Assembly (NCBI GenBank): GCA_015231405.1
Contig: JADGBR010000013.1
Coordinates: 7,222 to 71,221, forward strand
Direction of reading: 5' to 3'
Length of the DNA: 64,000 nt
Origin: Candidatus Omnitrophota bacterium
GTDB taxonomy: Bacteria; Omnitrophota; Gorgyraeia; Tantalellales; Tantalellaceae
Shown: positions 1 to 64,000 of the stretch, one piece after another
How the letters are laid out: every line of letters starts with the position of its first letter
How positions within the stretch are numbered: the first letter of the stretch is position 1
Translations under genes and position numbers: made by a program
The notes under the pieces: generated by a model
What the model saw: only the letters and a program-made list of their open reading frames with translations
Databases searched by the model: none
Told to the model about the DNA's origin: nothing

Positions 1-756
1 CTGCTGGAGGAAAGGCTGAAGGAAGTGTTCGAGAAGAAGCTGGTGAGAGGCAAGGTCTTTGTGCGTATCACCAGGGACGGCGGGAACGAGACCGGGACGC
101 TTCGGAACATAAGCATTAACGAGAAAGTTATCAAAGACTATCTGGGACGCTTTAAGAATCTCCAGAAAAAACTGGCTATCCCGGGAAGTCTGGAGATCAG
201 GGACATCATCCATTTACCCGGCGTAATGGAGCAGACGGCCGATAAGAGGGAGGAAAAACTTTGGCCCGTGATACACGAGGCTACCGAAAAAGCCGTGGAT
301 GATCTCATGAAATTCAGGATAGCGGAAGGCGCGAACCTGGCCAAGGACCTGGTCAAAAGGCTCGTGAAGATAGAGAAGAACATCAGGGAGATAACGAAAG
401 AAGAACAGGCGAGCATAGACGAATACAGGACGAGGCTGACCGAGAAGATAACCGACGCGACGAAGACGAAGGAGATCGACAAGATCAAGCTCGAGGAGGA
501 GGTAGCCGCGTTCGCGCGGAACTGCGATATCGCGGAAGAGCTCCTCAGGCTGGGAAATCACGTGGAAGTCTCGCTTTCGGTGCTGAAGAACCCTATCTCG
601 GACGTTGGAAAAAAACTCGATTTCATAGCCCAGGAAATGCACCGGGAGATCAACACCATCGGGGCCAAGGCCGGCGGATACAGCATCTCCAACCTGGTGA
701 TAGACATAAAGAGCGAAATAGAAAAGATACGCGAACAACTGAGCAACATAGAGTGA
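1..756 (+). CDS. yicC: YicC family protein (N-terminus outside window)
   Basis: Reading frame open to base 1; C-terminal DUF1732-like motif (QEMHREINTIGAKA); typical yicC-gmk-rpoZ gene order. Confidence 0.7.
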   Translation: MLEERLKEVFEKKLVRGKVFVRITRDGGNETGTLRNISINEKVIKDYLGRFKNLQKKLAIPGSLEIRDIIHLPGVMEQTADKREEKLWPVIHEATEKAVDDLMKFRIAEGANLAKDLVKRLVKIEKNIREITKEEQASIDEYRTRLTEKITDATKTKEIDKIKLEEEVAAFARNCDIAEELLRLGNHVEVSLSVLKNPISDVGKKLDFIAQEMHREINTIGAKAGGYSISNLVIDIKSEIEKIREQLSNIE

Positions 757-1388
757 CCGGCGGACAAATGGAAATAAACGGACAAAATACCGGGATAAGC
801 GGCGAAAGGCTGGTATTGGTCGTGTCTTCCCCGAGCGGCGGGGGAAAGACGACGATCGTGAGCCGCGTTCTTTGCGAAATAGGCAGGATCGCGAGATCCG
901 TTTCCTACACTACAAGGCCGCCCAGGAAAGGCGAAGTCGACAAGGAAGATTACTATTTCATTTCCGGTGAAGCGTTCCGGAAAAGGATAGATTCCGGCGA
1001 CCTTCTGGAATGGGAAGAACTGTTCGGGCATTACTACGGCACATCGAAGGAACAGGTCGAAAAGGTGCTTATGGGCGGGGACGATATAATCCTTTCCATC
1101 GACGTCAACGGCGCGAGGTCCGTAAGGGAAAAGGTGCCCGACTGCGTGAGCGTTTTCATAATGCCGCCATCCAGGGAAACGCTCGCCAAGAGGCTTCTGT
1201 CGAGGAACACGGAAGAGAGGGAGGATCTGGCGAAGAGGCTCGCGGAATCGGAAAAGGAGATATCCTCTTCGGAGGAGTACGACTATCTCATAGTGAACGA
1301 TGACCTCGATAAGGCCGTCGTCGAGCTCAAGACCATAATCGAGACGGAAAGGAAGAACCGCAGGGGAAAGAAAAAAGGGTATCTATAG
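753..1388 (+). CDS. gmk: guanylate kinase
   Basis: P-loop SSPSGGGKTT, guanylate kinase fold motifs, ATGA overlap with yicC stop. Confidence 0.85.
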   Translation: MTGGQMEINGQNTGISGERLVLVVSSPSGGGKTTIVSRVLCEIGRIARSVSYTTRPPRKGEVDKEDYYFISGEAFRKRIDSGDLLEWEELFGHYYGTSKEQVEKVLMGGDDIILSIDVNGARSVREKVPDCVSVFIMPPSRETLAKRLLSRNTEEREDLAKRLAESEKEISSSEEYDYLIVNDDLDKAVVELKTIIETERKNRRGKKKGYL

Positions 1389-1412
1389 AGAAGGCGAAAG
1401 CCGGGGGGCAAG

Positions 1413-1625
1413 ATGAAGCCAAAAGATAATATGTCTATCGAGTATTTGCTGCAGCGGGTACCGAGCATTTTCAAACTGACGAATATGGCCTCGATGAGGG
1501 CGATGGAGCTTAATTCCGGGATGAAAAAACTTGTGGAATCGGAACCGAAGACGAAATGTACGACCATAGCCATAAAAGAGATATTGGAAGGCAAGGTCAC
1601 GCTTAAAGAGAAAAAGGATGACTAA
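1413..1625 (+). CDS. rpoZ: DNA-directed RNA polymerase subunit omega
   Basis: Small ORF after gmk; MSIEYLLQRVPSIFKL...MRAMELN omega-like sequence; alternative start at 1431. Confidence 0.7.
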   Translation: MKPKDNMSIEYLLQRVPSIFKLTNMASMRAMELNSGMKKLVESEPKTKCTTIAIKEILEGKVTLKEKKDD

Positions 1626-2157
1626 GAAAGACATGATCATTGGGGTTACGGCGAGCATCGCGGCCTACAAGGCGTGCGAACTTGTCCGTATCCTCATGAA
1701 AAAGGGGTTCAACGTACGGTGCGTCATGACGGAGGGAGCGAAGAAGTTCGTTACGACGCTTACTTTTGAGGCCCTTTCAGGAAATAAAGTAGCGAGCGAG
1801 ATGTTCCCTCACGAACGCGCGACCTCGGCGGAGCATGTATCGCTTGCGGACTCGGCCGAAATAATGCTGGTAGCTCCGGCCACGGCGGATTTTATCGCTA
1901 AAGCGGCCGCGGGAATATCGGACGACATCCTTTTATGCACGCTCGTCGCGTTCCGGAAGCCGGTCGTGATAGCTCCGGCGATGAACGACGGCATGTTCAT
2001 GAACCCGATCATCCGGGAAAAGATCGATTATCTGAGGAAAAAAGGGTACCATTTTGTCGATCCCGTGGCAGGAGAACTTGTCTGCGGGAGGGAGGGGATG
2101 GGTCACCTGGCTCCGGTGGATAAGATCGTCGAAAAGGTCCTCGAGGTGTCGGGCTGA
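1618..2157 (+). CDS. coaC: phosphopantothenoylcysteine decarboxylase (flavoprotein, CoaC domain only)
   Basis: IIGVTASIAAYKACELVRIL flavoprotein N-terminus; ends at TGA 2155-2157 exactly at CoaC/CoaB domain boundary. Confidence 0.8.
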   Translation: MTKKDMIIGVTASIAAYKACELVRILMKKGFNVRCVMTEGAKKFVTTLTFEALSGNKVASEMFPHERATSAEHVSLADSAEIMLVAPATADFIAKAAAGISDDILLCTLVAFRKPVVIAPAMNDGMFMNPIIREKIDYLRKKGYHFVDPVAGELVCGREGMGHLAPVDKIVEKVLEVSG

Positions 2158-2164
2158 AAAGCTT

Positions 2165-2818
2165 ATGAAGAACCGCAAAAAAGTCCTTATAACCGCGGGT
2201 CCGACGGTCGAAGAGTTGGATCCGGTCAGATACATATCCAACTATTCCACCGGAACGATGGGATATTCTCTGGCCAGGGAGGCCGTAAATCGGGGGTATG
2301 AAGTGGCGCTCATATCCGGCCCGGTATCGATACCGGCGCCTCATGGGGCAAAGCTGGTAAAGGTGACCACCGCAAGGGAGATGCTGGGCGCGGTAAAAAA
2401 ACATATCGGCGGAAGCTCATGTCTGGTCATGGCGGCCGCGGTGTGCGATTTCGCTCCGGCGAAAAGAAGCGCTACGAAGATAAAGAAAAGAGCGAGGCTC
2501 GTTATCCAGTTCACCCCGAACCCGGATATCCTGGGCGAGGTAAAGGATGTTCCTGGCGTTTTTAAAGTGGGGTTCGCGTTGGAGACCGGTGGGCTCTTCG
2601 GAAAGGCCCTATGCAAGCTGAAGGCCAAAGGGCTGGACCTTATCGTTGCAAATAAGGCGGGGAGAGGGAGAAAGGATGGCGGGCCATTCGGCGCGGGCAA
2701 GAAGGATTTCATGGTCATATCGAGGGATGGACGGAAAAGGACCCGGATGGGAGTGACCAAGGAAAAGATGGCCGGCTACATTTTCGATGACATCGAAAAA
2801 GCGGCGGAGGCGGCGTGA
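2165..2818 (+). CDS. coaB: phosphopantothenate--cysteine ligase (CoaB domain as separate ORF)
   Basis: ATG 7 nt after coaC stop in a different frame; KKVLITAGPTVEELDPVRYISNYSTGTMG motif of CoaB. Confidence 0.8.
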   Translation: MKNRKKVLITAGPTVEELDPVRYISNYSTGTMGYSLAREAVNRGYEVALISGPVSIPAPHGAKLVKVTTAREMLGAVKKHIGGSSCLVMAAAVCDFAPAKRSATKIKKRARLVIQFTPNPDILGEVKDVPGVFKVGFALETGGLFGKALCKLKAKGLDLIVANKAGRGRKDGGPFGAGKKDFMVISRDGRKRTRMGVTKEKMAGYIFDDIEKAAEAA

Positions 2819-3231
2819 AGGGGTTCACCGTAAAGGAGCTCCTGTTCGTCATAGTGCTGGTATTTATTGCGGCGTACCTGTCCCAGCCTGCTTTCGAGAT
2901 GGTACAGCTGAAAAAGGCCAGGACGGTATGCGCGGTGAATATCCAGAAAATAACCAAGGCACTGTATATTTACGCGAAAGAACACGGCGGGGATTTTCCG
3001 CCTGTGCTAAAAACGCTCTACGACGAGGAATATGTGTCGGACAGGGACATCTTGGATTGTCCCGGGTCAGGGCATAATGGAACGCCGGAAGAGCCGGATT
3101 ACTTTTACACGCCGGGGCTGTCTGTAGGGGCGGATTCCTCGGCGACGCTCGTCAGGGATGATAAGGACAACCATCCAGGGGGGATGAATATAGTGACGGT
3201 TAACGGGACGGTGCTATGGAAAAAAATTTGA
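2815..3231 (+). CDS. prepilin-type N-terminal cleavage/methylation domain protein (pseudopilin-like)
   Basis: N-terminus KGFTVKELLFVIVLVFIAAY matches type IV pilin class III signal; C-terminal ..NIVTVNGTV.. resembles PVC DUF1559-type tails. Confidence 0.6.
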   Translation: MKGFTVKELLFVIVLVFIAAYLSQPAFEMVQLKKARTVCAVNIQKITKALYIYAKEHGGDFPPVLKTLYDEEYVSDRDILDCPGSGHNGTPEEPDYFYTPGLSVGADSSATLVRDDKDNHPGGMNIVTVNGTVLWKKI

Positions 3232-3581
3232 TAAGAGCGTATAATATCCGGCAAACGGGAACTGTTCTGGCTTTGTTGTCGATATCTTTATTGTTTTGTG
3301 TTCCGGTCCATCCCCAGGAAAACGACCTGGAAAGCCCCGGGGCCGCGGTGGCCGGGCTGATAGATCCTGGGACGAGGGATAATTTCAGGAAGGCTTATCG
3401 CGGGAGCTACATTTTGGGCGCGGTAGACTCGGCCAGGCGCCTGGTGCCCGAAAAGATGGAGGCGCTATATCCGGGGAAAGACAGCGCCCAGATAAAAGAA
3501 GCCGTGATCGACTATCTGGACAGGAACCCCGGGGAAGCGAAAAAACCCGTGATCGAAGTTATCCTGGCCGGGGTGAGGTAA
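3216..3581 (+). CDS. hypothetical secreted protein
   Basis: ORF with N-terminal hydrophobic signal-like segment; no recognisable motifs. Confidence 0.4.
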   Translation: MEKNLIRAYNIRQTGTVLALLSISLLFCVPVHPQENDLESPGAAVAGLIDPGTRDNFRKAYRGSYILGAVDSARRLVPEKMEALYPGKDSAQIKEAVIDYLDRNPGEAKKPVIEVILAGVR

Positions 3582-3582
3582 T

Positions 3583-4116
3583 ATGAAAAAAATGGCTTTA
3601 AAGAGAATACTCTCGGCTGGCTCGGCAATGGCGTTGGCTTATGCCACATACTGCGGAGCTTATACTTTAATGGACTATAGCTGGGGGGCACCCTTCGAAA
3701 GCATTCAGAAAGAACTCGAACTCGCCGGAAAGAAAGCCGTTTTCGATGTCAAGAATTTCACTCTTGTCTATGAGGAACCCTGGTTGGAGGGAGAGTGCAA
3801 GGTCTCCCTGGTATTTACCCCTAAAACGAGGCTTCTTGCCGGTATCGCCTGCGTATGGCCATCGGAAGAGGTCATAGACAACGCCATGAAGTTTGTCAGG
3901 GATAAATACGGCGACCCGGTAGCTTTCGACAGGCCGGACCAGATGCGAAAGATCTATATCTGGTCGGACCCGACCACGAGGGACAATAAGATAATACTGA
4001 TCAAGGGCCCTTCTTCCGTGATCCTGAGCTATTACGGCGGCGAATTTTACAGGAATTACCTGGAAGAGTCCAAAGAGCTGAGGGAACGCGCCAAAGAGAA
4101 CGGCCTTCTCCAATGA
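3583..4116 (+). CDS. hypothetical secreted protein / lipoprotein
   Basis: Signal peptide MKKMALKRILSAGSAMALAYATYCGAY; good ORF length, translationally coupled. Confidence 0.45.
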   Translation: MKKMALKRILSAGSAMALAYATYCGAYTLMDYSWGAPFESIQKELELAGKKAVFDVKNFTLVYEEPWLEGECKVSLVFTPKTRLLAGIACVWPSEEVIDNAMKFVRDKYGDPVAFDRPDQMRKIYIWSDPTTRDNKIILIKGPSSVILSYYGGEFYRNYLEESKELRERAKENGLLQ

Positions 4117-5246
4117 GCTTCACAAAAACCGCTTTATTTTTCCTGTACATCCTCTTATTAGCCGCGGTCTTTTATTTCGCTTTCATATGTTACAGGGCCG
4201 CGGGGCTTTACCATTTCGTGAAGGACACGACGAAAGGGTGGGAGGGGCAGCTTCACCGGATCGACGGGATCCTTGGATACGCGCCTATACCCGGGACCGG
4301 GGGCATAGAGACGGTCCCGGGAGGGGAAAAGGTTCCCGTATGGTATAACTCCGACGGGTTCCGGACCCCGCCCGGGGATAAGGACTCCGGTTCCGGAAAA
4401 AAACCCAGGATGCTTTTCCTGGGATGTTCTTTCACCTTCGGGTCAGGGTGCCGCGCGGAGAAAACTTTTCCGTTCCTCATCGGGGAAAAAATGGACGGAT
4501 CAGTGATCAATGCCGGAGTTAACAGCTACGGGTTCTCTAATATGGTGCTCCGAGCGAGGGAGCTGGTGCCGAAATACAAGCCCGATATCGTTTTCTTCCA
4601 GGTATCGCCTTGGCTTTTCGAAAGGGCCGTAGCTATGTACAGGCCGACGCCGTACTGGACGCTGCCGATGCCGTATTATGCCATGGTGAACGGCAGGAAC
4701 GAGATACAGCCTCCTCCGTTCATGACAGGTATATTCGACGTCCCGATCGCGGGGTTTAGGAAAACGCCGGCCGGTTTATCGGATTTCCTCCAGTTCGCCG
4801 TTAAGGTGGCGGTGCCGCTTTATCTCAGGGACGACTTCTCCCGGTGCTGGACCGGGATCCGTATGGCCGTGGGACTTATTCCCCGGCCTAATACGTCGAA
4901 GAACGGCCTGATACGCGATGTCATCCTGGAAATGAACGCGATATGCAAAGAGAACGGCGCGAAACTGGCCGTTATTTTCCTGGGAGACAGGGATATCTCG
5001 AAAAAGATAAATATCAGCCATGAGAACCGGGATGTTATCATGATAGACGCGGAAAAACCGCTTTGGGACGCGCTTCAGATGAAGACCATGACCGATTACA
5101 GTATGGCTTACCAGCATATCGCAGGGGACCCACCGAAGGTCGTCGACCGTCACCCCAACGATAAAGCGCACGCTATAATAGCTGACGCCGTGTACCGGGC
5201 GCTGCAGGAATATATGTTAAAGATGAAGGCGAAGAAGCAGACTTGA
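4113..5246 (+). CDS. membrane-anchored SGNH/GDSL-like hydrolase
   Basis: N-terminal TM helix; block LFLGCSFTFGSG resembles SGNH block I; ATGA overlap with upstream stop. Confidence 0.5.
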   Translation: MSFTKTALFFLYILLLAAVFYFAFICYRAAGLYHFVKDTTKGWEGQLHRIDGILGYAPIPGTGGIETVPGGEKVPVWYNSDGFRTPPGDKDSGSGKKPRMLFLGCSFTFGSGCRAEKTFPFLIGEKMDGSVINAGVNSYGFSNMVLRARELVPKYKPDIVFFQVSPWLFERAVAMYRPTPYWTLPMPYYAMVNGRNEIQPPPFMTGIFDVPIAGFRKTPAGLSDFLQFAVKVAVPLYLRDDFSRCWTGIRMAVGLIPRPNTSKNGLIRDVILEMNAICKENGAKLAVIFLGDRDISKKINISHENRDVIMIDAEKPLWDALQMKTMTDYSMAYQHIAGDPPKVVDRHPNDKAHAIIADAVYRALQEYMLKMKAKKQT

Positions 5247-5258
5247 GAGAAAAAGAGC

Positions 5259-5352
5259 AGAATACAGAATAACGGATCCAGAATACGGGATATCAACATC
5301 CGGGGAAACAGCATTCTGGATCCTGGATCCTGAGTTCTGTATTCTGTATTCC
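5259..5352. terminator. long imperfect palindrome / terminator-like hairpin between SGNH hydrolase gene and pyk
   Basis: cagaatacagaata...ggatccagaat mirrored by attctggatcctggatcc...tattctgtattctg; no clear T-tract, so terminator function is inferred. Confidence 0.4.
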
Positions 5353-5383
5353 GAACTAAGTATACTAAAATGCAGCATTTTTT

Positions 5384-5413
5384 TGTTTATTATTACGGGT
5401 TTTGTTCTATAAT
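5384..5413 (+). promoter_or_regulatory. sigma70-like promoter candidate for pyk (TTGTTT-18-TATAAT)
   Basis: TATAAT at 5408-5413 with TTGTTT 18 nt upstream in AT-rich intergenic region. Confidence 0.3.
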
Positions 5414-5452
5414 AATTAAATTCAGCCGGCAAGGCTGAAAGCGGGATGCAGT

Positions 5453-6502
5453 ATGTATAAAACCAGGATAGTCGCTACGTTGGGTCCGGCCAGCGCGGAT
5501 TATTCCGTCATCCGGAAAATGACGCTTGCCGGCATGGATGTGGCGAGGCTTAATTTCTCGCACGGCAAAGAGATCGAACACGAGAATAAGATACGGATCA
5601 TCCGTAAGATAAATGATAAATATCGACGGCATATACGCATACTGGGTGATCTTGAAGGCTTTCGCATAAGGATAGGATATCTGAAAGAGCCCGGTTTCAG
5701 GGTTCTTAGGAGATCGGAGCGGGTAACGTTCTTTTTCGGGGAGGACAAAGGATCTCGGTGCGAAATACCGTTCGACTATGACGGGGATTTTAGGACTATT
5801 GCCGCCGGAAAAATGATATACGCGGATGACGGGAACATTGTTTTCAAGGTGCTTAAGAGTTCCGCAAAAAAAGTTATCGCGGAAACCGTAGTTGGCGGGA
5901 CGCTTAAAGAGAGAAAAGGGATCAATATCCCGGAAGCGAAGTTCCCGGGTTCCGGGGTAACGGAAAAGGACGCAAAGGATATAGAGTTCTCTCTGAGGCA
6001 CGGTGTCGATCATATAGCCCAGTCCTTCGTGAGGAGCAAAAAAGATATATTGCGTGTTAGGGAGCTTTTTGGAGGCCGCGGACCCGGTAAAGGCCTTGTG
6101 GCGAAGATAGAGACAAGAGAGGCCATCCGGGATATAGACGGGATAATCGAAGTTTCCGACGGGATAATGATAGCGCGCGGAGATATGGGCGTAGCGGTCC
6201 CGATAAGCATGGTGCCGGTGATACAAAAAGAGATCATCAGGAAATGTAATTACCGCAAGAGATATGTTATAACCGCGACCCAGATGCTGGAGAGTATGAC
6301 GGAACATAGCCGCCCAACGAGGGCCGAAGTAACGGACGTGGCGAACGCGATATTGGACGGGACCGACATGGTCATGTTGTCGGGAGAAACGGCGGTCGGG
6401 AAATACCCGGTCGAGGCGATAAGGACAATGAACGATATTATCGGCGTAGCCGAGGGATATAAAAAAAACAGGGCCGAGACGGTAAAAAGGATATTGGCCT
6501 AA
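5453..6502 (+). CDS. pyk: pyruvate kinase, short form lacking C-terminal regulatory domain
   Basis: [11 protein letters not shown]...LNFSHG start and [16 protein letters not shown] motif; only 349 aa. Confidence 0.8.
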
Positions 6503-6521
6503 AAAAAAGAGGAGAGGGGAT

Positions 6522-6959
6522 ATGATAATGAGATATTTGTTAGTCGCGGTACTTGTTCTAAGCGTTGCGGGGTGCGCCACTCCCAGGAAAAAAGAGACGC
6601 CTAAGTCGGACGTCCAGGTCCTGAAGGAAGAGGTCGGCTCGCTCAAGCAGGAAATGGCTGAAAAGGAAAAAAGGATACAGGAGCTCGAGACCACTAAAGG
6701 TGCCGGGTATTCCGATTACAGCGCCGGCTCAGAAGAGACAAGGACGAGGTCCTATGGTTCAGGTTCCAGCCAGGCTCCGCAGACTGCCAAGAACATCCAG
6801 AAAGCGCTTAAGAATGCGGGTTTTTACAGTGGCGAGATAGACGGTAAGATCGGCAAAGGGACGAGGAAAGCCGTACGGGAATTCCAGGGGTCAGAGGGAT
6901 TAAAAGTCGACGGTATCGTCGGAAAAAAGACCTGGTCCAGACTCCAGTCGTATTTATAA
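6522..6959 (+). CDS. lipoprotein with C-terminal peptidoglycan-binding domain
   Basis: Lipobox LSVAGC; coiled-coil middle; C-terminal PG_binding_1-like LKNAGFYSGEIDGKIGKGTRKAVREFQ. Confidence 0.6.
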   Translation: MIMRYLLVAVLVLSVAGCATPRKKETPKSDVQVLKEEVGSLKQEMAEKEKRIQELETTKGAGYSDYSAGSEETRTRSYGSGSSQAPQTAKNIQKALKNAGFYSGEIDGKIGKGTRKAVREFQGSEGLKVDGIVGKKTWSRLQSYL

Positions 6960-6981
6960 AGGGTCATTGCATTGATCATGA

Positions 6982-7024
6982 GGGTGGGGATGAGTTGTGG
7001 CGAACAACTCATCCCGGTCCCCAC
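6982..7024. terminator. hairpin (terminator-like) downstream of lipoprotein gene
   Basis: ggtggggatgagttg..caactcatcccggtccccac imperfect stem-loop; no U-tract. Confidence 0.35.
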
Positions 7025-7031
7025 AACATGA

Positions 7032-7661
7032 GTGGGGAATAAAATGGGAATCATATCTCTTCTTTTCCACGATCCGGCGGCGTTCCTCATACTTGTGATA
7101 CCGCTTCTGTATTCCGTGATAGCCCACGAAACGGCGCATGGATGGGCGGCGTATCTTTTCGGCGACGATACGGCGAAACGCTCCGGGAGGCTGTCGATCA
7201 ACCCTCTCAGGCACATCGATCCCGTCGGGACAATGGCGCTTGTATTCGTAGGATTCGGTTGGGCCCGCCCCGTGCCGGTCGATTACTCAAAGCTAAGGCC
7301 TTTCAGGCTGGGGCTCATCTGCGTTTCCTCGGCGGGAATATTCGCCAACATACTTATAGCTGCCGGAGCTTTGTACGTTATAAAACTCGAACCCTTGTGG
7401 ATGACGAAAACGCCGGCCGTCATTTTGTCGGTCATGGCAAGGATAAACATTGTACTTGGGGCGTTTAACCTGATACCCATACCTCCGCTCGACGGATCAA
7501 AGATCCTTTTCGGTTTTCTTCCGTCCGCGGCGCAGGATAAATTCATGAGACTGGAACGGTACGGTTTTCCGCTGCTCTTAGTCTTGCTTATCACGGGGGC
7601 TATTGAGCCCCTCATCAAAGTGATTGAGAACGTGATCCTTCATATGTTGCTCGTAAGGTAG
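7032..7661 (+). CDS. M50 family (site-2 protease-like) zinc metalloprotease
   Basis: HETAH zinc motif in TM helix, LSINPLRHIDPVGT motif, multiple TM segments. Confidence 0.7.
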   Translation: MGNKMGIISLLFHDPAAFLILVIPLLYSVIAHETAHGWAAYLFGDDTAKRSGRLSINPLRHIDPVGTMALVFVGFGWARPVPVDYSKLRPFRLGLICVSSAGIFANILIAAGALYVIKLEPLWMTKTPAVILSVMARINIVLGAFNLIPIPPLDGSKILFGFLPSAAQDKFMRLERYGFPLLLVLLITGAIEPLIKVIENVILHMLLVR

Positions 7662-7702
7662 TGCTACTCCCTTTCGGCTGTAGCCGATGACGAATACTAA
7701 AA

Positions 7703-7814
7703 GTGTCAGGCCTCCCCATTGGACATTTTGAGTTAAAGATTAACGCTAATTTGAATATCGGGGTGTAAAAGAGGGACATTAACTCTGGATTTGTCCAATG
7801 GGGAGGCCTGACAC
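7703..7814. repeat. perfect 23-bp inverted repeat with 66-nt AT-rich spacer
   Basis: gtgtcaggcctccccattggaca (7703-7725) is the exact reverse complement of 7792-7814. Confidence 0.6.
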
Positions 7815-7852
7815 CGTTGCTTCTTTTGCCCGGTATGTCTTACTACGCCGCA

Positions 7853-7963
7853 ATGACGAGCCGCCAGGCGTTGGATATCAGGACGGGGAGATCTTCGGTC
7901 AGGAGGTCCATGGCGGGTATGGCAAGCTGGGACTTAGCGCCTGTTCTGAATGAAGCAGCCTAA
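7853..7963 (-). pseudogene. orphan diverged copy of the 3' end (last ~36 codons) of the giant gene 8801-14806
   Basis: About 85% nt identity to 8815-8910; minus strand encodes AASFRTGAKSQLAIPAMDLLTEDLPVLISNAWRLVIAA* versus giant C-terminus ..RTGSKSQLALPAMALLSEDLPGLISAAWRLLISA*; in-frame TAG immediately upstream. Confidence 0.55.
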
Positions 7964-8067
7964 AATAATGGTACATGAGACGCAGCGAGGTGTGGCATAA
8001 TGTTGATCGGGTTATTTAAATGTTTATTGATACGAGATCTTCTCCCGGGAAGCAAGGAGGATGCGAT

Positions 8068-8784
8068 ATGGAATTATTTCGGAACATTTGTGGCTTAGCT
8101 ACTAAAACAATTTCTGATAGATATGATATTTCTATGTTGCAGCAGTTGGAGAAAGTACTGAATCGATCCGGTGTTAGTTTTTTCGGGTCGCGCGAATTCC
8201 TTGATTTTGGATGCGGTACGGGCAGGCTCGCGCAGCTTTTTAGCGGATATATGCCTGACGCGAAATTATACGGTTGTGACGTGAAATCATATCTTGTTAA
8301 ACGGTGCGCGCGCCTGGTCCCGAGGGGCAACTTCTTCGTTAATGGTGTCGTTCCTCCGCTCGACTTGGAGGATGGGAGTGTTGATATGGTCTTTGCGTAT
8401 AGTGTATTTACTCATTTGAAGGAAGACGCGCATATTCAATGGCTGAGGGAGTTTTCCCGAGTATTAAAAAAAGGCGGGTATGCCGTTTTAACCACTCATG
8501 GATATGAGTGTCTTAAACGCATGCGGAAATTCAGCCCCGAAAAGCTGAAGAAATATCAAATAGAGGACTTGGATAATTTCATGGTGCGCAAAGAGCAATA
8601 TTACTGGGTACAGAATCTCCGGAAGGAACCGGATTACGGTCTGGCTGTGATCACTGACAAATATATCAGAGATAATTGGATGAAAGTGTCCGGGATGGAA
8701 TTAAAGGGGTATGAACCCGCCGCGGTAGAGGCATATCCTGAGGGATGCCAGGACTTGGTGATATTGATCAAGGGCAATGGTTAA
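8068..8784 (+). CDS. class I SAM-dependent methyltransferase
   Basis: Motif I LDFGCGTGRL; AT-rich relative to flanks; RBS ggagga before ATG 8068 (ORF also open from 8020). Confidence 0.7.
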   Translation: MELFRNICGLATKTISDRYDISMLQQLEKVLNRSGVSFFGSREFLDFGCGTGRLAQLFSGYMPDAKLYGCDVKSYLVKRCARLVPRGNFFVNGVVPPLDLEDGSVDMVFAYSVFTHLKEDAHIQWLREFSRVLKKGGYAVLTTHGYECLKRMRKFSPEKLKKYQIEDLDNFMVRKEQYYWVQNLRKEPDYGLAVITDKYIRDNWMKVSGMELKGYEPAAVEAYPEGCQDLVILIKGNG

Positions 8785-8800
8785 GCGTGGCCCGGTACCA

Positions 8801-11800
8801 TTAAGCTGAGATAAGCAGGCGCCAGGCGGCGGATATCAGGCCGGGGAGGTCTTCGGATAGGAGGGCCATGGCGGGCAGGGCCAACTGGGACTTCGAGCCT
8901 GTCCGGATGTTATTCAGCCATATTTTCATGATCCCGCAAAGGGTCCACATATCGCGTCCGGGTGTCTTTTCGACCGGGACAGAAAAAGATATTTTATCGT
9001 TGGCTTCATTCCGCAAGCCGTCCCGAAGGTCCTCTGCGGCGCCCGCTTCCAGGGTATCAGTAACGACCAGCAGGTATTCGTTCATTTGCGGATCCATTCC
9101 CGCACAAGCCATCTCGCGCATTACCACCGCCCTGTGAAGTTTGTTGCCCGGGTCAAGCGTTATCCCCTGTCGAGACATGAAAGCCATGACCTCGGCTATT
9201 CTGCCATCGGTGATCGAGAGATCGATCTTTATCCCGTCAAGCCCCAAAGCAAGCCGAAGGCGGTCTTTATCGAGCGCTGTTAAGGGCAGGAGATCGTCCT
9301 CTTGGCCGACGACAAATATCTGCAGGGATATGGGGACCCGAGATCGCGCGAAATATTTTTTGACGGCGCCCAGGGCCAGGGGGATATCCGGCATGGTCTT
9401 AAAAACGGAGACAGGGAGGCATAGACGTAATTTAACCGGGTGTTTTCTTTCCAGATCTTCAGAGAAATCCTGTTTCTGTTCGATTATGGAGCTTTCCAGT
9501 TCCGTTTTACGCGCCGCTTCCGCGAAAGCGTCCGCGGCTTTACCGAAAGCATCGGTCTCGCGGGCATCGACCGTAGCGCGGAATAGCGCCGCTTCGTGAG
9601 TTCCGGACGGAGTAACAATGCCCGGGCCTGGGACTCCCGGTGTTGTGTCCGGGGGTTGTTCCGTTACCGGCCTAAGTGACCGTGTTCCCGCGTGCGGTCT
9701 TCGTGTGCCGGGGATGTCGAATTGTGTCAGGCGGGAACGCCCGGTTCTTTCTCTCTCCATTGGCGGGTTAACGCCAGCGGTTTTTTCGCTTGGAGCCTCT
9801 CCGGATAAGGCGGGTTGAGCGTCGGATATCGCCGGGGCTACTTTTTTAACTGCTTCTTCGGCGAGTTGTTCCAGTGCTTCCATGGAATCCGTGTCTAACA
9901 CCGGTTTACCGTTGACCACATGGATGGCGTACCCTTTTTCCTCGGTAAGCTGTTTTTCGAGCAATTCGTCAAGAGATGTGAACCTGGAGCGGGCGATCTC
10001 GGACAGTAAGTGGTCGACTGCAGCGGCGGATCCGCCCGGCAAAGCCGATAATATACCCTTTAGCTCGCCGGCTATTGTTCCCAGATCTTCGAAAAGTATC
10101 CCGTCCTCGCGTAGAGGATAGAGCCAGCCTTTTTCCCGCATGACGCCGTAAACCTGGCTTGGATCGAGACCGGTTCGGGCGAAAATATCCTTCGGTATGA
10201 CTTTCAGCCTCTCGGAAGACGACACAAGGGTTATGAGCTCGACGTCCCTGGTCTGGCCTATTCCTATCAGGCGGTCGGCGTCGTCAAAATTCATCCAGGG
10301 TCTCGATAGTCTTACCATTGTGGATATATGGAAATCAGCGCCCGGAGCCTGGAATAGGTTCAGCGACTGGCCGAGGAGCCATGTTGTCCCGATAAGGATC
10401 TTCGGAGACATGTCCTTGCGGAAGGCGTCTATGCCCGAGAGGCGGTCCCCTAGCGAAACAGCTTGATTGAGCCCGATAGCCGCGCTGGAACCTGATCTGT
10501 CCAGGTATTTACGATTGTACCTCTCGACGAGTATCTCTATTTCCTCGACGAAATCAACAAGCACAACGACCTTGCCGTTATCTGCGAGACGGTCCTCGAT
10601 TATTTTGTCGAGTTCAAGCACTTTCGGGCAGATTTCCTCCTCGTCCGGGGACCCGTCGGCTTTTTTCGGCAATTTCCCTTCGGGGAGGATAAGCCTTAAG
10701 TCGACGTTCGCTCGGCGCTCGAGGTCGAAACGCCTGAAAATATGAGCGGCAATTTCGGCCTTGTCTTCCCGGGCTTCGCTAGCTTTCCAGGCCGGGAAAT
10801 CGCTGCGCTGCATGGCGATAGTCCTTTCCTGGGCTCTTGACATTGATACGAAACGGGTCTCGGAGATAACGTCGGTAAGCTCCGGGAGTACCTGTTTTCG
10901 TGTCCAGCGGACCATGACGGGCTCGATCGCGAGGAAAAGACGGTCGTTATCCATGCGCTCGAGATATTCGCGCCTGACGTTGTCCGGTGGGACTGTTTCC
11001 CGGGAAGGCGACGGCCCGGCGGTTGGGTGCTCCCGGGGATCATAATCTTTCCGCATCCATAAGAGCGGCTCTATTACATCCGTAGGCCTTTTTACGACCG
11101 GACGCGCGCTGACGCCGATCCGGTATTTTGACGGGATGCCGACAATAACGGGCGCGCGGACAGTCTTATCGCCTTTACGAAGATTTTCCACTTCGTCTAT
11201 TATGTGAGCGTCCGGGGCGAATCGTTTGATGCCGTCTTCTGCGGCGACGATGGCTTCGTAATTGGCGATGAGGATGACCTTCTGGCCGGAAGCGGCAAGG
11301 TTCGCGGCGCGGGACGCCTGCTCGGCGATATTCCCCAGGGAGCTGTCTATAACGTATATTTGATATCCGAGAGCAGGGTCCAGCCTGTCCGCCAGCTCGT
11401 TCGCCCATTCGTATTTGGCCTGGTTCGGCACGGTGACCAGAAGACGGCTGACGTCGTAGGCGCCGTCTTCGGATCTTACATTGAGGGCGGAGAGAGCCGC
11501 GGTTATGGTCTTTCCGGTACGGGCGTCGCTCGCGAACCAGGCGCATCGTTCTTTGGGATCTTCCAGTGTATTTACCGCCTGGGCGACGCTGTAGCGTTGG
11601 TAGGGCATTAGCGGTGCGACTTTGCCGTTATAGCCGCGCGGAACAAAGCCGTGCCATAGCTCGAATTCTTTAAGGATCTCATCCAGTATCTTTTTGGTGA
11701 GCGAGTTCCTGCCGGCAGAGACGGACTCGCGGCTTAACGGCGATAAAGCAGTATTTGCGGAACTGGTCCCGGCTTTCAGCAGAGCGCCGTAGAAGAGGCC

Positions 11801-14800
11801 CCGCCAAAACCGTTTAAGCGCTTTTTCCTTCCGGAGGGCGCTGGAGAGGCCCAGCTCTTCCACTATCCCGGCAAGCATTTTTGATAGGCTGCCGGAAAAT
11901 TCGTCGGACGATATCACCGGGCTTGTAATTTTAGCCTGGTCGGCGATTTCGCGGTAACTGACGGTGAGGATATCGTTAATAGCCTTCTTAGTGAAACGGT
12001 CCCCGAAAAAATAGATGAGCATTTCTCCGAGGGTGCCCTTATCGCACGCGGTCATTTTAATGAAGTCGATGAGGCCGACGCGGCGCATGATCCTGCCAAG
12101 TTCGCCTTCCGCGGCGACGGCCCTGAGGCGGTCTTTTATGACGTTGTCCGGAGCGAGGCTCGAGAAGACCCCGAGAGTGAACCACATCCTCAGTTTTGAA
12201 AGCAGCTTTTTCCGCGCGGTCGATACCGTTTTTAACCGCTCTTCCCAGAGCACGCGGACCGGTTTGTCGGCGTCCGGACCGGGGGCGGACGACTCGTAAT
12301 AAGAGCCGGTGATACCAGCTACATCTTTACCGTTAAGCACATCGGAGAGGATAGCCCTTTGCATGGGATCCTTGAGCCTTATCGCCAGCCATGAATCCAG
12401 CTTAAGGTCTATGACCCGTTCGGGCCTCGGATGGGAACGCCCCGGCCTGTAAGGTTCCGGCAAAAGATCGCTCGTGGATCTGCCCGTGGTAGCAGGGGAT
12501 AATTCCTCTGCGAGGCTGTCCTTATCGGGAAACCCCGCCGTCCTCCGTATTCTTTGCTTAAGTTCCGGGGCTCCGTTCGGTATCGCTTTAAAAAACTCAA
12601 CTGCCTTTATAAGAGCGGTTCGCTCAAGCTTCAGGACATCATCTTCGGGGATCATTAGTAGAGAGCTTATCTCGCCGGACGTCATGAAAGACATATAACT
12701 TCCGGTCTCGATAGGGCCGTATCTAAGGAAAAGTACGCGGGCTTCGGCCGCGGTGAGTTCACGGCATAGACGAGTGAGTTCAAGAGATGTTGCTCTGCTC
12801 GTTACAACGTTTGACGGTATGGGCGCCGAGTCGAGTTCCTGAAGGTCCGCAAAGAGTTCCGCTAAAGCGGCCTCGTTGTGGGGCTTTCTGAGTGCCGCTT
12901 CGGCCTTGAGCTTTATCTGGCTGACACGGGTGGCGGATACGTCTTTGGCAAACTTTTTGCCGATGGTGTCCTGGGGCAACACCTCGAAAGCATCCAGCCC
13001 ATAAGAATGCCGTATCGTTACCCGCTGCTGATAGGTCAATGTTTTGAGGAGCGAGGAGATGCGGGCCGATGTCTTTTCCAGGAGCTTGTCGCGTTCCAGG
13101 GATGCTTGTATGTTATGACCCGAAAGGGAAGCGAGATCCGGGTCGTTCGCGAAGGCATCTTCCAAAGATCCGGCCGAGCGATCAAGGATAATATTTACGA
13201 CAGCCAAAATCTCGGGCGTGGTTTTTAGGAGAGTTTCCCGAATGGCTTCTTCGGGGATTTTGTCGCTTTCGGATAGTTTCAGAGCGATAGGGCCTTCGTA
13301 ATAATCGCCGGGTTCCCTTGTGAGCCTGAGGATCGATGCGAGGATCGTCCCCCAGAGCCTCCCCGAGATATCGCGGGAGCCATCGTCGGCTAAATGATGC
13401 GGGAAGCTTGCCCATTTGGAGGCGATAAGCTTTTCTATGAGTCCGCTCCAAATTTTTCCGTTGTAATACTGGCCGAATGACTTAGGGTTTGGGTCTTTCG
13501 GGTCCGTAATCATCGCATCAAGAGTCCGATATCCTTCAAGGATAGCCTCATCGCGGAAATCGTCTATCGAGTGGTCGGTGTATTTTATCCCGACAAAGGT
13601 ATTGAAAAAATACCGGACCGCGTAGTATGCATCCTCTCCGATCCGAGTGAACGCGGGGGCCGATCTTTCCCCGAGGACCTTAATGGCCTTTTTCCTTATG
13701 ATGACGTGGGAGGAGCGGACAAGCTTAAGGAGGGCCTGATGGCTGAGCCTGCTAAAGTCCTTTTCAAGGAGGCGTTCGCTCTTTCCGGCTTCGACCAGGC
13801 GCGGCGAGTGTTTGATAAGCCGCCGCTGAATGGCATCCACGGTTTTTCTGCGCGCGATGTCCTCGAAGAAAGACCTGCCGAAATAACTGTTAGAACTTTT
13901 GGAGGAGTGCGGCCGGGTTATCATGTAAGTGACGGAGAGGAACCTTTGCTCGGCCGGGCGCAAATTCCGCGCTGAGACGTATTTCCGGTCGACCAGATAT
14001 TTAAGGGTGAACGCCGTCGCGGCTATTTTTCTTACCAGGAGTTTTTCTGCTTCACCGCCGGCTTTAAGCCCGAAAAATTTATCTTGCGGAGCCATGTCCT
14101 CTCCGGGGAATTTGATATTCCCGGCGAGGCCCGATCTTATCTTTTCGTCTTCCGTAAGGTCCGCGAGGAGAGTCGAGGCCGCGCCGCTATTATTATAGGC
14201 GCCACGCGCTATCAAGAGGTCCTTGTATGCCCGGAGCATCCAGGGGATCAGGATACGTTTACTGAGCCTGACGTAATTAGTCCCGTTCTTTTCTTCCATC
14301 CCAATGAGAAGCGTTACAAAATCCGCATAGGTTACTTCACTGACAAGGCCTAAAGGATCGAGGTCGAGATCGGGCACGGTTATGTATTCCGGGGTGTCTT
14401 TACCGGGAACGATAAAGACCTTGACGCCGTTCTTTACCATAAATTCATGATATAAGCCCAGAGGGTTGGCATAGCTGACATGTTTTCTGAGCATGGAATA
14501 GCGAAGGTCCAGATCACGCCCCGGATCATCGATACCCGACCAGACTGCCAAAGTAGCATTATTCGCAGTTTGAGCCAGCCCGGGACCTCCGGAAAACCCA
14601 TCCAAAATATAAACCGCGGCAATGATCGTAGGAAGGAGCCTTCTAAATAACATCGTGGTCTGAAAAAACATAAGCGGTATTGTATCAGAAAGCAGGGATA
14701 AACCAAACTTTATTACGCTTAACGTATTGACTACGCCGAGAATCAGCAGTAGCCTGCGACAGCGCAGAGAGTACGGCAGAATGATCGCGGGGAAAATATT

Positions 14801-14806
14801 TATCAA
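8801..14806 (-). CDS. giant multidomain protein: SNF2-family (SF2) ATPase core preceded by two sigma-70 region-4-like HTH modules
   Basis: 2001-codon ORF. SNF2 motifs LMPYQRY..ASDARTGKTITAALSAL (I), HIIDEVENLRKG (II), GVSARPVVKRPTDVIEPL (III), ..LGQSLNLFQA..GIGQTRDVELITL (V/VI). Sigma r4-like LTYQQRVTIRHSYGLD...ATRVSQIKLKAEAALRK and LTAAEARVLFLRYGP...LKLERTALIKAV. Start uncertain (TTG at 14806; ATGs at codons 46 and 52). Confidence 0.75.
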   Translation of the reverse strand: MINIFPAIILPYSLRCRRLLLILGVVNTLSVIKFGLSLLSDTIPLMFFQTTMLFRRLLPTIIAAVYILDGFSGGPGLAQTANNATLAVWSGIDDPGRDLDLRYSMLRKHVSYANPLGLYHEFMVKNGVKVFIVPGKDTPEYITVPDLDLDPLGLVSEVTYADFVTLLIGMEEKNGTNYVRLSKRILIPWMLRAYKDLLIARGAYNNSGAASTLLADLTEDEKIRSGLAGNIKFPGEDMAPQDKFFGLKAGGEAEKLLVRKIAATAFTLKYLVDRKYVSARNLRPAEQRFLSVTYMITRPHSSKSSNSYFGRSFFEDIARRKTVDAIQRRLIKHSPRLVEAGKSERLLEKDFSRLSHQALLKLVRSSHVIIRKKAIKVLGERSAPAFTRIGEDAYYAVRYFFNTFVGIKYTDHSIDDFRDEAILEGYRTLDAMITDPKDPNPKSFGQYYNGKIWSGLIEKLIASKWASFPHHLADDGSRDISGRLWGTILASILRLTREPGDYYEGPIALKLSESDKIPEEAIRETLLKTTPEILAVVNIILDRSAGSLEDAFANDPDLASLSGHNIQASLERDKLLEKTSARISSLLKTLTYQQRVTIRHSYGLDAFEVLPQDTIGKKFAKDVSATRVSQIKLKAEAALRKPHNEAALAELFADLQELDSAPIPSNVVTSRATSLELTRLCRELTAAEARVLFLRYGPIETGSYMSFMTSGEISSLLMIPEDDVLKLERTALIKAVEFFKAIPNGAPELKQRIRRTAGFPDKDSLAEELSPATTGRSTSDLLPEPYRPGRSHPRPERVIDLKLDSWLAIRLKDPMQRAILSDVLNGKDVAGITGSYYESSAPGPDADKPVRVLWEERLKTVSTARKKLLSKLRMWFTLGVFSSLAPDNVIKDRLRAVAAEGELGRIMRRVGLIDFIKMTACDKGTLGEMLIYFFGDRFTKKAINDILTVSYREIADQAKITSPVISSDEFSGSLSKMLAGIVEELGLSSALRKEKALKRFWRGLFYGALLKAGTSSANTALSPLSRESVSAGRNSLTKKILDEILKEFELWHGFVPRGYNGKVAPLMPYQRYSVAQAVNTLEDPKERCAWFASDARTGKTITAALSALNVRSEDGAYDVSRLLVTVPNQAKYEWANELADRLDPALGYQIYVIDSSLGNIAEQASRAANLAASGQKVILIANYEAIVAAEDGIKRFAPDAHIIDEVENLRKGDKTVRAPVIVGIPSKYRIGVSARPVVKRPTDVIEPLLWMRKDYDPREHPTAGPSPSRETVPPDNVRREYLERMDNDRLFLAIEPVMVRWTRKQVLPELTDVISETRFVSMSRAQERTIAMQRSDFPAWKASEAREDKAEIAAHIFRRFDLERRANVDLRLILPEGKLPKKADGSPDEEEICPKVLELDKIIEDRLADNGKVVVLVDFVEEIEILVERYNRKYLDRSGSSAAIGLNQAVSLGDRLSGIDAFRKDMSPKILIGTTWLLGQSLNLFQAPGADFHISTMVRLSRPWMNFDDADRLIGIGQTRDVELITLVSSSERLKVIPKDIFARTGLDPSQVYGVMREKGWLYPLREDGILFEDLGTIAGELKGILSALPGGSAAAVDHLLSEIARSRFTSLDELLEKQLTEEKGYAIHVVNGKPVLDTDSMEALEQLAEEAVKKVAPAISDAQPALSGEAPSEKTAGVNPPMERERTGRSRLTQFDIPGTRRPHAGTRSLRPVTEQPPDTTPGVPGPGIVTPSGTHEAALFRATVDARETDAFGKAADAFAEAARKTELESSIIEQKQDFSEDLERKHPVKLRLCLPVSVFKTMPDIPLALGAVKKYFARSRVPISLQIFVVGQEDDLLPLTALDKDRLRLALGLDGIKIDLSITDGRIAEVMAFMSRQGITLDPGNKLHRAVVMREMACAGMDPQMNEYLLVVTDTLEAGAAEDLRDGLRNEANDKISFSVPVEKTPGRDMWTLCGIMKIWLNNIRTGSKSQLALPAMALLSEDLPGLISAAWRLLISA

Positions 14807-14937
14807 TTCACTGATTTTTTATGTTGAAGAGTGTCCCTTTTGGGACTGTCCCCTTGGCACCTTCAAGAAACGGTAACAGGTTGCGGCATCGGCGCAAGGC
14901 GTACGGTAAATGAGTATGGCAGTATTCCTGTATTAAG

Positions 14938-14966
14938 TTGACAAACCAGCCGAGTGCATGCATACT
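14938..14966 (+). promoter_or_regulatory. sigma70-like promoter candidate (TTGACA-17-CATACT) for the PC4-like gene, divergent from giant gene
   Basis: TTGACA at 14938-14943, CATACT 17 nt downstream, strong RBS aaggagga before ATG 15012. Confidence 0.35.
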
Positions 14967-15011
14967 TTGAGAGTGAAACTGGAGGGTAAATACTAACTTT
15001 AAGGAGGAGAA

Positions 15012-15245
15012 ATGCCTTACAATGCGGAACTTGATGAAAACATGTTCTCAAAAAGCTGGGAATCGGAAACCGACAGACTGACTGTCAGTATCTACTCATA
15101 CAATCACGGCCAGAAAAAACTTCAGATATCCCGGGAAAGCAAATCCCCTCAGGGCGACCTCAAATTCGCCAAGCTCGGAAGGATGACGAAGGATGAGATA
15201 ACAGCGATCATTCCACTCATACAGGAAGCGATCGGTAATATGTGA
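15012..15245 (+). CDS. PC4-like / YdbC-like ssDNA-binding small protein
   Basis: 77 aa; SKSWESETDRLTVSIYSYNHGQKKLQISRE...LKFAKLGRMTKDE resembles bacterial PC4 (transcriptional coactivator p15) fold family; strong RBS. Confidence 0.45.
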   Translation: MPYNAELDENMFSKSWESETDRLTVSIYSYNHGQKKLQISRESKSPQGDLKFAKLGRMTKDEITAIIPLIQEAIGNM

Positions 15246-15259
15246 GACGCGCTGACAAA

Positions 15260-15988
15260 ATGAGTTCCGTCGCGGACGAAGTCAGGGGAGAATTAAGACT
15301 CCACGCCAGCGAGGAAAAAGCGACGTTGCTCGGAAGGTTCTTCAAAACTGGTCCGGGCGATTACGGTGAGGGGGACGTTTTCATAGGCGTTAAAGTCCCC
15401 GAAACAAGGCGGATAGCCAAGAGATATTTTAAGGCGATCAGGCAGGGCGGGGTCCGGGCGCTCCTCGCCTCGCGCATCCACGAAGAGAGGCTTGCGGCCC
15501 TTATCATGATGGTCCTGCAATTCGAGAAGGGAAGCCCCGAGGGAAAAGAGGATATATACCGTCTATACCTGGCAAGTACCCGCCGCATAAACAATTGGGA
15601 CCTGGTCGACATTTCAGCGGGACAGATCGTCGGGGGATATCTGTTCGACAGGGATCGGGAGATCCTTTATAGATTGGCCTCCTCGGATAATTTATGGGAG
15701 CGCAGAATAGCGGTCATCGCCACTTTTTACTTTATCAGGAAGGGTCAGTACGGCGATACGCTTGGGATATCCGAAAAGCTTCTCGGCGACAGAGAGGACC
15801 TGATACACAAAGCCACCGGGTGGATGCTTCGCGAAACCGGCAAAAGGGATAAGGGAACCCTCGTAAAGTTCATCAAAAAAAACTATAAACAAATGCCGCG
15901 AACAATGCTAAGATATGCGATAGAACTGTTCCCGGAGAAAGAACGACAGATGTATCTTCGCGGGAGATTTGGACCTAAAGGATCATAA
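15260..15988 (+). CDS. DNA alkylation repair protein (AlkD-like HEAT-repeat glycosylase family)
   Basis: FGVKVPETRRIAKRYF...NNWDLVDIS..WMLRE pattern typical of pfam DNA_alkylation; alternative GTG start 15242. Confidence 0.7.
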   Translation: MSSVADEVRGELRLHASEEKATLLGRFFKTGPGDYGEGDVFIGVKVPETRRIAKRYFKAIRQGGVRALLASRIHEERLAALIMMVLQFEKGSPEGKEDIYRLYLASTRRINNWDLVDISAGQIVGGYLFDRDREILYRLASSDNLWERRIAVIATFYFIRKGQYGDTLGISEKLLGDREDLIHKATGWMLRETGKRDKGTLVKFIKKNYKQMPRTMLRYAIELFPEKERQMYLRGRFGPKGS

Positions 15989-16004
15989 ACCCAGGAGAAG
16001 AATC

Positions 16005-16388
16005 GTGAAAAAGCTCATATTTTGTTTTTTTCTTTGTTTTGCGGGGTTCGTCCCGAACGCGATGCCGGAGATGCTTAGCCAGGGAATGAGCCAGGCTGCC
16101 GTCAATGAGATGAGGACCAAGGCTACTGACAATCTGACCCTGGCCAGGGAGTTCACCGGCCGCGGACAGGAGTTATTAAAGACAGGATTGACCAGGGACA
16201 ACCTCAAGATAGCGGGGTATCTCTATATGGAAGCCGGTAAGTTGTACGAACAGTCGAACTTCATATACCAGAAAGTACTCGATAAGGGCTCAGCGCAGAT
16301 GTGCGAGAGCTCCCTGAAGACATGCATAGACGTCGTAAGGCAGTGCAAGCAGAAAGAGATGGAGCTGACGCAGAAAAAACGGCAATGA
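16005..16388 (+). CDS. hypothetical secreted protein
   Basis: GTG start giving signal peptide VKKLIFCFFLCFAGFVPNA; ORF open from 15969. Confidence 0.4.
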   Translation: MKKLIFCFFLCFAGFVPNAMPEMLSQGMSQAAVNEMRTKATDNLTLAREFTGRGQELLKTGLTRDNLKIAGYLYMEAGKLYEQSNFIYQKVLDKGSAQMCESSLKTCIDVVRQCKQKEMELTQKKRQ

Positions 16389-16481
16389 ACGGGGCAGTGA
16401 CAGACCGAATACTCCCATGGCAAATGCCCTGATCTTATTCGTAGCCGGCCTCGCGGCGGGGAAAGAAAGCGAAGGTGAAAG

Positions 16482-17486
16482 ATGAAGCTGGATGTCGGCA
16501 GGGATATCGACAAAGAGATAAAGGAATTCCTCGGGGAGATCAGGGAAAACCCTTACCGCGTCTTCAATGTAGCTTTTTTTCTCATAGGGATCGTTCCTTT
16601 TTCGGTGCTGGTCTTTTTTTTCGCGCGAAACGTGCTCGCCACAGGCGATCTTCCCAAAGGAACGGCTCTTGCCGTCGGCCTTGCCATGATCCTGATGCTC
16701 GCGGGCTATCACACGGGCTATTCGATGCTCCGGAGGATGCTCGCCAAGATAATAGCTTATGGCCTCGTGACTACGAGGAGAGAGAAACAGAAGGCACTGG
16801 CTATACTCGCGGCCTCCCACGAGCTGGGCAACCCGCTTACCAGCATACGGCTCAGCCTCGCGAACATCCTTGACGGTCTTGTCGGCAAGGTGTCCGAGGA
16901 GCAGAAGAATGTCATTTCCATGTGCCACAACGCCGCGGAGAGGATGACGCGGATAACAAAGGTTCTTCTGGATATCATCAAGATAGAGGCCGGGATCATG
17001 GCCCCCGATAGGGGGGCGATAGATATCGCCGGCATAATGAGACAGCAGGCGGTGGAATTCGCAGGCCTTATTGACGGGAAGAAGATCGTTTTTTCGGCGA
17101 ATATACCCGCGGAAGCGTGTACTCTCTGGGCCGACCGCGATATGATAACGCAGGTCGTAAATAACCTTTTCAGCAACGCCGTGAAGTTCACGCCTGAGCG
17201 CGGTCGAATAGACGTGTCCCTGACCCGGAACGAAAAAATGGCCAGGATAGAGGTTGCCGATACCGGTCCGGGCATAGCGCCCGATAAAATGGAGAACATC
17301 TTCGACAAATTCGTTCGGCTGGATAAAACAATACCGGGGAGCGGGCTCGGGCTCGCCATCACCAAGGATATCATAGATCTTCATAAAGGCAAGATAGTCG
17401 TCGTGAGCGAGCCGGGGAAGGGCAGCAGGTTCATTGTTTGTCTGCCGGTGGATATTCGGGATGCAGGCAAGGCGCATGGAGCATAG
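16482..17486 (+). CDS. sensor histidine kinase (2 TM, HisKA + HATPase_c)
   Basis: H-box ASHELGNPLTSI, N/G1/G2 boxes NLFSNAVKFT..DTGPGI..GSGLGLAI; no adjacent response regulator. Confidence 0.8.
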   Translation: MKLDVGRDIDKEIKEFLGEIRENPYRVFNVAFFLIGIVPFSVLVFFFARNVLATGDLPKGTALAVGLAMILMLAGYHTGYSMLRRMLAKIIAYGLVTTRREKQKALAILAASHELGNPLTSIRLSLANILDGLVGKVSEEQKNVISMCHNAAERMTRITKVLLDIIKIEAGIMAPDRGAIDIAGIMRQQAVEFAGLIDGKKIVFSANIPAEACTLWADRDMITQVVNNLFSNAVKFTPERGRIDVSLTRNEKMARIEVADTGPGIAPDKMENIFDKFVRLDKTIPGSGLGLAITKDIIDLHKGKIVVVSEPGKGSRFIVCLPVDIRDAGKAHGA

Positions 17487-17536
17487 AGCACGGAAATAAA
17501 AATTTTATCAGGGATACAGGTCTGCTCCTTGCCAGG

Positions 17537-19075
17537 TTATTTATTGACCGGAGTGATACCCCTCTGTAGAAGCTCTATTATCTTCCCTCTCACGTCACCC
17601 CTGTCGTTAGGGTCCGGCGCCTGGACGTTCGATAGGAAAACACCATAAGCAGATAAAGTGTCGTGATCTAGCTCAGCGGCTTTAGTGTAGTCTGCCATGG
17701 AATTTACGTAGTCCCCGGCCAGGTATCGCGCGAGGCCCCGGGTATAATAAGGTGTGGCTTTCGCGGGATCCAACTCTATGGCTTTATCCGAGTCCGCGAT
17801 GGAATTCTTGAGATCCCCTTTCAGGAAATACGCCCATGCCCTGAAAGCATGAGCTTCCGAGGTGGCCGGGTCTTTCGATATGAGGATATCGTAGTCCGAT
17901 AAAGCCTCGCTAGTCCGGCCCATCGATAAAGATATTTCCGCCCTATATCGGTACGCGGGAACATAATCCGGGTAGAACGATATCGCCTTGCCGCAATAAT
18001 CCAGGGCTTTTTCCATAAGTCCGGCCTCGGTGTATATGTACGCCAGTTTCATATAAACAACGTGGGAGAAAATGAAATTCGGGTCGATTTCAACGGCTCT
18101 TTCGAGATCCTTAATGGCTTTGTCGGTCTCGTTCATGTGGAGATAGGTGACGGCGCGCCCCATATGGTACATCGGGTCGTTCGGGGAGAGCTCTAAGGCT
18201 TTATCAAGATCAGATAAAGCTTTATCGTAAAGCTCAAGCCCGTTAAGAACTGTTCCGCGGGCATAGTAGGATTCGGCCATTAAGGGGTTTTCCGTAACGG
18301 CTCCGGTATACACCTCGACCGCCGAAACGGTATCGCCTTCGCGCTCGAGGATATTGCCAATGGAATAAAGGAAATCGGCCTTTCTGGTCGGGTTCAGGAT
18401 AAGCGCCTTTTTAAGGTCGGCTTTAGCGCTGTCGTATTTTTCTAGTTCGGCTCGGGCCATGGCCCTTTGCCCGAAGAGCTCGAATGAATAAGGATTTTTT
18501 CCTAGGCCGTCCGAAAATTCGCTTTCAGCTAACCCGTACTCTCCGCGTGAGAGAAAGATCCCGCCGCGACCGAGGTATATCTCTTTGTCGATGGATCCGA
18601 GTTCAAGTGCTTTACGGTAATCCTCAAGCGCGGCGTCAAAGTTCAAGAGGCGGGAGTAAGAATAGGCGCGAGAAATGAATGTGGAGGGGTTCCTTGCGTC
18701 CTTGGCGATAGAAAAAGAAAGCTCGTCTATAGCGTTAACATGGTCCCCGGTGATACCGAGTATCTCCCCTATCATTTTGTGGACTCGAGCGTTGTTAGGC
18801 GCGAGGTCCAGGTATCGTTTGAGATCCCGGAGGGCGTTTTGGTACTGGCCGGTCACGCTGTAAGCCGTTCCTCTGAGAAAAAAGGCCCGGGCGTTATTCG
18901 GATCCTTTTCGAGCGCTTTCGATAATATCTTAATGGCCGGTGTCTTGTAGCGGGTGAATTTGGTCAAAATAAAGCCTTCCGCTGTAAGGAAAGGAGAATA
19001 GGCCAGGGAAGCGTATAGGAATAGGCAGGCGAGCAGTATAGAAGCAATAGTGGCGGCGCTCTTCTTGGTTACCAT
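17537..19075 (-). CDS. tetratricopeptide-repeat protein with N-terminal signal/anchor
   Basis: Multiple TPR units (AxxYxxLGxxyxxxGxxxxAIxxyxKALELDP pattern repeated >8 times). Confidence 0.8.
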   Translation of the reverse strand: MVTKKSAATIASILLACLFLYASLAYSPFLTAEGFILTKFTRYKTPAIKILSKALEKDPNNARAFFLRGTAYSVTGQYQNALRDLKRYLDLAPNNARVHKMIGEILGITGDHVNAIDELSFSIAKDARNPSTFISRAYSYSRLLNFDAALEDYRKALELGSIDKEIYLGRGGIFLSRGEYGLAESEFSDGLGKNPYSFELFGQRAMARAELEKYDSAKADLKKALILNPTRKADFLYSIGNILEREGDTVSAVEVYTGAVTENPLMAESYYARGTVLNGLELYDKALSDLDKALELSPNDPMYHMGRAVTYLHMNETDKAIKDLERAVEIDPNFIFSHVVYMKLAYIYTEAGLMEKALDYCGKAISFYPDYVPAYRYRAEISLSMGRTSEALSDYDILISKDPATSEAHAFRAWAYFLKGDLKNSIADSDKAIELDPAKATPYYTRGLARYLAGDYVNSMADYTKAAELDHDTLSAYGVFLSNVQAPDPNDRGDVRGKIIELLQRGITPVNK

Positions 19076-19377
19076 GATAGTAATATAGCACGAAAAAAGC
19101 GACCTGGCAGATAAAATATTGTTTTATTGGATGTCTTTTATCCAGACCTCAAGGACAAAGGGAAGCCTTCTTACCGAATGAAGTTCTTAGAGATAATGGA
19201 ACAGCTCTAGGACGGTAAGCCCGTCGAGACGGCCGACCTCGAGGCGGTGTACGCGTCGTTGCGGGGAAGCTACGCTTTTCAATGGATAAAATAATTACAA
19301 TTTATTAGGCCATTGAGCATAGCCGATCGCAGGATCGTTTGATCTATATTGACGGATAAATTCCGATCACGATTATG

Positions 19378-20787
19378 TTATTCAACGTCCTTGAACTTAA
19401 CGGATCCGATCATGTCAACAGCAAGCTTTTCCTCTTCGGCCAAATTGCCTTTGGGCACTTCCGGATCCGGCGTCTCTCCAATGGGAAAAGTATAACCGAA
19501 ATCCGCAATCAACATTTTATCCTTAACCGGGGTGTAATAAATTTTCCACACGTAACCTTCATTTTTGACAGATGATACCGGATCACTCGCGACAAGAACA
19601 CACTCACCCCATGAATGATCTCTTAAGTTTACGACCTTGATCGATCTTGTCTCAAAAACGCCGTGTTCTTGTTCCAATGACTTCCTGATCAATTCGTTTT
19701 TTTCAAGATTCTCATAACGAATTTTCTTGCCGATATTCTGGTCTGATAGATCTACAGCGCTGAGCTCAAGGCCCAGATCTTTTAGGGGGTGTGAATACAA
19801 TCTCACGGCTATAGTCTGCCCTTTTTGCCTTTTAAAATGAACTAGCGTGTACTCTAATCGCGGAGTTGTTTGCTTGAGCACCCATCTTCCGCTAGGCCTA
19901 TCAAGAGTCACTCCTTCAGGAAAAACTATGGGCGGGCTTATCGTTGCCAGTACCTTTTGGGCAAAAGAATATCCTGTTTTGGAATAAATAAATCTGCCGA
20001 TCTGCGAGATCCAAATACCGCTTAGGGCAATAATCGCTATTATCAAGGCCGCTGCTAATAAGCACCCGGAACGGGATCTGTTGATCGCTTCCGGATCATT
20101 ACCTGGTTCTGTTGCTTTGATCTCCTTTAGCTTGTGATACAACAACACTTGTCCCGCAATTAAAAATGGCATAACAAGCGCCTGAAAGACATTGACTAAA
20201 AATCCGGCTAACTTAGGATGTGTCTTGGTTAATGCTAAAGCTGGAATTGGCGGCAGGAGAAAAGGGAACGAAATGATGGCAAGAAAGCAGCACGTTTTCC
20301 AGAAAAAACCCTTTATGAGTTGACTGCTCATTTTTAATGAGCCGTTCCCTTTACGCCCCTCGATAATTACCGCCAAATCCGACAAACAAAAGATTATTCC
20401 CCAATAAATGCCGGGGATAACAAAAAGCAGCAGACCTGCCAACGATATAAGAAAACAGATAGAAACTACCCCGATCACTCGCCAATATTTCCCCTTAGTT
20501 GCCGTAAAACAATCGGCTACAGCTGTCTCTTCGTTGCGGTATCTCTTTGATGCCGCAATAACCAAAGCGATATAAGCCCATATTCCGATAAAAAGGCTTG
20601 CAGAAGATAAAATAACGCTCAAACTATTGGGAGAGATAGTTTCAAGTAATGCAGGTATTACACCGAGAAGGGAGATCCCAAGAAAAAGACGAAGGTTATT
20701 CCTGAATAGCGTGATCGTTCCTATCAAAAAAACTCTTACATTAAATTTCTGATCGGCCGGCTGACGAGGACCAATGTCTGTATTCAT
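19378..20787 (-). CDS. hypothetical polytopic membrane protein with C-terminal soluble domain (AT-rich gene)
   Basis: About 8 predicted TM helices; GC clearly below flanks; no recognisable catalytic motif. Confidence 0.5.
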   Translation of the reverse strand: MNTDIGPRQPADQKFNVRVFLIGTITLFRNNLRLFLGISLLGVIPALLETISPNSLSVILSSASLFIGIWAYIALVIAASKRYRNEETAVADCFTATKGKYWRVIGVVSICFLISLAGLLLFVIPGIYWGIIFCLSDLAVIIEGRKGNGSLKMSSQLIKGFFWKTCCFLAIISFPFLLPPIPALALTKTHPKLAGFLVNVFQALVMPFLIAGQVLLYHKLKEIKATEPGNDPEAINRSRSGCLLAAALIIAIIALSGIWISQIGRFIYSKTGYSFAQKVLATISPPIVFPEGVTLDRPSGRWVLKQTTPRLEYTLVHFKRQKGQTIAVRLYSHPLKDLGLELSAVDLSDQNIGKKIRYENLEKNELIRKSLEQEHGVFETRSIKVVNLRDHSWGECVLVASDPVSSVKNEGYVWKIYYTPVKDKMLIADFGYTFPIGETPDPEVPKGNLAEEEKLAVDMIGSVKFKDVE

Positions 20788-20833
20788 TCCGTAACCTTTC
20801 CAGGGTTCGCGTCCACAATTAGGGTGGGTAATG

Positions 20834-21019
20834 TTAGATGGAACGCTTTTTTAAAAATGCGAAGCCCGATCCTGATTTTAGGTATATCTCAAATTCAACA
20901 CCCTTATTCTTTTGATCGAAAGTAATGTATGCCGCTGATTCCCAAGGTCCATATTTACGGCTATACGATGACTTGTCGGCATTATTTTCATCTACCGGAC
21001 GGGAAATATCCTCTGTCAA
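20834..21019 (-). CDS. small hypothetical ORF
   Basis: 61-aa ORF in AT-rich segment; weak support. Confidence 0.2.
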   Translation of the reverse strand: MTEDISRPVDENNADKSSYSRKYGPWESAAYITFDQKNKGVEFEIYLKSGSGFAFLKKRSI

Positions 21020-21218
21020 TCCGATATATATTCTATCGGGTAATTTTTTGCTGATAAGGATGTGAACTATTATCGTATTTGTTATGGTCCTCCTTCGCCA
21101 AATTATTTCATATCACTTGGCTACGGAGGACAACCTTCCGCCTTTTCTAGATTAATATTTGGCTTGTAACGTCGAAGCCAACCGAAGCCAAATAATACAT
21201 AAATAGTTTGGCGAAGGT

Positions 21219-21308
<90 letters not shown>

Positions 21309-21465
21309 CGCGGGGTATTCTATCAAAAAACCGGATGGATTACCAGACGCGTTTAAAGGGTTGTCGAAAAACGCAGACTATGAGTGCATATAACGCGTTC
21401 GTTGTTGCTGTGGATGTTCAGGTTGCGGCTTGATTTTGGAGAAACACCCGCACCATGAATTTTCA

Positions 21466-21493
21466 TTGATTATTACTCACCACGTGATAAGAT
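21466..21493 (+). promoter_or_regulatory. promoter candidate (TTGATT-16-TAAGAT) at head of glycan locus
   Basis: Hexamers in AT-rich region upstream of first locus gene. Confidence 0.3.
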
Positions 21494-22556
21494 GCTACAT
21501 ATCATGTTTTACCCGTTAAACCAAGGACATACCGTGTCTGGCGGGGGACGGTTTCAGCAGAAAAAGGAGAATATATTGAAGATATTCATAACAGGAGTGG
21601 CGGGTTTCGTCGGGTCGCATTTAGCCGACTATTTTCTGACCAGGGGGCATGAGGTCATCGGCCTTGACATGGTCGATTCGACAAGGACCATGAACATAAG
21701 ACACATACTTGATAACCCGCGGTTCAATTACATACATGATACTATTTTGAGCAACAATACCGTTAAAGGCCTGGTCGAACAAGCTGATGTCATATACCAT
21801 CTGGCCGCGGCTGTCGGCGTGGAGAACGTTCTGGGTGATATCCTCAACGTTATACGGGTAAATGTCATGGGGACAGAGATGATATTTCGCTTCGCCGCCG
21901 ATTTTAAGAAAAAGGTGATCTTCACCTCTACTTCAGAAATATACGGTAAAAGCTCGAAAGTGCCGTTCGCGGAGGACGATGACAGCCTTTTCGGGCCTAC
22001 CAGCGTTGACAGGTGGGTTTATGCCTATTCCAAAGCCCTGGGCGAATATATTTCGTTCGGTTATTGGAAAGAAGGGATGCCAAGCAGTGTAATAAGGATA
22101 TTCAACGCGTACGGCCCGCGGCTTGACGTGGAAGGGAGCGGCAGGGTGCTTTCACGTTTTATAAAGCAGCTTATCAACGATGAGCCGATCACGATAGTAG
22201 GGGATGGTACGCAGACCAGATGTTTTACATACATCGACGATATAATCAAAGGGCTCGTTCTGGCCGGCGAAAATGAGAAAGCGCTCGGTAATGTGTTCAA
22301 TATCGGGAATCCCGTTGAAATAGATATCAGGAAATTGGCAGATATGCTCATAGATATCTCTGGCAAAAAAGCGAAGATAGTTCATATCGATCCAAAAGTG
22401 CTTTACGGCCAGGGGTATGAAGATATACCCAGGAGGGCGCCTGATGTCAGGAAAGCGAAAAGGGTCCTGGGCTATGAAGCAACGACGCCGCTCCGGGACG
22501 GGATGGAACGGACGTACAAGTGGTTTTTGTCCCAGACGAACGGAGGCGGTGCTTGA
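21492..22556 (+). CDS. NAD-dependent epimerase/dehydratase (extended SDR; UDP-glucuronate decarboxylase/ArnA-C-like)
   Basis: KIFITGVAGFVGSHL Rossmann motif, YHLAAAVGV, YAYSKALGE (YxxxK); true start probably TTG about 21576. Confidence 0.75.
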   Translation: MLHIMFYPLNQGHTVSGGGRFQQKKENILKIFITGVAGFVGSHLADYFLTRGHEVIGLDMVDSTRTMNIRHILDNPRFNYIHDTILSNNTVKGLVEQADVIYHLAAAVGVENVLGDILNVIRVNVMGTEMIFRFAADFKKKVIFTSTSEIYGKSSKVPFAEDDDSLFGPTSVDRWVYAYSKALGEYISFGYWKEGMPSSVIRIFNAYGPRLDVEGSGRVLSRFIKQLINDEPITIVGDGTQTRCFTYIDDIIKGLVLAGENEKALGNVFNIGNPVEIDIRKLADMLIDISGKKAKIVHIDPKVLYGQGYEDIPRRAPDVRKAKRVLGYEATTPLRDGMERTYKWFLSQTNGGGA

Positions 22557-23521
22557 AGAGGACGGGCTGTATCGGTAAAGGGTTCACTGAGGGAAAAGCT
22601 TTTCGGGATTTTATTAACGCTCTCTTGAAGGCCCGGTACGCCGGAACGAAGGGGCTCCTCCGCAAGAACGAGCCGGAGATCATCGCAGGAAATATAACCG
22701 CGCTAATGGAAGACAAGGATAATTTCGGGTTTTTTACCAGTAACGGTAAAGGCCGGATCGACGGGGTCATTGTTGTGTCGGTCCTGAAATGGGATAACGC
22801 GATCCTCGGAAGGGTCATGGCCAAGGCGGTCCTGTGGGGCGATATTTCCGCGGGCGGGAACAAAGCCGCTAGCCTTCTTTCACTGGCTGAGGAAGAGGCC
22901 GGGAGAAGGGGTGTCGGGTATTTTTCCCTGGACGCGTACGCGACGGAAGGGTATGCCCTGGGCGCTTTAGCCCGGAGGGGATATATCCTGGAAGAAAGCA
23001 AATGGAAGATGACGCGCGATATGGCGGCATATAAGACTAACGGACGCGTTCCGGGGGTGAGGGAGTATGCTCCGGGCGACAAGAAAAGCGTGGCGAAGAT
23101 CGCGTATTCGGACTATTCCAACCGGTATCTGGACAATCCGTTCCTCGAAAGCGGAAAGGTGCGGACATTGTATGCCGAATGGGCCGGCAACTGCTGTTCC
23201 GGAAGGTCCGATAAGGTTTTTGTCTCAAGTTCGGGGGGCGGTATCACAGGATTTATCGCGTGCAATCTGGATAAGAGGGGTAGCCGGGCGCCGGGAGAAA
23301 GGACCGGGATTATCGACCTTATCGTTTTGGACAGGTGTTCCCGGGGAAAAAAGACAGGGCAGGCGCTTATTAAGAAGGGGCTTGACTGGTTCAAGGAAAA
23401 CGCTGATATCGTGAAACTTGAAGTTGCTGTCAATAAGTTTCCCGCGGCGGCAATCTACATCAAGCACGGGTTCCGTCCGCAGGCCTTATTTCACGTGTTT
23501 TCCAGGCGGGTAAGACGATAA
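22552..23521 (+). CDS. GNAT family N-acetyltransferase (tandem GNAT-like, sugar N-acetyltransferase candidate)
   Basis: GNAT motif A-like RGVGYFSLDA and GKKTGQALIKKGLDWF..; TTG start overlapping upstream stop. Confidence 0.6.
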
Positions 23522-23569
23522 GGGGAAGATATCGTTCTAAGGCTTTTAGGATACGCCGGTCCGCGGCTA

Positions 23570-25006
23570 ATGGGAGACGGAAGGATGGGAATAGCAGATA
23601 TAGCGGTTCTTGCGGCCATAGCCGCCGGGAACTGGTTCTTGAAGACATTACCCAGGCGGGGGATCCCTCTATACGGCGCGGATAGCTGGATAATGCTGTG
23701 CTGGGCCCGCAAATTCAGGGAGAAAGCGCCTAAGAGCGAGTTCTCTGACCATTTGGTCCATAACGAACGGCATGATTATCCGGACCTCTTCCCCAAAATG
23801 CTCTCTTTTCTTGATGATAAAGCCGCGCTTAAATTCAATAGTATCATACCGGTTTTTTTTGACTTATGTAATCTCCTGATAGTTTTTGGCATTAGCTATT
23901 ATGTTTTCCGAGAAACCTTTCCCGCGGCCGTCTCGGGGGTCGTTTACTCGCTTTTCCCGCCGTTATTGACACAGCACGCTTGTTTGAACTCAAGGTTCCC
24001 GGGATATCTGTTCGTCAATCTCAGCATCGGCTTATTGATCATAGGCAGGGCCGAGGGGGTATTGCCCGCGACGATCGCCGGGATAGCCGCGGGGGGGTTA
24101 GTGCTCAACACCCACAGGTTCTCGGCACAGGCTTTTTTCGCGGCGCTGGCGGGGATGTCTGTTTTTGAGGGGACATGGTATTACGCTCTGGCGCTCGCAG
24201 GGTCGATATTAGCGGCGATCGCTTTTTCGGGGGGATTTTACCTCATTGTCTTGTCGGGACACGCCAAGATCATCCGGCTCCATTATACCAAGTTCAGGAC
24301 AACGCCGTACGAAAAGATCCGGTTCAAAGGATCTATGCTGAAAACGGTCCTGTGGGGATCGATGCTCCTCATTGGAGTATTTGGCGCCGATATGGCAGGT
24401 GCTCATATCCCCGGGATGTATGTCTCCACCGTCAACTGGGCGGTATCCCTGTTCGCGGCTTTTATCCTCACGACTTTCATTATATACCTCCATCCGTTCG
24501 GGCAGGGATACAGATATCTCGAATATTGCATCATGCCTCTTTCCGTGCTGTTCGGGAGCGCCGTCGCGATCCGAGGTCCCTTATGGCCTGTTGCCGCCGG
24601 CCTGTTCGCAGTGTACGCGGCGGTTTCGGCGCGGAAAATATCGGTCCATGCCCGCGAGATCCGGGCAGATTATGAGAACATAGTGGATAAGGACAGGCTG
24701 AGGATATTCGAGATCATAAAAAAGTCCGGCATACGGAATATTCTTTGCGTGCCTAACGCGCTCGCGCAGTCGGCGGCGTATTTCACAGGTAAAAAGGTAT
24801 TGTGGACCTATAACGCGTGGGAAAGGTATCCCTGGATGTTCCCGAAGATAACCATGCCCCTAAAGTTCGAACTCGCGGAGGTCATCAAGGAGCATGATAT
24901 AGACGCCGTGCTGCTTCACGAAAAGTTCGCTGCCCGGGGCGACCTTAAAGCTCGGACAGAGTTGATAGCCGCTGAAGGCCGGTATTTACTGCTGAGGTTG
25001 ATATGA
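23570..25006 (+). CDS. polytopic membrane protein (possible glycan polymerase/GT-C-like)
   Basis: About 10 TM helices and C-terminal cytoplasmic domain; no firm family assignment. Confidence 0.5.
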   Translation: MGDGRMGIADIAVLAAIAAGNWFLKTLPRRGIPLYGADSWIMLCWARKFREKAPKSEFSDHLVHNERHDYPDLFPKMLSFLDDKAALKFNSIIPVFFDLCNLLIVFGISYYVFRETFPAAVSGVVYSLFPPLLTQHACLNSRFPGYLFVNLSIGLLIIGRAEGVLPATIAGIAAGGLVLNTHRFSAQAFFAALAGMSVFEGTWYYALALAGSILAAIAFSGGFYLIVLSGHAKIIRLHYTKFRTTPYEKIRFKGSMLKTVLWGSMLLIGVFGADMAGAHIPGMYVSTVNWAVSLFAAFILTTFIIYLHPFGQGYRYLEYCIMPLSVLFGSAVAIRGPLWPVAAGLFAVYAAVSARKISVHAREIRADYENIVDKDRLRIFEIIKKSGIRNILCVPNALAQSAAYFTGKKVLWTYNAWERYPWMFPKITMPLKFELAEVIKEHDIDAVLLHEKFAARGDLKARTELIAAEGRYLLLRLI

Positions 25007-26040
25007 CGATGCTGAGGCGAACAACGAAAGCGGCTAAACTTCTGGTTATCCGTCCAAGGGGGTGGAAGAGCGCTATTACCAACCAGCTCGCGGCTTATAT
25101 GGGAAGGACCCGGGCGCCGTTCGCGCCTACCCTTGCCGTTATAGAGGTATCGGCCTTATGTTCGCTCGCATGCCCCGTTTGCGAGACCGGGGCCGGGAAA
25201 CTGGGCAGAGAGCAATCTCTTATGTCGCTAGAGGTTTTCCGTACGGTCATAGACAGGATATCGCGGCATATCAACACAGTCTTTTTATACTGGATGGGGG
25301 AACCTTTTCTGAACCCTGAGATATACGGTATGATATCTTACGCCAGGAGTAAGAACATATACGTGGCGGTATGTACGAACGGGGAACAGATGGATACGGA
25401 AGCTCTTTTGGAAGCCGGGCCCGATGAGGTCCAGTTCCAGGTGGCGGGGACAAGCCAAAAGGCCCATGAGAGATACAGGGTCGGGAGCACCCTCCGTAAC
25501 GTCGAGACCAATATCGGTCGCCTGGCCGGAGGTAAAAAAGAACATGGCAAAAAACGCCCCAGGATACTGGCCGGCCTCATAGTCACAAAGTACAGCGAAA
25601 AAGAAGCGCACGCTTTCGACGGCTGGGCGAGAGCCCTCGGCGCGGACGGCAGCATGCTTATAGATCTCTGGGTGCGAGACTATGATCAGGCCGTTGAGTT
25701 TTTACCCGAAGACAGGAAATACTGGCTTTATGATCCCCTGGCGTTCGAGGCGAAAGAGCTGAAGCTGAAGGACGGGACGGGAGGGAAGTGTTATTCAGTA
25801 TGGCACATGGTGACCGTTAACTGGAAAGGCGAAGTCTTTCCATGCTGCAGGGATACGGCTAACCGATACCGGATGGGAGATCTTCTGAAAGACCCGCTGG
25901 AAAAGATATGGAACAGCCGTGAATATATGGAGTTCAGGAGGAAAGTATTGCCTGGCCATTTTGGGCCCGATCTTTGCCGGCTTTGCCCCAGTTTCGGTGT
26001 TCCGAACCTGGGGAGTGTCGATACGGGAGACGGGAAATGA
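25003..26040 (+). CDS. radical SAM/SPASM domain protein
   Basis: CSLACPVC (Cx3Cx2C) and C-terminal Cys-rich SPASM region ..FPCCRD..CRLCPS; ATGA coupling. Confidence 0.75.
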   Translation: MTMLRRTTKAAKLLVIRPRGWKSAITNQLAAYMGRTRAPFAPTLAVIEVSALCSLACPVCETGAGKLGREQSLMSLEVFRTVIDRISRHINTVFLYWMGEPFLNPEIYGMISYARSKNIYVAVCTNGEQMDTEALLEAGPDEVQFQVAGTSQKAHERYRVGSTLRNVETNIGRLAGGKKEHGKKRPRILAGLIVTKYSEKEAHAFDGWARALGADGSMLIDLWVRDYDQAVEFLPEDRKYWLYDPLAFEAKELKLKDGTGGKCYSVWHMVTVNWKGEVFPCCRDTANRYRMGDLLKDPLEKIWNSREYMEFRRKVLPGHFGPDLCRLCPSFGVPNLGSVDTGDGK

Positions 26041-27227
26041 GTAAAATATTATTCCTTTGCTCGTTCTCGCTTGAGGCTGCCCGGAAGAAAGGCATGCCGA
26101 CGGAAGGTATCGCAGCTGAAAGGGATTATACGGGGTATTTCGAGCATGTGCATACGGTCCATTTCCCCGTCGAACCGGAAATGTCCGTAATGATAGGGCC
26201 CAGGCACACGGTGCATGAATTTTCGAAGGGAAGGTTCGGTCCGTTTGCCGGGGTAAAGCTTGTCAATAATTTCTTAAGCGTGGCGGTATTCCTTTTTAAA
26301 GTGCGTCGGCTCCTGATCCGTGAGAGGATAGACATTATTAGGGCCATAGACCCCGGAGAGCAGGGGGCGTACGCTTATATCCTTTCAAAATTGACGGGGG
26401 TCCCCTGGTGCGTTTCCGTCCACGCGGACAGGGACCTTTATCACGATATGGCGGGGACTTTCCTGCTTTTCGGGTCGCGGAAAATATCAAGGGCGGTAGA
26501 GAAGTTCGTGCTCAGAAGAGCGCCGCTGGTGCTGGCGATCAGCAGGTACATAGCGGATTGGGTTATCTCCATGGGCGCGGACCCCGACAGGGTAAGGATC
26601 ATTTACCACGGGATAGACGTTTCCGGGGACGAAGGGCCCGGGGCCGATCCAGGCGTAGGTTTTAAAGTCCCGGAAGGGAAAAAGGTCGTTTCGTTCGTCG
26701 GCCGGCTCAGCAGGGAGAAATACGTTCACGATGTCGTGCTGATAGCGGAAGAACTTTCAAAGAAAAGGAAAGATGCTGTCTTTCTTATCGTGGGAGAAGG
26801 TCCCGAGAAAGAAGATCTTAAAAATATGATATCTGCGCGCGGTCTGGCTGGGACAGTGATCCTTCTTGGCGCGAGGCCCAACGCCGAAGTTAACCGGATA
26901 CGGAAGATATCGGATGTCAATTTCTGCCCTCTTTCGGGGTTCAGCCTTCTCGAAGCCGCGCTTTCAGGTAAACCTGTTGTAGCTTATGACGTGGAATGGC
27001 ACAAGGAGCTGATAGAGAACGGCAAGACAGGCATGCTGGTACCGAAGGGGGATACGGCCGCGGCTGTCGCTGCGATGGACAAACTGCTGAGCGATCCCGC
27101 GCTGGGAGCGGAACTCGGGAAAAATGCCAGAGATACCGTTAAAAACCGACATTCCTTGGAAAAGGTATCGCGCGCCAAATTGGATTGTTATCGGGAATTG
27201 TTAGGTATAAATTCGCGTCGTCTCTAG
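26037..27227 (+). CDS. glycosyltransferase family 4
   Basis: GT4 C-terminal domain FVGRLSREK...LEAALSGKPVVAYDV..ELIENGKTG (EX7E-type). Confidence 0.8.
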   Translation: MSKILFLCSFSLEAARKKGMPTEGIAAERDYTGYFEHVHTVHFPVEPEMSVMIGPRHTVHEFSKGRFGPFAGVKLVNNFLSVAVFLFKVRRLLIRERIDIIRAIDPGEQGAYAYILSKLTGVPWCVSVHADRDLYHDMAGTFLLFGSRKISRAVEKFVLRRAPLVLAISRYIADWVISMGADPDRVRIIYHGIDVSGDEGPGADPGVGFKVPEGKKVVSFVGRLSREKYVHDVVLIAEELSKKRKDAVFLIVGEGPEKEDLKNMISARGLAGTVILLGARPNAEVNRIRKISDVNFCPLSGFSLLEAALSGKPVVAYDVEWHKELIENGKTGMLVPKGDTAAAVAAMDKLLSDPALGAELGKNARDTVKNRHSLEKVSRAKLDCYRELLGINSRRL

Positions 27228-27373
27228 CGGGATGACATAGGATCATGGTATTGGTTTTGCCAAATGGAGACGTTAGACCTTGTTTATCAGGGAGTCCTGA
27301 CAACTTGAGAAAGTATGGATACGATATCGATGATGTGTGTTGTTTTGCGAGCGAGCAATATGGGGGGGTATTT

Positions 27374-27970
27374 ATGGATGCCGTTAATAAAATGGGAATG
27401 AAATATTTTGTCCACCATACAGCCGTCATAGACGATGAAGTCGTGATAGGAGACGGCACTAAAATATGGTTTTTTTCGCATATACTAAAAGGTTCGAGGA
27501 TAGGGGAAAACTGTATTCTTGGTCAGAACGTCGCGATAGGGCCTAATGTAACGGTTGGCTCAGGATGCAAGATCCAGAATAACGTTTCGCTTTATCCGGG
27601 AACGGTCTTGGAAGATAACGTTTTCATCGGGCCTTCGGCGGTATTTACGAACGTGCTGACCCCGAGGGCGTTCATCGAACGGAAAGACGAGTTCAAGCAA
27701 ACGATAGTTAAACAGGGTGCCGCGATAGGGGCCAATGCTACGATAGTATGCGGTGTGACGATAGGTGAATATGCCTTTGTCGGTGCGGGTGCGGTGGTCA
27801 CAAAAGATGTCGCTCCATACGCTTTGGTAGTCGGCGTGCCTGCGAGACAAAAAGGGTGGGCTTGCAAATGCGGAGTTCCGCTGGAAGAGGAAGATGATCG
27901 TTGCGCTTGTCGACGCTGCGGTGCCGAATATGTCATCGAGGCCTCAGCGTTGAAAGTAAAATCTGTTTAA
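27374..27970 (+). CDS. hexapeptide-repeat sugar N-acetyltransferase (WbpD/PglD-like)
   Basis: Left-handed beta-helix repeats IGDGTKIWFFSHI..IGENCILGQNVAIGPNV..; ORF open from 27245 but homology begins near ATG 27374. Confidence 0.7.
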   Translation: MDAVNKMGMKYFVHHTAVIDDEVVIGDGTKIWFFSHILKGSRIGENCILGQNVAIGPNVTVGSGCKIQNNVSLYPGTVLEDNVFIGPSAVFTNVLTPRAFIERKDEFKQTIVKQGAAIGANATIVCGVTIGEYAFVGAGAVVTKDVAPYALVVGVPARQKGWACKCGVPLEEEDDRCACRRCGAEYVIEASALKVKSV

Positions 27971-28000
27971 TTTGCGACAAATAGTACAAGGGGATAATAT

Positions 28001-29060
28001 GGGCAGCAGAATAAAAAGATTCGCCCTTATCGGGTGCGGCCGGATAGCTAAAAAGCACGCCGAAGTCATAAAACATCTTCAGGGGGCTTCTCTGGCCGCC
28101 GTAGCTGATATCGTTCCCGGGAAAGCGGAACATTTCGGGAAGACGTACGGCGTCAAGTGGTATACGGATTATATGAAGATGTTGGAAAGCGAGGATATCG
28201 ATATCGTGAACATCCTAACCCCGTCCGGGGCGCATATTTCGGTCGGAATGGATGTAGTAAAAAAGAAAAAGCACATTATTATCGAGAAACCCCTGTCCCT
28301 GAACGTCAAGGACGCCGATAAGATCATACACCTGGCAAGGGAGAACAACGTAAGCCTCTTTGTAGTCAAGCAGAACAGGTACAACCTTCCGGTGGTCAAG
28401 CTCAAGGAAGCGCTGGACGCCGGACGGTTCGGCAAACTGGTCTTGGGCGCCGTCAGGGTCAGGTGGTGCAGGAAACAGGATTATTACGACCTGGATCCGT
28501 GGCGAGGGACGAAGGCGATGGACGGGGGAGTGTTGACCAACCAGGCAAGCCATCACATAGATCTTTTACAGTGGTTATTGGGACCGGTCGACAGCGTTAT
28601 CGCTAAAACGGCTACGATGCTCGCCCGGATCGAAACGGAAGATACGGGGGTGGTGATCGTAAAGTTCAGGAATGGAGCCTTGGGAGTGATCGAGGCGACA
28701 ACCTGCGCTAGGCCGGTAGACCTGGAAGGGTCGATAAGTGTTCTCGGTGAAAAAGGTTCAGTGGAGATCGGAGGGTTCGCCGTGAACGAGATGAAAACAT
28801 GGATATTCGATAAATTCATCCCCGGAGACGACGATATGGGGAAATATTCACAGAACCCGCCCAATGTTTACGGGTTCGGGCATTACAGGTTCATGGAGGA
28901 AGCCCTCGAGTGTATCAATACCGGCAGAAAATTTTTGGTCGACGGGATAGAGGGGAAGAAAAGCGTCGAGCTTATCAACGCTATTTACAAGTCGGCCGAG
29001 ACGGGGAAAGAAGTTTTTATTGGAAAGAAAGGACATTTTATGGAAGAGGAGATCTGTTAA
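28001..29060 (+). CDS. Gfo/Idh/MocA family sugar dehydrogenase (WbpB-like)
   Basis: FALIGCGRIAKKH Rossmann N-terminus, EKPLSLNVKDADKII motif. Confidence 0.75.
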
Positions 29061-29061
29061 G

Positions 29062-30438
29062 GTGAAAGAACATCCGACGCATAAAGTGCTGCTCTCGGCT
29101 CGCGGCTTCCTCGCGACCAATTCCAGCGAGGATCTGGTGATGTGCATATACCGGTTCGCGAGGGCCAGGATCAGCGGCGAATACCGGGTAGTTGTAGAAG
29201 AAGAAAGGCTGGAACGGTTCGCGCGGTTCATTACAGGCCTTGACGATGTTAAATATGCCGCATCAGGCGGGATAGAGGCGATGCTGAAAAAAGATAAGTT
29301 CGATACGGTAATATCGGCCGTTCCCGTGACACTCAGGCAAGCTCTTATCAATTGTTCGGTTTTTATCGCGAAGGGTAAAGCGCGGTTCTTAAGGGCCGAT
29401 CTTGAAAAACGGCTCATAAGCGAAACGGGTTTCGCGGATATAGTGAGGGACATCGCGAAGAACATGTTCTCACGCCCGGCGCTGAATTCGGTGCTTGCCG
29501 CTCTGTCCCGCCGTCTGAGGCTCGAGAAACCTTTGGGCACGCCTCGGTCGTTGATCATCGAAACCGTGAACATGTGCAACCTTAAGTGCCCGTTGTGCCC
29601 TACCGGTACCGGGTCGCTTGGAAGGACCGGAGCTCGGATGGAGCTCTCTGTATTCAAAAAACTCGTTGATTCCAATCTCGGGGTTTTTTTGAATACAGAG
29701 AGCATTTACATGGATTTTTACGGCGACCCCCTGATGAACAGGGATATTTTCGGCATGATAAAATATCTTAAGGATAAAGGCGCCGGGCACGTCGAAATAA
29801 GTACTAACGCCAGTTTCCCGTTGGACGAGCGGAAGGCGCGGGAGATCGTTATGTCAGGTGTGGACCTGATCCTTTTCGCCGTTGACGGGGCCGACCAGGA
29901 AACGTACTCCAGATACAGGAAAGGAGGGGATCTTTCCGCCGTAAAGGAGTTCATCAAAGGTCTGGTCCGGATGAAAAAAATCCTTGGCGCGGTCAAACCG
30001 TATCTTGTCCTGCAGTTCATACTCATGAAACATAACGCGCATCAGCTGCAGGCGGCCAAAGAGATGGCCGTTGTGCTTGGGGCCGACAGTTTCAAAATAA
30101 AATTTCTTGACGTTTTCCGTTCAGACGGAGGCGATGTCGAAGAGTTCATACCCGACGATCCAGGGAGCGCGCAGTACGTTAAAAAGGCGGATGGGTACGA
30201 ACACAAGAGATCCACAGGGAACAATACGTGCGGGTTGCTATGGTCTTCGGCGGTTATCATGGTCGACGGCTCGGTCGTCCCGTGCTGTACCGACGCCAGA
30301 GGCAGGGTGGTATTGGGCAACGTTTTCAAGCGCGGTATCGAACATATCTGGAAAGGGGAAAAGTACAGGGATCTCAGGCGCGAGATCCACAGGGATAAAA
30401 AAGCGATACCGCTTTGCCGGGATTGCCCGAGCCAATGA
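29062..30438 (+). CDS. radical SAM/SPASM domain protein with ~180-aa N-terminal extension of unknown function
   Basis: CNLKCPLC cluster and C-terminal SPASM cysteines (VVPCCTD...PLCRDCPS); GTG start after upstream stop. Confidence 0.7.
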   Translation: MKEHPTHKVLLSARGFLATNSSEDLVMCIYRFARARISGEYRVVVEEERLERFARFITGLDDVKYAASGGIEAMLKKDKFDTVISAVPVTLRQALINCSVFIAKGKARFLRADLEKRLISETGFADIVRDIAKNMFSRPALNSVLAALSRRLRLEKPLGTPRSLIIETVNMCNLKCPLCPTGTGSLGRTGARMELSVFKKLVDSNLGVFLNTESIYMDFYGDPLMNRDIFGMIKYLKDKGAGHVEISTNASFPLDERKAREIVMSGVDLILFAVDGADQETYSRYRKGGDLSAVKEFIKGLVRMKKILGAVKPYLVLQFILMKHNAHQLQAAKEMAVVLGADSFKIKFLDVFRSDGGDVEEFIPDDPGSAQYVKKADGYEHKRSTGNNTCGLLWSSAVIMVDGSVVPCCTDARGRVVLGNVFKRGIEHIWKGEKYRDLRREIHRDKKAIPLCRDCPSQ

Positions 30439-31187
30439 TTATGGAACTACTGAAAAAAATATTATCCAGGATAAACCCTTTTGGCTTGTATGAAACATAT
30501 CGGGGCGAAAGGTATAAGGAGATGGCCGCTACGGACCCCAAGGGCCCTGAATGGCTGTACAGGGCGTTCTTTCCAGGGGATATCATCCCGGGCCGGGAGG
30601 CGCATATCCTGGATATCGGGTGCGCCGGGGGTCGAATCACCGCTTTTTTCGCCCAGGACCGGCCGAATGTCATAGGAATGGACCTGAAACCGGACGTTGG
30701 GTGGAAAAGGGCGGCTAAAGCGCGTTTTATCCTGGCCGATTCCGAAGCAATACCGTTCGGGAACTGCACTTTTGACATATGTTCCTTGATACAGGTATTG
30801 GAGTATGTGGACGGCGACAGGGCGGCGCTCTCCGAAATTTACAGGGTACTTAAACCCGGCGGCAGGCTGGTGCTGCAAGCCGCAAACAGGGACGGCATAT
30901 ATTCGCTCATCACGGGAAAAAAGATAGATGCAAGGCACAGGCATTGGTACACAAGAGACGGTATAACCACGATACTTATTGAGGCGGGGTTCAGGGTGCT
31001 GTCGGTCAAAGGGTTCGGCGCGAGGATACCGGTCATCTCGAGGCTTATCTTCATGGCGAGGCCGTACCCTTATCCCGAACTTTATCCTGACCTTTTTCTC
31101 TCGAAGCTGGTCCCGGAGAAGAACAGGCCGTTCTTCAATATTGTCTGCGAAAAATTGTCCGGTACGCGTTCCGGGAGGCAGGCATGA
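30435..31187 (+). CDS. class I SAM-dependent methyltransferase
   Basis: ILDIGCAGGRITAFF motif I; VLKPGGRLVL post II. Confidence 0.75.
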   Translation: MIMELLKKILSRINPFGLYETYRGERYKEMAATDPKGPEWLYRAFFPGDIIPGREAHILDIGCAGGRITAFFAQDRPNVIGMDLKPDVGWKRAAKARFILADSEAIPFGNCTFDICSLIQVLEYVDGDRAALSEIYRVLKPGGRLVLQAANRDGIYSLITGKKIDARHRHWYTRDGITTILIEAGFRVLSVKGFGARIPVISRLIFMARPYPYPELYPDLFLSKLVPEKNRPFFNIVCEKLSGTRSGRQA

Positions 31188-32179
31188 ACGACATGAGAGG
31201 GATGATCTGCCTCGATTGCGGAGGTGCGCTGCAACCCGGCGGGAAGGACAGCGGGGTCATATGCGCTTCATGCGGCAAAAATTATCAAGTCCGGGAAGGG
31301 ATCCCGTTCATCCCGGGAAAGAAAGATCTTTCGGGATATGATACCGGGATCGCCGGCGAGAATGCCCGCATCTATGATTCGTTGGCCGACCTCGGAACTC
31401 AGGTAAAAGGCGTCAACCTGCTTTTATCGGAATACTATACCGACAGGATCAGGGATATACATATCGAACTTCTATCGCCGTCGCTTTCACCTTCGGCGAA
31501 AGTGCTGGAGGCCGGATGCGGGCTGGGAAAGATTTCCAGGGCGCTCACCGGCATCACGGCCGGGTACCACGGGTTCGACATCTCTTACGCCAGCGTGAAA
31601 AAAGCCAGGGACATATGCATGCCGGGAAACTCCAGGTTCTTTGTTGGCAATGTCCTGGCGATACCGTTCCCCGAGGGGTATTTCGACGCCGTGGTCAGCT
31701 CCGAGATGCTGGAGCATGTCCCCGCCGATAAAGCGGCCATCGCCGAGATGAAAAGGGTGCTGAAGCCGAAAGGCCTTTTGAGCGTTTCCGTGCCGAATTC
31801 CATGATGGCTTTTTATCCGCTGGAATTCTTTTCCATGGTTAGGCATTACGGCCTTAAAAAATTCCGAAACCTTATCAGAAGGGAACTTGACTGGGCCGCG
31901 GACGAGGCATATGACAGGCCTTATATGCCGGGGCAGTTCAGAAAGCTATTCACCGAAGAGGGCTTGTCGATAGCGGCTCACAGGACGGCGCTGTGTTATC
32001 TGTGGCGAAGGCCTTATTCCGACGTTATCGAATGGCTTGAAAAAAAGAAGTGGTTCGACCCCGCGGGGTTCGTCGAAAGGTATTTTCGAGTTGACTCTTT
32101 CATGACAGGAAACAGGCTGCCGGTTTTGGGAATGATGGGGACCAGACAGTTCATACTCGCTCGTAAGGATAGATCATGA
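31184..32179 (+). CDS. class I SAM-dependent methyltransferase with N-terminal Trm112-like zinc ribbon
   Basis: CLDCGG...CASCG Cys4 ribbon then VLEAGCGLGKISRAL and VLKPKGLLSVSVPN. Confidence 0.7.
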   Translation: MNDMRGMICLDCGGALQPGGKDSGVICASCGKNYQVREGIPFIPGKKDLSGYDTGIAGENARIYDSLADLGTQVKGVNLLLSEYYTDRIRDIHIELLSPSLSPSAKVLEAGCGLGKISRALTGITAGYHGFDISYASVKKARDICMPGNSRFFVGNVLAIPFPEGYFDAVVSSEMLEHVPADKAAIAEMKRVLKPKGLLSVSVPNSMMAFYPLEFFSMVRHYGLKKFRNLIRRELDWAADEAYDRPYMPGQFRKLFTEEGLSIAAHRTALCYLWRRPYSDVIEWLEKKKWFDPAGFVERYFRVDSFMTGNRLPVLGMMGTRQFILARKDRS

Positions 32180-34143
32180 GGCTGACGGTTAAATCGGCAG
32201 CGCTGGCTTCATTCGCGGCCGTATCCTCCGCCGGGGGATATTTCCTGGTTACCGGCAAATACGGGGCCGGGGGCATATTGTTCATTGCCGGGGTATATTT
32301 TTTCTTTCTCTGCTTTCCGTTGTCCATACGGATGCAACAGGATAAGGGCAGCGGGAAGGCATTATTCAGGGACGCCGATTCGGATTATCTGGTTGTGGTC
32401 GATCCCGAGAAAATAGCCGCGGACGCCGCGCTCAACGATTTTTCGGGGAATGACTGGAGTTATGCCTGGTGCAACACCCTCATGCAGGAAACGGGATGGT
32501 TTGCGGTATGCCGCGCAAAAGAGGTCTCGAGGTGTATCCCGAAGAGGAGAGCTATCATCGTGACGAAAAGCGCCGCCGGGACAATGCCGGGCGGAACCGA
32601 ACAGGAACTGTCGGATTTCGTGTCGTCCGGAGGTGTTCTGGTCCTGGAAGACCCGGATAATTCGTGGCGCGGTCTGACAGGCTTGACTTTGGGCGACGGT
32701 AAGGTAAGCCCCACTCGGGTATCGTATGTGGACGGCGATATCGCGGCAAAACCATACGATGAAATTATAATGGGGTTACCGCTTAACACGGACATGAGAA
32801 CCGTTTCCTGCGTCGAAGGGGATACGCGCGTTGTCATGAAAATGGACGATATCCCGGCGGTTTGCCTGAGGGAATACGGGAAAGGCGGGGTAGTGACCGT
32901 CAATTTCAATTACGGCCTTGAGCTGGTGTCGCTTCAGCAGGGTATCCCGTCCACTTCCGATTACGCGGTCAAAGGCAAGATCGGGCAGCCGCAGGACATG
33001 ATTTCGTTTGAAAAGATGATCGATAATAGTGTACCATATGCGGATATCCTCGAACGGATAATCGCCGGGGCGGTCAACAAGCTTTCCCCCATACCGTCCT
33101 GGTGGTATTTTCCAGCGGAATACAAAGGGGTGAACCTTGTCACGCATGACTGCGAAATGATGGGCGACGACCTGATCGATACGGCGCTCACCGAAGATCG
33201 GATGGGGGTAAAAAGCACATTTTTCATTATCTGGAACAGTCCCGTCGGCCTTGAGACACTGTCCCGGATAGGCAGGCTCGGGACGGATATAGAATTGCAC
33301 TGGGACAGGGCGTATTTACGCAGGCTTGGGGTCAATGTCCTGGGTTTCATGAAAAAAGCCCCGGGTAATATCAAACAATGGTTTTATCGTCTCGGCGACA
33401 GGTGCCGCGCGGTACCGGCGGCGTCCGAGGTCGGGTTGTCTGAGCAAAAAGGGTCTCTCCGGGATAAATGCGGAACGGATATATCCCTTAACAGGCTCCA
33501 TGGACTTCGCTGGGGGAGGCACTATACGGAACCTTTTGGGATAATGGAAAGGGCGGGTATAACCGCGGATTCAAGTTTCGGTCCGAACGACAACGCCAAG
33601 GGATATCTTTTCGGGACGGCTCTCCCGTTCCATCCCATAGACGTGAACGGGTACCCTTTCGAGATACTTGAACTCCCGTTCCAGACGCTTGAAGCCCGCA
33701 GGGGCGCCGATATAGGGTTCATACGCAAGCTTTTCGAGGAAAGCGGGGACCTGTATAATCAGGCTATAGTGACCAATTACCATCCGGACAGGAGTTTCAA
33801 AGGGAGCGATATAGAACGGCAGTGGAAAGAGACATTTGAGGAAGCCGCGAGGAACGGGCATTGGACGACAACGATGAAAGAATATATCGGATTTTTTTCA
33901 GGGCGTTCCTCGAGCCCGATATGTTCCGGGCTGAAAGGCGGAAAGATCGATATTCAGGCGGAATCCCGGGTGCCCGGGATGTGCCTCAGGTTCCCCGCAG
34001 ATATCCTCGAGGAAGGGTCGGGGATCTTTTTAGACGGCGCTGAGGTAAAGCCTGTCTTTGCCCGCGACCTCGGGATAAGGACGGTCCTCGTCGGCATACC
34101 CGAAGGCAGGCACCGCGTAGAACTGACGATAAAGGCAAGATGA
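32176..34143 (+). CDS. large membrane-anchored hypothetical protein (possible carbohydrate esterase/deacetylase-like domain)
   Basis: N-terminal TM pair; 655 aa; weak NodB-like hints only. Confidence 0.45.
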   Translation: MRLTVKSAALASFAAVSSAGGYFLVTGKYGAGGILFIAGVYFFFLCFPLSIRMQQDKGSGKALFRDADSDYLVVVDPEKIAADAALNDFSGNDWSYAWCNTLMQETGWFAVCRAKEVSRCIPKRRAIIVTKSAAGTMPGGTEQELSDFVSSGGVLVLEDPDNSWRGLTGLTLGDGKVSPTRVSYVDGDIAAKPYDEIIMGLPLNTDMRTVSCVEGDTRVVMKMDDIPAVCLREYGKGGVVTVNFNYGLELVSLQQGIPSTSDYAVKGKIGQPQDMISFEKMIDNSVPYADILERIIAGAVNKLSPIPSWWYFPAEYKGVNLVTHDCEMMGDDLIDTALTEDRMGVKSTFFIIWNSPVGLETLSRIGRLGTDIELHWDRAYLRRLGVNVLGFMKKAPGNIKQWFYRLGDRCRAVPAASEVGLSEQKGSLRDKCGTDISLNRLHGLRWGRHYTEPFGIMERAGITADSSFGPNDNAKGYLFGTALPFHPIDVNGYPFEILELPFQTLEARRGADIGFIRKLFEESGDLYNQAIVTNYHPDRSFKGSDIERQWKETFEEAARNGHWTTTMKEYIGFFSGRSSSPICSGLKGGKIDIQAESRVPGMCLRFPADILEEGSGIFLDGAEVKPVFARDLGIRTVLVGIPEGRHRVELTIKAR

Positions 34144-35630
34144 TAAAGGACGTAAAAGATTTTTTCTGCAATTACATGTTCCAGATCGCCGGGTTCGCCG
34201 CGCGGGTGATCATCGGCGCGGCCACGTTATGGCTCCTGACGAATGTTCTGGGCCCCGGTGGATACGGAACTTATACCGTTTTCCTTATGGTCGTTTCGGT
34301 CGGGCTCGCTTTCACGTCTAACTTTACTCACGCCGCGGTAGATATTACCGGCAGGGACGAATATATACGGGCGGGGCATATACGCGGGACATTCTGGGCG
34401 GAATCCGCGCTTTTAGGGGTACTTCTCACCGGGATATGCATAGCGGGGTATTTTTACAGGGATGTTCTATCCGGGTACATAGGTATCGTGCCTGGCATGT
34501 GCGGTCTGGTCCTTTTGTACCTTATCGTTTCGGCGCTTGCCCAGTTCCTTCAGGATTGTTTCCAGATAACGAGCAGGATGAGGAAATTCGCGCTCGTGCC
34601 TCTTTCCGTGCCGGCGGTCTTTGCGGCGCTCCTGGCATGGTCATATCTTTCGGGACGGGGATTGAACGTGGAACTGGCGATAACTTTCGGGGTGATAGCG
34701 GCGGTGGCAGGGATGGCCGCCGGGCTCCTGTTCCTTGACAAGGAACTGATATGGCCGGCTGTTTTCGATCCCGGGAAGGCGGGGGAGCTGATCCTTTTAT
34801 CCCTGCCGTTCGTTTTTTCCGGGGTGGCGGGCTATGTGTTTGATTGGGTGGACCTTGTGGTGATAAAACGGTTCCTGACAAGCGCGGATGTCGGTATATA
34901 CGCCCTCGCTTACCAGATGACGGCTTTCCTGATAATTTTCACTAGGCTCACCACGAACCTCAATGTTTCGATAATAACGAACTGGAAGATACAAGGCAGG
35001 GACGATCTCGTCAGGTTCTTTGTGGAAAGGACGGTGCCGCAGGTAACGTTCGTTTTTTCGCTTGTTCTGGTCGTGTGCATGACGCTGGCGGGTGCCATCT
35101 TTAAGATATTCAGGCCGGAGTATTTGCCGGGCGTTCCGGTATTCGTTATCCTTATTTCCAGCGTATGCTTCAGGAACCTGCACGCGTTACAGGCTCCGGT
35201 GCTGACCGCGTACAGGATAATAGTACCGTGCTCGGTGGTGAGCGTTTTAGCGGTCCTCGTCAATTTCGCAGCGGATATGGCGATGGTCCCGGTGATCGGA
35301 ATAATCGGTCCGGCCATAGCGACGTTCCTGGCGGTGCTTTTTTCCGCCCTTTTCCAGACATTGTTCATAGACCGTCGTTTGGGGACGAATTCGGCGTCGC
35401 ATTACTTATGTTCGGCCCCGGCGCTGGCCGCTTTGCCGGTATGCTTTTTCCCGGGCATTCCCCAGGCTGTCAGGCTTGTTCTGGGGGCGCTGATAATAGT
35501 TATATCCGTTATGGCCGCGAGGCGGGCCGCTCTTCTGAAGAGTTCAGATATGGAACTGTATAATTCTATGGACCTCCCCGGGTTCATATCCTCGGGGTTG
35601 GGTAAGATAAGCAGGGTGTTGATAGCATGA
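34140..35630 (+). CDS. wzx: Wzx-type oligosaccharide flippase (MOP superfamily)
   Basis: 12-14 TM helices, N-terminal LLTNVLGPGGYGTYTVFLMV signature of polysaccharide biosynthesis flippases. Confidence 0.7.
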   Translation: MIKDVKDFFCNYMFQIAGFAARVIIGAATLWLLTNVLGPGGYGTYTVFLMVVSVGLAFTSNFTHAAVDITGRDEYIRAGHIRGTFWAESALLGVLLTGICIAGYFYRDVLSGYIGIVPGMCGLVLLYLIVSALAQFLQDCFQITSRMRKFALVPLSVPAVFAALLAWSYLSGRGLNVELAITFGVIAAVAGMAAGLLFLDKELIWPAVFDPGKAGELILLSLPFVFSGVAGYVFDWVDLVVIKRFLTSADVGIYALAYQMTAFLIIFTRLTTNLNVSIITNWKIQGRDDLVRFFVERTVPQVTFVFSLVLVVCMTLAGAIFKIFRPEYLPGVPVFVILISSVCFRNLHALQAPVLTAYRIIVPCSVVSVLAVLVNFAADMAMVPVIGIIGPAIATFLAVLFSALFQTLFIDRRLGTNSASHYLCSAPALAALPVCFFPGIPQAVRLVLGALIIVISVMAARRAALLKSSDMELYNSMDLPGFISSGLGKISRVLIA

Positions 35631-37198
35631 TCACTAAAAGGTCCGGCAGGAAAAAAGTCATTCTCGTAAAACCACATTACGCGCATAAATGGGATTACAG
35701 GGACAGGGACCCTGACGTCCAGGTTCCCACGGGGCTCCTGTACGTCGGAACGACGCTTAAGGCCAACGGGTACGATGTGAAGATAATCGACGCTACGGCA
35801 GATAAAGACTATAAGCGGACGGCGGTCGCAAATCTCGACGGCGCGGTCTATGTGGGTATAACCGCGATGACCGCGCAGCTTGCATCGGCTATAGATATCG
35901 CCGGCGAGATAAGGAAAGCGGATCCCGAAGTCCCTCTGGTGTGGGGCGGTAACCACCCGTCGCTTTATCCCGAACAGACATGCCTCGACGAACTCTGCGA
36001 CATAGCGGTAATTGGCGAGGGGGACATGACAGCCGTCGAGCTGGCGGGCGCTTTAGAGGCTGACGGGGATCCCCGGGGCGTGAAAGGGATCTGTTTCCGG
36101 AGGGGAGGGGAAGTGGTCACTACCGGCGGGAGGGGGCTGGTGGATGTCGAAGCCCTTCCGGAACCGGATTACGGCCTTCTCGGCGATGTCGAGAAATACA
36201 TATGGGGGTATTTCCCGGCGTACAGCGATAAACCTTACAGGTTCCTGCCGGTACACGCCGGCAGGGGATGTTTTTACAGATGCAGTTTCTGCATGGAGAA
36301 CGTCGAGAAAAAACACAGGTCCCGGACCGCGAGGCAGATAGCCGATCAGATAAAACGTCTAATGGAGAAATACCGGATAGAGGCCATAACTACGATAGAC
36401 TCCGATTTCTACGCGGACAAAAAACGGGTCAAGGAATTCGTCGACATCGTAATTAACGAGCGTATCGGGATCAAGTGGATGGGGAACTCGCGCGCTAATT
36501 ATTTCAGGGATGATTATATCGACCGGGAATTCGCCGAAAAACTAGAGATCTCGGGCTGTTTCAGGGCCGGACTGGGTGTCGAGACGGGGTCGACAAGGAT
36601 CCTGGAGTATATCCGTAAGGACATAACCCATGATCAGGTCAGGCGTGCGGTAGATGTCCTGAACACCACGGGAATAATCGTCGCCTGTTCGTTCATGATA
36701 GGGATCCCGGGTGAGACCAAGGATGATATGGTTGCGACTTTCAGGTTCATACGCGAACTCTACAAGAAGGCAAAAAAGATCTATATCATCGGCCCGGCCG
36801 AATACAGGCCTTATCCGGGATGCGACCTTTTCGAGGAAGCGACAAAACAGGGGCTTCTTGTTCCGGACAGCCTCAGGGGATGGGGCGAAGCCATGAATTC
36901 GTTCTGGGGCTATCTCGGTTCCGAGAGGTTCCCGTGGGTGGAAGACCACAGGTTCATCAAGTATGCGACAACGGTGATCCCGTTCCTCTACACCACAAAT
37001 TGTGTGCCTAAGCGCCGGGCCGTATGGCCGCTGTATCTCATTGTCCGAGCCATCGTAGAGGTCCGGGTCAGGTTCGACCTCTGGGGCATACTTTTTGAGG
37101 ACAGGCTGATACTGAAAGCGGCCTCTATCTGGCAGGCGGCGAAGCCTGTTCCCGGTAAGATAAAGGAGATCATATGGAAGAGACCTTTTTGTCGATAG
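35627..37198 (+). CDS. B12-binding domain radical SAM protein
   Basis: N-terminal cobalamin-binding Rossmann-like region, CFYRCSFC radical SAM cluster. Confidence 0.75.
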   Translation: MITKRSGRKKVILVKPHYAHKWDYRDRDPDVQVPTGLLYVGTTLKANGYDVKIIDATADKDYKRTAVANLDGAVYVGITAMTAQLASAIDIAGEIRKADPEVPLVWGGNHPSLYPEQTCLDELCDIAVIGEGDMTAVELAGALEADGDPRGVKGICFRRGGEVVTTGGRGLVDVEALPEPDYGLLGDVEKYIWGYFPAYSDKPYRFLPVHAGRGCFYRCSFCMENVEKKHRSRTARQIADQIKRLMEKYRIEAITTIDSDFYADKKRVKEFVDIVINERIGIKWMGNSRANYFRDDYIDREFAEKLEISGCFRAGLGVETGSTRILEYIRKDITHDQVRRAVDVLNTTGIIVACSFMIGIPGETKDDMVATFRFIRELYKKAKKIYIIGPAEYRPYPGCDLFEEATKQGLLVPDSLRGWGEAMNSFWGYLGSERFPWVEDHRFIKYATTVIPFLYTTNCVPKRRAVWPLYLIVRAIVEVRVRFDLWGILFEDRLILKAASIWQAAKPVPGKIKEIIWKRPFCR

Positions 37199-37905
37199 TG
37201 ATACCGGCGTACAACGAGTCTCACAGGATAGCAAAAAGCCTGGAGGAGATAATCGAATACCTCGAAAAGAAGATATTCTCCAGCGAGATAATAGTCGTTG
37301 ACGACGGCAGTACCGACGATACCGTGAGGATCGTAGAGGAAAAGTTCCGGGGGAACAACGTGAGGGTCATCCGGAACGGACGGAACCGAGGCAAAGGCTA
37401 TACTGTGAGGAACGGGATGCTGGCGGCAAAGGGTAAGTATATACTCTTCGCGGACGCGGATAACGCCACCCCCATAAATGAGCTTAACAGGCTTCTCCGG
37501 GAGCTTGAAGAGGAAGACATCGATTTCGTCTATGGCATAAGGCTTATACGCCGCGAAGGCGGGTTCTTGAAGAACCTGATCCGGAAATTTATCGGCAGAG
37601 GTTTTCTGTTCCTTGCGCATGCGATAGTTCTCAGGGAGTTCGTTTATGACACGCAGTGCGGGTTCAAATGTTTCAGGCGGGAAGCCGCCCGGAAAATATT
37701 CGAAAGGGCTCTCATAGAAAGCGGGGTGTTCGACGTGGAGATATTCTTTCTGGCCGAGAAACTCGCTCTAAAAGGGACGCCTGTCCCGGTGCACTGGAGG
37801 CATATGCCGGGATCAACAATAAACATCTACAAATGTATTATCGGCGACCCGTTCTCCATGATGCGGATCAAAATGAACGATATGACGGGGAAATATGAAA
37901 GGTAA
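37174..37905 (+). CDS. GT2 polyprenyl-phosphate glycosyltransferase (ArnC/Dpm1-like)
   Basis: LSIVIPAYNES..IIVVDDGSTDDT, DAD motif FADADNATP. Confidence 0.75.
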   Translation: MEETFLSIVIPAYNESHRIAKSLEEIIEYLEKKIFSSEIIVVDDGSTDDTVRIVEEKFRGNNVRVIRNGRNRGKGYTVRNGMLAAKGKYILFADADNATPINELNRLLRELEEEDIDFVYGIRLIRREGGFLKNLIRKFIGRGFLFLAHAIVLREFVYDTQCGFKCFRREAARKIFERALIESGVFDVEIFFLAEKLALKGTPVPVHWRHMPGSTINIYKCIIGDPFSMMRIKMNDMTGKYER

Positions 37906-38980
37906 AGTTTATTCGATAGGCATGATAGGGTGCGGCGTTCACGCTCGCACGCGGCTTTTACCGGCGCTTAAATATTGCCGTAAAGCCAGGATCGCGGCCC
38001 TTGCCGACCCGGCGAGGGACCTTTCGGCAGAAAGGGCTGTCTGGGGCGGTCCGAAGACATACTCGGATCACAGGGCTATGCTCGATGACAGGTCTATTTC
38101 GCTGGACGCGGTGATCGTAGCCACTCCTCCGGATTCGCACAGGGAGATAGCGACCTTCTGCATGGGGAAAGGCAAACATGTCCTTCTAGAGAAACCTGTG
38201 GCGCTTACGCTCCGGGACGCGCGGGCGCTGGTCGAGGCCAGGGACCGTACGGGGGTAAAGGTGATGGTGGGCCACCAGAGAAGGTTCAGCCCCATGGATA
38301 ACAGCGTCAGGGACCTTTACGGGAAAGGGCTGATAGGCAAGACCGTCGCGATAAACGCGGTACATGAGTTCTCTTCGGATTCAAGAGGGGCGGCGACGGG
38401 ATACCTGAAAAAGAGGGAGCTCTCCGGAGGCGTGATCATGGAATATGCCTGCCACGACATCGATTTCTTCAGGTATCTTCTCGGGGCCGAGGCGGTCGAG
38501 GTGTACGCGAGGGTGAGCTCGACGCATGCGGACGACGACACCGCGGCCCTGGTCGTTACCTTTTCGAACGGGGTCATAGCGAATCTGACGCTTTCGAGCT
38601 GTACGGTGGACGAGGAACATCTCGAGATCTTCGGGACCGAAGGAATAATAAGGAGCGACAGGTACAGGACCGTAAAGGCGGAAATAGACCTTATTAAAGG
38701 GCTTAAGGACAGGAAAATGCGCGCGTTAAAGACTTTCGCGAGGGGTTTCAAAAGCCTTATGCTCTTGAAATACGCCTTCAAGCGGAATATCCTGGCCGCG
38801 TATATTTCCGAGATAGGCCATTTTATCGATTCGATCGAGGAAGGGAAAGACCCGGTCCCCGGGCTCGAGGACGGCATAAAGGCCATGGAAGCGGCTGACG
38901 CGGCGATAAGGTCCGGAATATCGGGAAAACCCGTCAGGGTATGCGGACCGGAAGAGTGTAAGGGGGGGGCGAATGACTGA
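37895..38980 (+). CDS. Gfo/Idh/MocA family oxidoreductase
   Basis: IGMIGCGVHARTRLLPAL, EKPVALTLRDA. Confidence 0.75.
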   Translation: MKGKVYSIGMIGCGVHARTRLLPALKYCRKARIAALADPARDLSAERAVWGGPKTYSDHRAMLDDRSISLDAVIVATPPDSHREIATFCMGKGKHVLLEKPVALTLRDARALVEARDRTGVKVMVGHQRRFSPMDNSVRDLYGKGLIGKTVAINAVHEFSSDSRGAATGYLKKRELSGGVIMEYACHDIDFFRYLLGAEAVEVYARVSSTHADDDTAALVVTFSNGVIANLTLSSCTVDEEHLEIFGTEGIIRSDRYRTVKAEIDLIKGLKDRKMRALKTFARGFKSLMLLKYAFKRNILAAYISEIGHFIDSIEEGKDPVPGLEDGIKAMEAADAAIRSGISGKPVRVCGPEECKGGAND

Positions 38981-39668
38981 ATGGGAAGATCTGCATAACG
39001 CGAATTCGTCCTGGAGGAAAACCCTCGTGGGCCAGATATCGGATCTATATACCGTTCCGAAATATCTGGGACTGTTCAGGGAATATTTCGGCAGGGAAAA
39101 AGGCCTTGATACGCTGGAGCTGGGCGCCGGCAACGGCGACCTCAGCATGCGGCTTGTTTCGGAGAACAAAGGAGGTATTATAGGCAGTTATACGGTGTCC
39201 GAGAATTATGAGGAAGGGGTCAGGAACCTCAGGGCCCGGGGGATGGAGGCGAAACTTATCAACGCGGAAAATACGGGTCTCGGGCCAGGCTCTTACGACC
39301 TCGTGTGCGCGTTTGACATAATGCACCATGTGAAAGACCCTCGCGCGATGGCTCGGGAAATGGCGAGGATCAGCAGGAAATACATTTTCCTCACCGAGGC
39401 TAATGGTCTCAGCCTCGGGAGAAAGCTCTTTGAGCGTAAAAAGATGTACCGGGACGCCGGCGAAAGGTCGTACCTGCCGCGGGTGTACAGGTCGTTCTTC
39501 GACGCCGGGGTTTTCAAGGAACTCGGGATCGAGCCGTTCCTTTTCGTATTCAAGACGCCTGAAAGGTTCATAAAACACGTCATAGCGTTCAGCGAAGCGA
39601 TCGAGAAGATACCGGTCCTCCGATGGCAGTGCGCGTCGCTGGTGATCTTCGGGGAGAAAAGAACATGA
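38973..39668 (+). CDS. class I SAM-dependent methyltransferase
   Basis: LELGAGNGDLSMRL motif I; type-11-like. Confidence 0.7.
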   Translation: MTEWEDLHNANSSWRKTLVGQISDLYTVPKYLGLFREYFGREKGLDTLELGAGNGDLSMRLVSENKGGIIGSYTVSENYEEGVRNLRARGMEAKLINAENTGLGPGSYDLVCAFDIMHHVKDPRAMAREMARISRKYIFLTEANGLSLGRKLFERKKMYRDAGERSYLPRVYRSFFDAGVFKELGIEPFLFVFKTPERFIKHVIAFSEAIEKIPVLRWQCASLVIFGEKRT

Positions 39669-40390
39669 AAGCGGTCATACTTGCCGCGGGAAAGGGAGTC
39701 AGGTTGGGAGAGCTGGTGAAGGATAGGCCTAAACCCATGCTGGAGGTGGGAGGTGAACCGGTGTTAAAATATTCCATTGAGGCGCTGGCGGCCCAGGGCA
39801 TACGGGAAATATATATTAACCTGTTCTATCTTGGCGAAGTGATCAGGGACTATTTCGGGGACGGCTCCGGGCTGGGCGTTAAGATCGAATACTCTTCGGA
39901 GAAAACGCTTCTCGGGACCGCGGGCGGCGTAAAAAAGATAGCCGGAGGGTTTAAAGAGCCGTTCATTGTTCTTTACGGGGATTCTTTCCGGACGGTTGAC
40001 CATAAAAAAATGGAGGCTTTACACCGGAAGACGGCGAGCATGGCGACGATAGCGGTATACAGGACGCCGACGCTGGAAAGATGCGGGATCGTGGAATTCG
40101 GGGACGATATGAGGATAACGGGTTTTTTGGAAAAACCGCTGAACTATGCGGGAAAGAGCGGGTATGCTAATGCCGGGGCGTATTGCCTAGACCCGCGGGC
40201 GCTTGAGCTGATCCCTGACGGCGTGGAGTACGATTTTGCCTCCCAGCTTTTTCCGTGTATCCTGTCAAGAGGCGGTAAGCTGTCGGCATTTATACTTGAA
40301 GAGCCGGTGTACGACATAGGAGTGCCTGAAGACCTGGAGAAGATAAGGAGCATGATGGGATCCGTTGGAAAGAAAGGATCTTTGAGATGA
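39665..40390 (+). CDS. sugar-1-phosphate nucleotidyltransferase (HddC-like heptose-1-P guanylyltransferase candidate)
   Basis: MKAVILAAGKGVRLGELVKDRPKPML NTP_transferase signature; context with GmhA/GmhB/GHMP kinase. Confidence 0.75.
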   Translation: MKAVILAAGKGVRLGELVKDRPKPMLEVGGEPVLKYSIEALAAQGIREIYINLFYLGEVIRDYFGDGSGLGVKIEYSSEKTLLGTAGGVKKIAGGFKEPFIVLYGDSFRTVDHKKMEALHRKTASMATIAVYRTPTLERCGIVEFGDDMRITGFLEKPLNYAGKSGYANAGAYCLDPRALELIPDGVEYDFASQLFPCILSRGGKLSAFILEEPVYDIGVPEDLEKIRSMMGSVGKKGSLR

Positions 40391-40995
40391 TAAAAGGATT
40401 TATTTCCCGGCTGGGGGACCATCCCCTGTGGAACTACTACATGCAGATCGCGGCGCATATGGGGGATTTCACATATTCCGACAGGATAAAAACGGCCCTC
40501 GCCCCCGAAAAGGGGGATAAGGTCCTGGACGCGGGTTGCGGGCTGGGGCTGTACAATATGCTTGCCGATTTTTACGTGGGGGTCGACAGCAACAAAGACC
40601 ATCTTGCCTGGGCGCGGAAACGGTTCGTGAAAGGAGAGAATAAATATTTTGTGGCGGGCGACCTCACGGAGGTCGAGTTCTCGTTCAAGGCTTTCGACAG
40701 GGCCATATGCAGCCGGGTGCTGCATCACCTGAGCGACGCGGGATCGGCGGCGCTCATAAAAAAACTGGCCAGGCTGACAAAAAAACGCGTCCTGTTCGTG
40801 GACCGCATACCCCCGGGCGAAAAAGCGACTGCCGGGGAAAAGTTTTTTTTAAAGCTCGAGAAAGGTCATTTCGTTAGGCCGCTCGAGGATACCATCAGGC
40901 TCATAGAGGAAGATTTTATTATAGAGAACGTAAGCAGGTTCATGAACAGGACAAGGACGGGTGAATGCGCCGTTATCCCGGCCGCGCCCAGATAG
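40387..40995 (+). CDS. class I SAM-dependent methyltransferase
   Basis: VLDAGCGLGLY motif I. Confidence 0.7.
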   Translation: MIKGFISRLGDHPLWNYYMQIAAHMGDFTYSDRIKTALAPEKGDKVLDAGCGLGLYNMLADFYVGVDSNKDHLAWARKRFVKGENKYFVAGDLTEVEFSFKAFDRAICSRVLHHLSDAGSAALIKKLARLTKKRVLFVDRIPPGEKATAGEKFFLKLEKGHFVRPLEDTIRLIEEDFIIENVSRFMNRTRTGECAVIPAAPR

Positions 40996-41003
40996 GAGAG
41001 AAA

Positions 41004-41993
41004 ATGATAATAACGCAGACCCCTTTCAGGATAACCCTTGGCGGAGGCGGGACAGATCTCCCGGCTTTTTATTCGAAGCACGGCGGTTTCCTGGTGACAT
41101 CCGCCATCAATAAATACGTTTACATAACAATAAACAGGCGGACCATAGACGATACTATATGGCTCTCATACTCGAAGATAGAGAAAAGGAAAAAGGTCGA
41201 CTCAATAAAACACGAGCTCATCCGCGAGGCCTTGAAAATGACAGGCATAAAGAACGGGATAGAGATACATTCAGTGACGGAGCTTTCCAGCGGGACGGGG
41301 CTCGGCTCATCGGGAAGTTTTACCGTGGGGCTTCTGAACGCTCTTCACACGTTCAAGAGGGAATACGCCCCGCACGCCCAGCTCGCGGAAGAGGCCTCAG
41401 GGATCGAGATAGGCACGCTGGGTAAACCCGTCGGCAAACAGGACCAGTATATCGCGGCGTTCGGAGGCATAATTTCGTTGGAGATTGACCGTAAAGGGGC
41501 CGTGACCGTAAAACCGCTGAATATCCAAGAGGCTGTGATAGAAGAGCTCGAGCGGCGGGTCATGCTGTTCTATACAGGAGTCACAAGGGAGTCCGCCTAT
41601 GTCCTTGCGGACCAGACGAAAGCCTGCGAAAGGGACGACAAAAAAGTGGTCGCTAACATGCGGAGGATCAAAGAGATAGGGTTGCTTTCGAAAAAGGCCC
41701 TGGAGGACGGAGACCTGGACGGGTTTGGCGCGTTATTACACGAGCATTGGGAGGTTAAAAAAGGCATATCGAACAAGGTGAGCTTTACCAAAGCCGACGA
41801 ACTTTACGAGTCTGCCAGGAAGAAAGGCGCTCTCGGCGGCAAGGTGATCGGCGCAGGCGGCGGGGGCTTCCTCATGGTCTTTTCCGGGGATAACCCGGCG
41901 GGATTGAGAGAAAGCCTCAAGACCATGGGGCTTAAAGAGATGAGGTTCCGATTTGATTTCGGCGGGACGAAAGTTATAGCCAATTTCTTTTGA
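41004..41993 (+). CDS. GHMP kinase (HddA-like D-glycero-D-manno-heptose 7-phosphate kinase candidate)
   Basis: TPFRITLGGGGTDLP and SGTGLGSSGSFTVGLL GHMP motifs. Confidence 0.75.
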   Translation: MIITQTPFRITLGGGGTDLPAFYSKHGGFLVTSAINKYVYITINRRTIDDTIWLSYSKIEKRKKVDSIKHELIREALKMTGIKNGIEIHSVTELSSGTGLGSSGSFTVGLLNALHTFKREYAPHAQLAEEASGIEIGTLGKPVGKQDQYIAAFGGIISLEIDRKGAVTVKPLNIQEAVIEELERRVMLFYTGVTRESAYVLADQTKACERDDKKVVANMRRIKEIGLLSKKALEDGDLDGFGALLHEHWEVKKGISNKVSFTKADELYESARKKGALGGKVIGAGGGGFLMVFSGDNPAGLRESLKTMGLKEMRFRFDFGGTKVIANFF

Positions 41994-42020
41994 AGGTCTT
42001 TTACCGGGCAAGGGGGGAAC

Positions 42021-42620
42021 GTGGACAATAAGGCGTACATCGACAACTATTTCGACGAAATGAAAGAGATCATAGAGAGGATCTCTCGGGAGGATATCGC
42101 GAGGTGCATCGAACTTCTCTTTAAGGCATGGTCCGATGGCCGGACAGTTTTCATAATGGGTAACGGCGGGTCGGCTTCCACGGCGACCCACTTCGTTTGC
42201 GACCTTGCGAAATGCACGGCAGTTGAGGGGAAAAAGAGGTTCAGGGTTATAGGGCTTACGGACAACATACCATGGGTGAGCGCTTTAACGAACGATAACG
42301 GGTTCGGGTCGATCTTCGAAGAGCAGCTGAAGAACCTCATGAATGACGGGGATGTGCTTATTGGAATAAGCGTTCACGGCGGAAGCGGTTCGGACAAGGC
42401 CGGGCTCTGGTCGCAGAATCTCATAAGGGCAATGCGCTACGTTAAGTCCCGCGGCGGCGTGAATATAGGTTTCAGCGGGTTCGACGGCGGGGCCATGAAA
42501 CAGGAGGCGGACCTTTCGCTGGTGGTCCCCTTTAATTCCACGCCTCAGGTGGAATCGTTCCACGTGGCGCTCGAGCATCTTATCTGTAACCGCTTGCGCG
42601 AAAGGATACAGGCGTCATGA
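42021..42620 (+). CDS. gmhA: phosphoheptose isomerase (SIS domain)
   Basis: GRTVFIMGNGGSASTATHFVCDL SIS motif; GTG start with RBS aagggggg. Confidence 0.8.
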   Translation: MDNKAYIDNYFDEMKEIIERISREDIARCIELLFKAWSDGRTVFIMGNGGSASTATHFVCDLAKCTAVEGKKRFRVIGLTDNIPWVSALTNDNGFGSIFEEQLKNLMNDGDVLIGISVHGGSGSDKAGLWSQNLIRAMRYVKSRGGVNIGFSGFDGGAMKQEADLSLVVPFNSTPQVESFHVALEHLICNRLRERIQAS

Positions 42621-43204
42621 ATAGAGCCGTATTTCTCGACAGGGACGGGGTGGTCAACCGGCTTGTGTACGACAGGGAACTGATGGATTATGACAGCCCG
42701 GTCAACGCGAGCCAGTTCCGGATCATATCGGGTGTCCCCGAAGCGGTAAAAAAGCTGAATGACGCCGGTTACAAGGTCATAATCGTTTCGAACCAGCCGG
42801 TGATAGCCAAAAGGAAAGCGACCCTGAAAGACCTCGATGGGATCAACGCGCGGATGGAAAGGGAGTTGCGGCGGAAACGCGCATTTTTGGACGATATCCG
42901 GTATTGCTATCATCACCCGGATATGGGAGCCAGGCCTTACAGGAGGAAATGCCGCTGCAGAAAACCCGCGCCGGGCCTAATTACGGGCGCCATGAAGGAA
43001 CACGGGATCGCTAAAAAAGGGTCTTTTCTGGTGGGCGACAATCTTACGGATATACTCGCCGGGAAAAGGGCCGGCGTTGAGACTATACTCATTACCGCGA
43101 TGAAATGCGAGCTGTGCGCTTTGATGGAGAAAATGGGCGCGAGGCCGGGCCATATAGTCAGTGACCTGGGTGAGGCGGTCAGGGTTATATTGAGGGGGGC
43201 ATAG
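42617..43204 (+). CDS. gmhB: D,D-heptose 1,7-bisphosphate phosphatase (HAD-IIIA)
   Basis: FLDRDGVVN HAD motif I, SNQP motif, Cys-rich zinc loop CYHHPD...CRCRKP. Confidence 0.75.
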   Translation: MNRAVFLDRDGVVNRLVYDRELMDYDSPVNASQFRIISGVPEAVKKLNDAGYKVIIVSNQPVIAKRKATLKDLDGINARMERELRRKRAFLDDIRYCYHHPDMGARPYRRKCRCRKPAPGLITGAMKEHGIAKKGSFLVGDNLTDILAGKRAGVETILITAMKCELCALMEKMGARPGHIVSDLGEAVRVILRGA

Positions 43205-43210
43205 GGCAGA

Positions 43211-43273
43211 GCGCATGGCGCATGGGGCATGGTGTAAGTTGTATTACCATGCTCCATGCGCCATGCTCCATGC
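43211..43273. terminator. strong hairpin (21-bp stem, 12-nt loop) after gmhB, built from GCATGG repeats
   Basis: gcgcatggcgcatggggcatggt / accatgctccatgcgccatgc; no U-tract so terminator role is inferred. Confidence 0.4.
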
Positions 43274-43303
43274 CGGAATCTAACAGAGAAGGAGAAGTGA
43301 CGG

Positions 43304-43984
43304 ATGAGCATGTTTATTGATACAGTTGATGTGAACGAGGTTGAGGAAATATCCGGGTGGGGGGTAGTATCGGGGTGCACGACCAATCCGCTCATTGTCG
43401 CGAACAATGCCTCGATCGGAGGGAAGCTGGACCTCAAAAAGCGTGTCATGTCCATCGTCGACGCTCTTAAAAAACCTGTCAGCGTCGAGCTCCTCTCCGA
43501 GAAGGCCGGCGAGATGGTAGAAGAGGCCAGGAAATACCATTCGTGGAACAGGGAATACATCAATATAAAGGTCCCGTTCAGCGCCGACGGGCTCAAGGTC
43601 ATAAATGTTCTGGAGCGGAAGGAAAATATCAGGACGAACGCCACGTGTATAATGTCTTTCAACCAGGCTCTTTTAGCGGCGCTCGCCGGGGCCACGTATG
43701 TCAGCATATTCGCGGGAAGGATCAGGGATATGGGATATGACCCGGCGCCCGTCATAAGCGATACGGCGGAGTTCATCTCATCGAGAGGGCTTTCGTCGAG
43801 CATTATCGTCGGCAGCGTCAGGCATATCATGGACGTGAACGATGCGTTCAAGGCAGGCGCTCACATAGTCACGGTAACGCCCGATATCCTCAGGAAGATG
43901 CTCCGTAACCCGAGGACGGAAGAGACCATAAAGGAATTCAACGATAAGTTCCATAGCGCGAGAGAAAAAGGCATGATAAGCTGA
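43304..43984 (+). CDS. transaldolase/fructose-6-phosphate aldolase family protein
   Basis: FIDTVDVNEVEE..GCTTNPLIV N-terminus typical of Tal/FSA subfamily. Confidence 0.7.
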   Translation: MSMFIDTVDVNEVEEISGWGVVSGCTTNPLIVANNASIGGKLDLKKRVMSIVDALKKPVSVELLSEKAGEMVEEARKYHSWNREYINIKVPFSADGLKVINVLERKENIRTNATCIMSFNQALLAALAGATYVSIFAGRIRDMGYDPAPVISDTAEFISSRGLSSSIIVGSVRHIMDVNDAFKAGAHIVTVTPDILRKMLRNPRTEETIKEFNDKFHSAREKGMIS

Positions 43985-43985
43985 T

Positions 43986-45245
43986 ATGACAAAGAGAACC
44001 ACTCTCATCATTTCGATGATGCTGGGCGCGTTCCTCATGGGAACGGTGTTCATTTTCGCGGTCAAGCCCTATCCGGGAGCGGATTTCGCCGTATACCAGA
44101 GGCTGGGGCATAATATCGCCGCCGGGCGGGGATATTCCCAGGAGATATCGGCGCCTTTCATCCCCGACGGCATGAGGGAGCCGCTTTACCCCATGTTCCT
44201 CGCGGTCGTCTACCGCCTGTTCGGCTTTAATGACGTCGCTGTGTATCTCATTCAGGCTCTTCTATATTCGCTCAGCGCGTTCATCCTTTACCGCGCTTCT
44301 TTGGAGATCGCGGACGAAAGGACATCTATCCTTGCCGGGTTCATATTCGCGCTTTGCCCTTTCACGGCGTATTATTGCGGCATGATATACGCCGAGATAC
44401 TCGCTACCTTTCTACTCGTAACGGTAACGTATCTTCTCACGCGTTATGTAAGAACGGGAGGGGTTTTAGCCCTCGTTATCGCGGGGCTGCTTACGGGATG
44501 TCTCATCCTGACTAAAAGGATGTATGTGTTCTACCCTTTCGCCGTAGCCGGTGCTCTTTTTCTGAGGAGGAGGCCGAATATCCGGCGTAAGGCCCTCGAG
44601 ATCATCGTTATTATTTTCACTATGGCAGCGGTTATGGCCCCATGGGCAATGAGGAATTACGCCACTTTCGGGAGGTTCATCCCGCTTGTCAACGGGTATG
44701 GGCCAGGGGTGTTTTTTTACATATCGACGGTACAGTTCAAGGGAAACCTGACCGGGGTGGGCTATGAAAATAATCCTCTTGTCCTGGAACAGTTCGAGCA
44801 GATGTTCCAGGAAGGAGGGTTCTCCCCTGCCGAAAAAGAGAGTTTCCCTTTTGTGCCGGGCTCGAGCGCCATATGTTTCAAATACGCCATTAAGAACATA
44901 CAGGACGACCCGGCGGATTATGTAGCGGGGCTTATAAAGAAGATCCCGAGGCTTTTTGTGCACGTTTATTCTCCGGGGCATGAACAGGGCCCGGTCTATA
45001 TTACCTCCGCCATCGCCCTCGCGATCTATGCGATAGGCTTATACGGCATTTGGGTTGCAAGGGCCAGTTGGAGAAAAATGGCGTTCTTTCTGCTGCCCAT
45101 AGTGTATCTGTCACTTACGGCCTTATTGACGGTCATGACCTCGAGGTACACCGTTCCGGCCAGGCCTCATCTCATGTTCTTCGCGGCCGCGGCGCTGATG
45201 TCGGCGTTAAACAGGAGGCGTGGTCCTTTTGAAAAAAAACTCTGA
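43986..45245 (+). CDS. GT-C fold membrane glycosyltransferase (ArnT/PMT_2-like)
   Basis: Multi-TM, N-terminal periplasmic-loop pattern ..GRGYS...REPLYPMFLAVVY..LLYSLSAFILY typical of family 39/83. Confidence 0.6.
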   Translation: MTKRTTLIISMMLGAFLMGTVFIFAVKPYPGADFAVYQRLGHNIAAGRGYSQEISAPFIPDGMREPLYPMFLAVVYRLFGFNDVAVYLIQALLYSLSAFILYRASLEIADERTSILAGFIFALCPFTAYYCGMIYAEILATFLLVTVTYLLTRYVRTGGVLALVIAGLLTGCLILTKRMYVFYPFAVAGALFLRRRPNIRRKALEIIVIIFTMAAVMAPWAMRNYATFGRFIPLVNGYGPGVFFYISTVQFKGNLTGVGYENNPLVLEQFEQMFQEGGFSPAEKESFPFVPGSSAICFKYAIKNIQDDPADYVAGLIKKIPRLFVHVYSPGHEQGPVYITSAIALAIYAIGLYGIWVARASWRKMAFFLLPIVYLSLTALLTVMTSRYTVPARPHLMFFAAAALMSALNRRRGPFEKKL

Positions 45246-46575
45246 AACGGGCCTTACGGTGTTTGTCGCCTCCGGGTGCCTCATCGGCGCGCTTTACTTC
45301 AGGTCGCCCGTAACGTTCGCCATGGCGCTCGTAACGGGCATAATATCGTGGGCGATAACGAAGTTGCCGTATGAACCGCGCGAAAAAACTTTTCTTGTGA
45401 GGATCTTCGCAGTTTCGGTACTGTCGAGGCTGGCAATATGTCTTTTAATATATTTCGAGTCGATACTCCGGGGCGGCGAGGGGAGTGTGTTCGACGATGA
45501 CGTCCTGTGGCCGCGCGCGGCGTGGATACTCTTCCGGTCATGGACCGGAGGACAGGCTTTCGCCGCCTGGAACGCCGGGAACGACCCCGCCCTTAATTCC
45601 GGCGAGTATTACTTAAGGTGTATCGCCGCACTTTATTCCGTTTTCGGATATTACTCTCCGCTTATCGCCAAATATTTCAATATAATCCAGGGATCGCTGG
45701 TCGCTCTCATGGTTTACGGCATAGCAAGGACGGTTTCAGGCCGTCCCGTAGCGCGGCTCAGCGCCGTTCTTACGGCGTTCCACCCGTCCCTGGTACTCTG
45801 GTCGGTCGTATCGCTCAAGGATATGAGCTGTATTTTTCTTTTGCTCCTTTCGGTATGGCTGTTCTACCGGTATCTTAACGGCGGGAAGAGATGGTCCGTC
45901 GCTTTTCCGCTCATACCGTTAGCCGCGCTTTTTACCGTAAGGCCGTTCATTGCCGTTATCGGCGCGTCGGCTTTAGCGACGGCTTATCTCGTTTCCCTGG
46001 AACGTCCGGTTAAGATCGCCGCGGCCGTTCTGGGAGGATACATTGTTCTTTTACTGGCATTAATGCCGGGGCCCGGAGTTAAAACGGCCGTGGAACGGGG
46101 TATGCAGGATGTAAATATGTCGAAGCTGCTCAGATATCATCGGGAGTATGTAAGGACGGGAGGAAATATTTACAGGATATTGCCCGCCGGATCATATCGC
46201 GTCAACACAGTTGAGTTCGGGTTCCCGGAGATCCTGATCGTTGAGGCAAAAGGGGTCTTTTATCTCCTCTCCGTGCCTTTCCCCTGGGCAGCCATGAACT
46301 GGTTCCAGCTGATCTCATCGCCACAGATGTTATGGTGGTACCTGGTCCTTTTCTTCTCAATAGCCGGTGTTTGTTCGATATCCGGGGATAGGTTCAGGCT
46401 GTTCTCCCCGATAATATTGGTTGGCGCCTCTCTTATTCTCGCGATGGCCATTTTCGAGGGGAATATCGGAACTGCCGCCAGGCACAGGGACGTGATAACG
46501 CCTTACGTTATTTTATTCGCTTCAATAGGCATGGTGAATTTTTTATACGGTCATGGGAAAAATATTACGGGATAA
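45220..46575 (+). CDS. polytopic membrane protein, tandem paralog A (GT-C/polymerase candidate)
   Basis: Shares GGEGSVFDDDV.WPR..W, ..SLKD.SCIF.. and EGNIGT..RHRD..TPY blocks with next ORF. Confidence 0.5.
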   Translation: MVLLKKNSETGLTVFVASGCLIGALYFRSPVTFAMALVTGIISWAITKLPYEPREKTFLVRIFAVSVLSRLAICLLIYFESILRGGEGSVFDDDVLWPRAAWILFRSWTGGQAFAAWNAGNDPALNSGEYYLRCIAALYSVFGYYSPLIAKYFNIIQGSLVALMVYGIARTVSGRPVARLSAVLTAFHPSLVLWSVVSLKDMSCIFLLLLSVWLFYRYLNGGKRWSVAFPLIPLAALFTVRPFIAVIGASALATAYLVSLERPVKIAAAVLGGYIVLLLALMPGPGVKTAVERGMQDVNMSKLLRYHREYVRTGGNIYRILPAGSYRVNTVEFGFPEILIVEAKGVFYLLSVPFPWAAMNWFQLISSPQMLWWYLVLFFSIAGVCSISGDRFRLFSPIILVGASLILAMAIFEGNIGTAARHRDVITPYVILFASIGMVNFLYGHGKNITG

Positions 46576-47902
46576 CACATTAAAAGTACCGGTAATGGCC
46601 GGGATGCTGGCGGGGTTATTGCTCTTTTTCTCGCCGTCCGCGTTCCTTTTACTTTCGGCCGCGGCTGTCGCGCTTGTAATTTTGGCAAGGATGGACATCC
46701 CTTTAAAGGAAAAACAATTCGTTACATATCTATTTCTGGCCGTATTGTTCATAAGGATGTTCTTGTCGGCTTCGGTCTACTCATTCATGCTGACCAAAGG
46801 AGGGGAAGGCAGCGTTTTCGACGACGATGTGGGATGGCCGCGTCTCGGGTGGGCGCTCTACGGGACTGTGACCGGGGAAGTGGATTATACGAAGCTCAAG
46901 AACTGCGAAATGCTCTCGGTCAACGAGCAGCGGCTTAAAGAAGGGTACCTTATCCTCATCGCTTCAGCTTACGGCGTCATAAGAAGTTATTCCCCGCTTT
47001 CGGCGAAATACATCAATGTCTTTCTTGGCGCGCTCAGCGTGGTCTTTTTATATGGCCTTGCGAGGAGGATGCTCGGCGAGAGAACGGCAAAATATACCGC
47101 GGTATGCGCGGCGTTTTTTCCGTCCATGACATTCTGGTCAATTGTGTCGCTCAAGGACACTTCATGCATTTTCGCGATCGTTCTTTTGTTCTGGTGCGTC
47201 GACAGGTACGCCAGGGAAAAGGTCTGGAAAGCGTTCTTTATCGCTCCTCTTCCGCTCATATTCCTCTTTACCATAAGGAAACAGCTGATGTATCTGGTTT
47301 TGTTTTCCGTGCTGACATCATGTTTTGTGAACCTGAGAATGAGATATAAAGTTGCCTGGCTTATCGCAGGACTCGTGGCGGCGGTCCTCTTTCTGCCGGC
47401 ACCCGTCAAGGCCAAAGCCTGGGGGTTCATTGAGGGGCAGATATCGCCCCGGGCTTGTTGGGTCGCGCAGAAAGGTTTTGTCGATTCCGGAGGCAATACG
47501 TACCGGATATTTCCGGATAAGTATTATGAATTCCTTTACCCGGGACCTATCGAGACCCTGGAAACGGCAAAAGCTTTATTCAAAGGCCTTTGGTACTTCC
47601 TGCTGGCGCCTTTCCCATGGGCGGTATGCAATAAGAGCCAGCTGGCAATAATGCCGCAGATGATGTTATGGTACCTCATGCTTCCCCTTGCGCTAAAGGG
47701 CATCATATTCGTGATGAGGACAAGGTTCAAAAGAAGCGTGATTGTTATATCTTTTGTCGGGGCAATGACGCTGTTCCTCGCCATGAGGGAAGGCAATATC
47801 GGGACGCTCGTCCGGCACAGGGACCAGATGACGCCGTATATTATAATGTTCGCCGCGGCAGGGTTCATAAAGCTCGGCACACGTTCCGGTGACGAGCTAT
47901 GA
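46553..47902 (+). CDS. polytopic membrane protein, tandem paralog B
   Basis: Paralog of 45220-46575 (same conserved blocks, same length). Confidence 0.5.
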   Translation: MGKILRDNTLKVPVMAGMLAGLLLFFSPSAFLLLSAAAVALVILARMDIPLKEKQFVTYLFLAVLFIRMFLSASVYSFMLTKGGEGSVFDDDVGWPRLGWALYGTVTGEVDYTKLKNCEMLSVNEQRLKEGYLILIASAYGVIRSYSPLSAKYINVFLGALSVVFLYGLARRMLGERTAKYTAVCAAFFPSMTFWSIVSLKDTSCIFAIVLLFWCVDRYAREKVWKAFFIAPLPLIFLFTIRKQLMYLVLFSVLTSCFVNLRMRYKVAWLIAGLVAAVLFLPAPVKAKAWGFIEGQISPRACWVAQKGFVDSGGNTYRIFPDKYYEFLYPGPIETLETAKALFKGLWYFLLAPFPWAVCNKSQLAIMPQMMLWYLMLPLALKGIIFVMRTRFKRSVIVISFVGAMTLFLAMREGNIGTLVRHRDQMTPYIIMFAAAGFIKLGTRSGDEL

Positions 47903-47933
47903 CCGGCTCGGCCGGAGGGAGAAGCAGGCAATA

Positions 47934-49175
47934 ATGCGGTTCAATAAACTATTACAGGTAAACCCAAGGGACCATTTTTATCGTGACGGGGCCGATAACG
48001 GGAAAAAGATCCGGGTGTGCCTGATAATGTCAACTTATTTGCCGGTATGGGGCGGTGTGCAGAGGCAGCTCGCCAGGCTAGCCGGATATTTCCCGCGTGA
48101 CAGGTTCGAGCTGGTATTATTAACGCGGAGTGTCCCCGGGGCGGCATCTTGCGAATTTTCAGACAATATGAAAATAATCAGGCTATTTGTGACTAACCGG
48201 ATAAAAGCTCTGGATCCGCTGTTATTCACTGCTTTTTCGCTTTGGTGGCTGATATGCAACAGATCGAAATTCGACGTGCTCCACTGTTTTCAGATCTATT
48301 CCCCGGCCATGATAGGCGTCATCGCCAGGAAGATACTCCGGGATAAGAAGGTCCTGGTCAAGGTCACGGCGTCCTGTGAGTTCGGCGAAGCAAGGGAGAT
48401 TAAAAGACTTCCTCTTTCCGGTTTAAGGATCAGGCTCCTTAAAGAGGTTGACTTGTTCGCTGTCATGAGCGGTAAGATGGCCGATGAGATCGCGGAACTT
48501 GGTATAGACCGTTCGAAGATAAAATACATCCCGAACGGCGTTATTTGCCCGGGAGAAAGCGCGTTCGACGCCGTTGTCAAAGAGAAGCGAAGAGCCATTC
48601 TCGGGATCAAAGGGGACGTGGTCGGCATATTCACCGGGAGGCTTTCGGCTGAAAAAAATATCGATAAATTGCTTTTTGCCTGGGATAAGGTAAGGGAGGA
48701 AAGAGAAGGCGCGGTACTTCTCATTCTTGGCGAAGGCGGGAATTACCGGAACGTAGAGAAGGAACTTTTAAAGATAAGCGGCGATCTCGGGCTGGGTGAC
48801 AGCGTCCTATTCCTGGGGCGGGTGGACAATGTGTACGACCACCTTCTCGCCTCCGATATATTTTTCCTGCCGTCGGTCTCCGAAGGGATGAGTAATTCTC
48901 TTCTTGAGGCCATGGCATGCGGCCTTGGCGTGATAGCCGGGGACAATGACGGGAACAGGACCCTTATCCGCGACGGGGTGAACGGGCTTATCGTCAACGG
49001 TAATGACGCCTGTGAAATAGCCGGCGCCGCGAAAAGGCTTATCGGGGACGCGAGCTTGAGGATATCGCTCGGGAAAGCGGCGAAACAAACCGTGATCGAA
49101 GCTTTTTCTATGCAAAAAGTCGCCGAAAGTTATGAAAACATTTACCGCGGGATGACGGCGAGGGCTGTCAGATGA
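47934..49175 (+). CDS. glycosyltransferase family 4
   Basis: GIFTGRLSAEKN...LEAMACGLGVIAGDNDG..LIRDGVNG; start uncertain (ORF open from 47889). Confidence 0.75.
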   Translation: MRFNKLLQVNPRDHFYRDGADNGKKIRVCLIMSTYLPVWGGVQRQLARLAGYFPRDRFELVLLTRSVPGAASCEFSDNMKIIRLFVTNRIKALDPLLFTAFSLWWLICNRSKFDVLHCFQIYSPAMIGVIARKILRDKKVLVKVTASCEFGEAREIKRLPLSGLRIRLLKEVDLFAVMSGKMADEIAELGIDRSKIKYIPNGVICPGESAFDAVVKEKRRAILGIKGDVVGIFTGRLSAEKNIDKLLFAWDKVREEREGAVLLILGEGGNYRNVEKELLKISGDLGLGDSVLFLGRVDNVYDHLLASDIFFLPSVSEGMSNSLLEAMACGLGVIAGDNDGNRTLIRDGVNGLIVNGNDACEIAGAAKRLIGDASLRISLGKAAKQTVIEAFSMQKVAESYENIYRGMTARAVR

Positions 49176-50302
49176 CGAACATACTCCATATTACGACAGA
49201 TTCGGCTATAGGCGGCGCCGAGAACCTGCTCCTCGGGATAGCCAGGGGCTATGACAGGTCAAAGTTCCGCCATTTTTTCGCGACGCTGAAACCGGAAGGA
49301 AGGTTCCACAAATGCCTGAGACAAGAGAACGCGGAGGCGTTCGCTCTCGGTTGCGTGCGCGTCACCGATATACCGCGGGCGTTCGTCCGGCTAGCTTCTC
49401 TTATCCGGGAGAAAAACGTCCACATATTGCATACTCATCTTTTCCATGCGGGTGTGCTGGGACTTATAACTAAAAAGTTCATGCCGGGTGTGAATGTCGT
49501 ACTGACAAGACATTATTCGGACCTCATTTATATTTACGGCAGCCTTGCGGAAAAAATAGCCGACAGGGCCGTATCGAGGGACTTGGAGGCCATAATAGCG
49601 GTATCCGAAGCCGTTAAACGCGTTATGGTGGAGTACGACAAAATAGATCCCTTCAAGATAACCGTGATACATAACGGCGTCGATCCGGCCGCTCTGTCCA
49701 TGATCGATATGTCCAGGGTGAAAGAAGTCCGGGATGAATGCGGTCTCGGCAATTCGGTAGTCGTAGGTACGGTCGGGAGTTTGCACCCACGGAAAGGACA
49801 CAGGTATTTCCTTGAAGCCGCTTCCATGATAGCGCGTTCGGACGACAGGGTCAAATTTCTTATCGTCGGCGGAGGTGAGCTCGGGCGTGAGCTTCAGGAA
49901 CTCGCCTCGGGTCTGGGGATAGGGGACCGTGTGTTCTTTGCCGGATATCGCTCCAGGGTCAACGAATATGTCGCGAATATGGATGTTTTCGTCCAGCCTT
50001 CGGTAGAGGAGGGGTTCGGTATAACCATACTCGAAGCCATGGCGATGGGTAAACCCGTTATCGGTACCAGGATCGGCGGTATACCTGAGATAATAAAGGA
50101 CGGGACCAGCGGGATACTCGTTACTCCGAAAGATCCCGTGGCTATGAGTGAAGCGGTGCTATCGATGCTCGGGGATCCCGCCACGGCCGTAAGGATGGGC
50201 GAATCCGGGAGGGAACGAGTGAAGAAAGAATTCACTCTGGCCGGTATGATAAAGAAATACGAAAGATTCTACGATGGGATAAGCGGGAGGGTGAAAGGAT
50301 AG
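49172..50302 (+). CDS. glycosyltransferase family 4
   Basis: ILHITTDSAIGGAE N-terminus; TVGSLHPRKG...ILEAMAMGKPVIGTRIGGIPEII. Confidence 0.8.
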   Translation: MTNILHITTDSAIGGAENLLLGIARGYDRSKFRHFFATLKPEGRFHKCLRQENAEAFALGCVRVTDIPRAFVRLASLIREKNVHILHTHLFHAGVLGLITKKFMPGVNVVLTRHYSDLIYIYGSLAEKIADRAVSRDLEAIIAVSEAVKRVMVEYDKIDPFKITVIHNGVDPAALSMIDMSRVKEVRDECGLGNSVVVGTVGSLHPRKGHRYFLEAASMIARSDDRVKFLIVGGGELGRELQELASGLGIGDRVFFAGYRSRVNEYVANMDVFVQPSVEEGFGITILEAMAMGKPVIGTRIGGIPEIIKDGTSGILVTPKDPVAMSEAVLSMLGDPATAVRMGESGRERVKKEFTLAGMIKKYERFYDGISGRVKG

Positions 50303-50305
50303 AAT

Positions 50306-52204
50306 ATGTGCGGTATATGCGGGTTCGTACTAGGGCGCTTCGGAGCTTACGACACTAAGGTCCTCGAGGCCATGTGCGATAATATGCGGCATCGCGGACC
50401 GGACGATGCGGGCTACTTCCTTTCGAAAGGGCGGGTACTGGCAGGTCTCGGTCACAGGAGGCTTAGCATAATAGACCTGTCGGAATCCGCCAGGCAGCCT
50501 ATGGGCAACGAGGACGGGACTGTTATGTCGGTAGTGAACGGCGAAATATACAACTACACCGATCTTAGGAGGATATTGACGGAGAAAGGGCATTTCTTTC
50601 GATCGGGATCGGACAGCGAAGTGATACCTCATCTTTATGAGGAATACGGCGACTCTTTCGCTACGCATCTTCGGGGGATGTTCGCGGCGGCGGTGTGGGA
50701 CGTTAAAGAGGATAAGCTCGTTCTTGTACGCGACAGGATGGGGAAAAAACCTCTTGTTTATGCGGTGTTCGAAGGGAATATTGTTTTCGCTTCGGAGTTC
50801 AGAGCGCTTCTCGCTTTTCCCGGCATAGAGCGGTCGGTCGATAGAGACGCTATAGCGTGGTATCTTAGATATGGCTATATCCCTTCCCCGATGACGGCTT
50901 TCAGGGGCTTAAAGAAGCTGGAACATGCCAGTTATCTCGTATATAGGCGCGGGCAGATCGCGATAAATAAATACTGGAAAAGGGATCTCTCGGTACAGAG
51001 GAAGATAGGGTTAGACGAGGCGGCGGAAGAGCTATATGAAAAGCTTAACGATTCCGTCAGGGTAAGGATGATGAGCGACGTCCCTCTCGGGGCTTTCTTA
51101 AGCGGAGGCGTGGATTCAAGCGCGGTAGTTGCTATGATGGCCCGCAACTCGCAAGGGAAGGTAAGGACTTTCTCGATTGGGTTCAGGGAAAACGCGTATA
51201 ACGAGCTGGGATATGCCCGGGCGGTTTCCGAATACGTGGGCACGGAGCATAGCGAGTTCATAGTCGAAGAGGACGCCGCGTCTATCCTCCCGGCCCTTGT
51301 CGAAGCTTACGGCGAACCTTTCGCCGATTCGTCGTCCGTTCCGACTTTCTACGTGGCGAAAATGACGGCAAAAAGCGTCAAAGTGGCTCTTTCCGGCGAC
51401 GGAGGGGACGAGAATTTCGCCGGATATGACAGGATATTCGCGAACCGGTGGGCCGAGATCTACCGATCTTTCCCCGGCCCGTTTAAAGCCTTGGCCGAAG
51501 CTTGTCTGGGAAAAGCCGCAGCGAGGCACGCCGATATTAAAAACAAGGCCGAAAGGGTTCGGAGATTCCTTCGTGCTTCGGGCCTGCCCATAGCTGAAAG
51601 ATACGAATACTGGCTCAGCATCGCTGACCGCTCGTTTGAGAGAGAACTTTACACGCCTGATTTTTTACGGGCGGCTTCCGGTATTGATACGGCTTCTCTT
51701 ATGCGCGCGGCTTTTCTCGCTTCGGGGACACGGGATATAGTGAACGCCTCTCTTTATGCCGAACAGGAACTGACGCTCCCTAACGATTATCTCGTCAAAG
51801 TGGACATAGCGAGCATGCTGAATTCCCTGGAGGTGAGGAGCCCGTTCCTTGACCAGGCGATGATAGAGTTCTCTTCCGGGCTTCCTTCATCGCTCAAGCA
51901 GAGGGGAACGACCGGCAAGATCGTCCTTAAGCACATGATAAGGAAATATCGTCTCCTGCCGGAGTGTGTTCTAACTAGGGGCAAGATGGGTTTCGCCATA
52001 CCCGTGTCGAAATGGTTAAGGGAAGGACTTTCGGGCCTTTTATCGGACGCTCTCCTTTCGACGGAAAGCCTCCGGAGGGGATATTTTGCAGCTTCTAAGC
52101 TTAAAGAGATGCTGAGCGCGCACATGAGCGGAAAAAAAGATTATGGCCCGCAGCTATGGGCCTTACTTGTCCTTGAGCTCTGGCACAGGAGGTACATTGA
52201 CTAA
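50306..52204 (+). CDS. asnB: asparagine synthase (glutamine-hydrolysing) family amidotransferase
   Basis: MCGICGF N-terminal nucleophile, SGGVDSS PP-loop. Confidence 0.85.
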   Translation: MCGICGFVLGRFGAYDTKVLEAMCDNMRHRGPDDAGYFLSKGRVLAGLGHRRLSIIDLSESARQPMGNEDGTVMSVVNGEIYNYTDLRRILTEKGHFFRSGSDSEVIPHLYEEYGDSFATHLRGMFAAAVWDVKEDKLVLVRDRMGKKPLVYAVFEGNIVFASEFRALLAFPGIERSVDRDAIAWYLRYGYIPSPMTAFRGLKKLEHASYLVYRRGQIAINKYWKRDLSVQRKIGLDEAAEELYEKLNDSVRVRMMSDVPLGAFLSGGVDSSAVVAMMARNSQGKVRTFSIGFRENAYNELGYARAVSEYVGTEHSEFIVEEDAASILPALVEAYGEPFADSSSVPTFYVAKMTAKSVKVALSGDGGDENFAGYDRIFANRWAEIYRSFPGPFKALAEACLGKAAARHADIKNKAERVRRFLRASGLPIAERYEYWLSIADRSFERELYTPDFLRAASGIDTASLMRAAFLASGTRDIVNASLYAEQELTLPNDYLVKVDIASMLNSLEVRSPFLDQAMIEFSSGLPSSLKQRGTTGKIVLKHMIRKYRLLPECVLTRGKMGFAIPVSKWLREGLSGLLSDALLSTESLRRGYFAASKLKEMLSAHMSGKKDYGPQLWALLVLELWHRRYID

Positions 52205-52937
52205 CCTGTCATGGAAGAAAACCTGGAAAGCCTTATTTATTGGGGCGGCCGCGGCAGTTGTCATAATGGCATTTAACGCGAAAGTCGGCACTAAGCAGGG
52301 GATAGATTTCAAGGTCACGGAAAAGAAGATACCGCTTTATCTGAAAACCCTGGATTTTATCGACCGGCACTATAATTATTCGAACCTCGTTAGCGGGATA
52401 ACGAAGCCGGGCGGGACGGTCGACGAAAAGGTCATGGATATTTTTAAATGGACTTTCGTTAATATACGCAGGCAGCCGACTTCGCTTCCGACCGTCGATG
52501 ACCATCCCTGGCATATTATAGTAAGAGGGTATGGGGCGGGTGAGCAGTATTCCGATGTCTTTACTACACTATGTACATATGCAGGGGCGCCGGCTTATTT
52601 CATTCTCGTGAAGAGCCGTGACGGTTCAAGGAGATATCCTTTTTCGGTTGTCAGGATGAACGGCAGGGAAAGGGTATTCGACCCGTATAACGGAGTTTAT
52701 TTCGTTTCAGGGAACGGCGAACAAGCCGGTATAGAAGATGTGGCGGCTATGCGGGCACAAAAAATATGCCTCTCCGGCGAACCGGACGTAGATTACGGCG
52801 AGTACCTGCCGGATCTGATGTCTCCGAAAAACACCGTAATAAGAAGAGCCTCGGCCCAGGACCCGCTGGGGAGGATGAAAGCGGCAATAGCCGGCGCCGT
52901 TAAAATGTCGGGCCTTTGGGGTGGAAAGAAAAAATGA
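52143..52937 (+). CDS. hypothetical membrane-anchored protein (weak transglutaminase-like hints)
   Basis: ORF overlapping asnB 3' end by 62 nt; signal/anchor KKTWKALFIGAAAAVVIMAF; start ambiguous. Confidence 0.4.
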   Translation: MARSYGPYLSLSSGTGGTLTNLSWKKTWKALFIGAAAAVVIMAFNAKVGTKQGIDFKVTEKKIPLYLKTLDFIDRHYNYSNLVSGITKPGGTVDEKVMDIFKWTFVNIRRQPTSLPTVDDHPWHIIVRGYGAGEQYSDVFTTLCTYAGAPAYFILVKSRDGSRRYPFSVVRMNGRERVFDPYNGVYFVSGNGEQAGIEDVAAMRAQKICLSGEPDVDYGEYLPDLMSPKNTVIRRASAQDPLGRMKAAIAGAVKMSGLWGGKKK

Positions 52938-54787
52938 TCAAGAACGGTAACGTGATCTGCATATCTTCGATAGACTGGGATTTCGTCTGGCAGGGGCATC
53001 AGGAAATAATGTCGATACTCGCCGCAAACGGCAATAAGGTCCTTTTTATCGAGAACACAGGTGTCAGGATACCCAACCTCAGGGATATCGGCAGGCTTAA
53101 AAAACGGCTTAAGAACTGGTATTCCGGTATATTAGGCATCAGGAAGGAAAAAGATAACCTTTATATCTACTCGCCCCTGATCCTTCCATTTCCGCATCTT
53201 GGCCTGGCGCGGTGGCTCAATAAATACATAGCGCTTTTCAGCATAAAACAATGGATGAGGATCATGGATTTCAGCGATCCGGTCATATGGACGTTCCTGC
53301 CGACGGGGTTCACTCTGGACCTGGCCGATAAGATACCGCATAAGGCGCTGATCTATTACTGCATAGATAATTTTCTCGCCAGTTCCCCCCAGGCTTCGGG
53401 TGTACGGGATACGGAAATAGAGCTTTTTAAACGCGCTGATCTCGTATTCGTTACGGCCATGGAGCTTTACGTCTACTCGAAAAAGTACCGCGACGAAGTG
53501 AGCATATTCCCCTTCGGCGTTAATTTGGACAAGTTCGAGCGATACCGGGAAAGAAAAGAACGGGTTGTTCCGGAAGACATGCTAGGACTACCGCGCCCCA
53601 TTATCGGATACCAGGGAGGTATACATAAATGGGTCGACCTGGAACTTGTAGGGAAAATGGCCGGGATATTTCCCGCGTGGTCATTCGTCATGGTTGGGCC
53701 CAGGCAGGTAGACGTATCCGGGCTGTTAAACATTGGGAATGTCCATTTTCTCGGGAAGAAATCGCATGACGAACTGGTCGGATACATAGATAATTTCGAC
53801 GTCTGTACGATACCGTATCTGATCACGGATTATACCAGGAACGTTTATCCTACTAAACTCAACGAATATCTGGCCCTGGGGAAGACGATCGTCTCTACCG
53901 CACTTCCCGAGGTCCTCTCTTTCAATGATAAATACCACGGGTTAGTGCGTGTCGCCGATGACCATGCGGGATTCGCCGCGCATCTCATGGAGGCAGTTTC
54001 ACGGCCTGAGGCCCCTCCAGCAGCCCTGGCTGAAAGATACAGCGCAGCGGGCGACAACTCATGGCAGAAAAGGGTCGAGGAGATGAGCGTTCTTATTGAA
54101 AAGGCCATGGAAAAGAAAAAAACGGATATCGACACGCGCTGGAACCAGAGCCTGAAAAAAATTTACCGCTCCGCTTCGCGGAAAACACTTATTTTAGCGG
54201 CTGCGGTGTTTTTCTCGTATTTTGCGATATTTAAAACTCCGCTTATATGGTTCCTCGCGGAACCTCTCAGGGTATCGGATGAGCCCCGTAAAGCCGACGT
54301 GATCGTCGTTTTCGGCGGAGGGGTCGGCGAGACCGGCGAGGCAGGGCAGGGATACGAGGAAAGGGTGCTTAAAGCCGTTAACCTCTACAGGAAAGGGTAT
54401 GCCGGGAAGATCATATTTTCAACGGGTTATGTTTATGCCATTAATGAGGCCGATATCATGTGGGCGCTGGCGGTGTCGTTCGGCGTTCCGCCCGAAGATA
54501 TAATACTCGAGAAAAAAGCCGCGACGACATACCAGAATGTAATATTCACGTCACGTATCATCGAGGAAAAAAACTGGAGAACGGCACTTATAGTCACCTC
54601 GCCTTATCATATGAGACGCGTCAGGATGGTCTATGCCACGAATTTTCCGGATATAAATGCGATATCGACGCCGGTCGAGCCATGCAGCTTTTTCGGGAAT
54701 AAGAAAGAGATCAGCTTGCGCCAGATAAGGGCGCTTATCCATGAAATAGCCGCTATCGCGGATTACAAATACAAAGGGTACATTTGA
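52934..54787 (+). CDS. fusion protein: glycosyltransferase-like N-domain + C-terminal DUF218 (YdcF/ElyC-like) domain
   Basis: N-domain ICISSIDWDFVWQGHQEI..; C-domain ADVIVVFGGG...YQNVIFTSRI..ALIVTSPYHMRR. Confidence 0.6.
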   Translation: MIKNGNVICISSIDWDFVWQGHQEIMSILAANGNKVLFIENTGVRIPNLRDIGRLKKRLKNWYSGILGIRKEKDNLYIYSPLILPFPHLGLARWLNKYIALFSIKQWMRIMDFSDPVIWTFLPTGFTLDLADKIPHKALIYYCIDNFLASSPQASGVRDTEIELFKRADLVFVTAMELYVYSKKYRDEVSIFPFGVNLDKFERYRERKERVVPEDMLGLPRPIIGYQGGIHKWVDLELVGKMAGIFPAWSFVMVGPRQVDVSGLLNIGNVHFLGKKSHDELVGYIDNFDVCTIPYLITDYTRNVYPTKLNEYLALGKTIVSTALPEVLSFNDKYHGLVRVADDHAGFAAHLMEAVSRPEAPPAALAERYSAAGDNSWQKRVEEMSVLIEKAMEKKKTDIDTRWNQSLKKIYRSASRKTLILAAAVFFSYFAIFKTPLIWFLAEPLRVSDEPRKADVIVVFGGGVGETGEAGQGYEERVLKAVNLYRKGYAGKIIFSTGYVYAINEADIMWALAVSFGVPPEDIILEKKAATTYQNVIFTSRIIEEKNWRTALIVTSPYHMRRVRMVYATNFPDINAISTPVEPCSFFGNKKEISLRQIRALIHEIAAIADYKYKGYI

Positions 54788-54896
54788 CGTCCAGACTGTG
54801 CCATAATGCGTTATAGCAGGACACAATCCTACTTGTACCAAGCTGAAGTATTACGCCTAATTTGAAGATCGTTCGGGTGAGTCTTCTTTAATCCCC

Positions 54897-54925
54897 TTTT
54901 TAATGTCTGAATTATGTGGTAAAAT
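54897..54925 (+). promoter_or_regulatory. extended -10 promoter candidate (TGgTAAAAT) with RBS aggagggggg
   Basis: TGn-TAAAAT at 54917-54925 in AT-rich gap; ATG 54951 26 nt downstream. Confidence 0.4.
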
Positions 54926-54950
54926 CATAGTCTAGCCAAGGAGGGGGGAA

Positions 54951-55526
54951 ATGCAGTTTATTGACGAAAAAGGAAGAATTTTTGGCAAGATAAATATTAT
55001 CGATCTAATGGTTTTGACAGCTTTTCTGGTGGTCATGCCTATGGCATATGTCAGCTATAATATTACTGTTAAAAAACCCGAACAGTTCGTAAATTTAACA
55101 AATAAGACGAAATTACTGGTACGTATTAAATTTGACGGGGTACCTACGGAGATCGCGGATCAGGTCAAAGAGGGAGATTCAAATTATACCGCGCCTTTTG
55201 GTATGAAACCAAGCCAGCTTGAGCCTGAACCGAGGAGAATTACGGCTGTAGTTAAAAAGATCGTTTACAGGGAGAATGTTAAAACCACAGCGATAGAAAA
55301 AACGGGCCCGTCTTCCCAGATGGAAAAGGCCGTTAATGTCAATGAATGTCTCGGAGAAAAATGCGTTGTAATCGACCTTGAGCTTTCCTGCGATTATGAC
55401 CCAGTGGAGGGATGTTATTCGTATAACGGCGATAAGATCAAGGCGGGTCTCAATTTTAGCTTATTTACATCGTCGTATTACCTCAGGGGTATGATCCTCA
55501 GTTTTAAGCCTGCCGCCGGGGAATGA
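54951..55526 (+). CDS. DUF4330-like membrane-anchored hypothetical protein (very AT-rich gene)
   Basis: N-terminus MQFIDEKGRIFGKINIIDLMVLTAFLVV matches DUF4330-type starts; GC far below flanks. Confidence 0.45.
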   Translation: MQFIDEKGRIFGKINIIDLMVLTAFLVVMPMAYVSYNITVKKPEQFVNLTNKTKLLVRIKFDGVPTEIADQVKEGDSNYTAPFGMKPSQLEPEPRRITAVVKKIVYRENVKTTAIEKTGPSSQMEKAVNVNECLGEKCVVIDLELSCDYDPVEGCYSYNGDKIKAGLNFSLFTSSYYLRGMILSFKPAAGE

Positions 55527-56098
55527 CCATGAGAATGCCGAACATATTTTCAGGGTCGAATACAGTAAGGGCTATAAACTCAGCCAGGCGTTTTTGGGGG
55601 TCTTTTGCGGAGGCTGCCGTTAACTATGCCCGTTCGAGTTATATAAATTCCTTGACCGGAAGGATAGTTCTGGTTTTCCGGACGGCATGGGAGAATAGTT
55701 CTATTGTCAGATCTCTGGACCTTGACGGGCGGGGTATGACCATGGCTGAAAACTCAGTTTTTATAAGGGCAGTTTTAGCGGCATGGGACCGGACCCTAAG
55801 AACGATGAAAGCTGCCAGCGAATGGAGCGTAACCGTCAGGGTTTCTCAAGGTGCCGCTAAAGATATCGGAGACCGTTTTTTACGTAAGATCGGGATAGTG
55901 GTCGTTATCGCCGTTACGACCGAATCGATCCTTATCTTACTTTGCAACAGGGAGATGGATGTCCCAGGATGGTGTATAAGGGCGGCTTTTTTTGCGGAAG
56001 GTATCCTCGCCATACTATGCGGGGCGGACCTGGAACAGGTGAAAGAGGGCAGTTTTGTCCTTCGAAAACTCAGATTGTTTGGAATGAATGAACGGTAA
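55523..56098 (+). CDS. hypothetical protein with C-terminal TM helices
   Basis: ATGA-coupled ORF; no recognisable motifs. Confidence 0.35.
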   Translation: MTMRMPNIFSGSNTVRAINSARRFWGSFAEAAVNYARSSYINSLTGRIVLVFRTAWENSSIVRSLDLDGRGMTMAENSVFIRAVLAAWDRTLRTMKAASEWSVTVRVSQGAAKDIGDRFLRKIGIVVVIAVTTESILILLCNREMDVPGWCIRAAFFAEGILAILCGADLEQVKEGSFVLRKLRLFGMNER

Positions 56099-57242
56099 AA
56101 AAAAAATAATGAGGATCATTACAAGGCTTAATATCGGCGGGCCGGCCATACACGCGGTATTACTTGCTTCCGGCCTCGAGAGGGAAAGGTTCGAGACGGT
56201 GCTGGTCTCCGGGAGTATAGGCCATGGCGAAGGCGATATGGCCTATTTTGCCCGCAATAATGGCGTTAAACCCGTGATAATACCGGAGATGAAAAGGGAA
56301 ATTGACCCGCTGGGCGACATCGCGGCTTTTTTTAAGATCCTCCGTTTGATGTTCGTCGAAAGGCCAATGGTCATCCATACCCATACTGCCAAAGCGGGGA
56401 CCCTGGGGCGGCTCGCGAGTATCGTTTTCAAGGTCGTCGCTTTCGGCCGGGGAGTGAGGATCTACCACACTTTTCACGGGCATGTGTTCCACAGTTATTT
56501 CGGGACTTTTTCGACGCGGTTCTATATAGCGGTTGAAAGGTTCCTGGCATTCTTTACGACCGGGATAATCGCGATCAGCCGGAAACAGCGAGATGAGCTT
56601 GTCAAACTCGGTATAGCCCCGCGCGGCAGGATAGGTATCATACCGCTCGGGCTAGACCTGGAAATGTGCCTGGACTTAGGGATCAGGAAAGGTTCCGACT
56701 CGGACATTGTCACCGTGGGCATAGTCGGCAGGCTCGTTCCCGTGAAGAACCACAGGATGTTCCTCAATGTGGTCAAAAGGATAAGCGGCGGGAGCGCGGT
56801 ACGTCCCGGGATAAGGTTCCGCGTGATCGGTGACGGGCCGATGAGAGAGGAACTCGAGGGATATGCCGGAGAACTCGGTGTGAAAGATATGGTGTCCTTT
56901 GAAGGATGGCTTAAGGATCCCGTCCGGATCTACGGGGAACTCGATATAGTCGCGCTGACGTCGCTGAACGAGGGTACGCCCGTAGCCGTTATCGAGGCGC
57001 TGGCTTCGGGACGGCCATGTGTAGCGACCGATGTCGGCGGGGTAAGCGACGTAATAGAGAACGGGAGGAGCGGGTATCTTATCCCCTCGTTCGACGAGGA
57101 CGCGTTCGCGAAAGCCATCCTGGACCTGATCTCGGACGCCGGGAAGAGGGAGAGTTTCGGTTCATACGGACGACATTCTGTGAGAAGCAGGTTCTCGCAT
57201 AAAAGACTGATCCGGGATATTGAAAAACTTTATACAAGTTGA
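56088..57242 (+). CDS. glycosyltransferase family 4
   Basis: RIITRLNIGGPAIH N-terminus; GRLVPVKNH..LNEGTPVAVIEALASGRPCVATDVGG; start may be ATG 56109. Confidence 0.8.
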   Translation: MNGKKKIMRIITRLNIGGPAIHAVLLASGLERERFETVLVSGSIGHGEGDMAYFARNNGVKPVIIPEMKREIDPLGDIAAFFKILRLMFVERPMVIHTHTAKAGTLGRLASIVFKVVAFGRGVRIYHTFHGHVFHSYFGTFSTRFYIAVERFLAFFTTGIIAISRKQRDELVKLGIAPRGRIGIIPLGLDLEMCLDLGIRKGSDSDIVTVGIVGRLVPVKNHRMFLNVVKRISGGSAVRPGIRFRVIGDGPMREELEGYAGELGVKDMVSFEGWLKDPVRIYGELDIVALTSLNEGTPVAVIEALASGRPCVATDVGGVSDVIENGRSGYLIPSFDEDAFAKAILDLISDAGKRESFGSYGRHSVRSRFSHKRLIRDIEKLYTS

Positions 57243-57251
57243 GGGGGAAAG

Positions 57252-58211
57252 ATGAAGTATCTGATAACCGGCGGGGCGGGGTTCATAGGCTCGCACCTTG
57301 CGGAAAAACTGCTTGGGTCAGGGCACGATGTTAACATCATAGACGACCTTTCCACCGGAAGCCTTGAGAATATAAGCGGTATACGGAACAGCAAAAAGTT
57401 CCATTGTACGATCAACTCTATAATGAACCCCGACGTAATGGAAGACCTGGTCGCGAAGACGGACTATGTAGTGCATCTCGCCGCGGCCGTAGGCGTGAAG
57501 TATGTAATAGATAATCCGCTCCTTGCGCTCGAGACCAATATCAACGGGACGGGCTTGGTCCTCTCGATATGCAATAAATTCAAAAAACCGGTCTTTATCG
57601 CCTCTACGTCCGAGGTATACGGCAAGAACGATAAGGACGCCCTGAAGGAAGACGACGACAGGCTCCTCGGATCGACCCATATCTCCAGGTGGGGATATGC
57701 CGCCAGCAAAGCCGTCGACGAATTCCTGGGTCTCGCTTATTTCAGGGAGAAGAAACTTGATGTCACCATCGGCCGGTTTTTCAATATCGTCGGGCCGAGA
57801 CAGTCCGCAAGGTACGGTATGGTAATACCGCGAATGGTAAAACAGGCTCTTTTGGGGAACCCTATCACCGTTTACGGCGACGGGAAACAGAAAAGATGTT
57901 TTACATACATAGACGACGCGCTTGAAGGTGTGGTAGGGCTCATGAACTCTGAAACAGCCCCGGGAGAGATATTCAATATCGGGAATACCGCGGAAGTGAC
58001 CATCGAAGAGCTCGCCGGGAGGATAAAGAAACTGGCCAATTCCCGGTCGAAAATAGTCTATGTACCCTACGAGAAAGCCTATGAAAAAGGTTTTGAGGAT
58101 ATGAAACGCAGGAAACCGGATCTCGGCAAGATAAAAAAGTTCACAGGGTATCATCCGAAACATGGATTGAACGATATATTGACGAAGACTATAGAGTATT
58201 TCGAGGCGTAA
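57252..58211 (+). CDS. NAD-dependent epimerase/dehydratase (paralog of 21492-22556)
   Basis: KYLITGGAGFIGSHL, VHLAAAVGV, YAASKAVDE (YxxxK). Confidence 0.8.
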   Translation: MKYLITGGAGFIGSHLAEKLLGSGHDVNIIDDLSTGSLENISGIRNSKKFHCTINSIMNPDVMEDLVAKTDYVVHLAAAVGVKYVIDNPLLALETNINGTGLVLSICNKFKKPVFIASTSEVYGKNDKDALKEDDDRLLGSTHISRWGYAASKAVDEFLGLAYFREKKLDVTIGRFFNIVGPRQSARYGMVIPRMVKQALLGNPITVYGDGKQKRCFTYIDDALEGVVGLMNSETAPGEIFNIGNTAEVTIEELAGRIKKLANSRSKIVYVPYEKAYEKGFEDMKRRKPDLGKIKKFTGYHPKHGLNDILTKTIEYFEA

Positions 58212-58244
58212 AGTGGCGGACGGCTGAGAGATAAAGGTTAAAAA

Positions 58245-59438
58245 ATGGGGATGAACAGAGATAAGGCATTGGCCTGGCTTGATACGATAACCGAAGCGGG
58301 TATCTGGATGTTCTTTTTCGGATTGCCTTTTTCCAAATCATGCGTCGAGATATCGTTCGGCGTGATAATGATACCGTGGCTCATCCGTAGAATTATCATA
58401 TACGGGGTCAAAAACCCGCTTTGCGTCATGAGGACGGTCTCTACGGGGTTGAACCCGGCCATAGCCTGTTATGCCGCCGCATGCGCGCTGTCTCTCCTGG
58501 GTACAGCATCCGTCAAACTGACGGCCGTCGGCCTGTTATGCAAACTGTTCCAACAGGTCTACACCTTTTTTATAATAGCTGAAAGGGTGAACACCCGGGA
58601 CAAGCTTCTCCGCGTAACAGGCGTGCTATTCCTATCCATGGCGCTCATTTCGGCTGACGCCATATTCCAGAAGATCACCGGACGGGATTTTATCAGGGGA
58701 TACGGGCTTTTCGGCGACGAGGGGAGCGTCCAGGCTTCGTTCGGAAATCCCAACAGCCTTGGGAGCTGGATCTCCATGGTATTCCCCCTAGCGGCCTGTT
58801 TCGCTTTTTTCCCGTGGCCGGACCACGCATTACTGTCCCGGATATCCGGCCGGATTAGGGTGTTCGGCAAGGTGCTATTATGTGTCCTGACGGTCGCGCT
58901 TTTTGTGTCACTTCTCTTTACGGCGTCCAGAGGCGCCTGGGCGGCGGTCTTCATAGCTATTCTCATCATCGCGTCAAAAATAAGCAAAGCCCCGTTACTG
59001 TGCGCCAGATCCTTTACGGCTTCAAGGAAGCCGTTCTCGGGCTCTCTGATACCTGCCGGTTCCATAATGACACAGGCTATCTCCCCCTTATTCTCCCGGA
59101 ATATCTTTTCAAGTGTTTCGACCCTGTTGTACTCGAAAGGGATCGTCAGTTCCCTTACCGCCTTCGGCACGCCGTCGTTCCTCGCGGTAGTCCCTATGAA
59201 CCAGTCCTGCCAGCCGTGGTATCCCGAACAGGCTATCTTGTCCTTCCCCGTGTACGCCCTGGCGGCGCGGACGGCGCCGGATGTGGCATCCGACCCGTTC
59301 TTGCCGAACCTGACCATCTCAGCGGACGGGACCGTTTCCGAGATCAGCCCGGCGAGCTCGCCTTCAAGCCTGTGCGGCAAAGTAAAAGTCGTCCCTTTTC
59401 TGATCGTCTCTATCACGCTGTTCTCGACGGCGGGATAA
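58245..59438 (+). CDS. O-antigen ligase/Wzy_C family membrane protein, apparently truncated (homology ends near 59000)
   Basis: Multi-TM with TASRGAWAAV motif; after about codon 252 the frame becomes S/P/T-rich and is antisense to the convergent gene. Confidence 0.5.
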   Translation: MGMNRDKALAWLDTITEAGIWMFFFGLPFSKSCVEISFGVIMIPWLIRRIIIYGVKNPLCVMRTVSTGLNPAIACYAAACALSLLGTASVKLTAVGLLCKLFQQVYTFFIIAERVNTRDKLLRVTGVLFLSMALISADAIFQKITGRDFIRGYGLFGDEGSVQASFGNPNSLGSWISMVFPLAACFAFFPWPDHALLSRISGRIRVFGKVLLCVLTVALFVSLLFTASRGAWAAVFIAILIIASKISKAPLLCARSFTASRKPFSGSLIPAGSIMTQAISPLFSRNIFSSVSTLLYSKGIVSSLTAFGTPSFLAVVPMNQSCQPWYPEQAILSFPVYALAARTAPDVASDPFLPNLTISADGTVSEISPASSPSSLCGKVKVVPFLIVSITLFSTAG

Positions 59439-60418
59439 GCATGCCCCAGTATAACGGCTCCCAGGGCCATGGAGTAATCTATAAATTCGTTATTATCGAC
59501 GTCCCATATCCTGCACCCGCTGGCCTTTTCGGCAAAAACCGGGGCTACGCCCTGGACGAATTGCGTCGGCCCTTTACTGAAAGTCTGGCTCATCCCAGGT
59601 ATGAGTCCGGCGACCTTGCCGGCGAGTTTTTGTGACACGCTTATATCTATCCTTCGCGGCTCAACGTCTCCTGAATCGATAAAACTTTTATAATACCCTT
59701 CGTTTATCACGGGGGGATCCGTTTTGACCGATATACCGGGTTTTTCCCTTAGAAGATCGAGAACATCGTCCGCCGTGAACACCTCTCCCGCGGCATAAAG
59801 GCGTTTATAAACTCCCCGCACAAAAATAAGATCGTCCATGGTATCCACGGACCATTTGTGCTTATTCACGTCCACGGGTATATCGCTTTGTACGTTCTTT
59901 ATCCTGAATTTCCGCTCATCCCTTAAATAAGGCGTAACATGTTCCCTGAAATATTTTTCCTTTGTTACCTTCCAGGCCTCCTCCAGCGCGCCAAAAGAGA
60001 ACACTTCCACATCAGTGCCTTCCGGGTATGAATAGACCAGGGTATTGGCGGTATAATCGTAGCCGCCTTCGAGATGGACCTTCATGACCTTTTCAATTAT
60101 GTCCGGCGAGCACAAAGGGCAGTCTGAAGTGACCCTGACCACGGTATCGGCTTTATTTTCAAGCGCCGCCGTGTAAAACCGGTCTAGGACGTCGTCCGCG
60201 TCACCCCTAAAGAACACTATCCCGTTCTCCAGAGCGAACCGGACTATGACCGAGTCCTCGTCTTTCACCGTGGTGGCTATTACCACTCTGTCTATGGACC
60301 TGACCCGTCTCAGCCTGTCCACCACATGCCACAGCATGGGTTTCCCCTCTATTTCCATGAGAGTCTTCCCGGGGAACCGGGAAGATCCCATCCGGGCCTG
60401 GACTATTCCCACTATCAT
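58559..60418 (-). CDS. fusion: acylneuraminate/sugar cytidylyltransferase (SpsF/NeuA-like) + class III aminotransferase (GSA-aminomutase-like), 3' end apparently degenerate
   Basis: IVQARMGSSRFPGKTL (CTP-transferase); MVRFGKNGSDATSGAVRAARAYTGKDKI...ALLIFDAMM aligns to HemL-type up to the LxFDEVMTGFR block, then homology is lost for the last ~134 codons. Confidence 0.6.
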   Translation of the reverse strand: MIVGIVQARMGSSRFPGKTLMEIEGKPMLWHVVDRLRRVRSIDRVVIATTVKDEDSVIVRFALENGIVFFRGDADDVLDRFYTAALENKADTVVRVTSDCPLCSPDIIEKVMKVHLEGGYDYTANTLVYSYPEGTDVEVFSFGALEEAWKVTKEKYFREHVTPYLRDERKFRIKNVQSDIPVDVNKHKWSVDTMDDLIFVRGVYKRLYAAGEVFTADDVLDLLREKPGISVKTDPPVINEGYYKSFIDSGDVEPRRIDISVSQKLAGKVAGLIPGMSQTFSKGPTQFVQGVAPVFAEKASGCRIWDVDNNEFIDYSMALGAVILGHAYPAVENSVIETIRKGTTFTLPHRLEGELAGLISETVPSAEMVRFGKNGSDATSGAVRAARAYTGKDKIACSGYHGWQDWFIGTTARNDGVPKAVRELTIPFEYNRVETLEKIFRENKGEIACVIMEPAGIREPENGFLEAVKDLAHSNGALLIFDAMMRIAMKTAAQAPLDAVKRSDTKSATVRTHNSTLPNTLIRPDIRDSNAWSGHGKKAKQAARGNTMEIQLPRLLGFPNEAWTLPSSPKSPYPLIKSRPVIFWNMASAEMSAMDRNSTPVTRRSLSRVFTLSAIIKKV

Positions 60419-61401
60419 ACTTTCACCGTCTTCCCTATGGAGGCGGACTTATGGCACGCCATGACCACCTTCAAGACACCTTGAGCTTCACCGATATCAT
60501 TCACGGTCTTTTTCCGGGTTTTAACGCATTCAATAAAGTGCGTGGCCTGATCGATGAACATCTGTTCCCTTTCGGTATTGATATTCTCCTCGAACACGGT
60601 ACTTTTTCGGGCATCCACGCCGAACAGTTCAACTTTTTGCGAAATGTAATCCCATGTCACGACCCCTTTATCCCCGATGAACTTGCAATGCCTCCTGTAG
60701 GTCCTTTGCAAATAATCCAGGTGCACCTGGGCGACTGTACCCTTTCTGAATACAAGCAGTATTTCCGCGAGATCCTCGGTGGAAATGTCAAGGCCGCTCA
60801 CTTTCCCGCAATAACAGAAAACCCGGTCAACTTTCCCGAACAGGCGGCACAAAAAATCTATTTCGTGGATTATATCAAGGATAACCCCGCCACCCAGCTC
60901 TTTCCGGGCGCTATACGCCGCCCGGTAATCGGTCCCCGGGCGCCAGTATGGCAGATAAAACCCCGCTTCGGCGCGCGCCGACAGCACCTTGCCTATTTTG
61001 CCGTTTTCTATGATGCTCGCGGCTTTTATGAAGCTCGGGAAAAACCTTGTATTGCACGCTACCATAGTTACGAGCTTGTGCCTGGCGACGGCCGCCTTTA
61101 GCCTGTCTATCCCGGAAAGGTCGTTCGAAAGCGGTTTCTCTATGAACAGATCGATCCCTTTCTCCGCGAATGCCAGGGCTGTTTTCACATGAGTCACCGT
61201 CGGCGTACAGATGAACGCCCCGTCATAGTTTTTTTTCATGGCCTCCGGCAGTGTGCCGTATACGTCTATCCCGAACGACCTCACGATATTGGCGCGGGCA
61301 CGTCTCGCCGGGTCTACCCCCGAGATCTCGTGACCCATGCGCAAAAGATTCCTGATATGCCTCTCGCCTATCGACCCGAGTCCCGCCACTAAAAATCGCA
61401 T
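60415..61401 (-). CDS. Gfo/Idh/MocA family oxidoreductase
   Basis: MRFLVAGLGSIGERHIRNL; EKPLSNDLSG. Confidence 0.75.
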   Translation of the reverse strand: MRFLVAGLGSIGERHIRNLLRMGHEISGVDPARRARANIVRSFGIDVYGTLPEAMKKNYDGAFICTPTVTHVKTALAFAEKGIDLFIEKPLSNDLSGIDRLKAAVARHKLVTMVACNTRFFPSFIKAASIIENGKIGKVLSARAEAGFYLPYWRPGTDYRAAYSARKELGGGVILDIIHEIDFLCRLFGKVDRVFCYCGKVSGLDISTEDLAEILLVFRKGTVAQVHLDYLQRTYRRHCKFIGDKGVVTWDYISQKVELFGVDARKSTVFEENINTEREQMFIDQATHFIECVKTRKKTVNDIGEAQGVLKVVMACHKSASIGKTVKV

Positions 61402-61413
61402 ATCGTCATCCCT

Positions 61414-62790
61414 TTAGTTGTGTTTCACCTTATTCCACGCGTTAAGCTCTTCCGCCATCTCTTTCTGCTTTTTCATAAGTGTCTCGTCCGAAAAACCTGT
61501 AAAATTGACGACTATCTTCTCTCCCTGTTCTCCGAGGCCCATGATATACCTTTCTTCGTCGCCTATAAGCCCGCGCTCCACGGCCATCTTGTAAAGTTCG
61601 GTCCCGGGATAAGGCGTCATGAAAAAAATCACCTCCGGAGCCAGCCCGAGTTCTTTACAGAAATCGGCTGTTTCGCTCAGCGACTCTTCATCTTCACCCG
61701 GATAACCTATCATGAAAGAACAGGCCGCCGATCCCAGATATTTCTGGGTCAACCTCACCGCCTCCTTAGCCTGTTCGACCGTGACGCCTTTCTTGATCAG
61801 GTCGAGCATCCTCTGGCTGCCGGACTCTATCCCGTAACCGATCCAAACACATCCCGAACCGGCCATCTTCCTTATCAGTTCTTCGGTCATCAGATTAGCC
61901 CTGCCTGAACATCCCCAGGTGATATTTTCGCCGACGCTTTTCGAGAAACGGGTTATCTCTTCGCAAAACCCGTGAACCTGCTCCCTGCTGACCACAAATT
62001 CGTCGTCAAAAAAATGAAAATATTTCACGCCGTATCTCTCGTAAAGGGCCTTGATCTCCCCGACTATGTTCCCGGGCGTCCTCATCCGGTATTTCTGGCC
62101 CATAAAATCGTGGTAACAATAAATGCAGGAATACGGACAGCCCCTCGACGCGAGCAGGTTCATGGACAAATTATTTTTCCCTTCGGCAGCTCCGTCCAGC
62201 CATTTGTTCTTATTCGGCGCCCCGACCGGATTAGACAGGTATATTTCCATGGGGAACAGGTCCCACGCGGGAAAAGGCTGCGCATCCAGGTCCGCTATCG
62301 GCGGGCGCGGCCCGGTACTAACTATACTCCCGCCGTCGTCCTTAAAACATATCCCTTTGACATCCCTTAGGGATATCCCTTTTCCCAGCGCGTCAAGCAG
62401 TTCGGCGATGGTCTCTTCCCCTTCCGACAGGCACACGATATCCACGGGATTATTCCGTAACATCAATTCGGGAACGGAAGTGCCCACGCTGCCGCCTATG
62501 ATTAGCGGTTTAAGCGGATGGTGCTTTTTGATCACCCCGGACAGCCACTTGATGTACTTATACGTCGTGATTATCCCGCCTATCCCGACAACGTCGAACT
62601 CGGCGTCTTTTACGCGCTGTTCGACGGATATTCTATCGGCCCTCAGCGCATTGATGTCATAAACCTCCGCGGTCCTCCCGGTCTGGCGGATAACCGCCGC
62701 TATCAAACCCAGTCCCAGAGGAAAACAATTCGGTTTTGACCACTCCCTGATCGGAGGATTGATCAACAATACTTTCTCAATGGACACCAA
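61414..62790 (-). CDS. B12-binding domain radical SAM protein
   Basis: N-terminal B12-binding-like region; CPYSCIYC cluster. Confidence 0.75.
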   Translation of the reverse strand: MVSIEKVLLINPPIREWSKPNCFPLGLGLIAAVIRQTGRTAEVYDINALRADRISVEQRVKDAEFDVVGIGGIITTYKYIKWLSGVIKKHHPLKPLIIGGSVGTSVPELMLRNNPVDIVCLSEGEETIAELLDALGKGISLRDVKGICFKDDGGSIVSTGPRPPIADLDAQPFPAWDLFPMEIYLSNPVGAPNKNKWLDGAAEGKNNLSMNLLASRGCPYSCIYCYHDFMGQKYRMRTPGNIVGEIKALYERYGVKYFHFFDDEFVVSREQVHGFCEEITRFSKSVGENITWGCSGRANLMTEELIRKMAGSGCVWIGYGIESGSQRMLDLIKKGVTVEQAKEAVRLTQKYLGSAACSFMIGYPGEDEESLSETADFCKELGLAPEVIFFMTPYPGTELYKMAVERGLIGDEERYIMGLGEQGEKIVVNFTGFSDETLMKKQKEMAEELNAWNKVKHN

Positions 62791-63913
62791 GCGCCCCCTT
62801 TAAGGCCTTAACAACGTATTTGATCTCCTTTTCCTTCATTTCGGGAAAAATAGGCAAAGTTATCGCCTGGCTGTAATACTTCTCGGCGACTGGACATGAG
62901 ACGTTCTTATATCCGGCGGACCTGTAGAACGGCTGAGTGTATACCGGGATGTAGTGTACGTTCACATTTATGCCTGCCCCGCGTAATCTGTCAAAGACAT
63001 TTTTCCGTCCAGTTCGCACCCTTATAACGTAAATGTGCCAGGCCGACTTCCCCAGCTCTCCGGCCCCGGGCAGTTTAAGACCGTCTATACCCGATAATTC
63101 TCGGGTATAGGTTTCGGCTATCTTCTCTCTTCTTTTAATGAAACCATCCAGCCTTCTCAGCTGGGAGAGCCCAAGCGCACACTGTATATCGGTTATCCTG
63201 TAGTTATACCCCAGCTCCCTCATCTCGTACTGCCATTCACCCTCCGGATGGGCGATATCCCGGGTTATCCCGTGATTTCTCAACAAAAGCAACCTCTTAT
63301 ACAACTCCTTGCTGTTAGTAGTCACCGCCCCGCCCTCACCGGTAGTGATGGATTTTACCGGATGAAAACTGAAGATCGTCATATCGGAATGCTCGCAGCA
63401 GCCTATCCTGCGCCCCTTATACTCGGCGCCGAGAGCGTGCGCCGCGTCTTCGATCACGATAAGCTTATTCCTCCGGGCTATTCTCCGGATATGTTCAAGG
63501 TCCGCCGGCCGGCCGGCGAAATGCACGGGGATCAGGGCACATGTCTTCTTCCTGATCTTTTTTTCCATGTCGGCGGGGTCGATATTCACGCTGTCTTCCA
63601 GGACGTCCGCGAAAACGGGTTTCCCGCCCGCGTACAGGACACAGTTCGCTGAAGCGACGAACGTTATCGCCGATGTTATCGCTTCTCTCCCGGGCTTTAT
63701 CCCGGCTGCTATCGCGGCTATGTGCAGCGCCGCCGTACCGCTTGAAACAACTACGGCGTATTTCGCCCCGGTATATGCCTGGAGGGCGTCCTCGAATTCT
63801 TTCACTTTAGGCCCTTGCGTTATGAAAGGTCCTTCTATAGCCCTCCTTACGGCTTCAATATCGGCCCGGGATATCGATTGTTTCCCATAGGGTATTACCA
63901 TTTTCCCGGGCAT
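62777..63913 (-). CDS. DegT/DnrJ/EryC1/StrS family PLP-dependent sugar aminotransferase
   Basis: ITQGPKVKEFE..YAVVVSSGTAALHIA..FSFHPVKSITTGEGG. Confidence 0.8.
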   Translation of the reverse strand: MPGKMVIPYGKQSISRADIEAVRRAIEGPFITQGPKVKEFEDALQAYTGAKYAVVVSSGTAALHIAAIAAGIKPGREAITSAITFVASANCVLYAGGKPVFADVLEDSVNIDPADMEKKIRKKTCALIPVHFAGRPADLEHIRRIARRNKLIVIEDAAHALGAEYKGRRIGCCEHSDMTIFSFHPVKSITTGEGGAVTTNSKELYKRLLLLRNHGITRDIAHPEGEWQYEMRELGYNYRITDIQCALGLSQLRRLDGFIKRREKIAETYTRELSGIDGLKLPGAGELGKSAWHIYVIRVRTGRKNVFDRLRGAGINVNVHYIPVYTQPFYRSAGYKNVSCPVAEKYYSQAITLPIFPEMKEKEIKYVVKALKGALGVH

Positions 63914-63917
63914 CTCA

Positions 63918-64000
63918 GGATCCTCCGTTTATGGTTCTACGCAATTCCCGTACGGTCAGGAATTCCGGGTTGTCCTGGCTTGTGTACCTGAAGCCGTCCT
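63918..64000 (-). CDS. 3' end of upstream gene (partial, function unknown)
   Basis: Open frame ..DGFRYTSQDNPEFLTVRELRRTINGGS* ending 4 nt before DegT start. Confidence 0.3.

Follow-up and report, generated by a model that had tools for sequence, protein, structure and literature searches.

Two surface-glycan genes truncated at one shared breakpoint in a Candidatus Omnitrophota contig

Fusions of an SpsF/PseF-type cytidylyltransferase with a HemL-like class-III aminotransferase are proteins of approximately 683 aa (NF004856/PRK06209-like), found in nonulosonic-acid clusters of the pseudaminic or legionaminic type. The Wzy_C/O-antigen ligase family (PF04932) consists of membrane proteins of the WaaL, Wzy and O-oligosaccharyltransferase types. 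Genes that lack their C-termini in the middle of a contig are ordinarily flagged by PGAP as truncated pseudogenes ("incomplete; partial in the middle of a contig"). Chimeric joins also arise during amplification and assembly; the main type of chimera in multiple displacement amplification (MDA) is an inverted join that skips the sequence in between and shows 2-21 nt of complementarity at the junction (Lasken and Stockwell 2007, PMC1855051).

The window, i.e. the whole stretch of 64,000 nucleotides that was analyzed, is part of one 72,303-bp contig from a Candidatus Omnitrophota MAG (proteins MBF0216707-713). Its ORF list contains two ORFs on opposite strands, 58245-59438 (+, 397 aa) and 58559-60418 (-, 619 aa), which overlap by 880 bp. 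These were compared with their relatives, including the JGI metagenome contig L001 (3300042261, Ga0451520_0089516) and its ligase-like protein P0121. The features of the region are as follows.

21492..58211, plus strand: co-directional glycan-biosynthesis cluster of approximately 37 kb (Pfam, ORF list)
58245..58970, plus strand: 5' part of the Wzy_C/O-antigen-ligase-like gene, codons 1-242 (ungapped alignment to P0121/L001, 91% amino acid and 92.5% nucleotide identity)
58971..58972, no strand: breakpoint (± 2 nt), at which ligase sequence changes to reverse-complemented aminotransferase sequence (DNA and protein alignments)
58971..59438, plus strand: read-through tail of the plus-strand ORF, 155 codons and a stop, noncoding antisense of the fusion gene (no homology; GC1/2/3 0.46/0.55/0.72; antisense frame k=1)
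58559..58972, minus strand: read-through tail of the minus-strand ORF, 137 codons and a stop, noncoding antisense of the ligase-like gene (GC1/2/3 0.45/0.53/0.68)
58973..60418, minus strand: 5' part of the fusion gene for a CTP_transf_3 (SpsF/PseF-like) domain and a class-III aminotransferase, codons 1-482 (Pfam, NF004856 profile, alignments)
60415..64000, minus strand: upstream genes of the fusion gene's pseudaminic-acid-type operon (Pfam, TIGR03588, reading of the window edge)
60415-61401, minus strand: Gfo/Idh/MocA oxidoreductase (Pfam)
61414-62790, minus strand: B12-binding radical SAM enzyme (Pfam)
62777-63913, minus strand: PseC equivalog (TIGR03588, 489.8 bits against a cut-off of 423.5)
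63914-64000, minus strand: C-terminal end of PseB, readable at the edge and running off the window; the operon and the contig continue past 64000

The plus-strand gene resembles the Wzy_C family in its first 242 residues, through their identity to the Wzy_C-bearing P0121, and differs from the family in being cut 28 residues into the domain. Over the aligned span of 58354-58976, the identity between L001 and the window was 92.5% at the nucleotide level and 91% at the protein level, and P0121 matched the ORF with 91% identity over 191 residues in BLASTP and approximately 90% over 205 residues in tblastn. The homologous part of the gene (58245..58970) was intact as far as it is present. The Wzy_C domain of P0121 covers residues 176-310 (77.3 bits, Pfam), and the window copy ends at the equivalent of residue 203, with approximately 28 of some 135 Wzy_C residues present. 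Past the breakpoint, L001 continues as ..ATCTCGGCAGCAAAAAAG.. and P0121 has 181 further ligase residues that hold the Wzy_C domain; the stump lacks approximately 180 residues, which is nearly all of this domain. The earlier note had considered the plus-strand ORF recognisable as Wzy_C, but neither the whole ORF nor residues 1-242 matched any Pfam family even at E<=1, the Wzy_C threshold included. The assignment to the Wzy_C type therefore depends on P0121, a member of the family to which the N-terminal membrane part is homologous. The intact protein may have been a ligase, a polymerase or an O-oligosaccharyltransferase. An NCBI protein for the plus-strand ORF was absent from the protein collection under 12 alternative starts, among which GTG/TTG variants could not have matched.

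The minus-strand ORF was 54-62% identical to the cytidylyltransferase-aminotransferase fusions over residues 1-482 and agreed with them in domain order, with PseB and PseC as upstream neighbors as in the Omnitrophota locus L002. Its CTP_transf_3 domain (PF02348) was complete (residues 3-180, profile positions 1-177 of 217, E=4e-34), and the cytidylyltransferase region aligned without gaps to eight homologues. The Aminotran_3 domain (PF00202) was covered only at profile positions 9-230 of 403, with a match that ended at residue 482, and the NF004856 profile only at positions 8-236 of 450. Alignments to P0002 (683 aa, 61% identity, BLASTP) and to the eight homologues ended at LLIFD482, beyond which the homologues continue with EVxTGFR...GKAMxNG and approximately 200 more residues. 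Unlike the fusions of approximately 683 aa, the window copy lacks some 200 C-terminal residues, including the PLP-lysine motif (GKAMxNG), and its aminotransferase fold is incomplete; the downstream pseG-like and NeuB/PseI genes of L002 are also absent from the window. The 118 other fusion homologues listed were all 663-707 aa in length, with the exception of P0046 (464 aa). No homologue with a natural end at either truncation point was found among the listed homologues, the alignments and the GTDB loci: the ligase relative is longer by the 181 residues mentioned above, and the fusion is full-length in 70 of 80 GTDB loci.

Clean nucleotide identity of the ligase-like gene to L001 ended at 58970 in the DNA alignment, and the homology of the fusion gene to homologues of approximately 680 aa stopped at Asp482 (codon 58973-58975) in the protein alignments. 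The two end-points are thus 2-3 nt apart, at 58971-58972, closer together than the approximately 40 bp given in the earlier note, which was right about their coincidence and had also placed the TASRGAWAA and ALLIFDAMM motifs correctly. Pfam, the alignments, L001 and the homologue lengths all agree with its claim of a common junction at which both genes are cut short of their natural ends. The breakpoint and the two truncations are established observations. The plus-strand tail, previously described as low-complexity and antisense, is simply an antisense translation. The minus-strand tail past residue 482 showed homology to none of the eight aligned relatives, and both tails have GC2 above GC1, which is the reverse of the real genes on the window. 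In the relevant antisense frame, an open stretch of this length occurs at approximately 4.5% of positions, for each tail. As judged from these comparisons, the site is a rearrangement or assembly breakpoint with two dead gene stumps and not a new type of gene. Alignments to relatives showed both stumps to be free of frameshifts and stops, and this otherwise undamaged state gives the appearance of an artefact or of a very recent event.

Microhomology at the breakpoint could amount to 2-4 nt at most, and neither filler sequence nor a repeat is present. A search of the window for direct or inverted repeats and for another occurrence of the junction sequence gave nothing significant. No sequence near the junction is common to both genes, the ligase identity extending to 58970 and the conserved NGALLIFD codons starting from 58973, which makes a repeat-induced de Bruijn misjoin unlikely; an artefact would require a chimeric template or read. 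Neither a recombinase or transposase Pfam domain nor an IS element was present among the 53 scanned window ORFs of at least 150 aa, a set that left out ORF 49172-50302 and the antisense-overlapping ORFs. A partner repeat for a site-specific or IS-mediated event might lie outside the window. The junction had no independent counterpart in any of the collections searched (protein, genome-contig and metagenome-contig). In the contig index, no exact protein match turned up for the two ORFs, for two neighboring genes or for P0001. Neither a wobble-tolerant DNA pattern from the left side of the junction nor the ligase protein alignment matched any metagenome contig, in searches that missed L001 itself as well.

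The ligase-like gene is the last window gene of the plus-strand cluster, which contains epimerases, GT1/GT2/GT4 glycosyltransferases, a Wzx-type flippase, radical SAM enzymes, methyltransferases, a heptose-type gene set, three PMT_2 paralogues, AsnB and DUF4330 (Pfam). In L001, the ligase gene is followed on the same strand by an FkbM methyltransferase gene and one further gene, and this contig carries at least 1.9 kb beyond the ligase breakpoint. The pseudaminic-acid set on the other side (PseB, PseC, PseF-type, PseG, PseH, PseI) is incomplete in the window, where PseC, the C-terminus of PseB and the cytidylyltransferase domain are present. No NeuB or Glyco_tran_28_C protein was found among the 53 scanned ORFs, whereas L002 has both. 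Co-directional genes follow the fusion gene in 53 of 63 relatives; in L002 these are pseG-like, WbqC, PIG-L and NeuB. Long single-strand clusters occur in relatives, with all 18 ORFs of L002 on one strand. By comparison with these relatives, both operons appear to have been cut mid-operon. It is established that the missing parts are absent from the window, since the 3' end of the ligase gene, the downstream genes of L001 and the C-terminus of the fusion had no match inside it by tblastn and blastn. An inversion contained within the window was rejected on these grounds. A search of the protein database for same-MAG copies of the ligase C-terminus, of the FkbM protein and of the product of the third L001 gene returned none, a negative weakened by the fact that P0146, an entry of that collection, was overlooked as well.

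The GC skew of the plus strand was positive in all 2-kb bins from 1 to 58 kb, including 8.8-20.8 kb with its minus-strand genes, and changed sign to values between -0.13 and -0.19 to the right of the junction. Pooled over four-fold degenerate sites, the skew of the coding strand was +0.121 for plus-strand genes, -0.188 for the minus-strand genes in the left part, a reference of only 2-3 reliable genes (8801-14806, 17537-19075), and +0.117 for the four genes of the right arm. The right arm did not differ from the plus-strand genes (p=0.96) and differed from the left minus-strand genes (p=1e-8). A negative skew was likewise observed for minority-strand ORFs in the Omnitrophota locus L068. The skew polarity is established, and it suggests, with 2-3 genes as the reference, that the right arm is leading-strand DNA joined in inverted orientation. 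A right arm with the polarity of the left arm argues for an inverted join and not for a plain deletion between natively convergent genes, although the same skew signature could come from an operon acquired horizontally and integrated in reverse. The tetranucleotide composition of the two arms showed no difference, and an inter-genome chimera is unsupported for this reason. The shared composition, together with the fact that both arms are glycan loci, suggests a join of nearby parts of one genome.

The likeliest origin of the junction, to which we give about an even chance, is an inverted chimeric join in the MAG assembly; we infer an assembly origin as opposed to a cellular one. The alternative of an assembly or inversion breakpoint, which the earlier note had mentioned beside a deletion, is the reading now favored. 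The sequence switches in the middle of the ligase gene, at 58971-58972, to the reverse complement of the middle of the fusion gene, itself part of a pseudaminic-acid-type operon. As no stop codon happens to occur in either direction, each stump reads through the antisense of the other, giving two long overlapping chimeric ORFs from which the normal enzymes cannot be made and in which only the cytidylyltransferase domain is whole. In the proposed course of events, the join would have formed during amplification or assembly, leaving out the true continuations of both operons. The junction would resemble the inverted chimeras of amplification and assembly (PMC1855051) in its apparently inverted orientation, in the missing intervening sequence, in the few nucleotides of possible complementarity and in the probable origin of the arms from the same genomic neighborhood. 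Such chimeras normally have to outcompete the true path to enter a consensus contig, and the likeness is drawn here from the consensus sequence. The literature on the MAG and sample accessions gave no account of the assembly or amplification method. The frequency of real truncating deletions in bacterial genomes and the variability of surface-glycan loci count against an assembly artefact.

A real deletion in the organism is rather unlikely. Two naturally convergent operons would then have lost their distal parts in one event of illegitimate recombination, leaving two young pseudogenes and a cell without a ligase/polymerase step and a pseudaminic-acid pathway. The clean junction with a few nucleotides of microhomology at most, the lack of a mobile element, the equal composition on both sides and the relative in which an intact ligase is followed by further genes all speak for such a loss, as does the absence of the missing halves from the window and, more weakly, the lack of close copies in the protein database. 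Variation of glycan loci between strains also counts in its favor. The skew, however, is of the leading-strand type in the minus-strand genes of the right arm and of the opposite sign in the native minus-strand genes (8801-14806, 17537-19075). A plain deletion would fit this pattern in three cases only: if it spans the replication terminus (approximately 10 kb in a genome of a few Mb), if the right operon is a recent acquisition in reverse orientation, or if the skew is not linked to replication. The deletion of approximately 1 kb between adjacent convergent genes proposed earlier was not upheld, because 1.15 kb is a lower bound that is made unlikely by the relatives, i.e. by the FkbM gene and the further gene of L001 and the co-directional genes after the fusion, as well as by the skew of the right arm. 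The relatives point to at least approximately 2.5 kb, and probably more than 6 kb.

A real and recent inversion or rearrangement within a co-directional glycan supercluster, with its ends in the ligase and fusion genes, seems improbable. The second junction, joining the 3' end of the ligase on the minus strand to the 3' end of the fusion on the plus strand, would lie to the right of the window, and the readable C-terminus of PseB shows that operon and contig extend past base 64000. The switches of strand, operon polarity and GC skew exactly at the junction and the long one-strand clusters of relatives such as L002 speak for this reading. The absence of a recombinase, an IS element and an inverted repeat from the window speaks against it, as does the failure to retrieve a same-MAG ligase C-terminus or FkbM protein, in a search known to miss entries. 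Moreover, repeat-less inversions inside one replichore are rare compared with deletions. Taken together, deletion and inversion give a fixed natural glycan-loss variant somewhat less than an even chance. We regard as very improbable a reversible inversion in which one orientation has both the ligase-like gene and the pseudaminic-acid operon intact and the assembled orientation has both broken; if real, it would switch two surface-glycan pathways of Omnitrophota by disrupting their genes. Genuine overlapping genes with novel C-terminal extensions, or natural gene ends at this site, are refuted for practical purposes: although the two reading frames remain open beyond the junction, for 155 and 137 codons, and the 619-aa product stands in NCBI as an ordinary protein, no homologue ends here, the tails lack homology and have antisense codon-position composition, the catalytic halves of both enzymes are missing and the alignment to a relative of 92.5% identity breaks off abruptly at the junction.

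The public entry MBF0216712.1 (619 aa, "aminotransferase class III-fold PLP-dependent enzyme") corresponds to the chimeric minus-strand ORF, and its last 137 residues are the antisense of another gene. The locus is similar to ordinary truncated pseudogenes in that two genes lack their C-termini in mid-contig, but unlike those flagged by PGAP, MBF0216712.1 was released as a normal protein with its truncation unflagged. The contig probably has a misjoin or rearrangement at the junction, and the main value of the analysis is a quality flag on this protein and on the contig. When metabolism or glycan pathways are inferred for the MAG, neither the O-antigen-ligase-like enzyme nor the pseudaminic-acid pathway should be taken as intact. 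Should the junction prove real, two surface-glycan genes would have been knocked out together by a natural event in an uncultured phylum, which would be of modest interest for questions of phage-host relations and symbiosis. Separately, a split coaC/coaB pair in the contig was compatible with two separate genes and was not counted as a sign of indel errors.

Two convergent open reading frames (ORFs) sharing 880 bp, a ligase-like gene and a fusion gene, are both truncated at a single breakpoint. The features of the locus and its surroundings, taken from the ORF list and, where indicated, from profile searches, are as follows.

58245–59438, plus strand: ORF of 397 aa, stump of a Wzy_C/O-antigen-ligase-like gene
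58559–60418, minus strand: ORF of 619 aa, stump of a CTP_transf_3 cytidylyltransferase–class-III aminotransferase fusion
58971–59438, plus strand: read-through tail of 155 codons, antisense of the fusion gene
58559–58972, minus strand: read-through tail of 137 codons, antisense of the ligase-like gene
21.5 kb to the junction locus, all plus strand: glycan cluster of approximately 37 kb (Pfam)
right arm, minus strand: Gfo/Idh/MocA oxidoreductase and B12-binding radical SAM enzyme (Pfam)
right arm, minus strand: PseC equivalog (TIGR03588, 489.8 bits versus a cut-off of 423.5)
63914–64000, minus strand: C-terminus of a PseB-like gene, last 27 codons (..FRYTSQDNPEFLTVRELRRTINGGS and stop), cut by the right edge of the window

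Fusions of an SpsF/PseF-type cytidylyltransferase to a HemL-like aminotransferase are common in nonulosonic-acid clusters. The minus-strand ORF belongs to this known family, but the copy is cut and lacks the defining features of the family. Its CTP_transf_3 domain is complete according to Pfam, and the aminotransferase class-III profile is matched at positions 9–230 of 403 alone. Among the best 120 matches, its own protein aside, the homologues are 663–707 aa long, with one exception of 464 aa. BLASTP against a 683-aa homologue (61% identity) gave an alignment that is gapless up to LLIFD482 and then ends, and an alignment with eight homologues is likewise gapless up to this point, with nothing after it. 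In the homologues, EVxTGFR, the GKAMxNG lysine motif and approximately 200 more residues follow. The public record MBF0216712.1, in ordinary release under the name 'aminotransferase class III-fold pyridoxal phosphate-dependent enzyme', is the 619-aa ORF itself, and its last 137 residues are the antisense of the ligase-like gene. In practice, both the contig and this record call for caution.

The plus-strand ORF is related to another known family, Wzy_C (PF04932), but is again a cut copy without the defining features. No Pfam family match was found for it, and it is absent as a public protein under every ATG start tried. Its sole close relative is P0121, encoded on the 2,541-bp JGI metagenome contig L001, with 91% protein and 92.5% DNA identity across 58354–58976 of the window. 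The identity is unbroken up to 58970, with abrupt divergence beyond. P0121 extends 181 residues further and has its Wzy_C domain at residues 176–310, of which approximately 28 residues are left in the window copy.

As the Asp482 codon of the fusion gene lies at 58973–58975, comparison with the ligase endpoint places the breakpoint at 58971–58972, give or take two bases. This coincidence is a junction, not chance. The earlier note had both genes losing homology at one point, which is confirmed by BLASTP, the eight-homologue alignment and the DNA comparison with L001; the coincidence that it put 'within about 40 bp' holds, but the distance is really 2–3 bp (58970 versus 58973). No direct or inverted repeat involving the junction was found, and the junction sequence does not recur in the window, nor any transposase or recombinase domain among the 53 scanned window ORFs of at least 150 aa (Pfam).

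Each tail is the antisense of the partner gene, and the relative frame is identical for both tails, third codon positions lying opposite one another. Their GC2 exceeds GC1, the opposite of real genes in the window, and no homologues of either tail were found. Across the window, 4.5% of positions in that antisense frame yield a stretch of 134 codons free of stops, and the chance of two such open tails together is roughly 0.2–0.5%; we take this as a curiosity, long ORFs probably having drawn attention to the locus.

The ligase 3' end, the remainder of L001 and the fusion C-terminus were found nowhere in the 64-kb window, and no NeuB or pseG-like gene was found among the scanned window ORFs. On L001, an FkbM-type methyltransferase gene (protein P0146) and one further gene come after the ligase gene, in its orientation. 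At another Omnitrophota locus, L002, the fusion gene lies in a co-directional operon of pseB, pseC, an aldo-keto reductase, the fusion gene, a pseG-like gene, WbqC, PIG-L, NeuB and a radical SAM gene, and in 53 of the 63 GTDB loci with enough flank the fusion gene and the long ORF that comes next share one direction. Judged by these relatives, both operons are severed mid-operon. The minimum loss at the junction is 1.15 kb, and the relatives point to at least 2.5 kb, probably more than 6 kb; the deletion of about 1 kb proposed earlier is too small, and is also disfavoured by the skew.

The 37-kb plus-strand cluster contains, by Pfam, epimerases, glycosyltransferases, a Wzx-type flippase, radical SAM enzymes, methyltransferases, a heptose-type gene set, three PMT_2 paralogues and AsnB. 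Every gene from the junction locus to the right edge is on the minus strand, where the readable PseB-like C-terminus indicates that the pse-type operon and the contig extend past the window. The tetranucleotide make-up of the right arm falls inside the spread seen among 5-kb pieces taken from the left arm, suggesting one source genome, or two very similar ones, for both arms.

The GC skew of the plus strand stays above zero in all 2-kb bins between 1 and 58 kb, is still +0.04 to +0.115 at 8.8–20.8 kb where genes are on the minus strand, and falls to -0.13 to -0.19 right of the junction. Pooled coding-strand skew at four-fold degenerate sites was +0.121 (standard error 0.014) for 46 plus-strand genes, -0.188 (0.031) for left-part minus-strand genes and +0.117 (0.042) for four right-arm genes. 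The right-arm genes show no difference from the plus genes (p=0.96), and do differ from the minus genes of the left part (site-level p=1e-8, with 2–3 reliable minus reference genes). Minority-strand ORFs at the Omnitrophota locus L068 are likewise negative. The plus strand carries 46 of the 49 left-part genes in this analysis, an arrangement that points to a leading-strand stretch of an Omnitrophota genome in which genes strongly favour one strand. The pattern is as expected from a replication-linked strand asymmetry; read in this way, the right arm resembles reversed leading-strand DNA. Such a polarity would fit an inverted join, real or chimeric, or a deletion across the replication terminus, and would speak against a plain deletion joining operons that were convergent from the start in one replichore; an operon gained recently and integrated backwards would leave the identical signature. 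The apparent inversion of polarity and the mid-operon cuts favour the other option of the earlier note, an assembly or inversion breakpoint.

As an event or artefact, the breakpoint is of an ordinary kind, and both gene families are well known. The weights of its three possible origins are judgements, not measurements. Repeat-free inversions within one replichore are rare in nature. Partly for this reason, we give an assembly or amplification chimera about an even chance; it would also account for a junction known from one MAG contig alone, stumps otherwise undamaged, arms functionally related and alike in composition, and the apparently inverted polarity of the right arm. Inverted joins with intervening deletion are moreover the typical kind of chimera in amplified DNA (PMC1855051). 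A real deletion in the genome is rather unlikely, its plain version clashing with the right-arm skew; a deletion reaching across the replication terminus would be compatible with that skew. A real inversion or other rearrangement would fit the apparent inverted polarity but suffers from that same rarity, and seems improbable. A repeat-induced de Bruijn misjoin is unlikely, since no stretch of at least 20 nt is assignable to both genes: the match to the ligase relative stops at 58970, and the NGALLIFD codons, which are conserved, start at 58973. The sequence possibly common to both parents is 'CG' or a few more bases at most. Natural gene ends are for practical purposes excluded: alignment to full-length homologues, the check proposed in the earlier note, leaves the ligase 181 and the fusion approximately 200 residues short.

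Several further observations were made. Five public proteins match the window exactly by look-up (MBF0216707, MBF0216709, MBF0216710, MBF0216712 and MBF0216713), which puts it on a metagenome-assembled contig of 72,303 bp. A 1,933-bp contig of ENA assembly ERZ21966605 carries a relative, at least 90% identical, of the GT4 gene at 56088–58211, called as pieces of 55, 91, 56 and 113 aa, after which comes a 286-aa gene truncated where the contig stops, short of the breakpoint; this copy looks error-rich or frameshifted. The strong strand asymmetry of the contig is independent of coding strand (minus references 8801–14806 and 17537–19075). A tRNA-Ser(CGA) gene (21219–21308, minus) lies approximately 180 bp ahead of the first gene of the 37-kb cluster (21492), a position typical of genomic-island borders; no integrase was seen. 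Three tandem PMT_2 (ArnT-like) membrane glycosyltransferase paralogues (43986–47902, plus) directly follow a region (39623–43984, plus) with the heptose-type set of nucleotidyltransferase, methyltransferase, GHMP kinase, SIS isomerase and HAD phosphatase, and with a transaldolase-family gene. Long ORFs without a Pfam match include 3583–5246, 23570–25006 and 32176–34143 (all plus) and 19378–20787 (minus). Those of 478 aa (23570–25006) and 655 aa (32176–34143) in the glycan cluster may encode Wzy-like polymerases or membrane proteins of another kind, and 19378–20787, with a GC3 of 0.43 versus approximately 0.62 elsewhere, may be foreign DNA. The 2001-aa ORF at 8801–14806 (minus) matches in Pfam solely an SNF2-related domain (residues 1091–1348), leaving approximately 1,700 residues without assignment, and adjoins a class-I SAM methyltransferase (8020–8784, plus). 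CoaBC is fused in most bacteria; here CoaC (Flavoprotein, 1618–2157, plus) and CoaB (DFP, 2163–2818, plus) are separate ORFs in different frames with 5 nt between them, explicable as a frameshift or as a naturally split gene.
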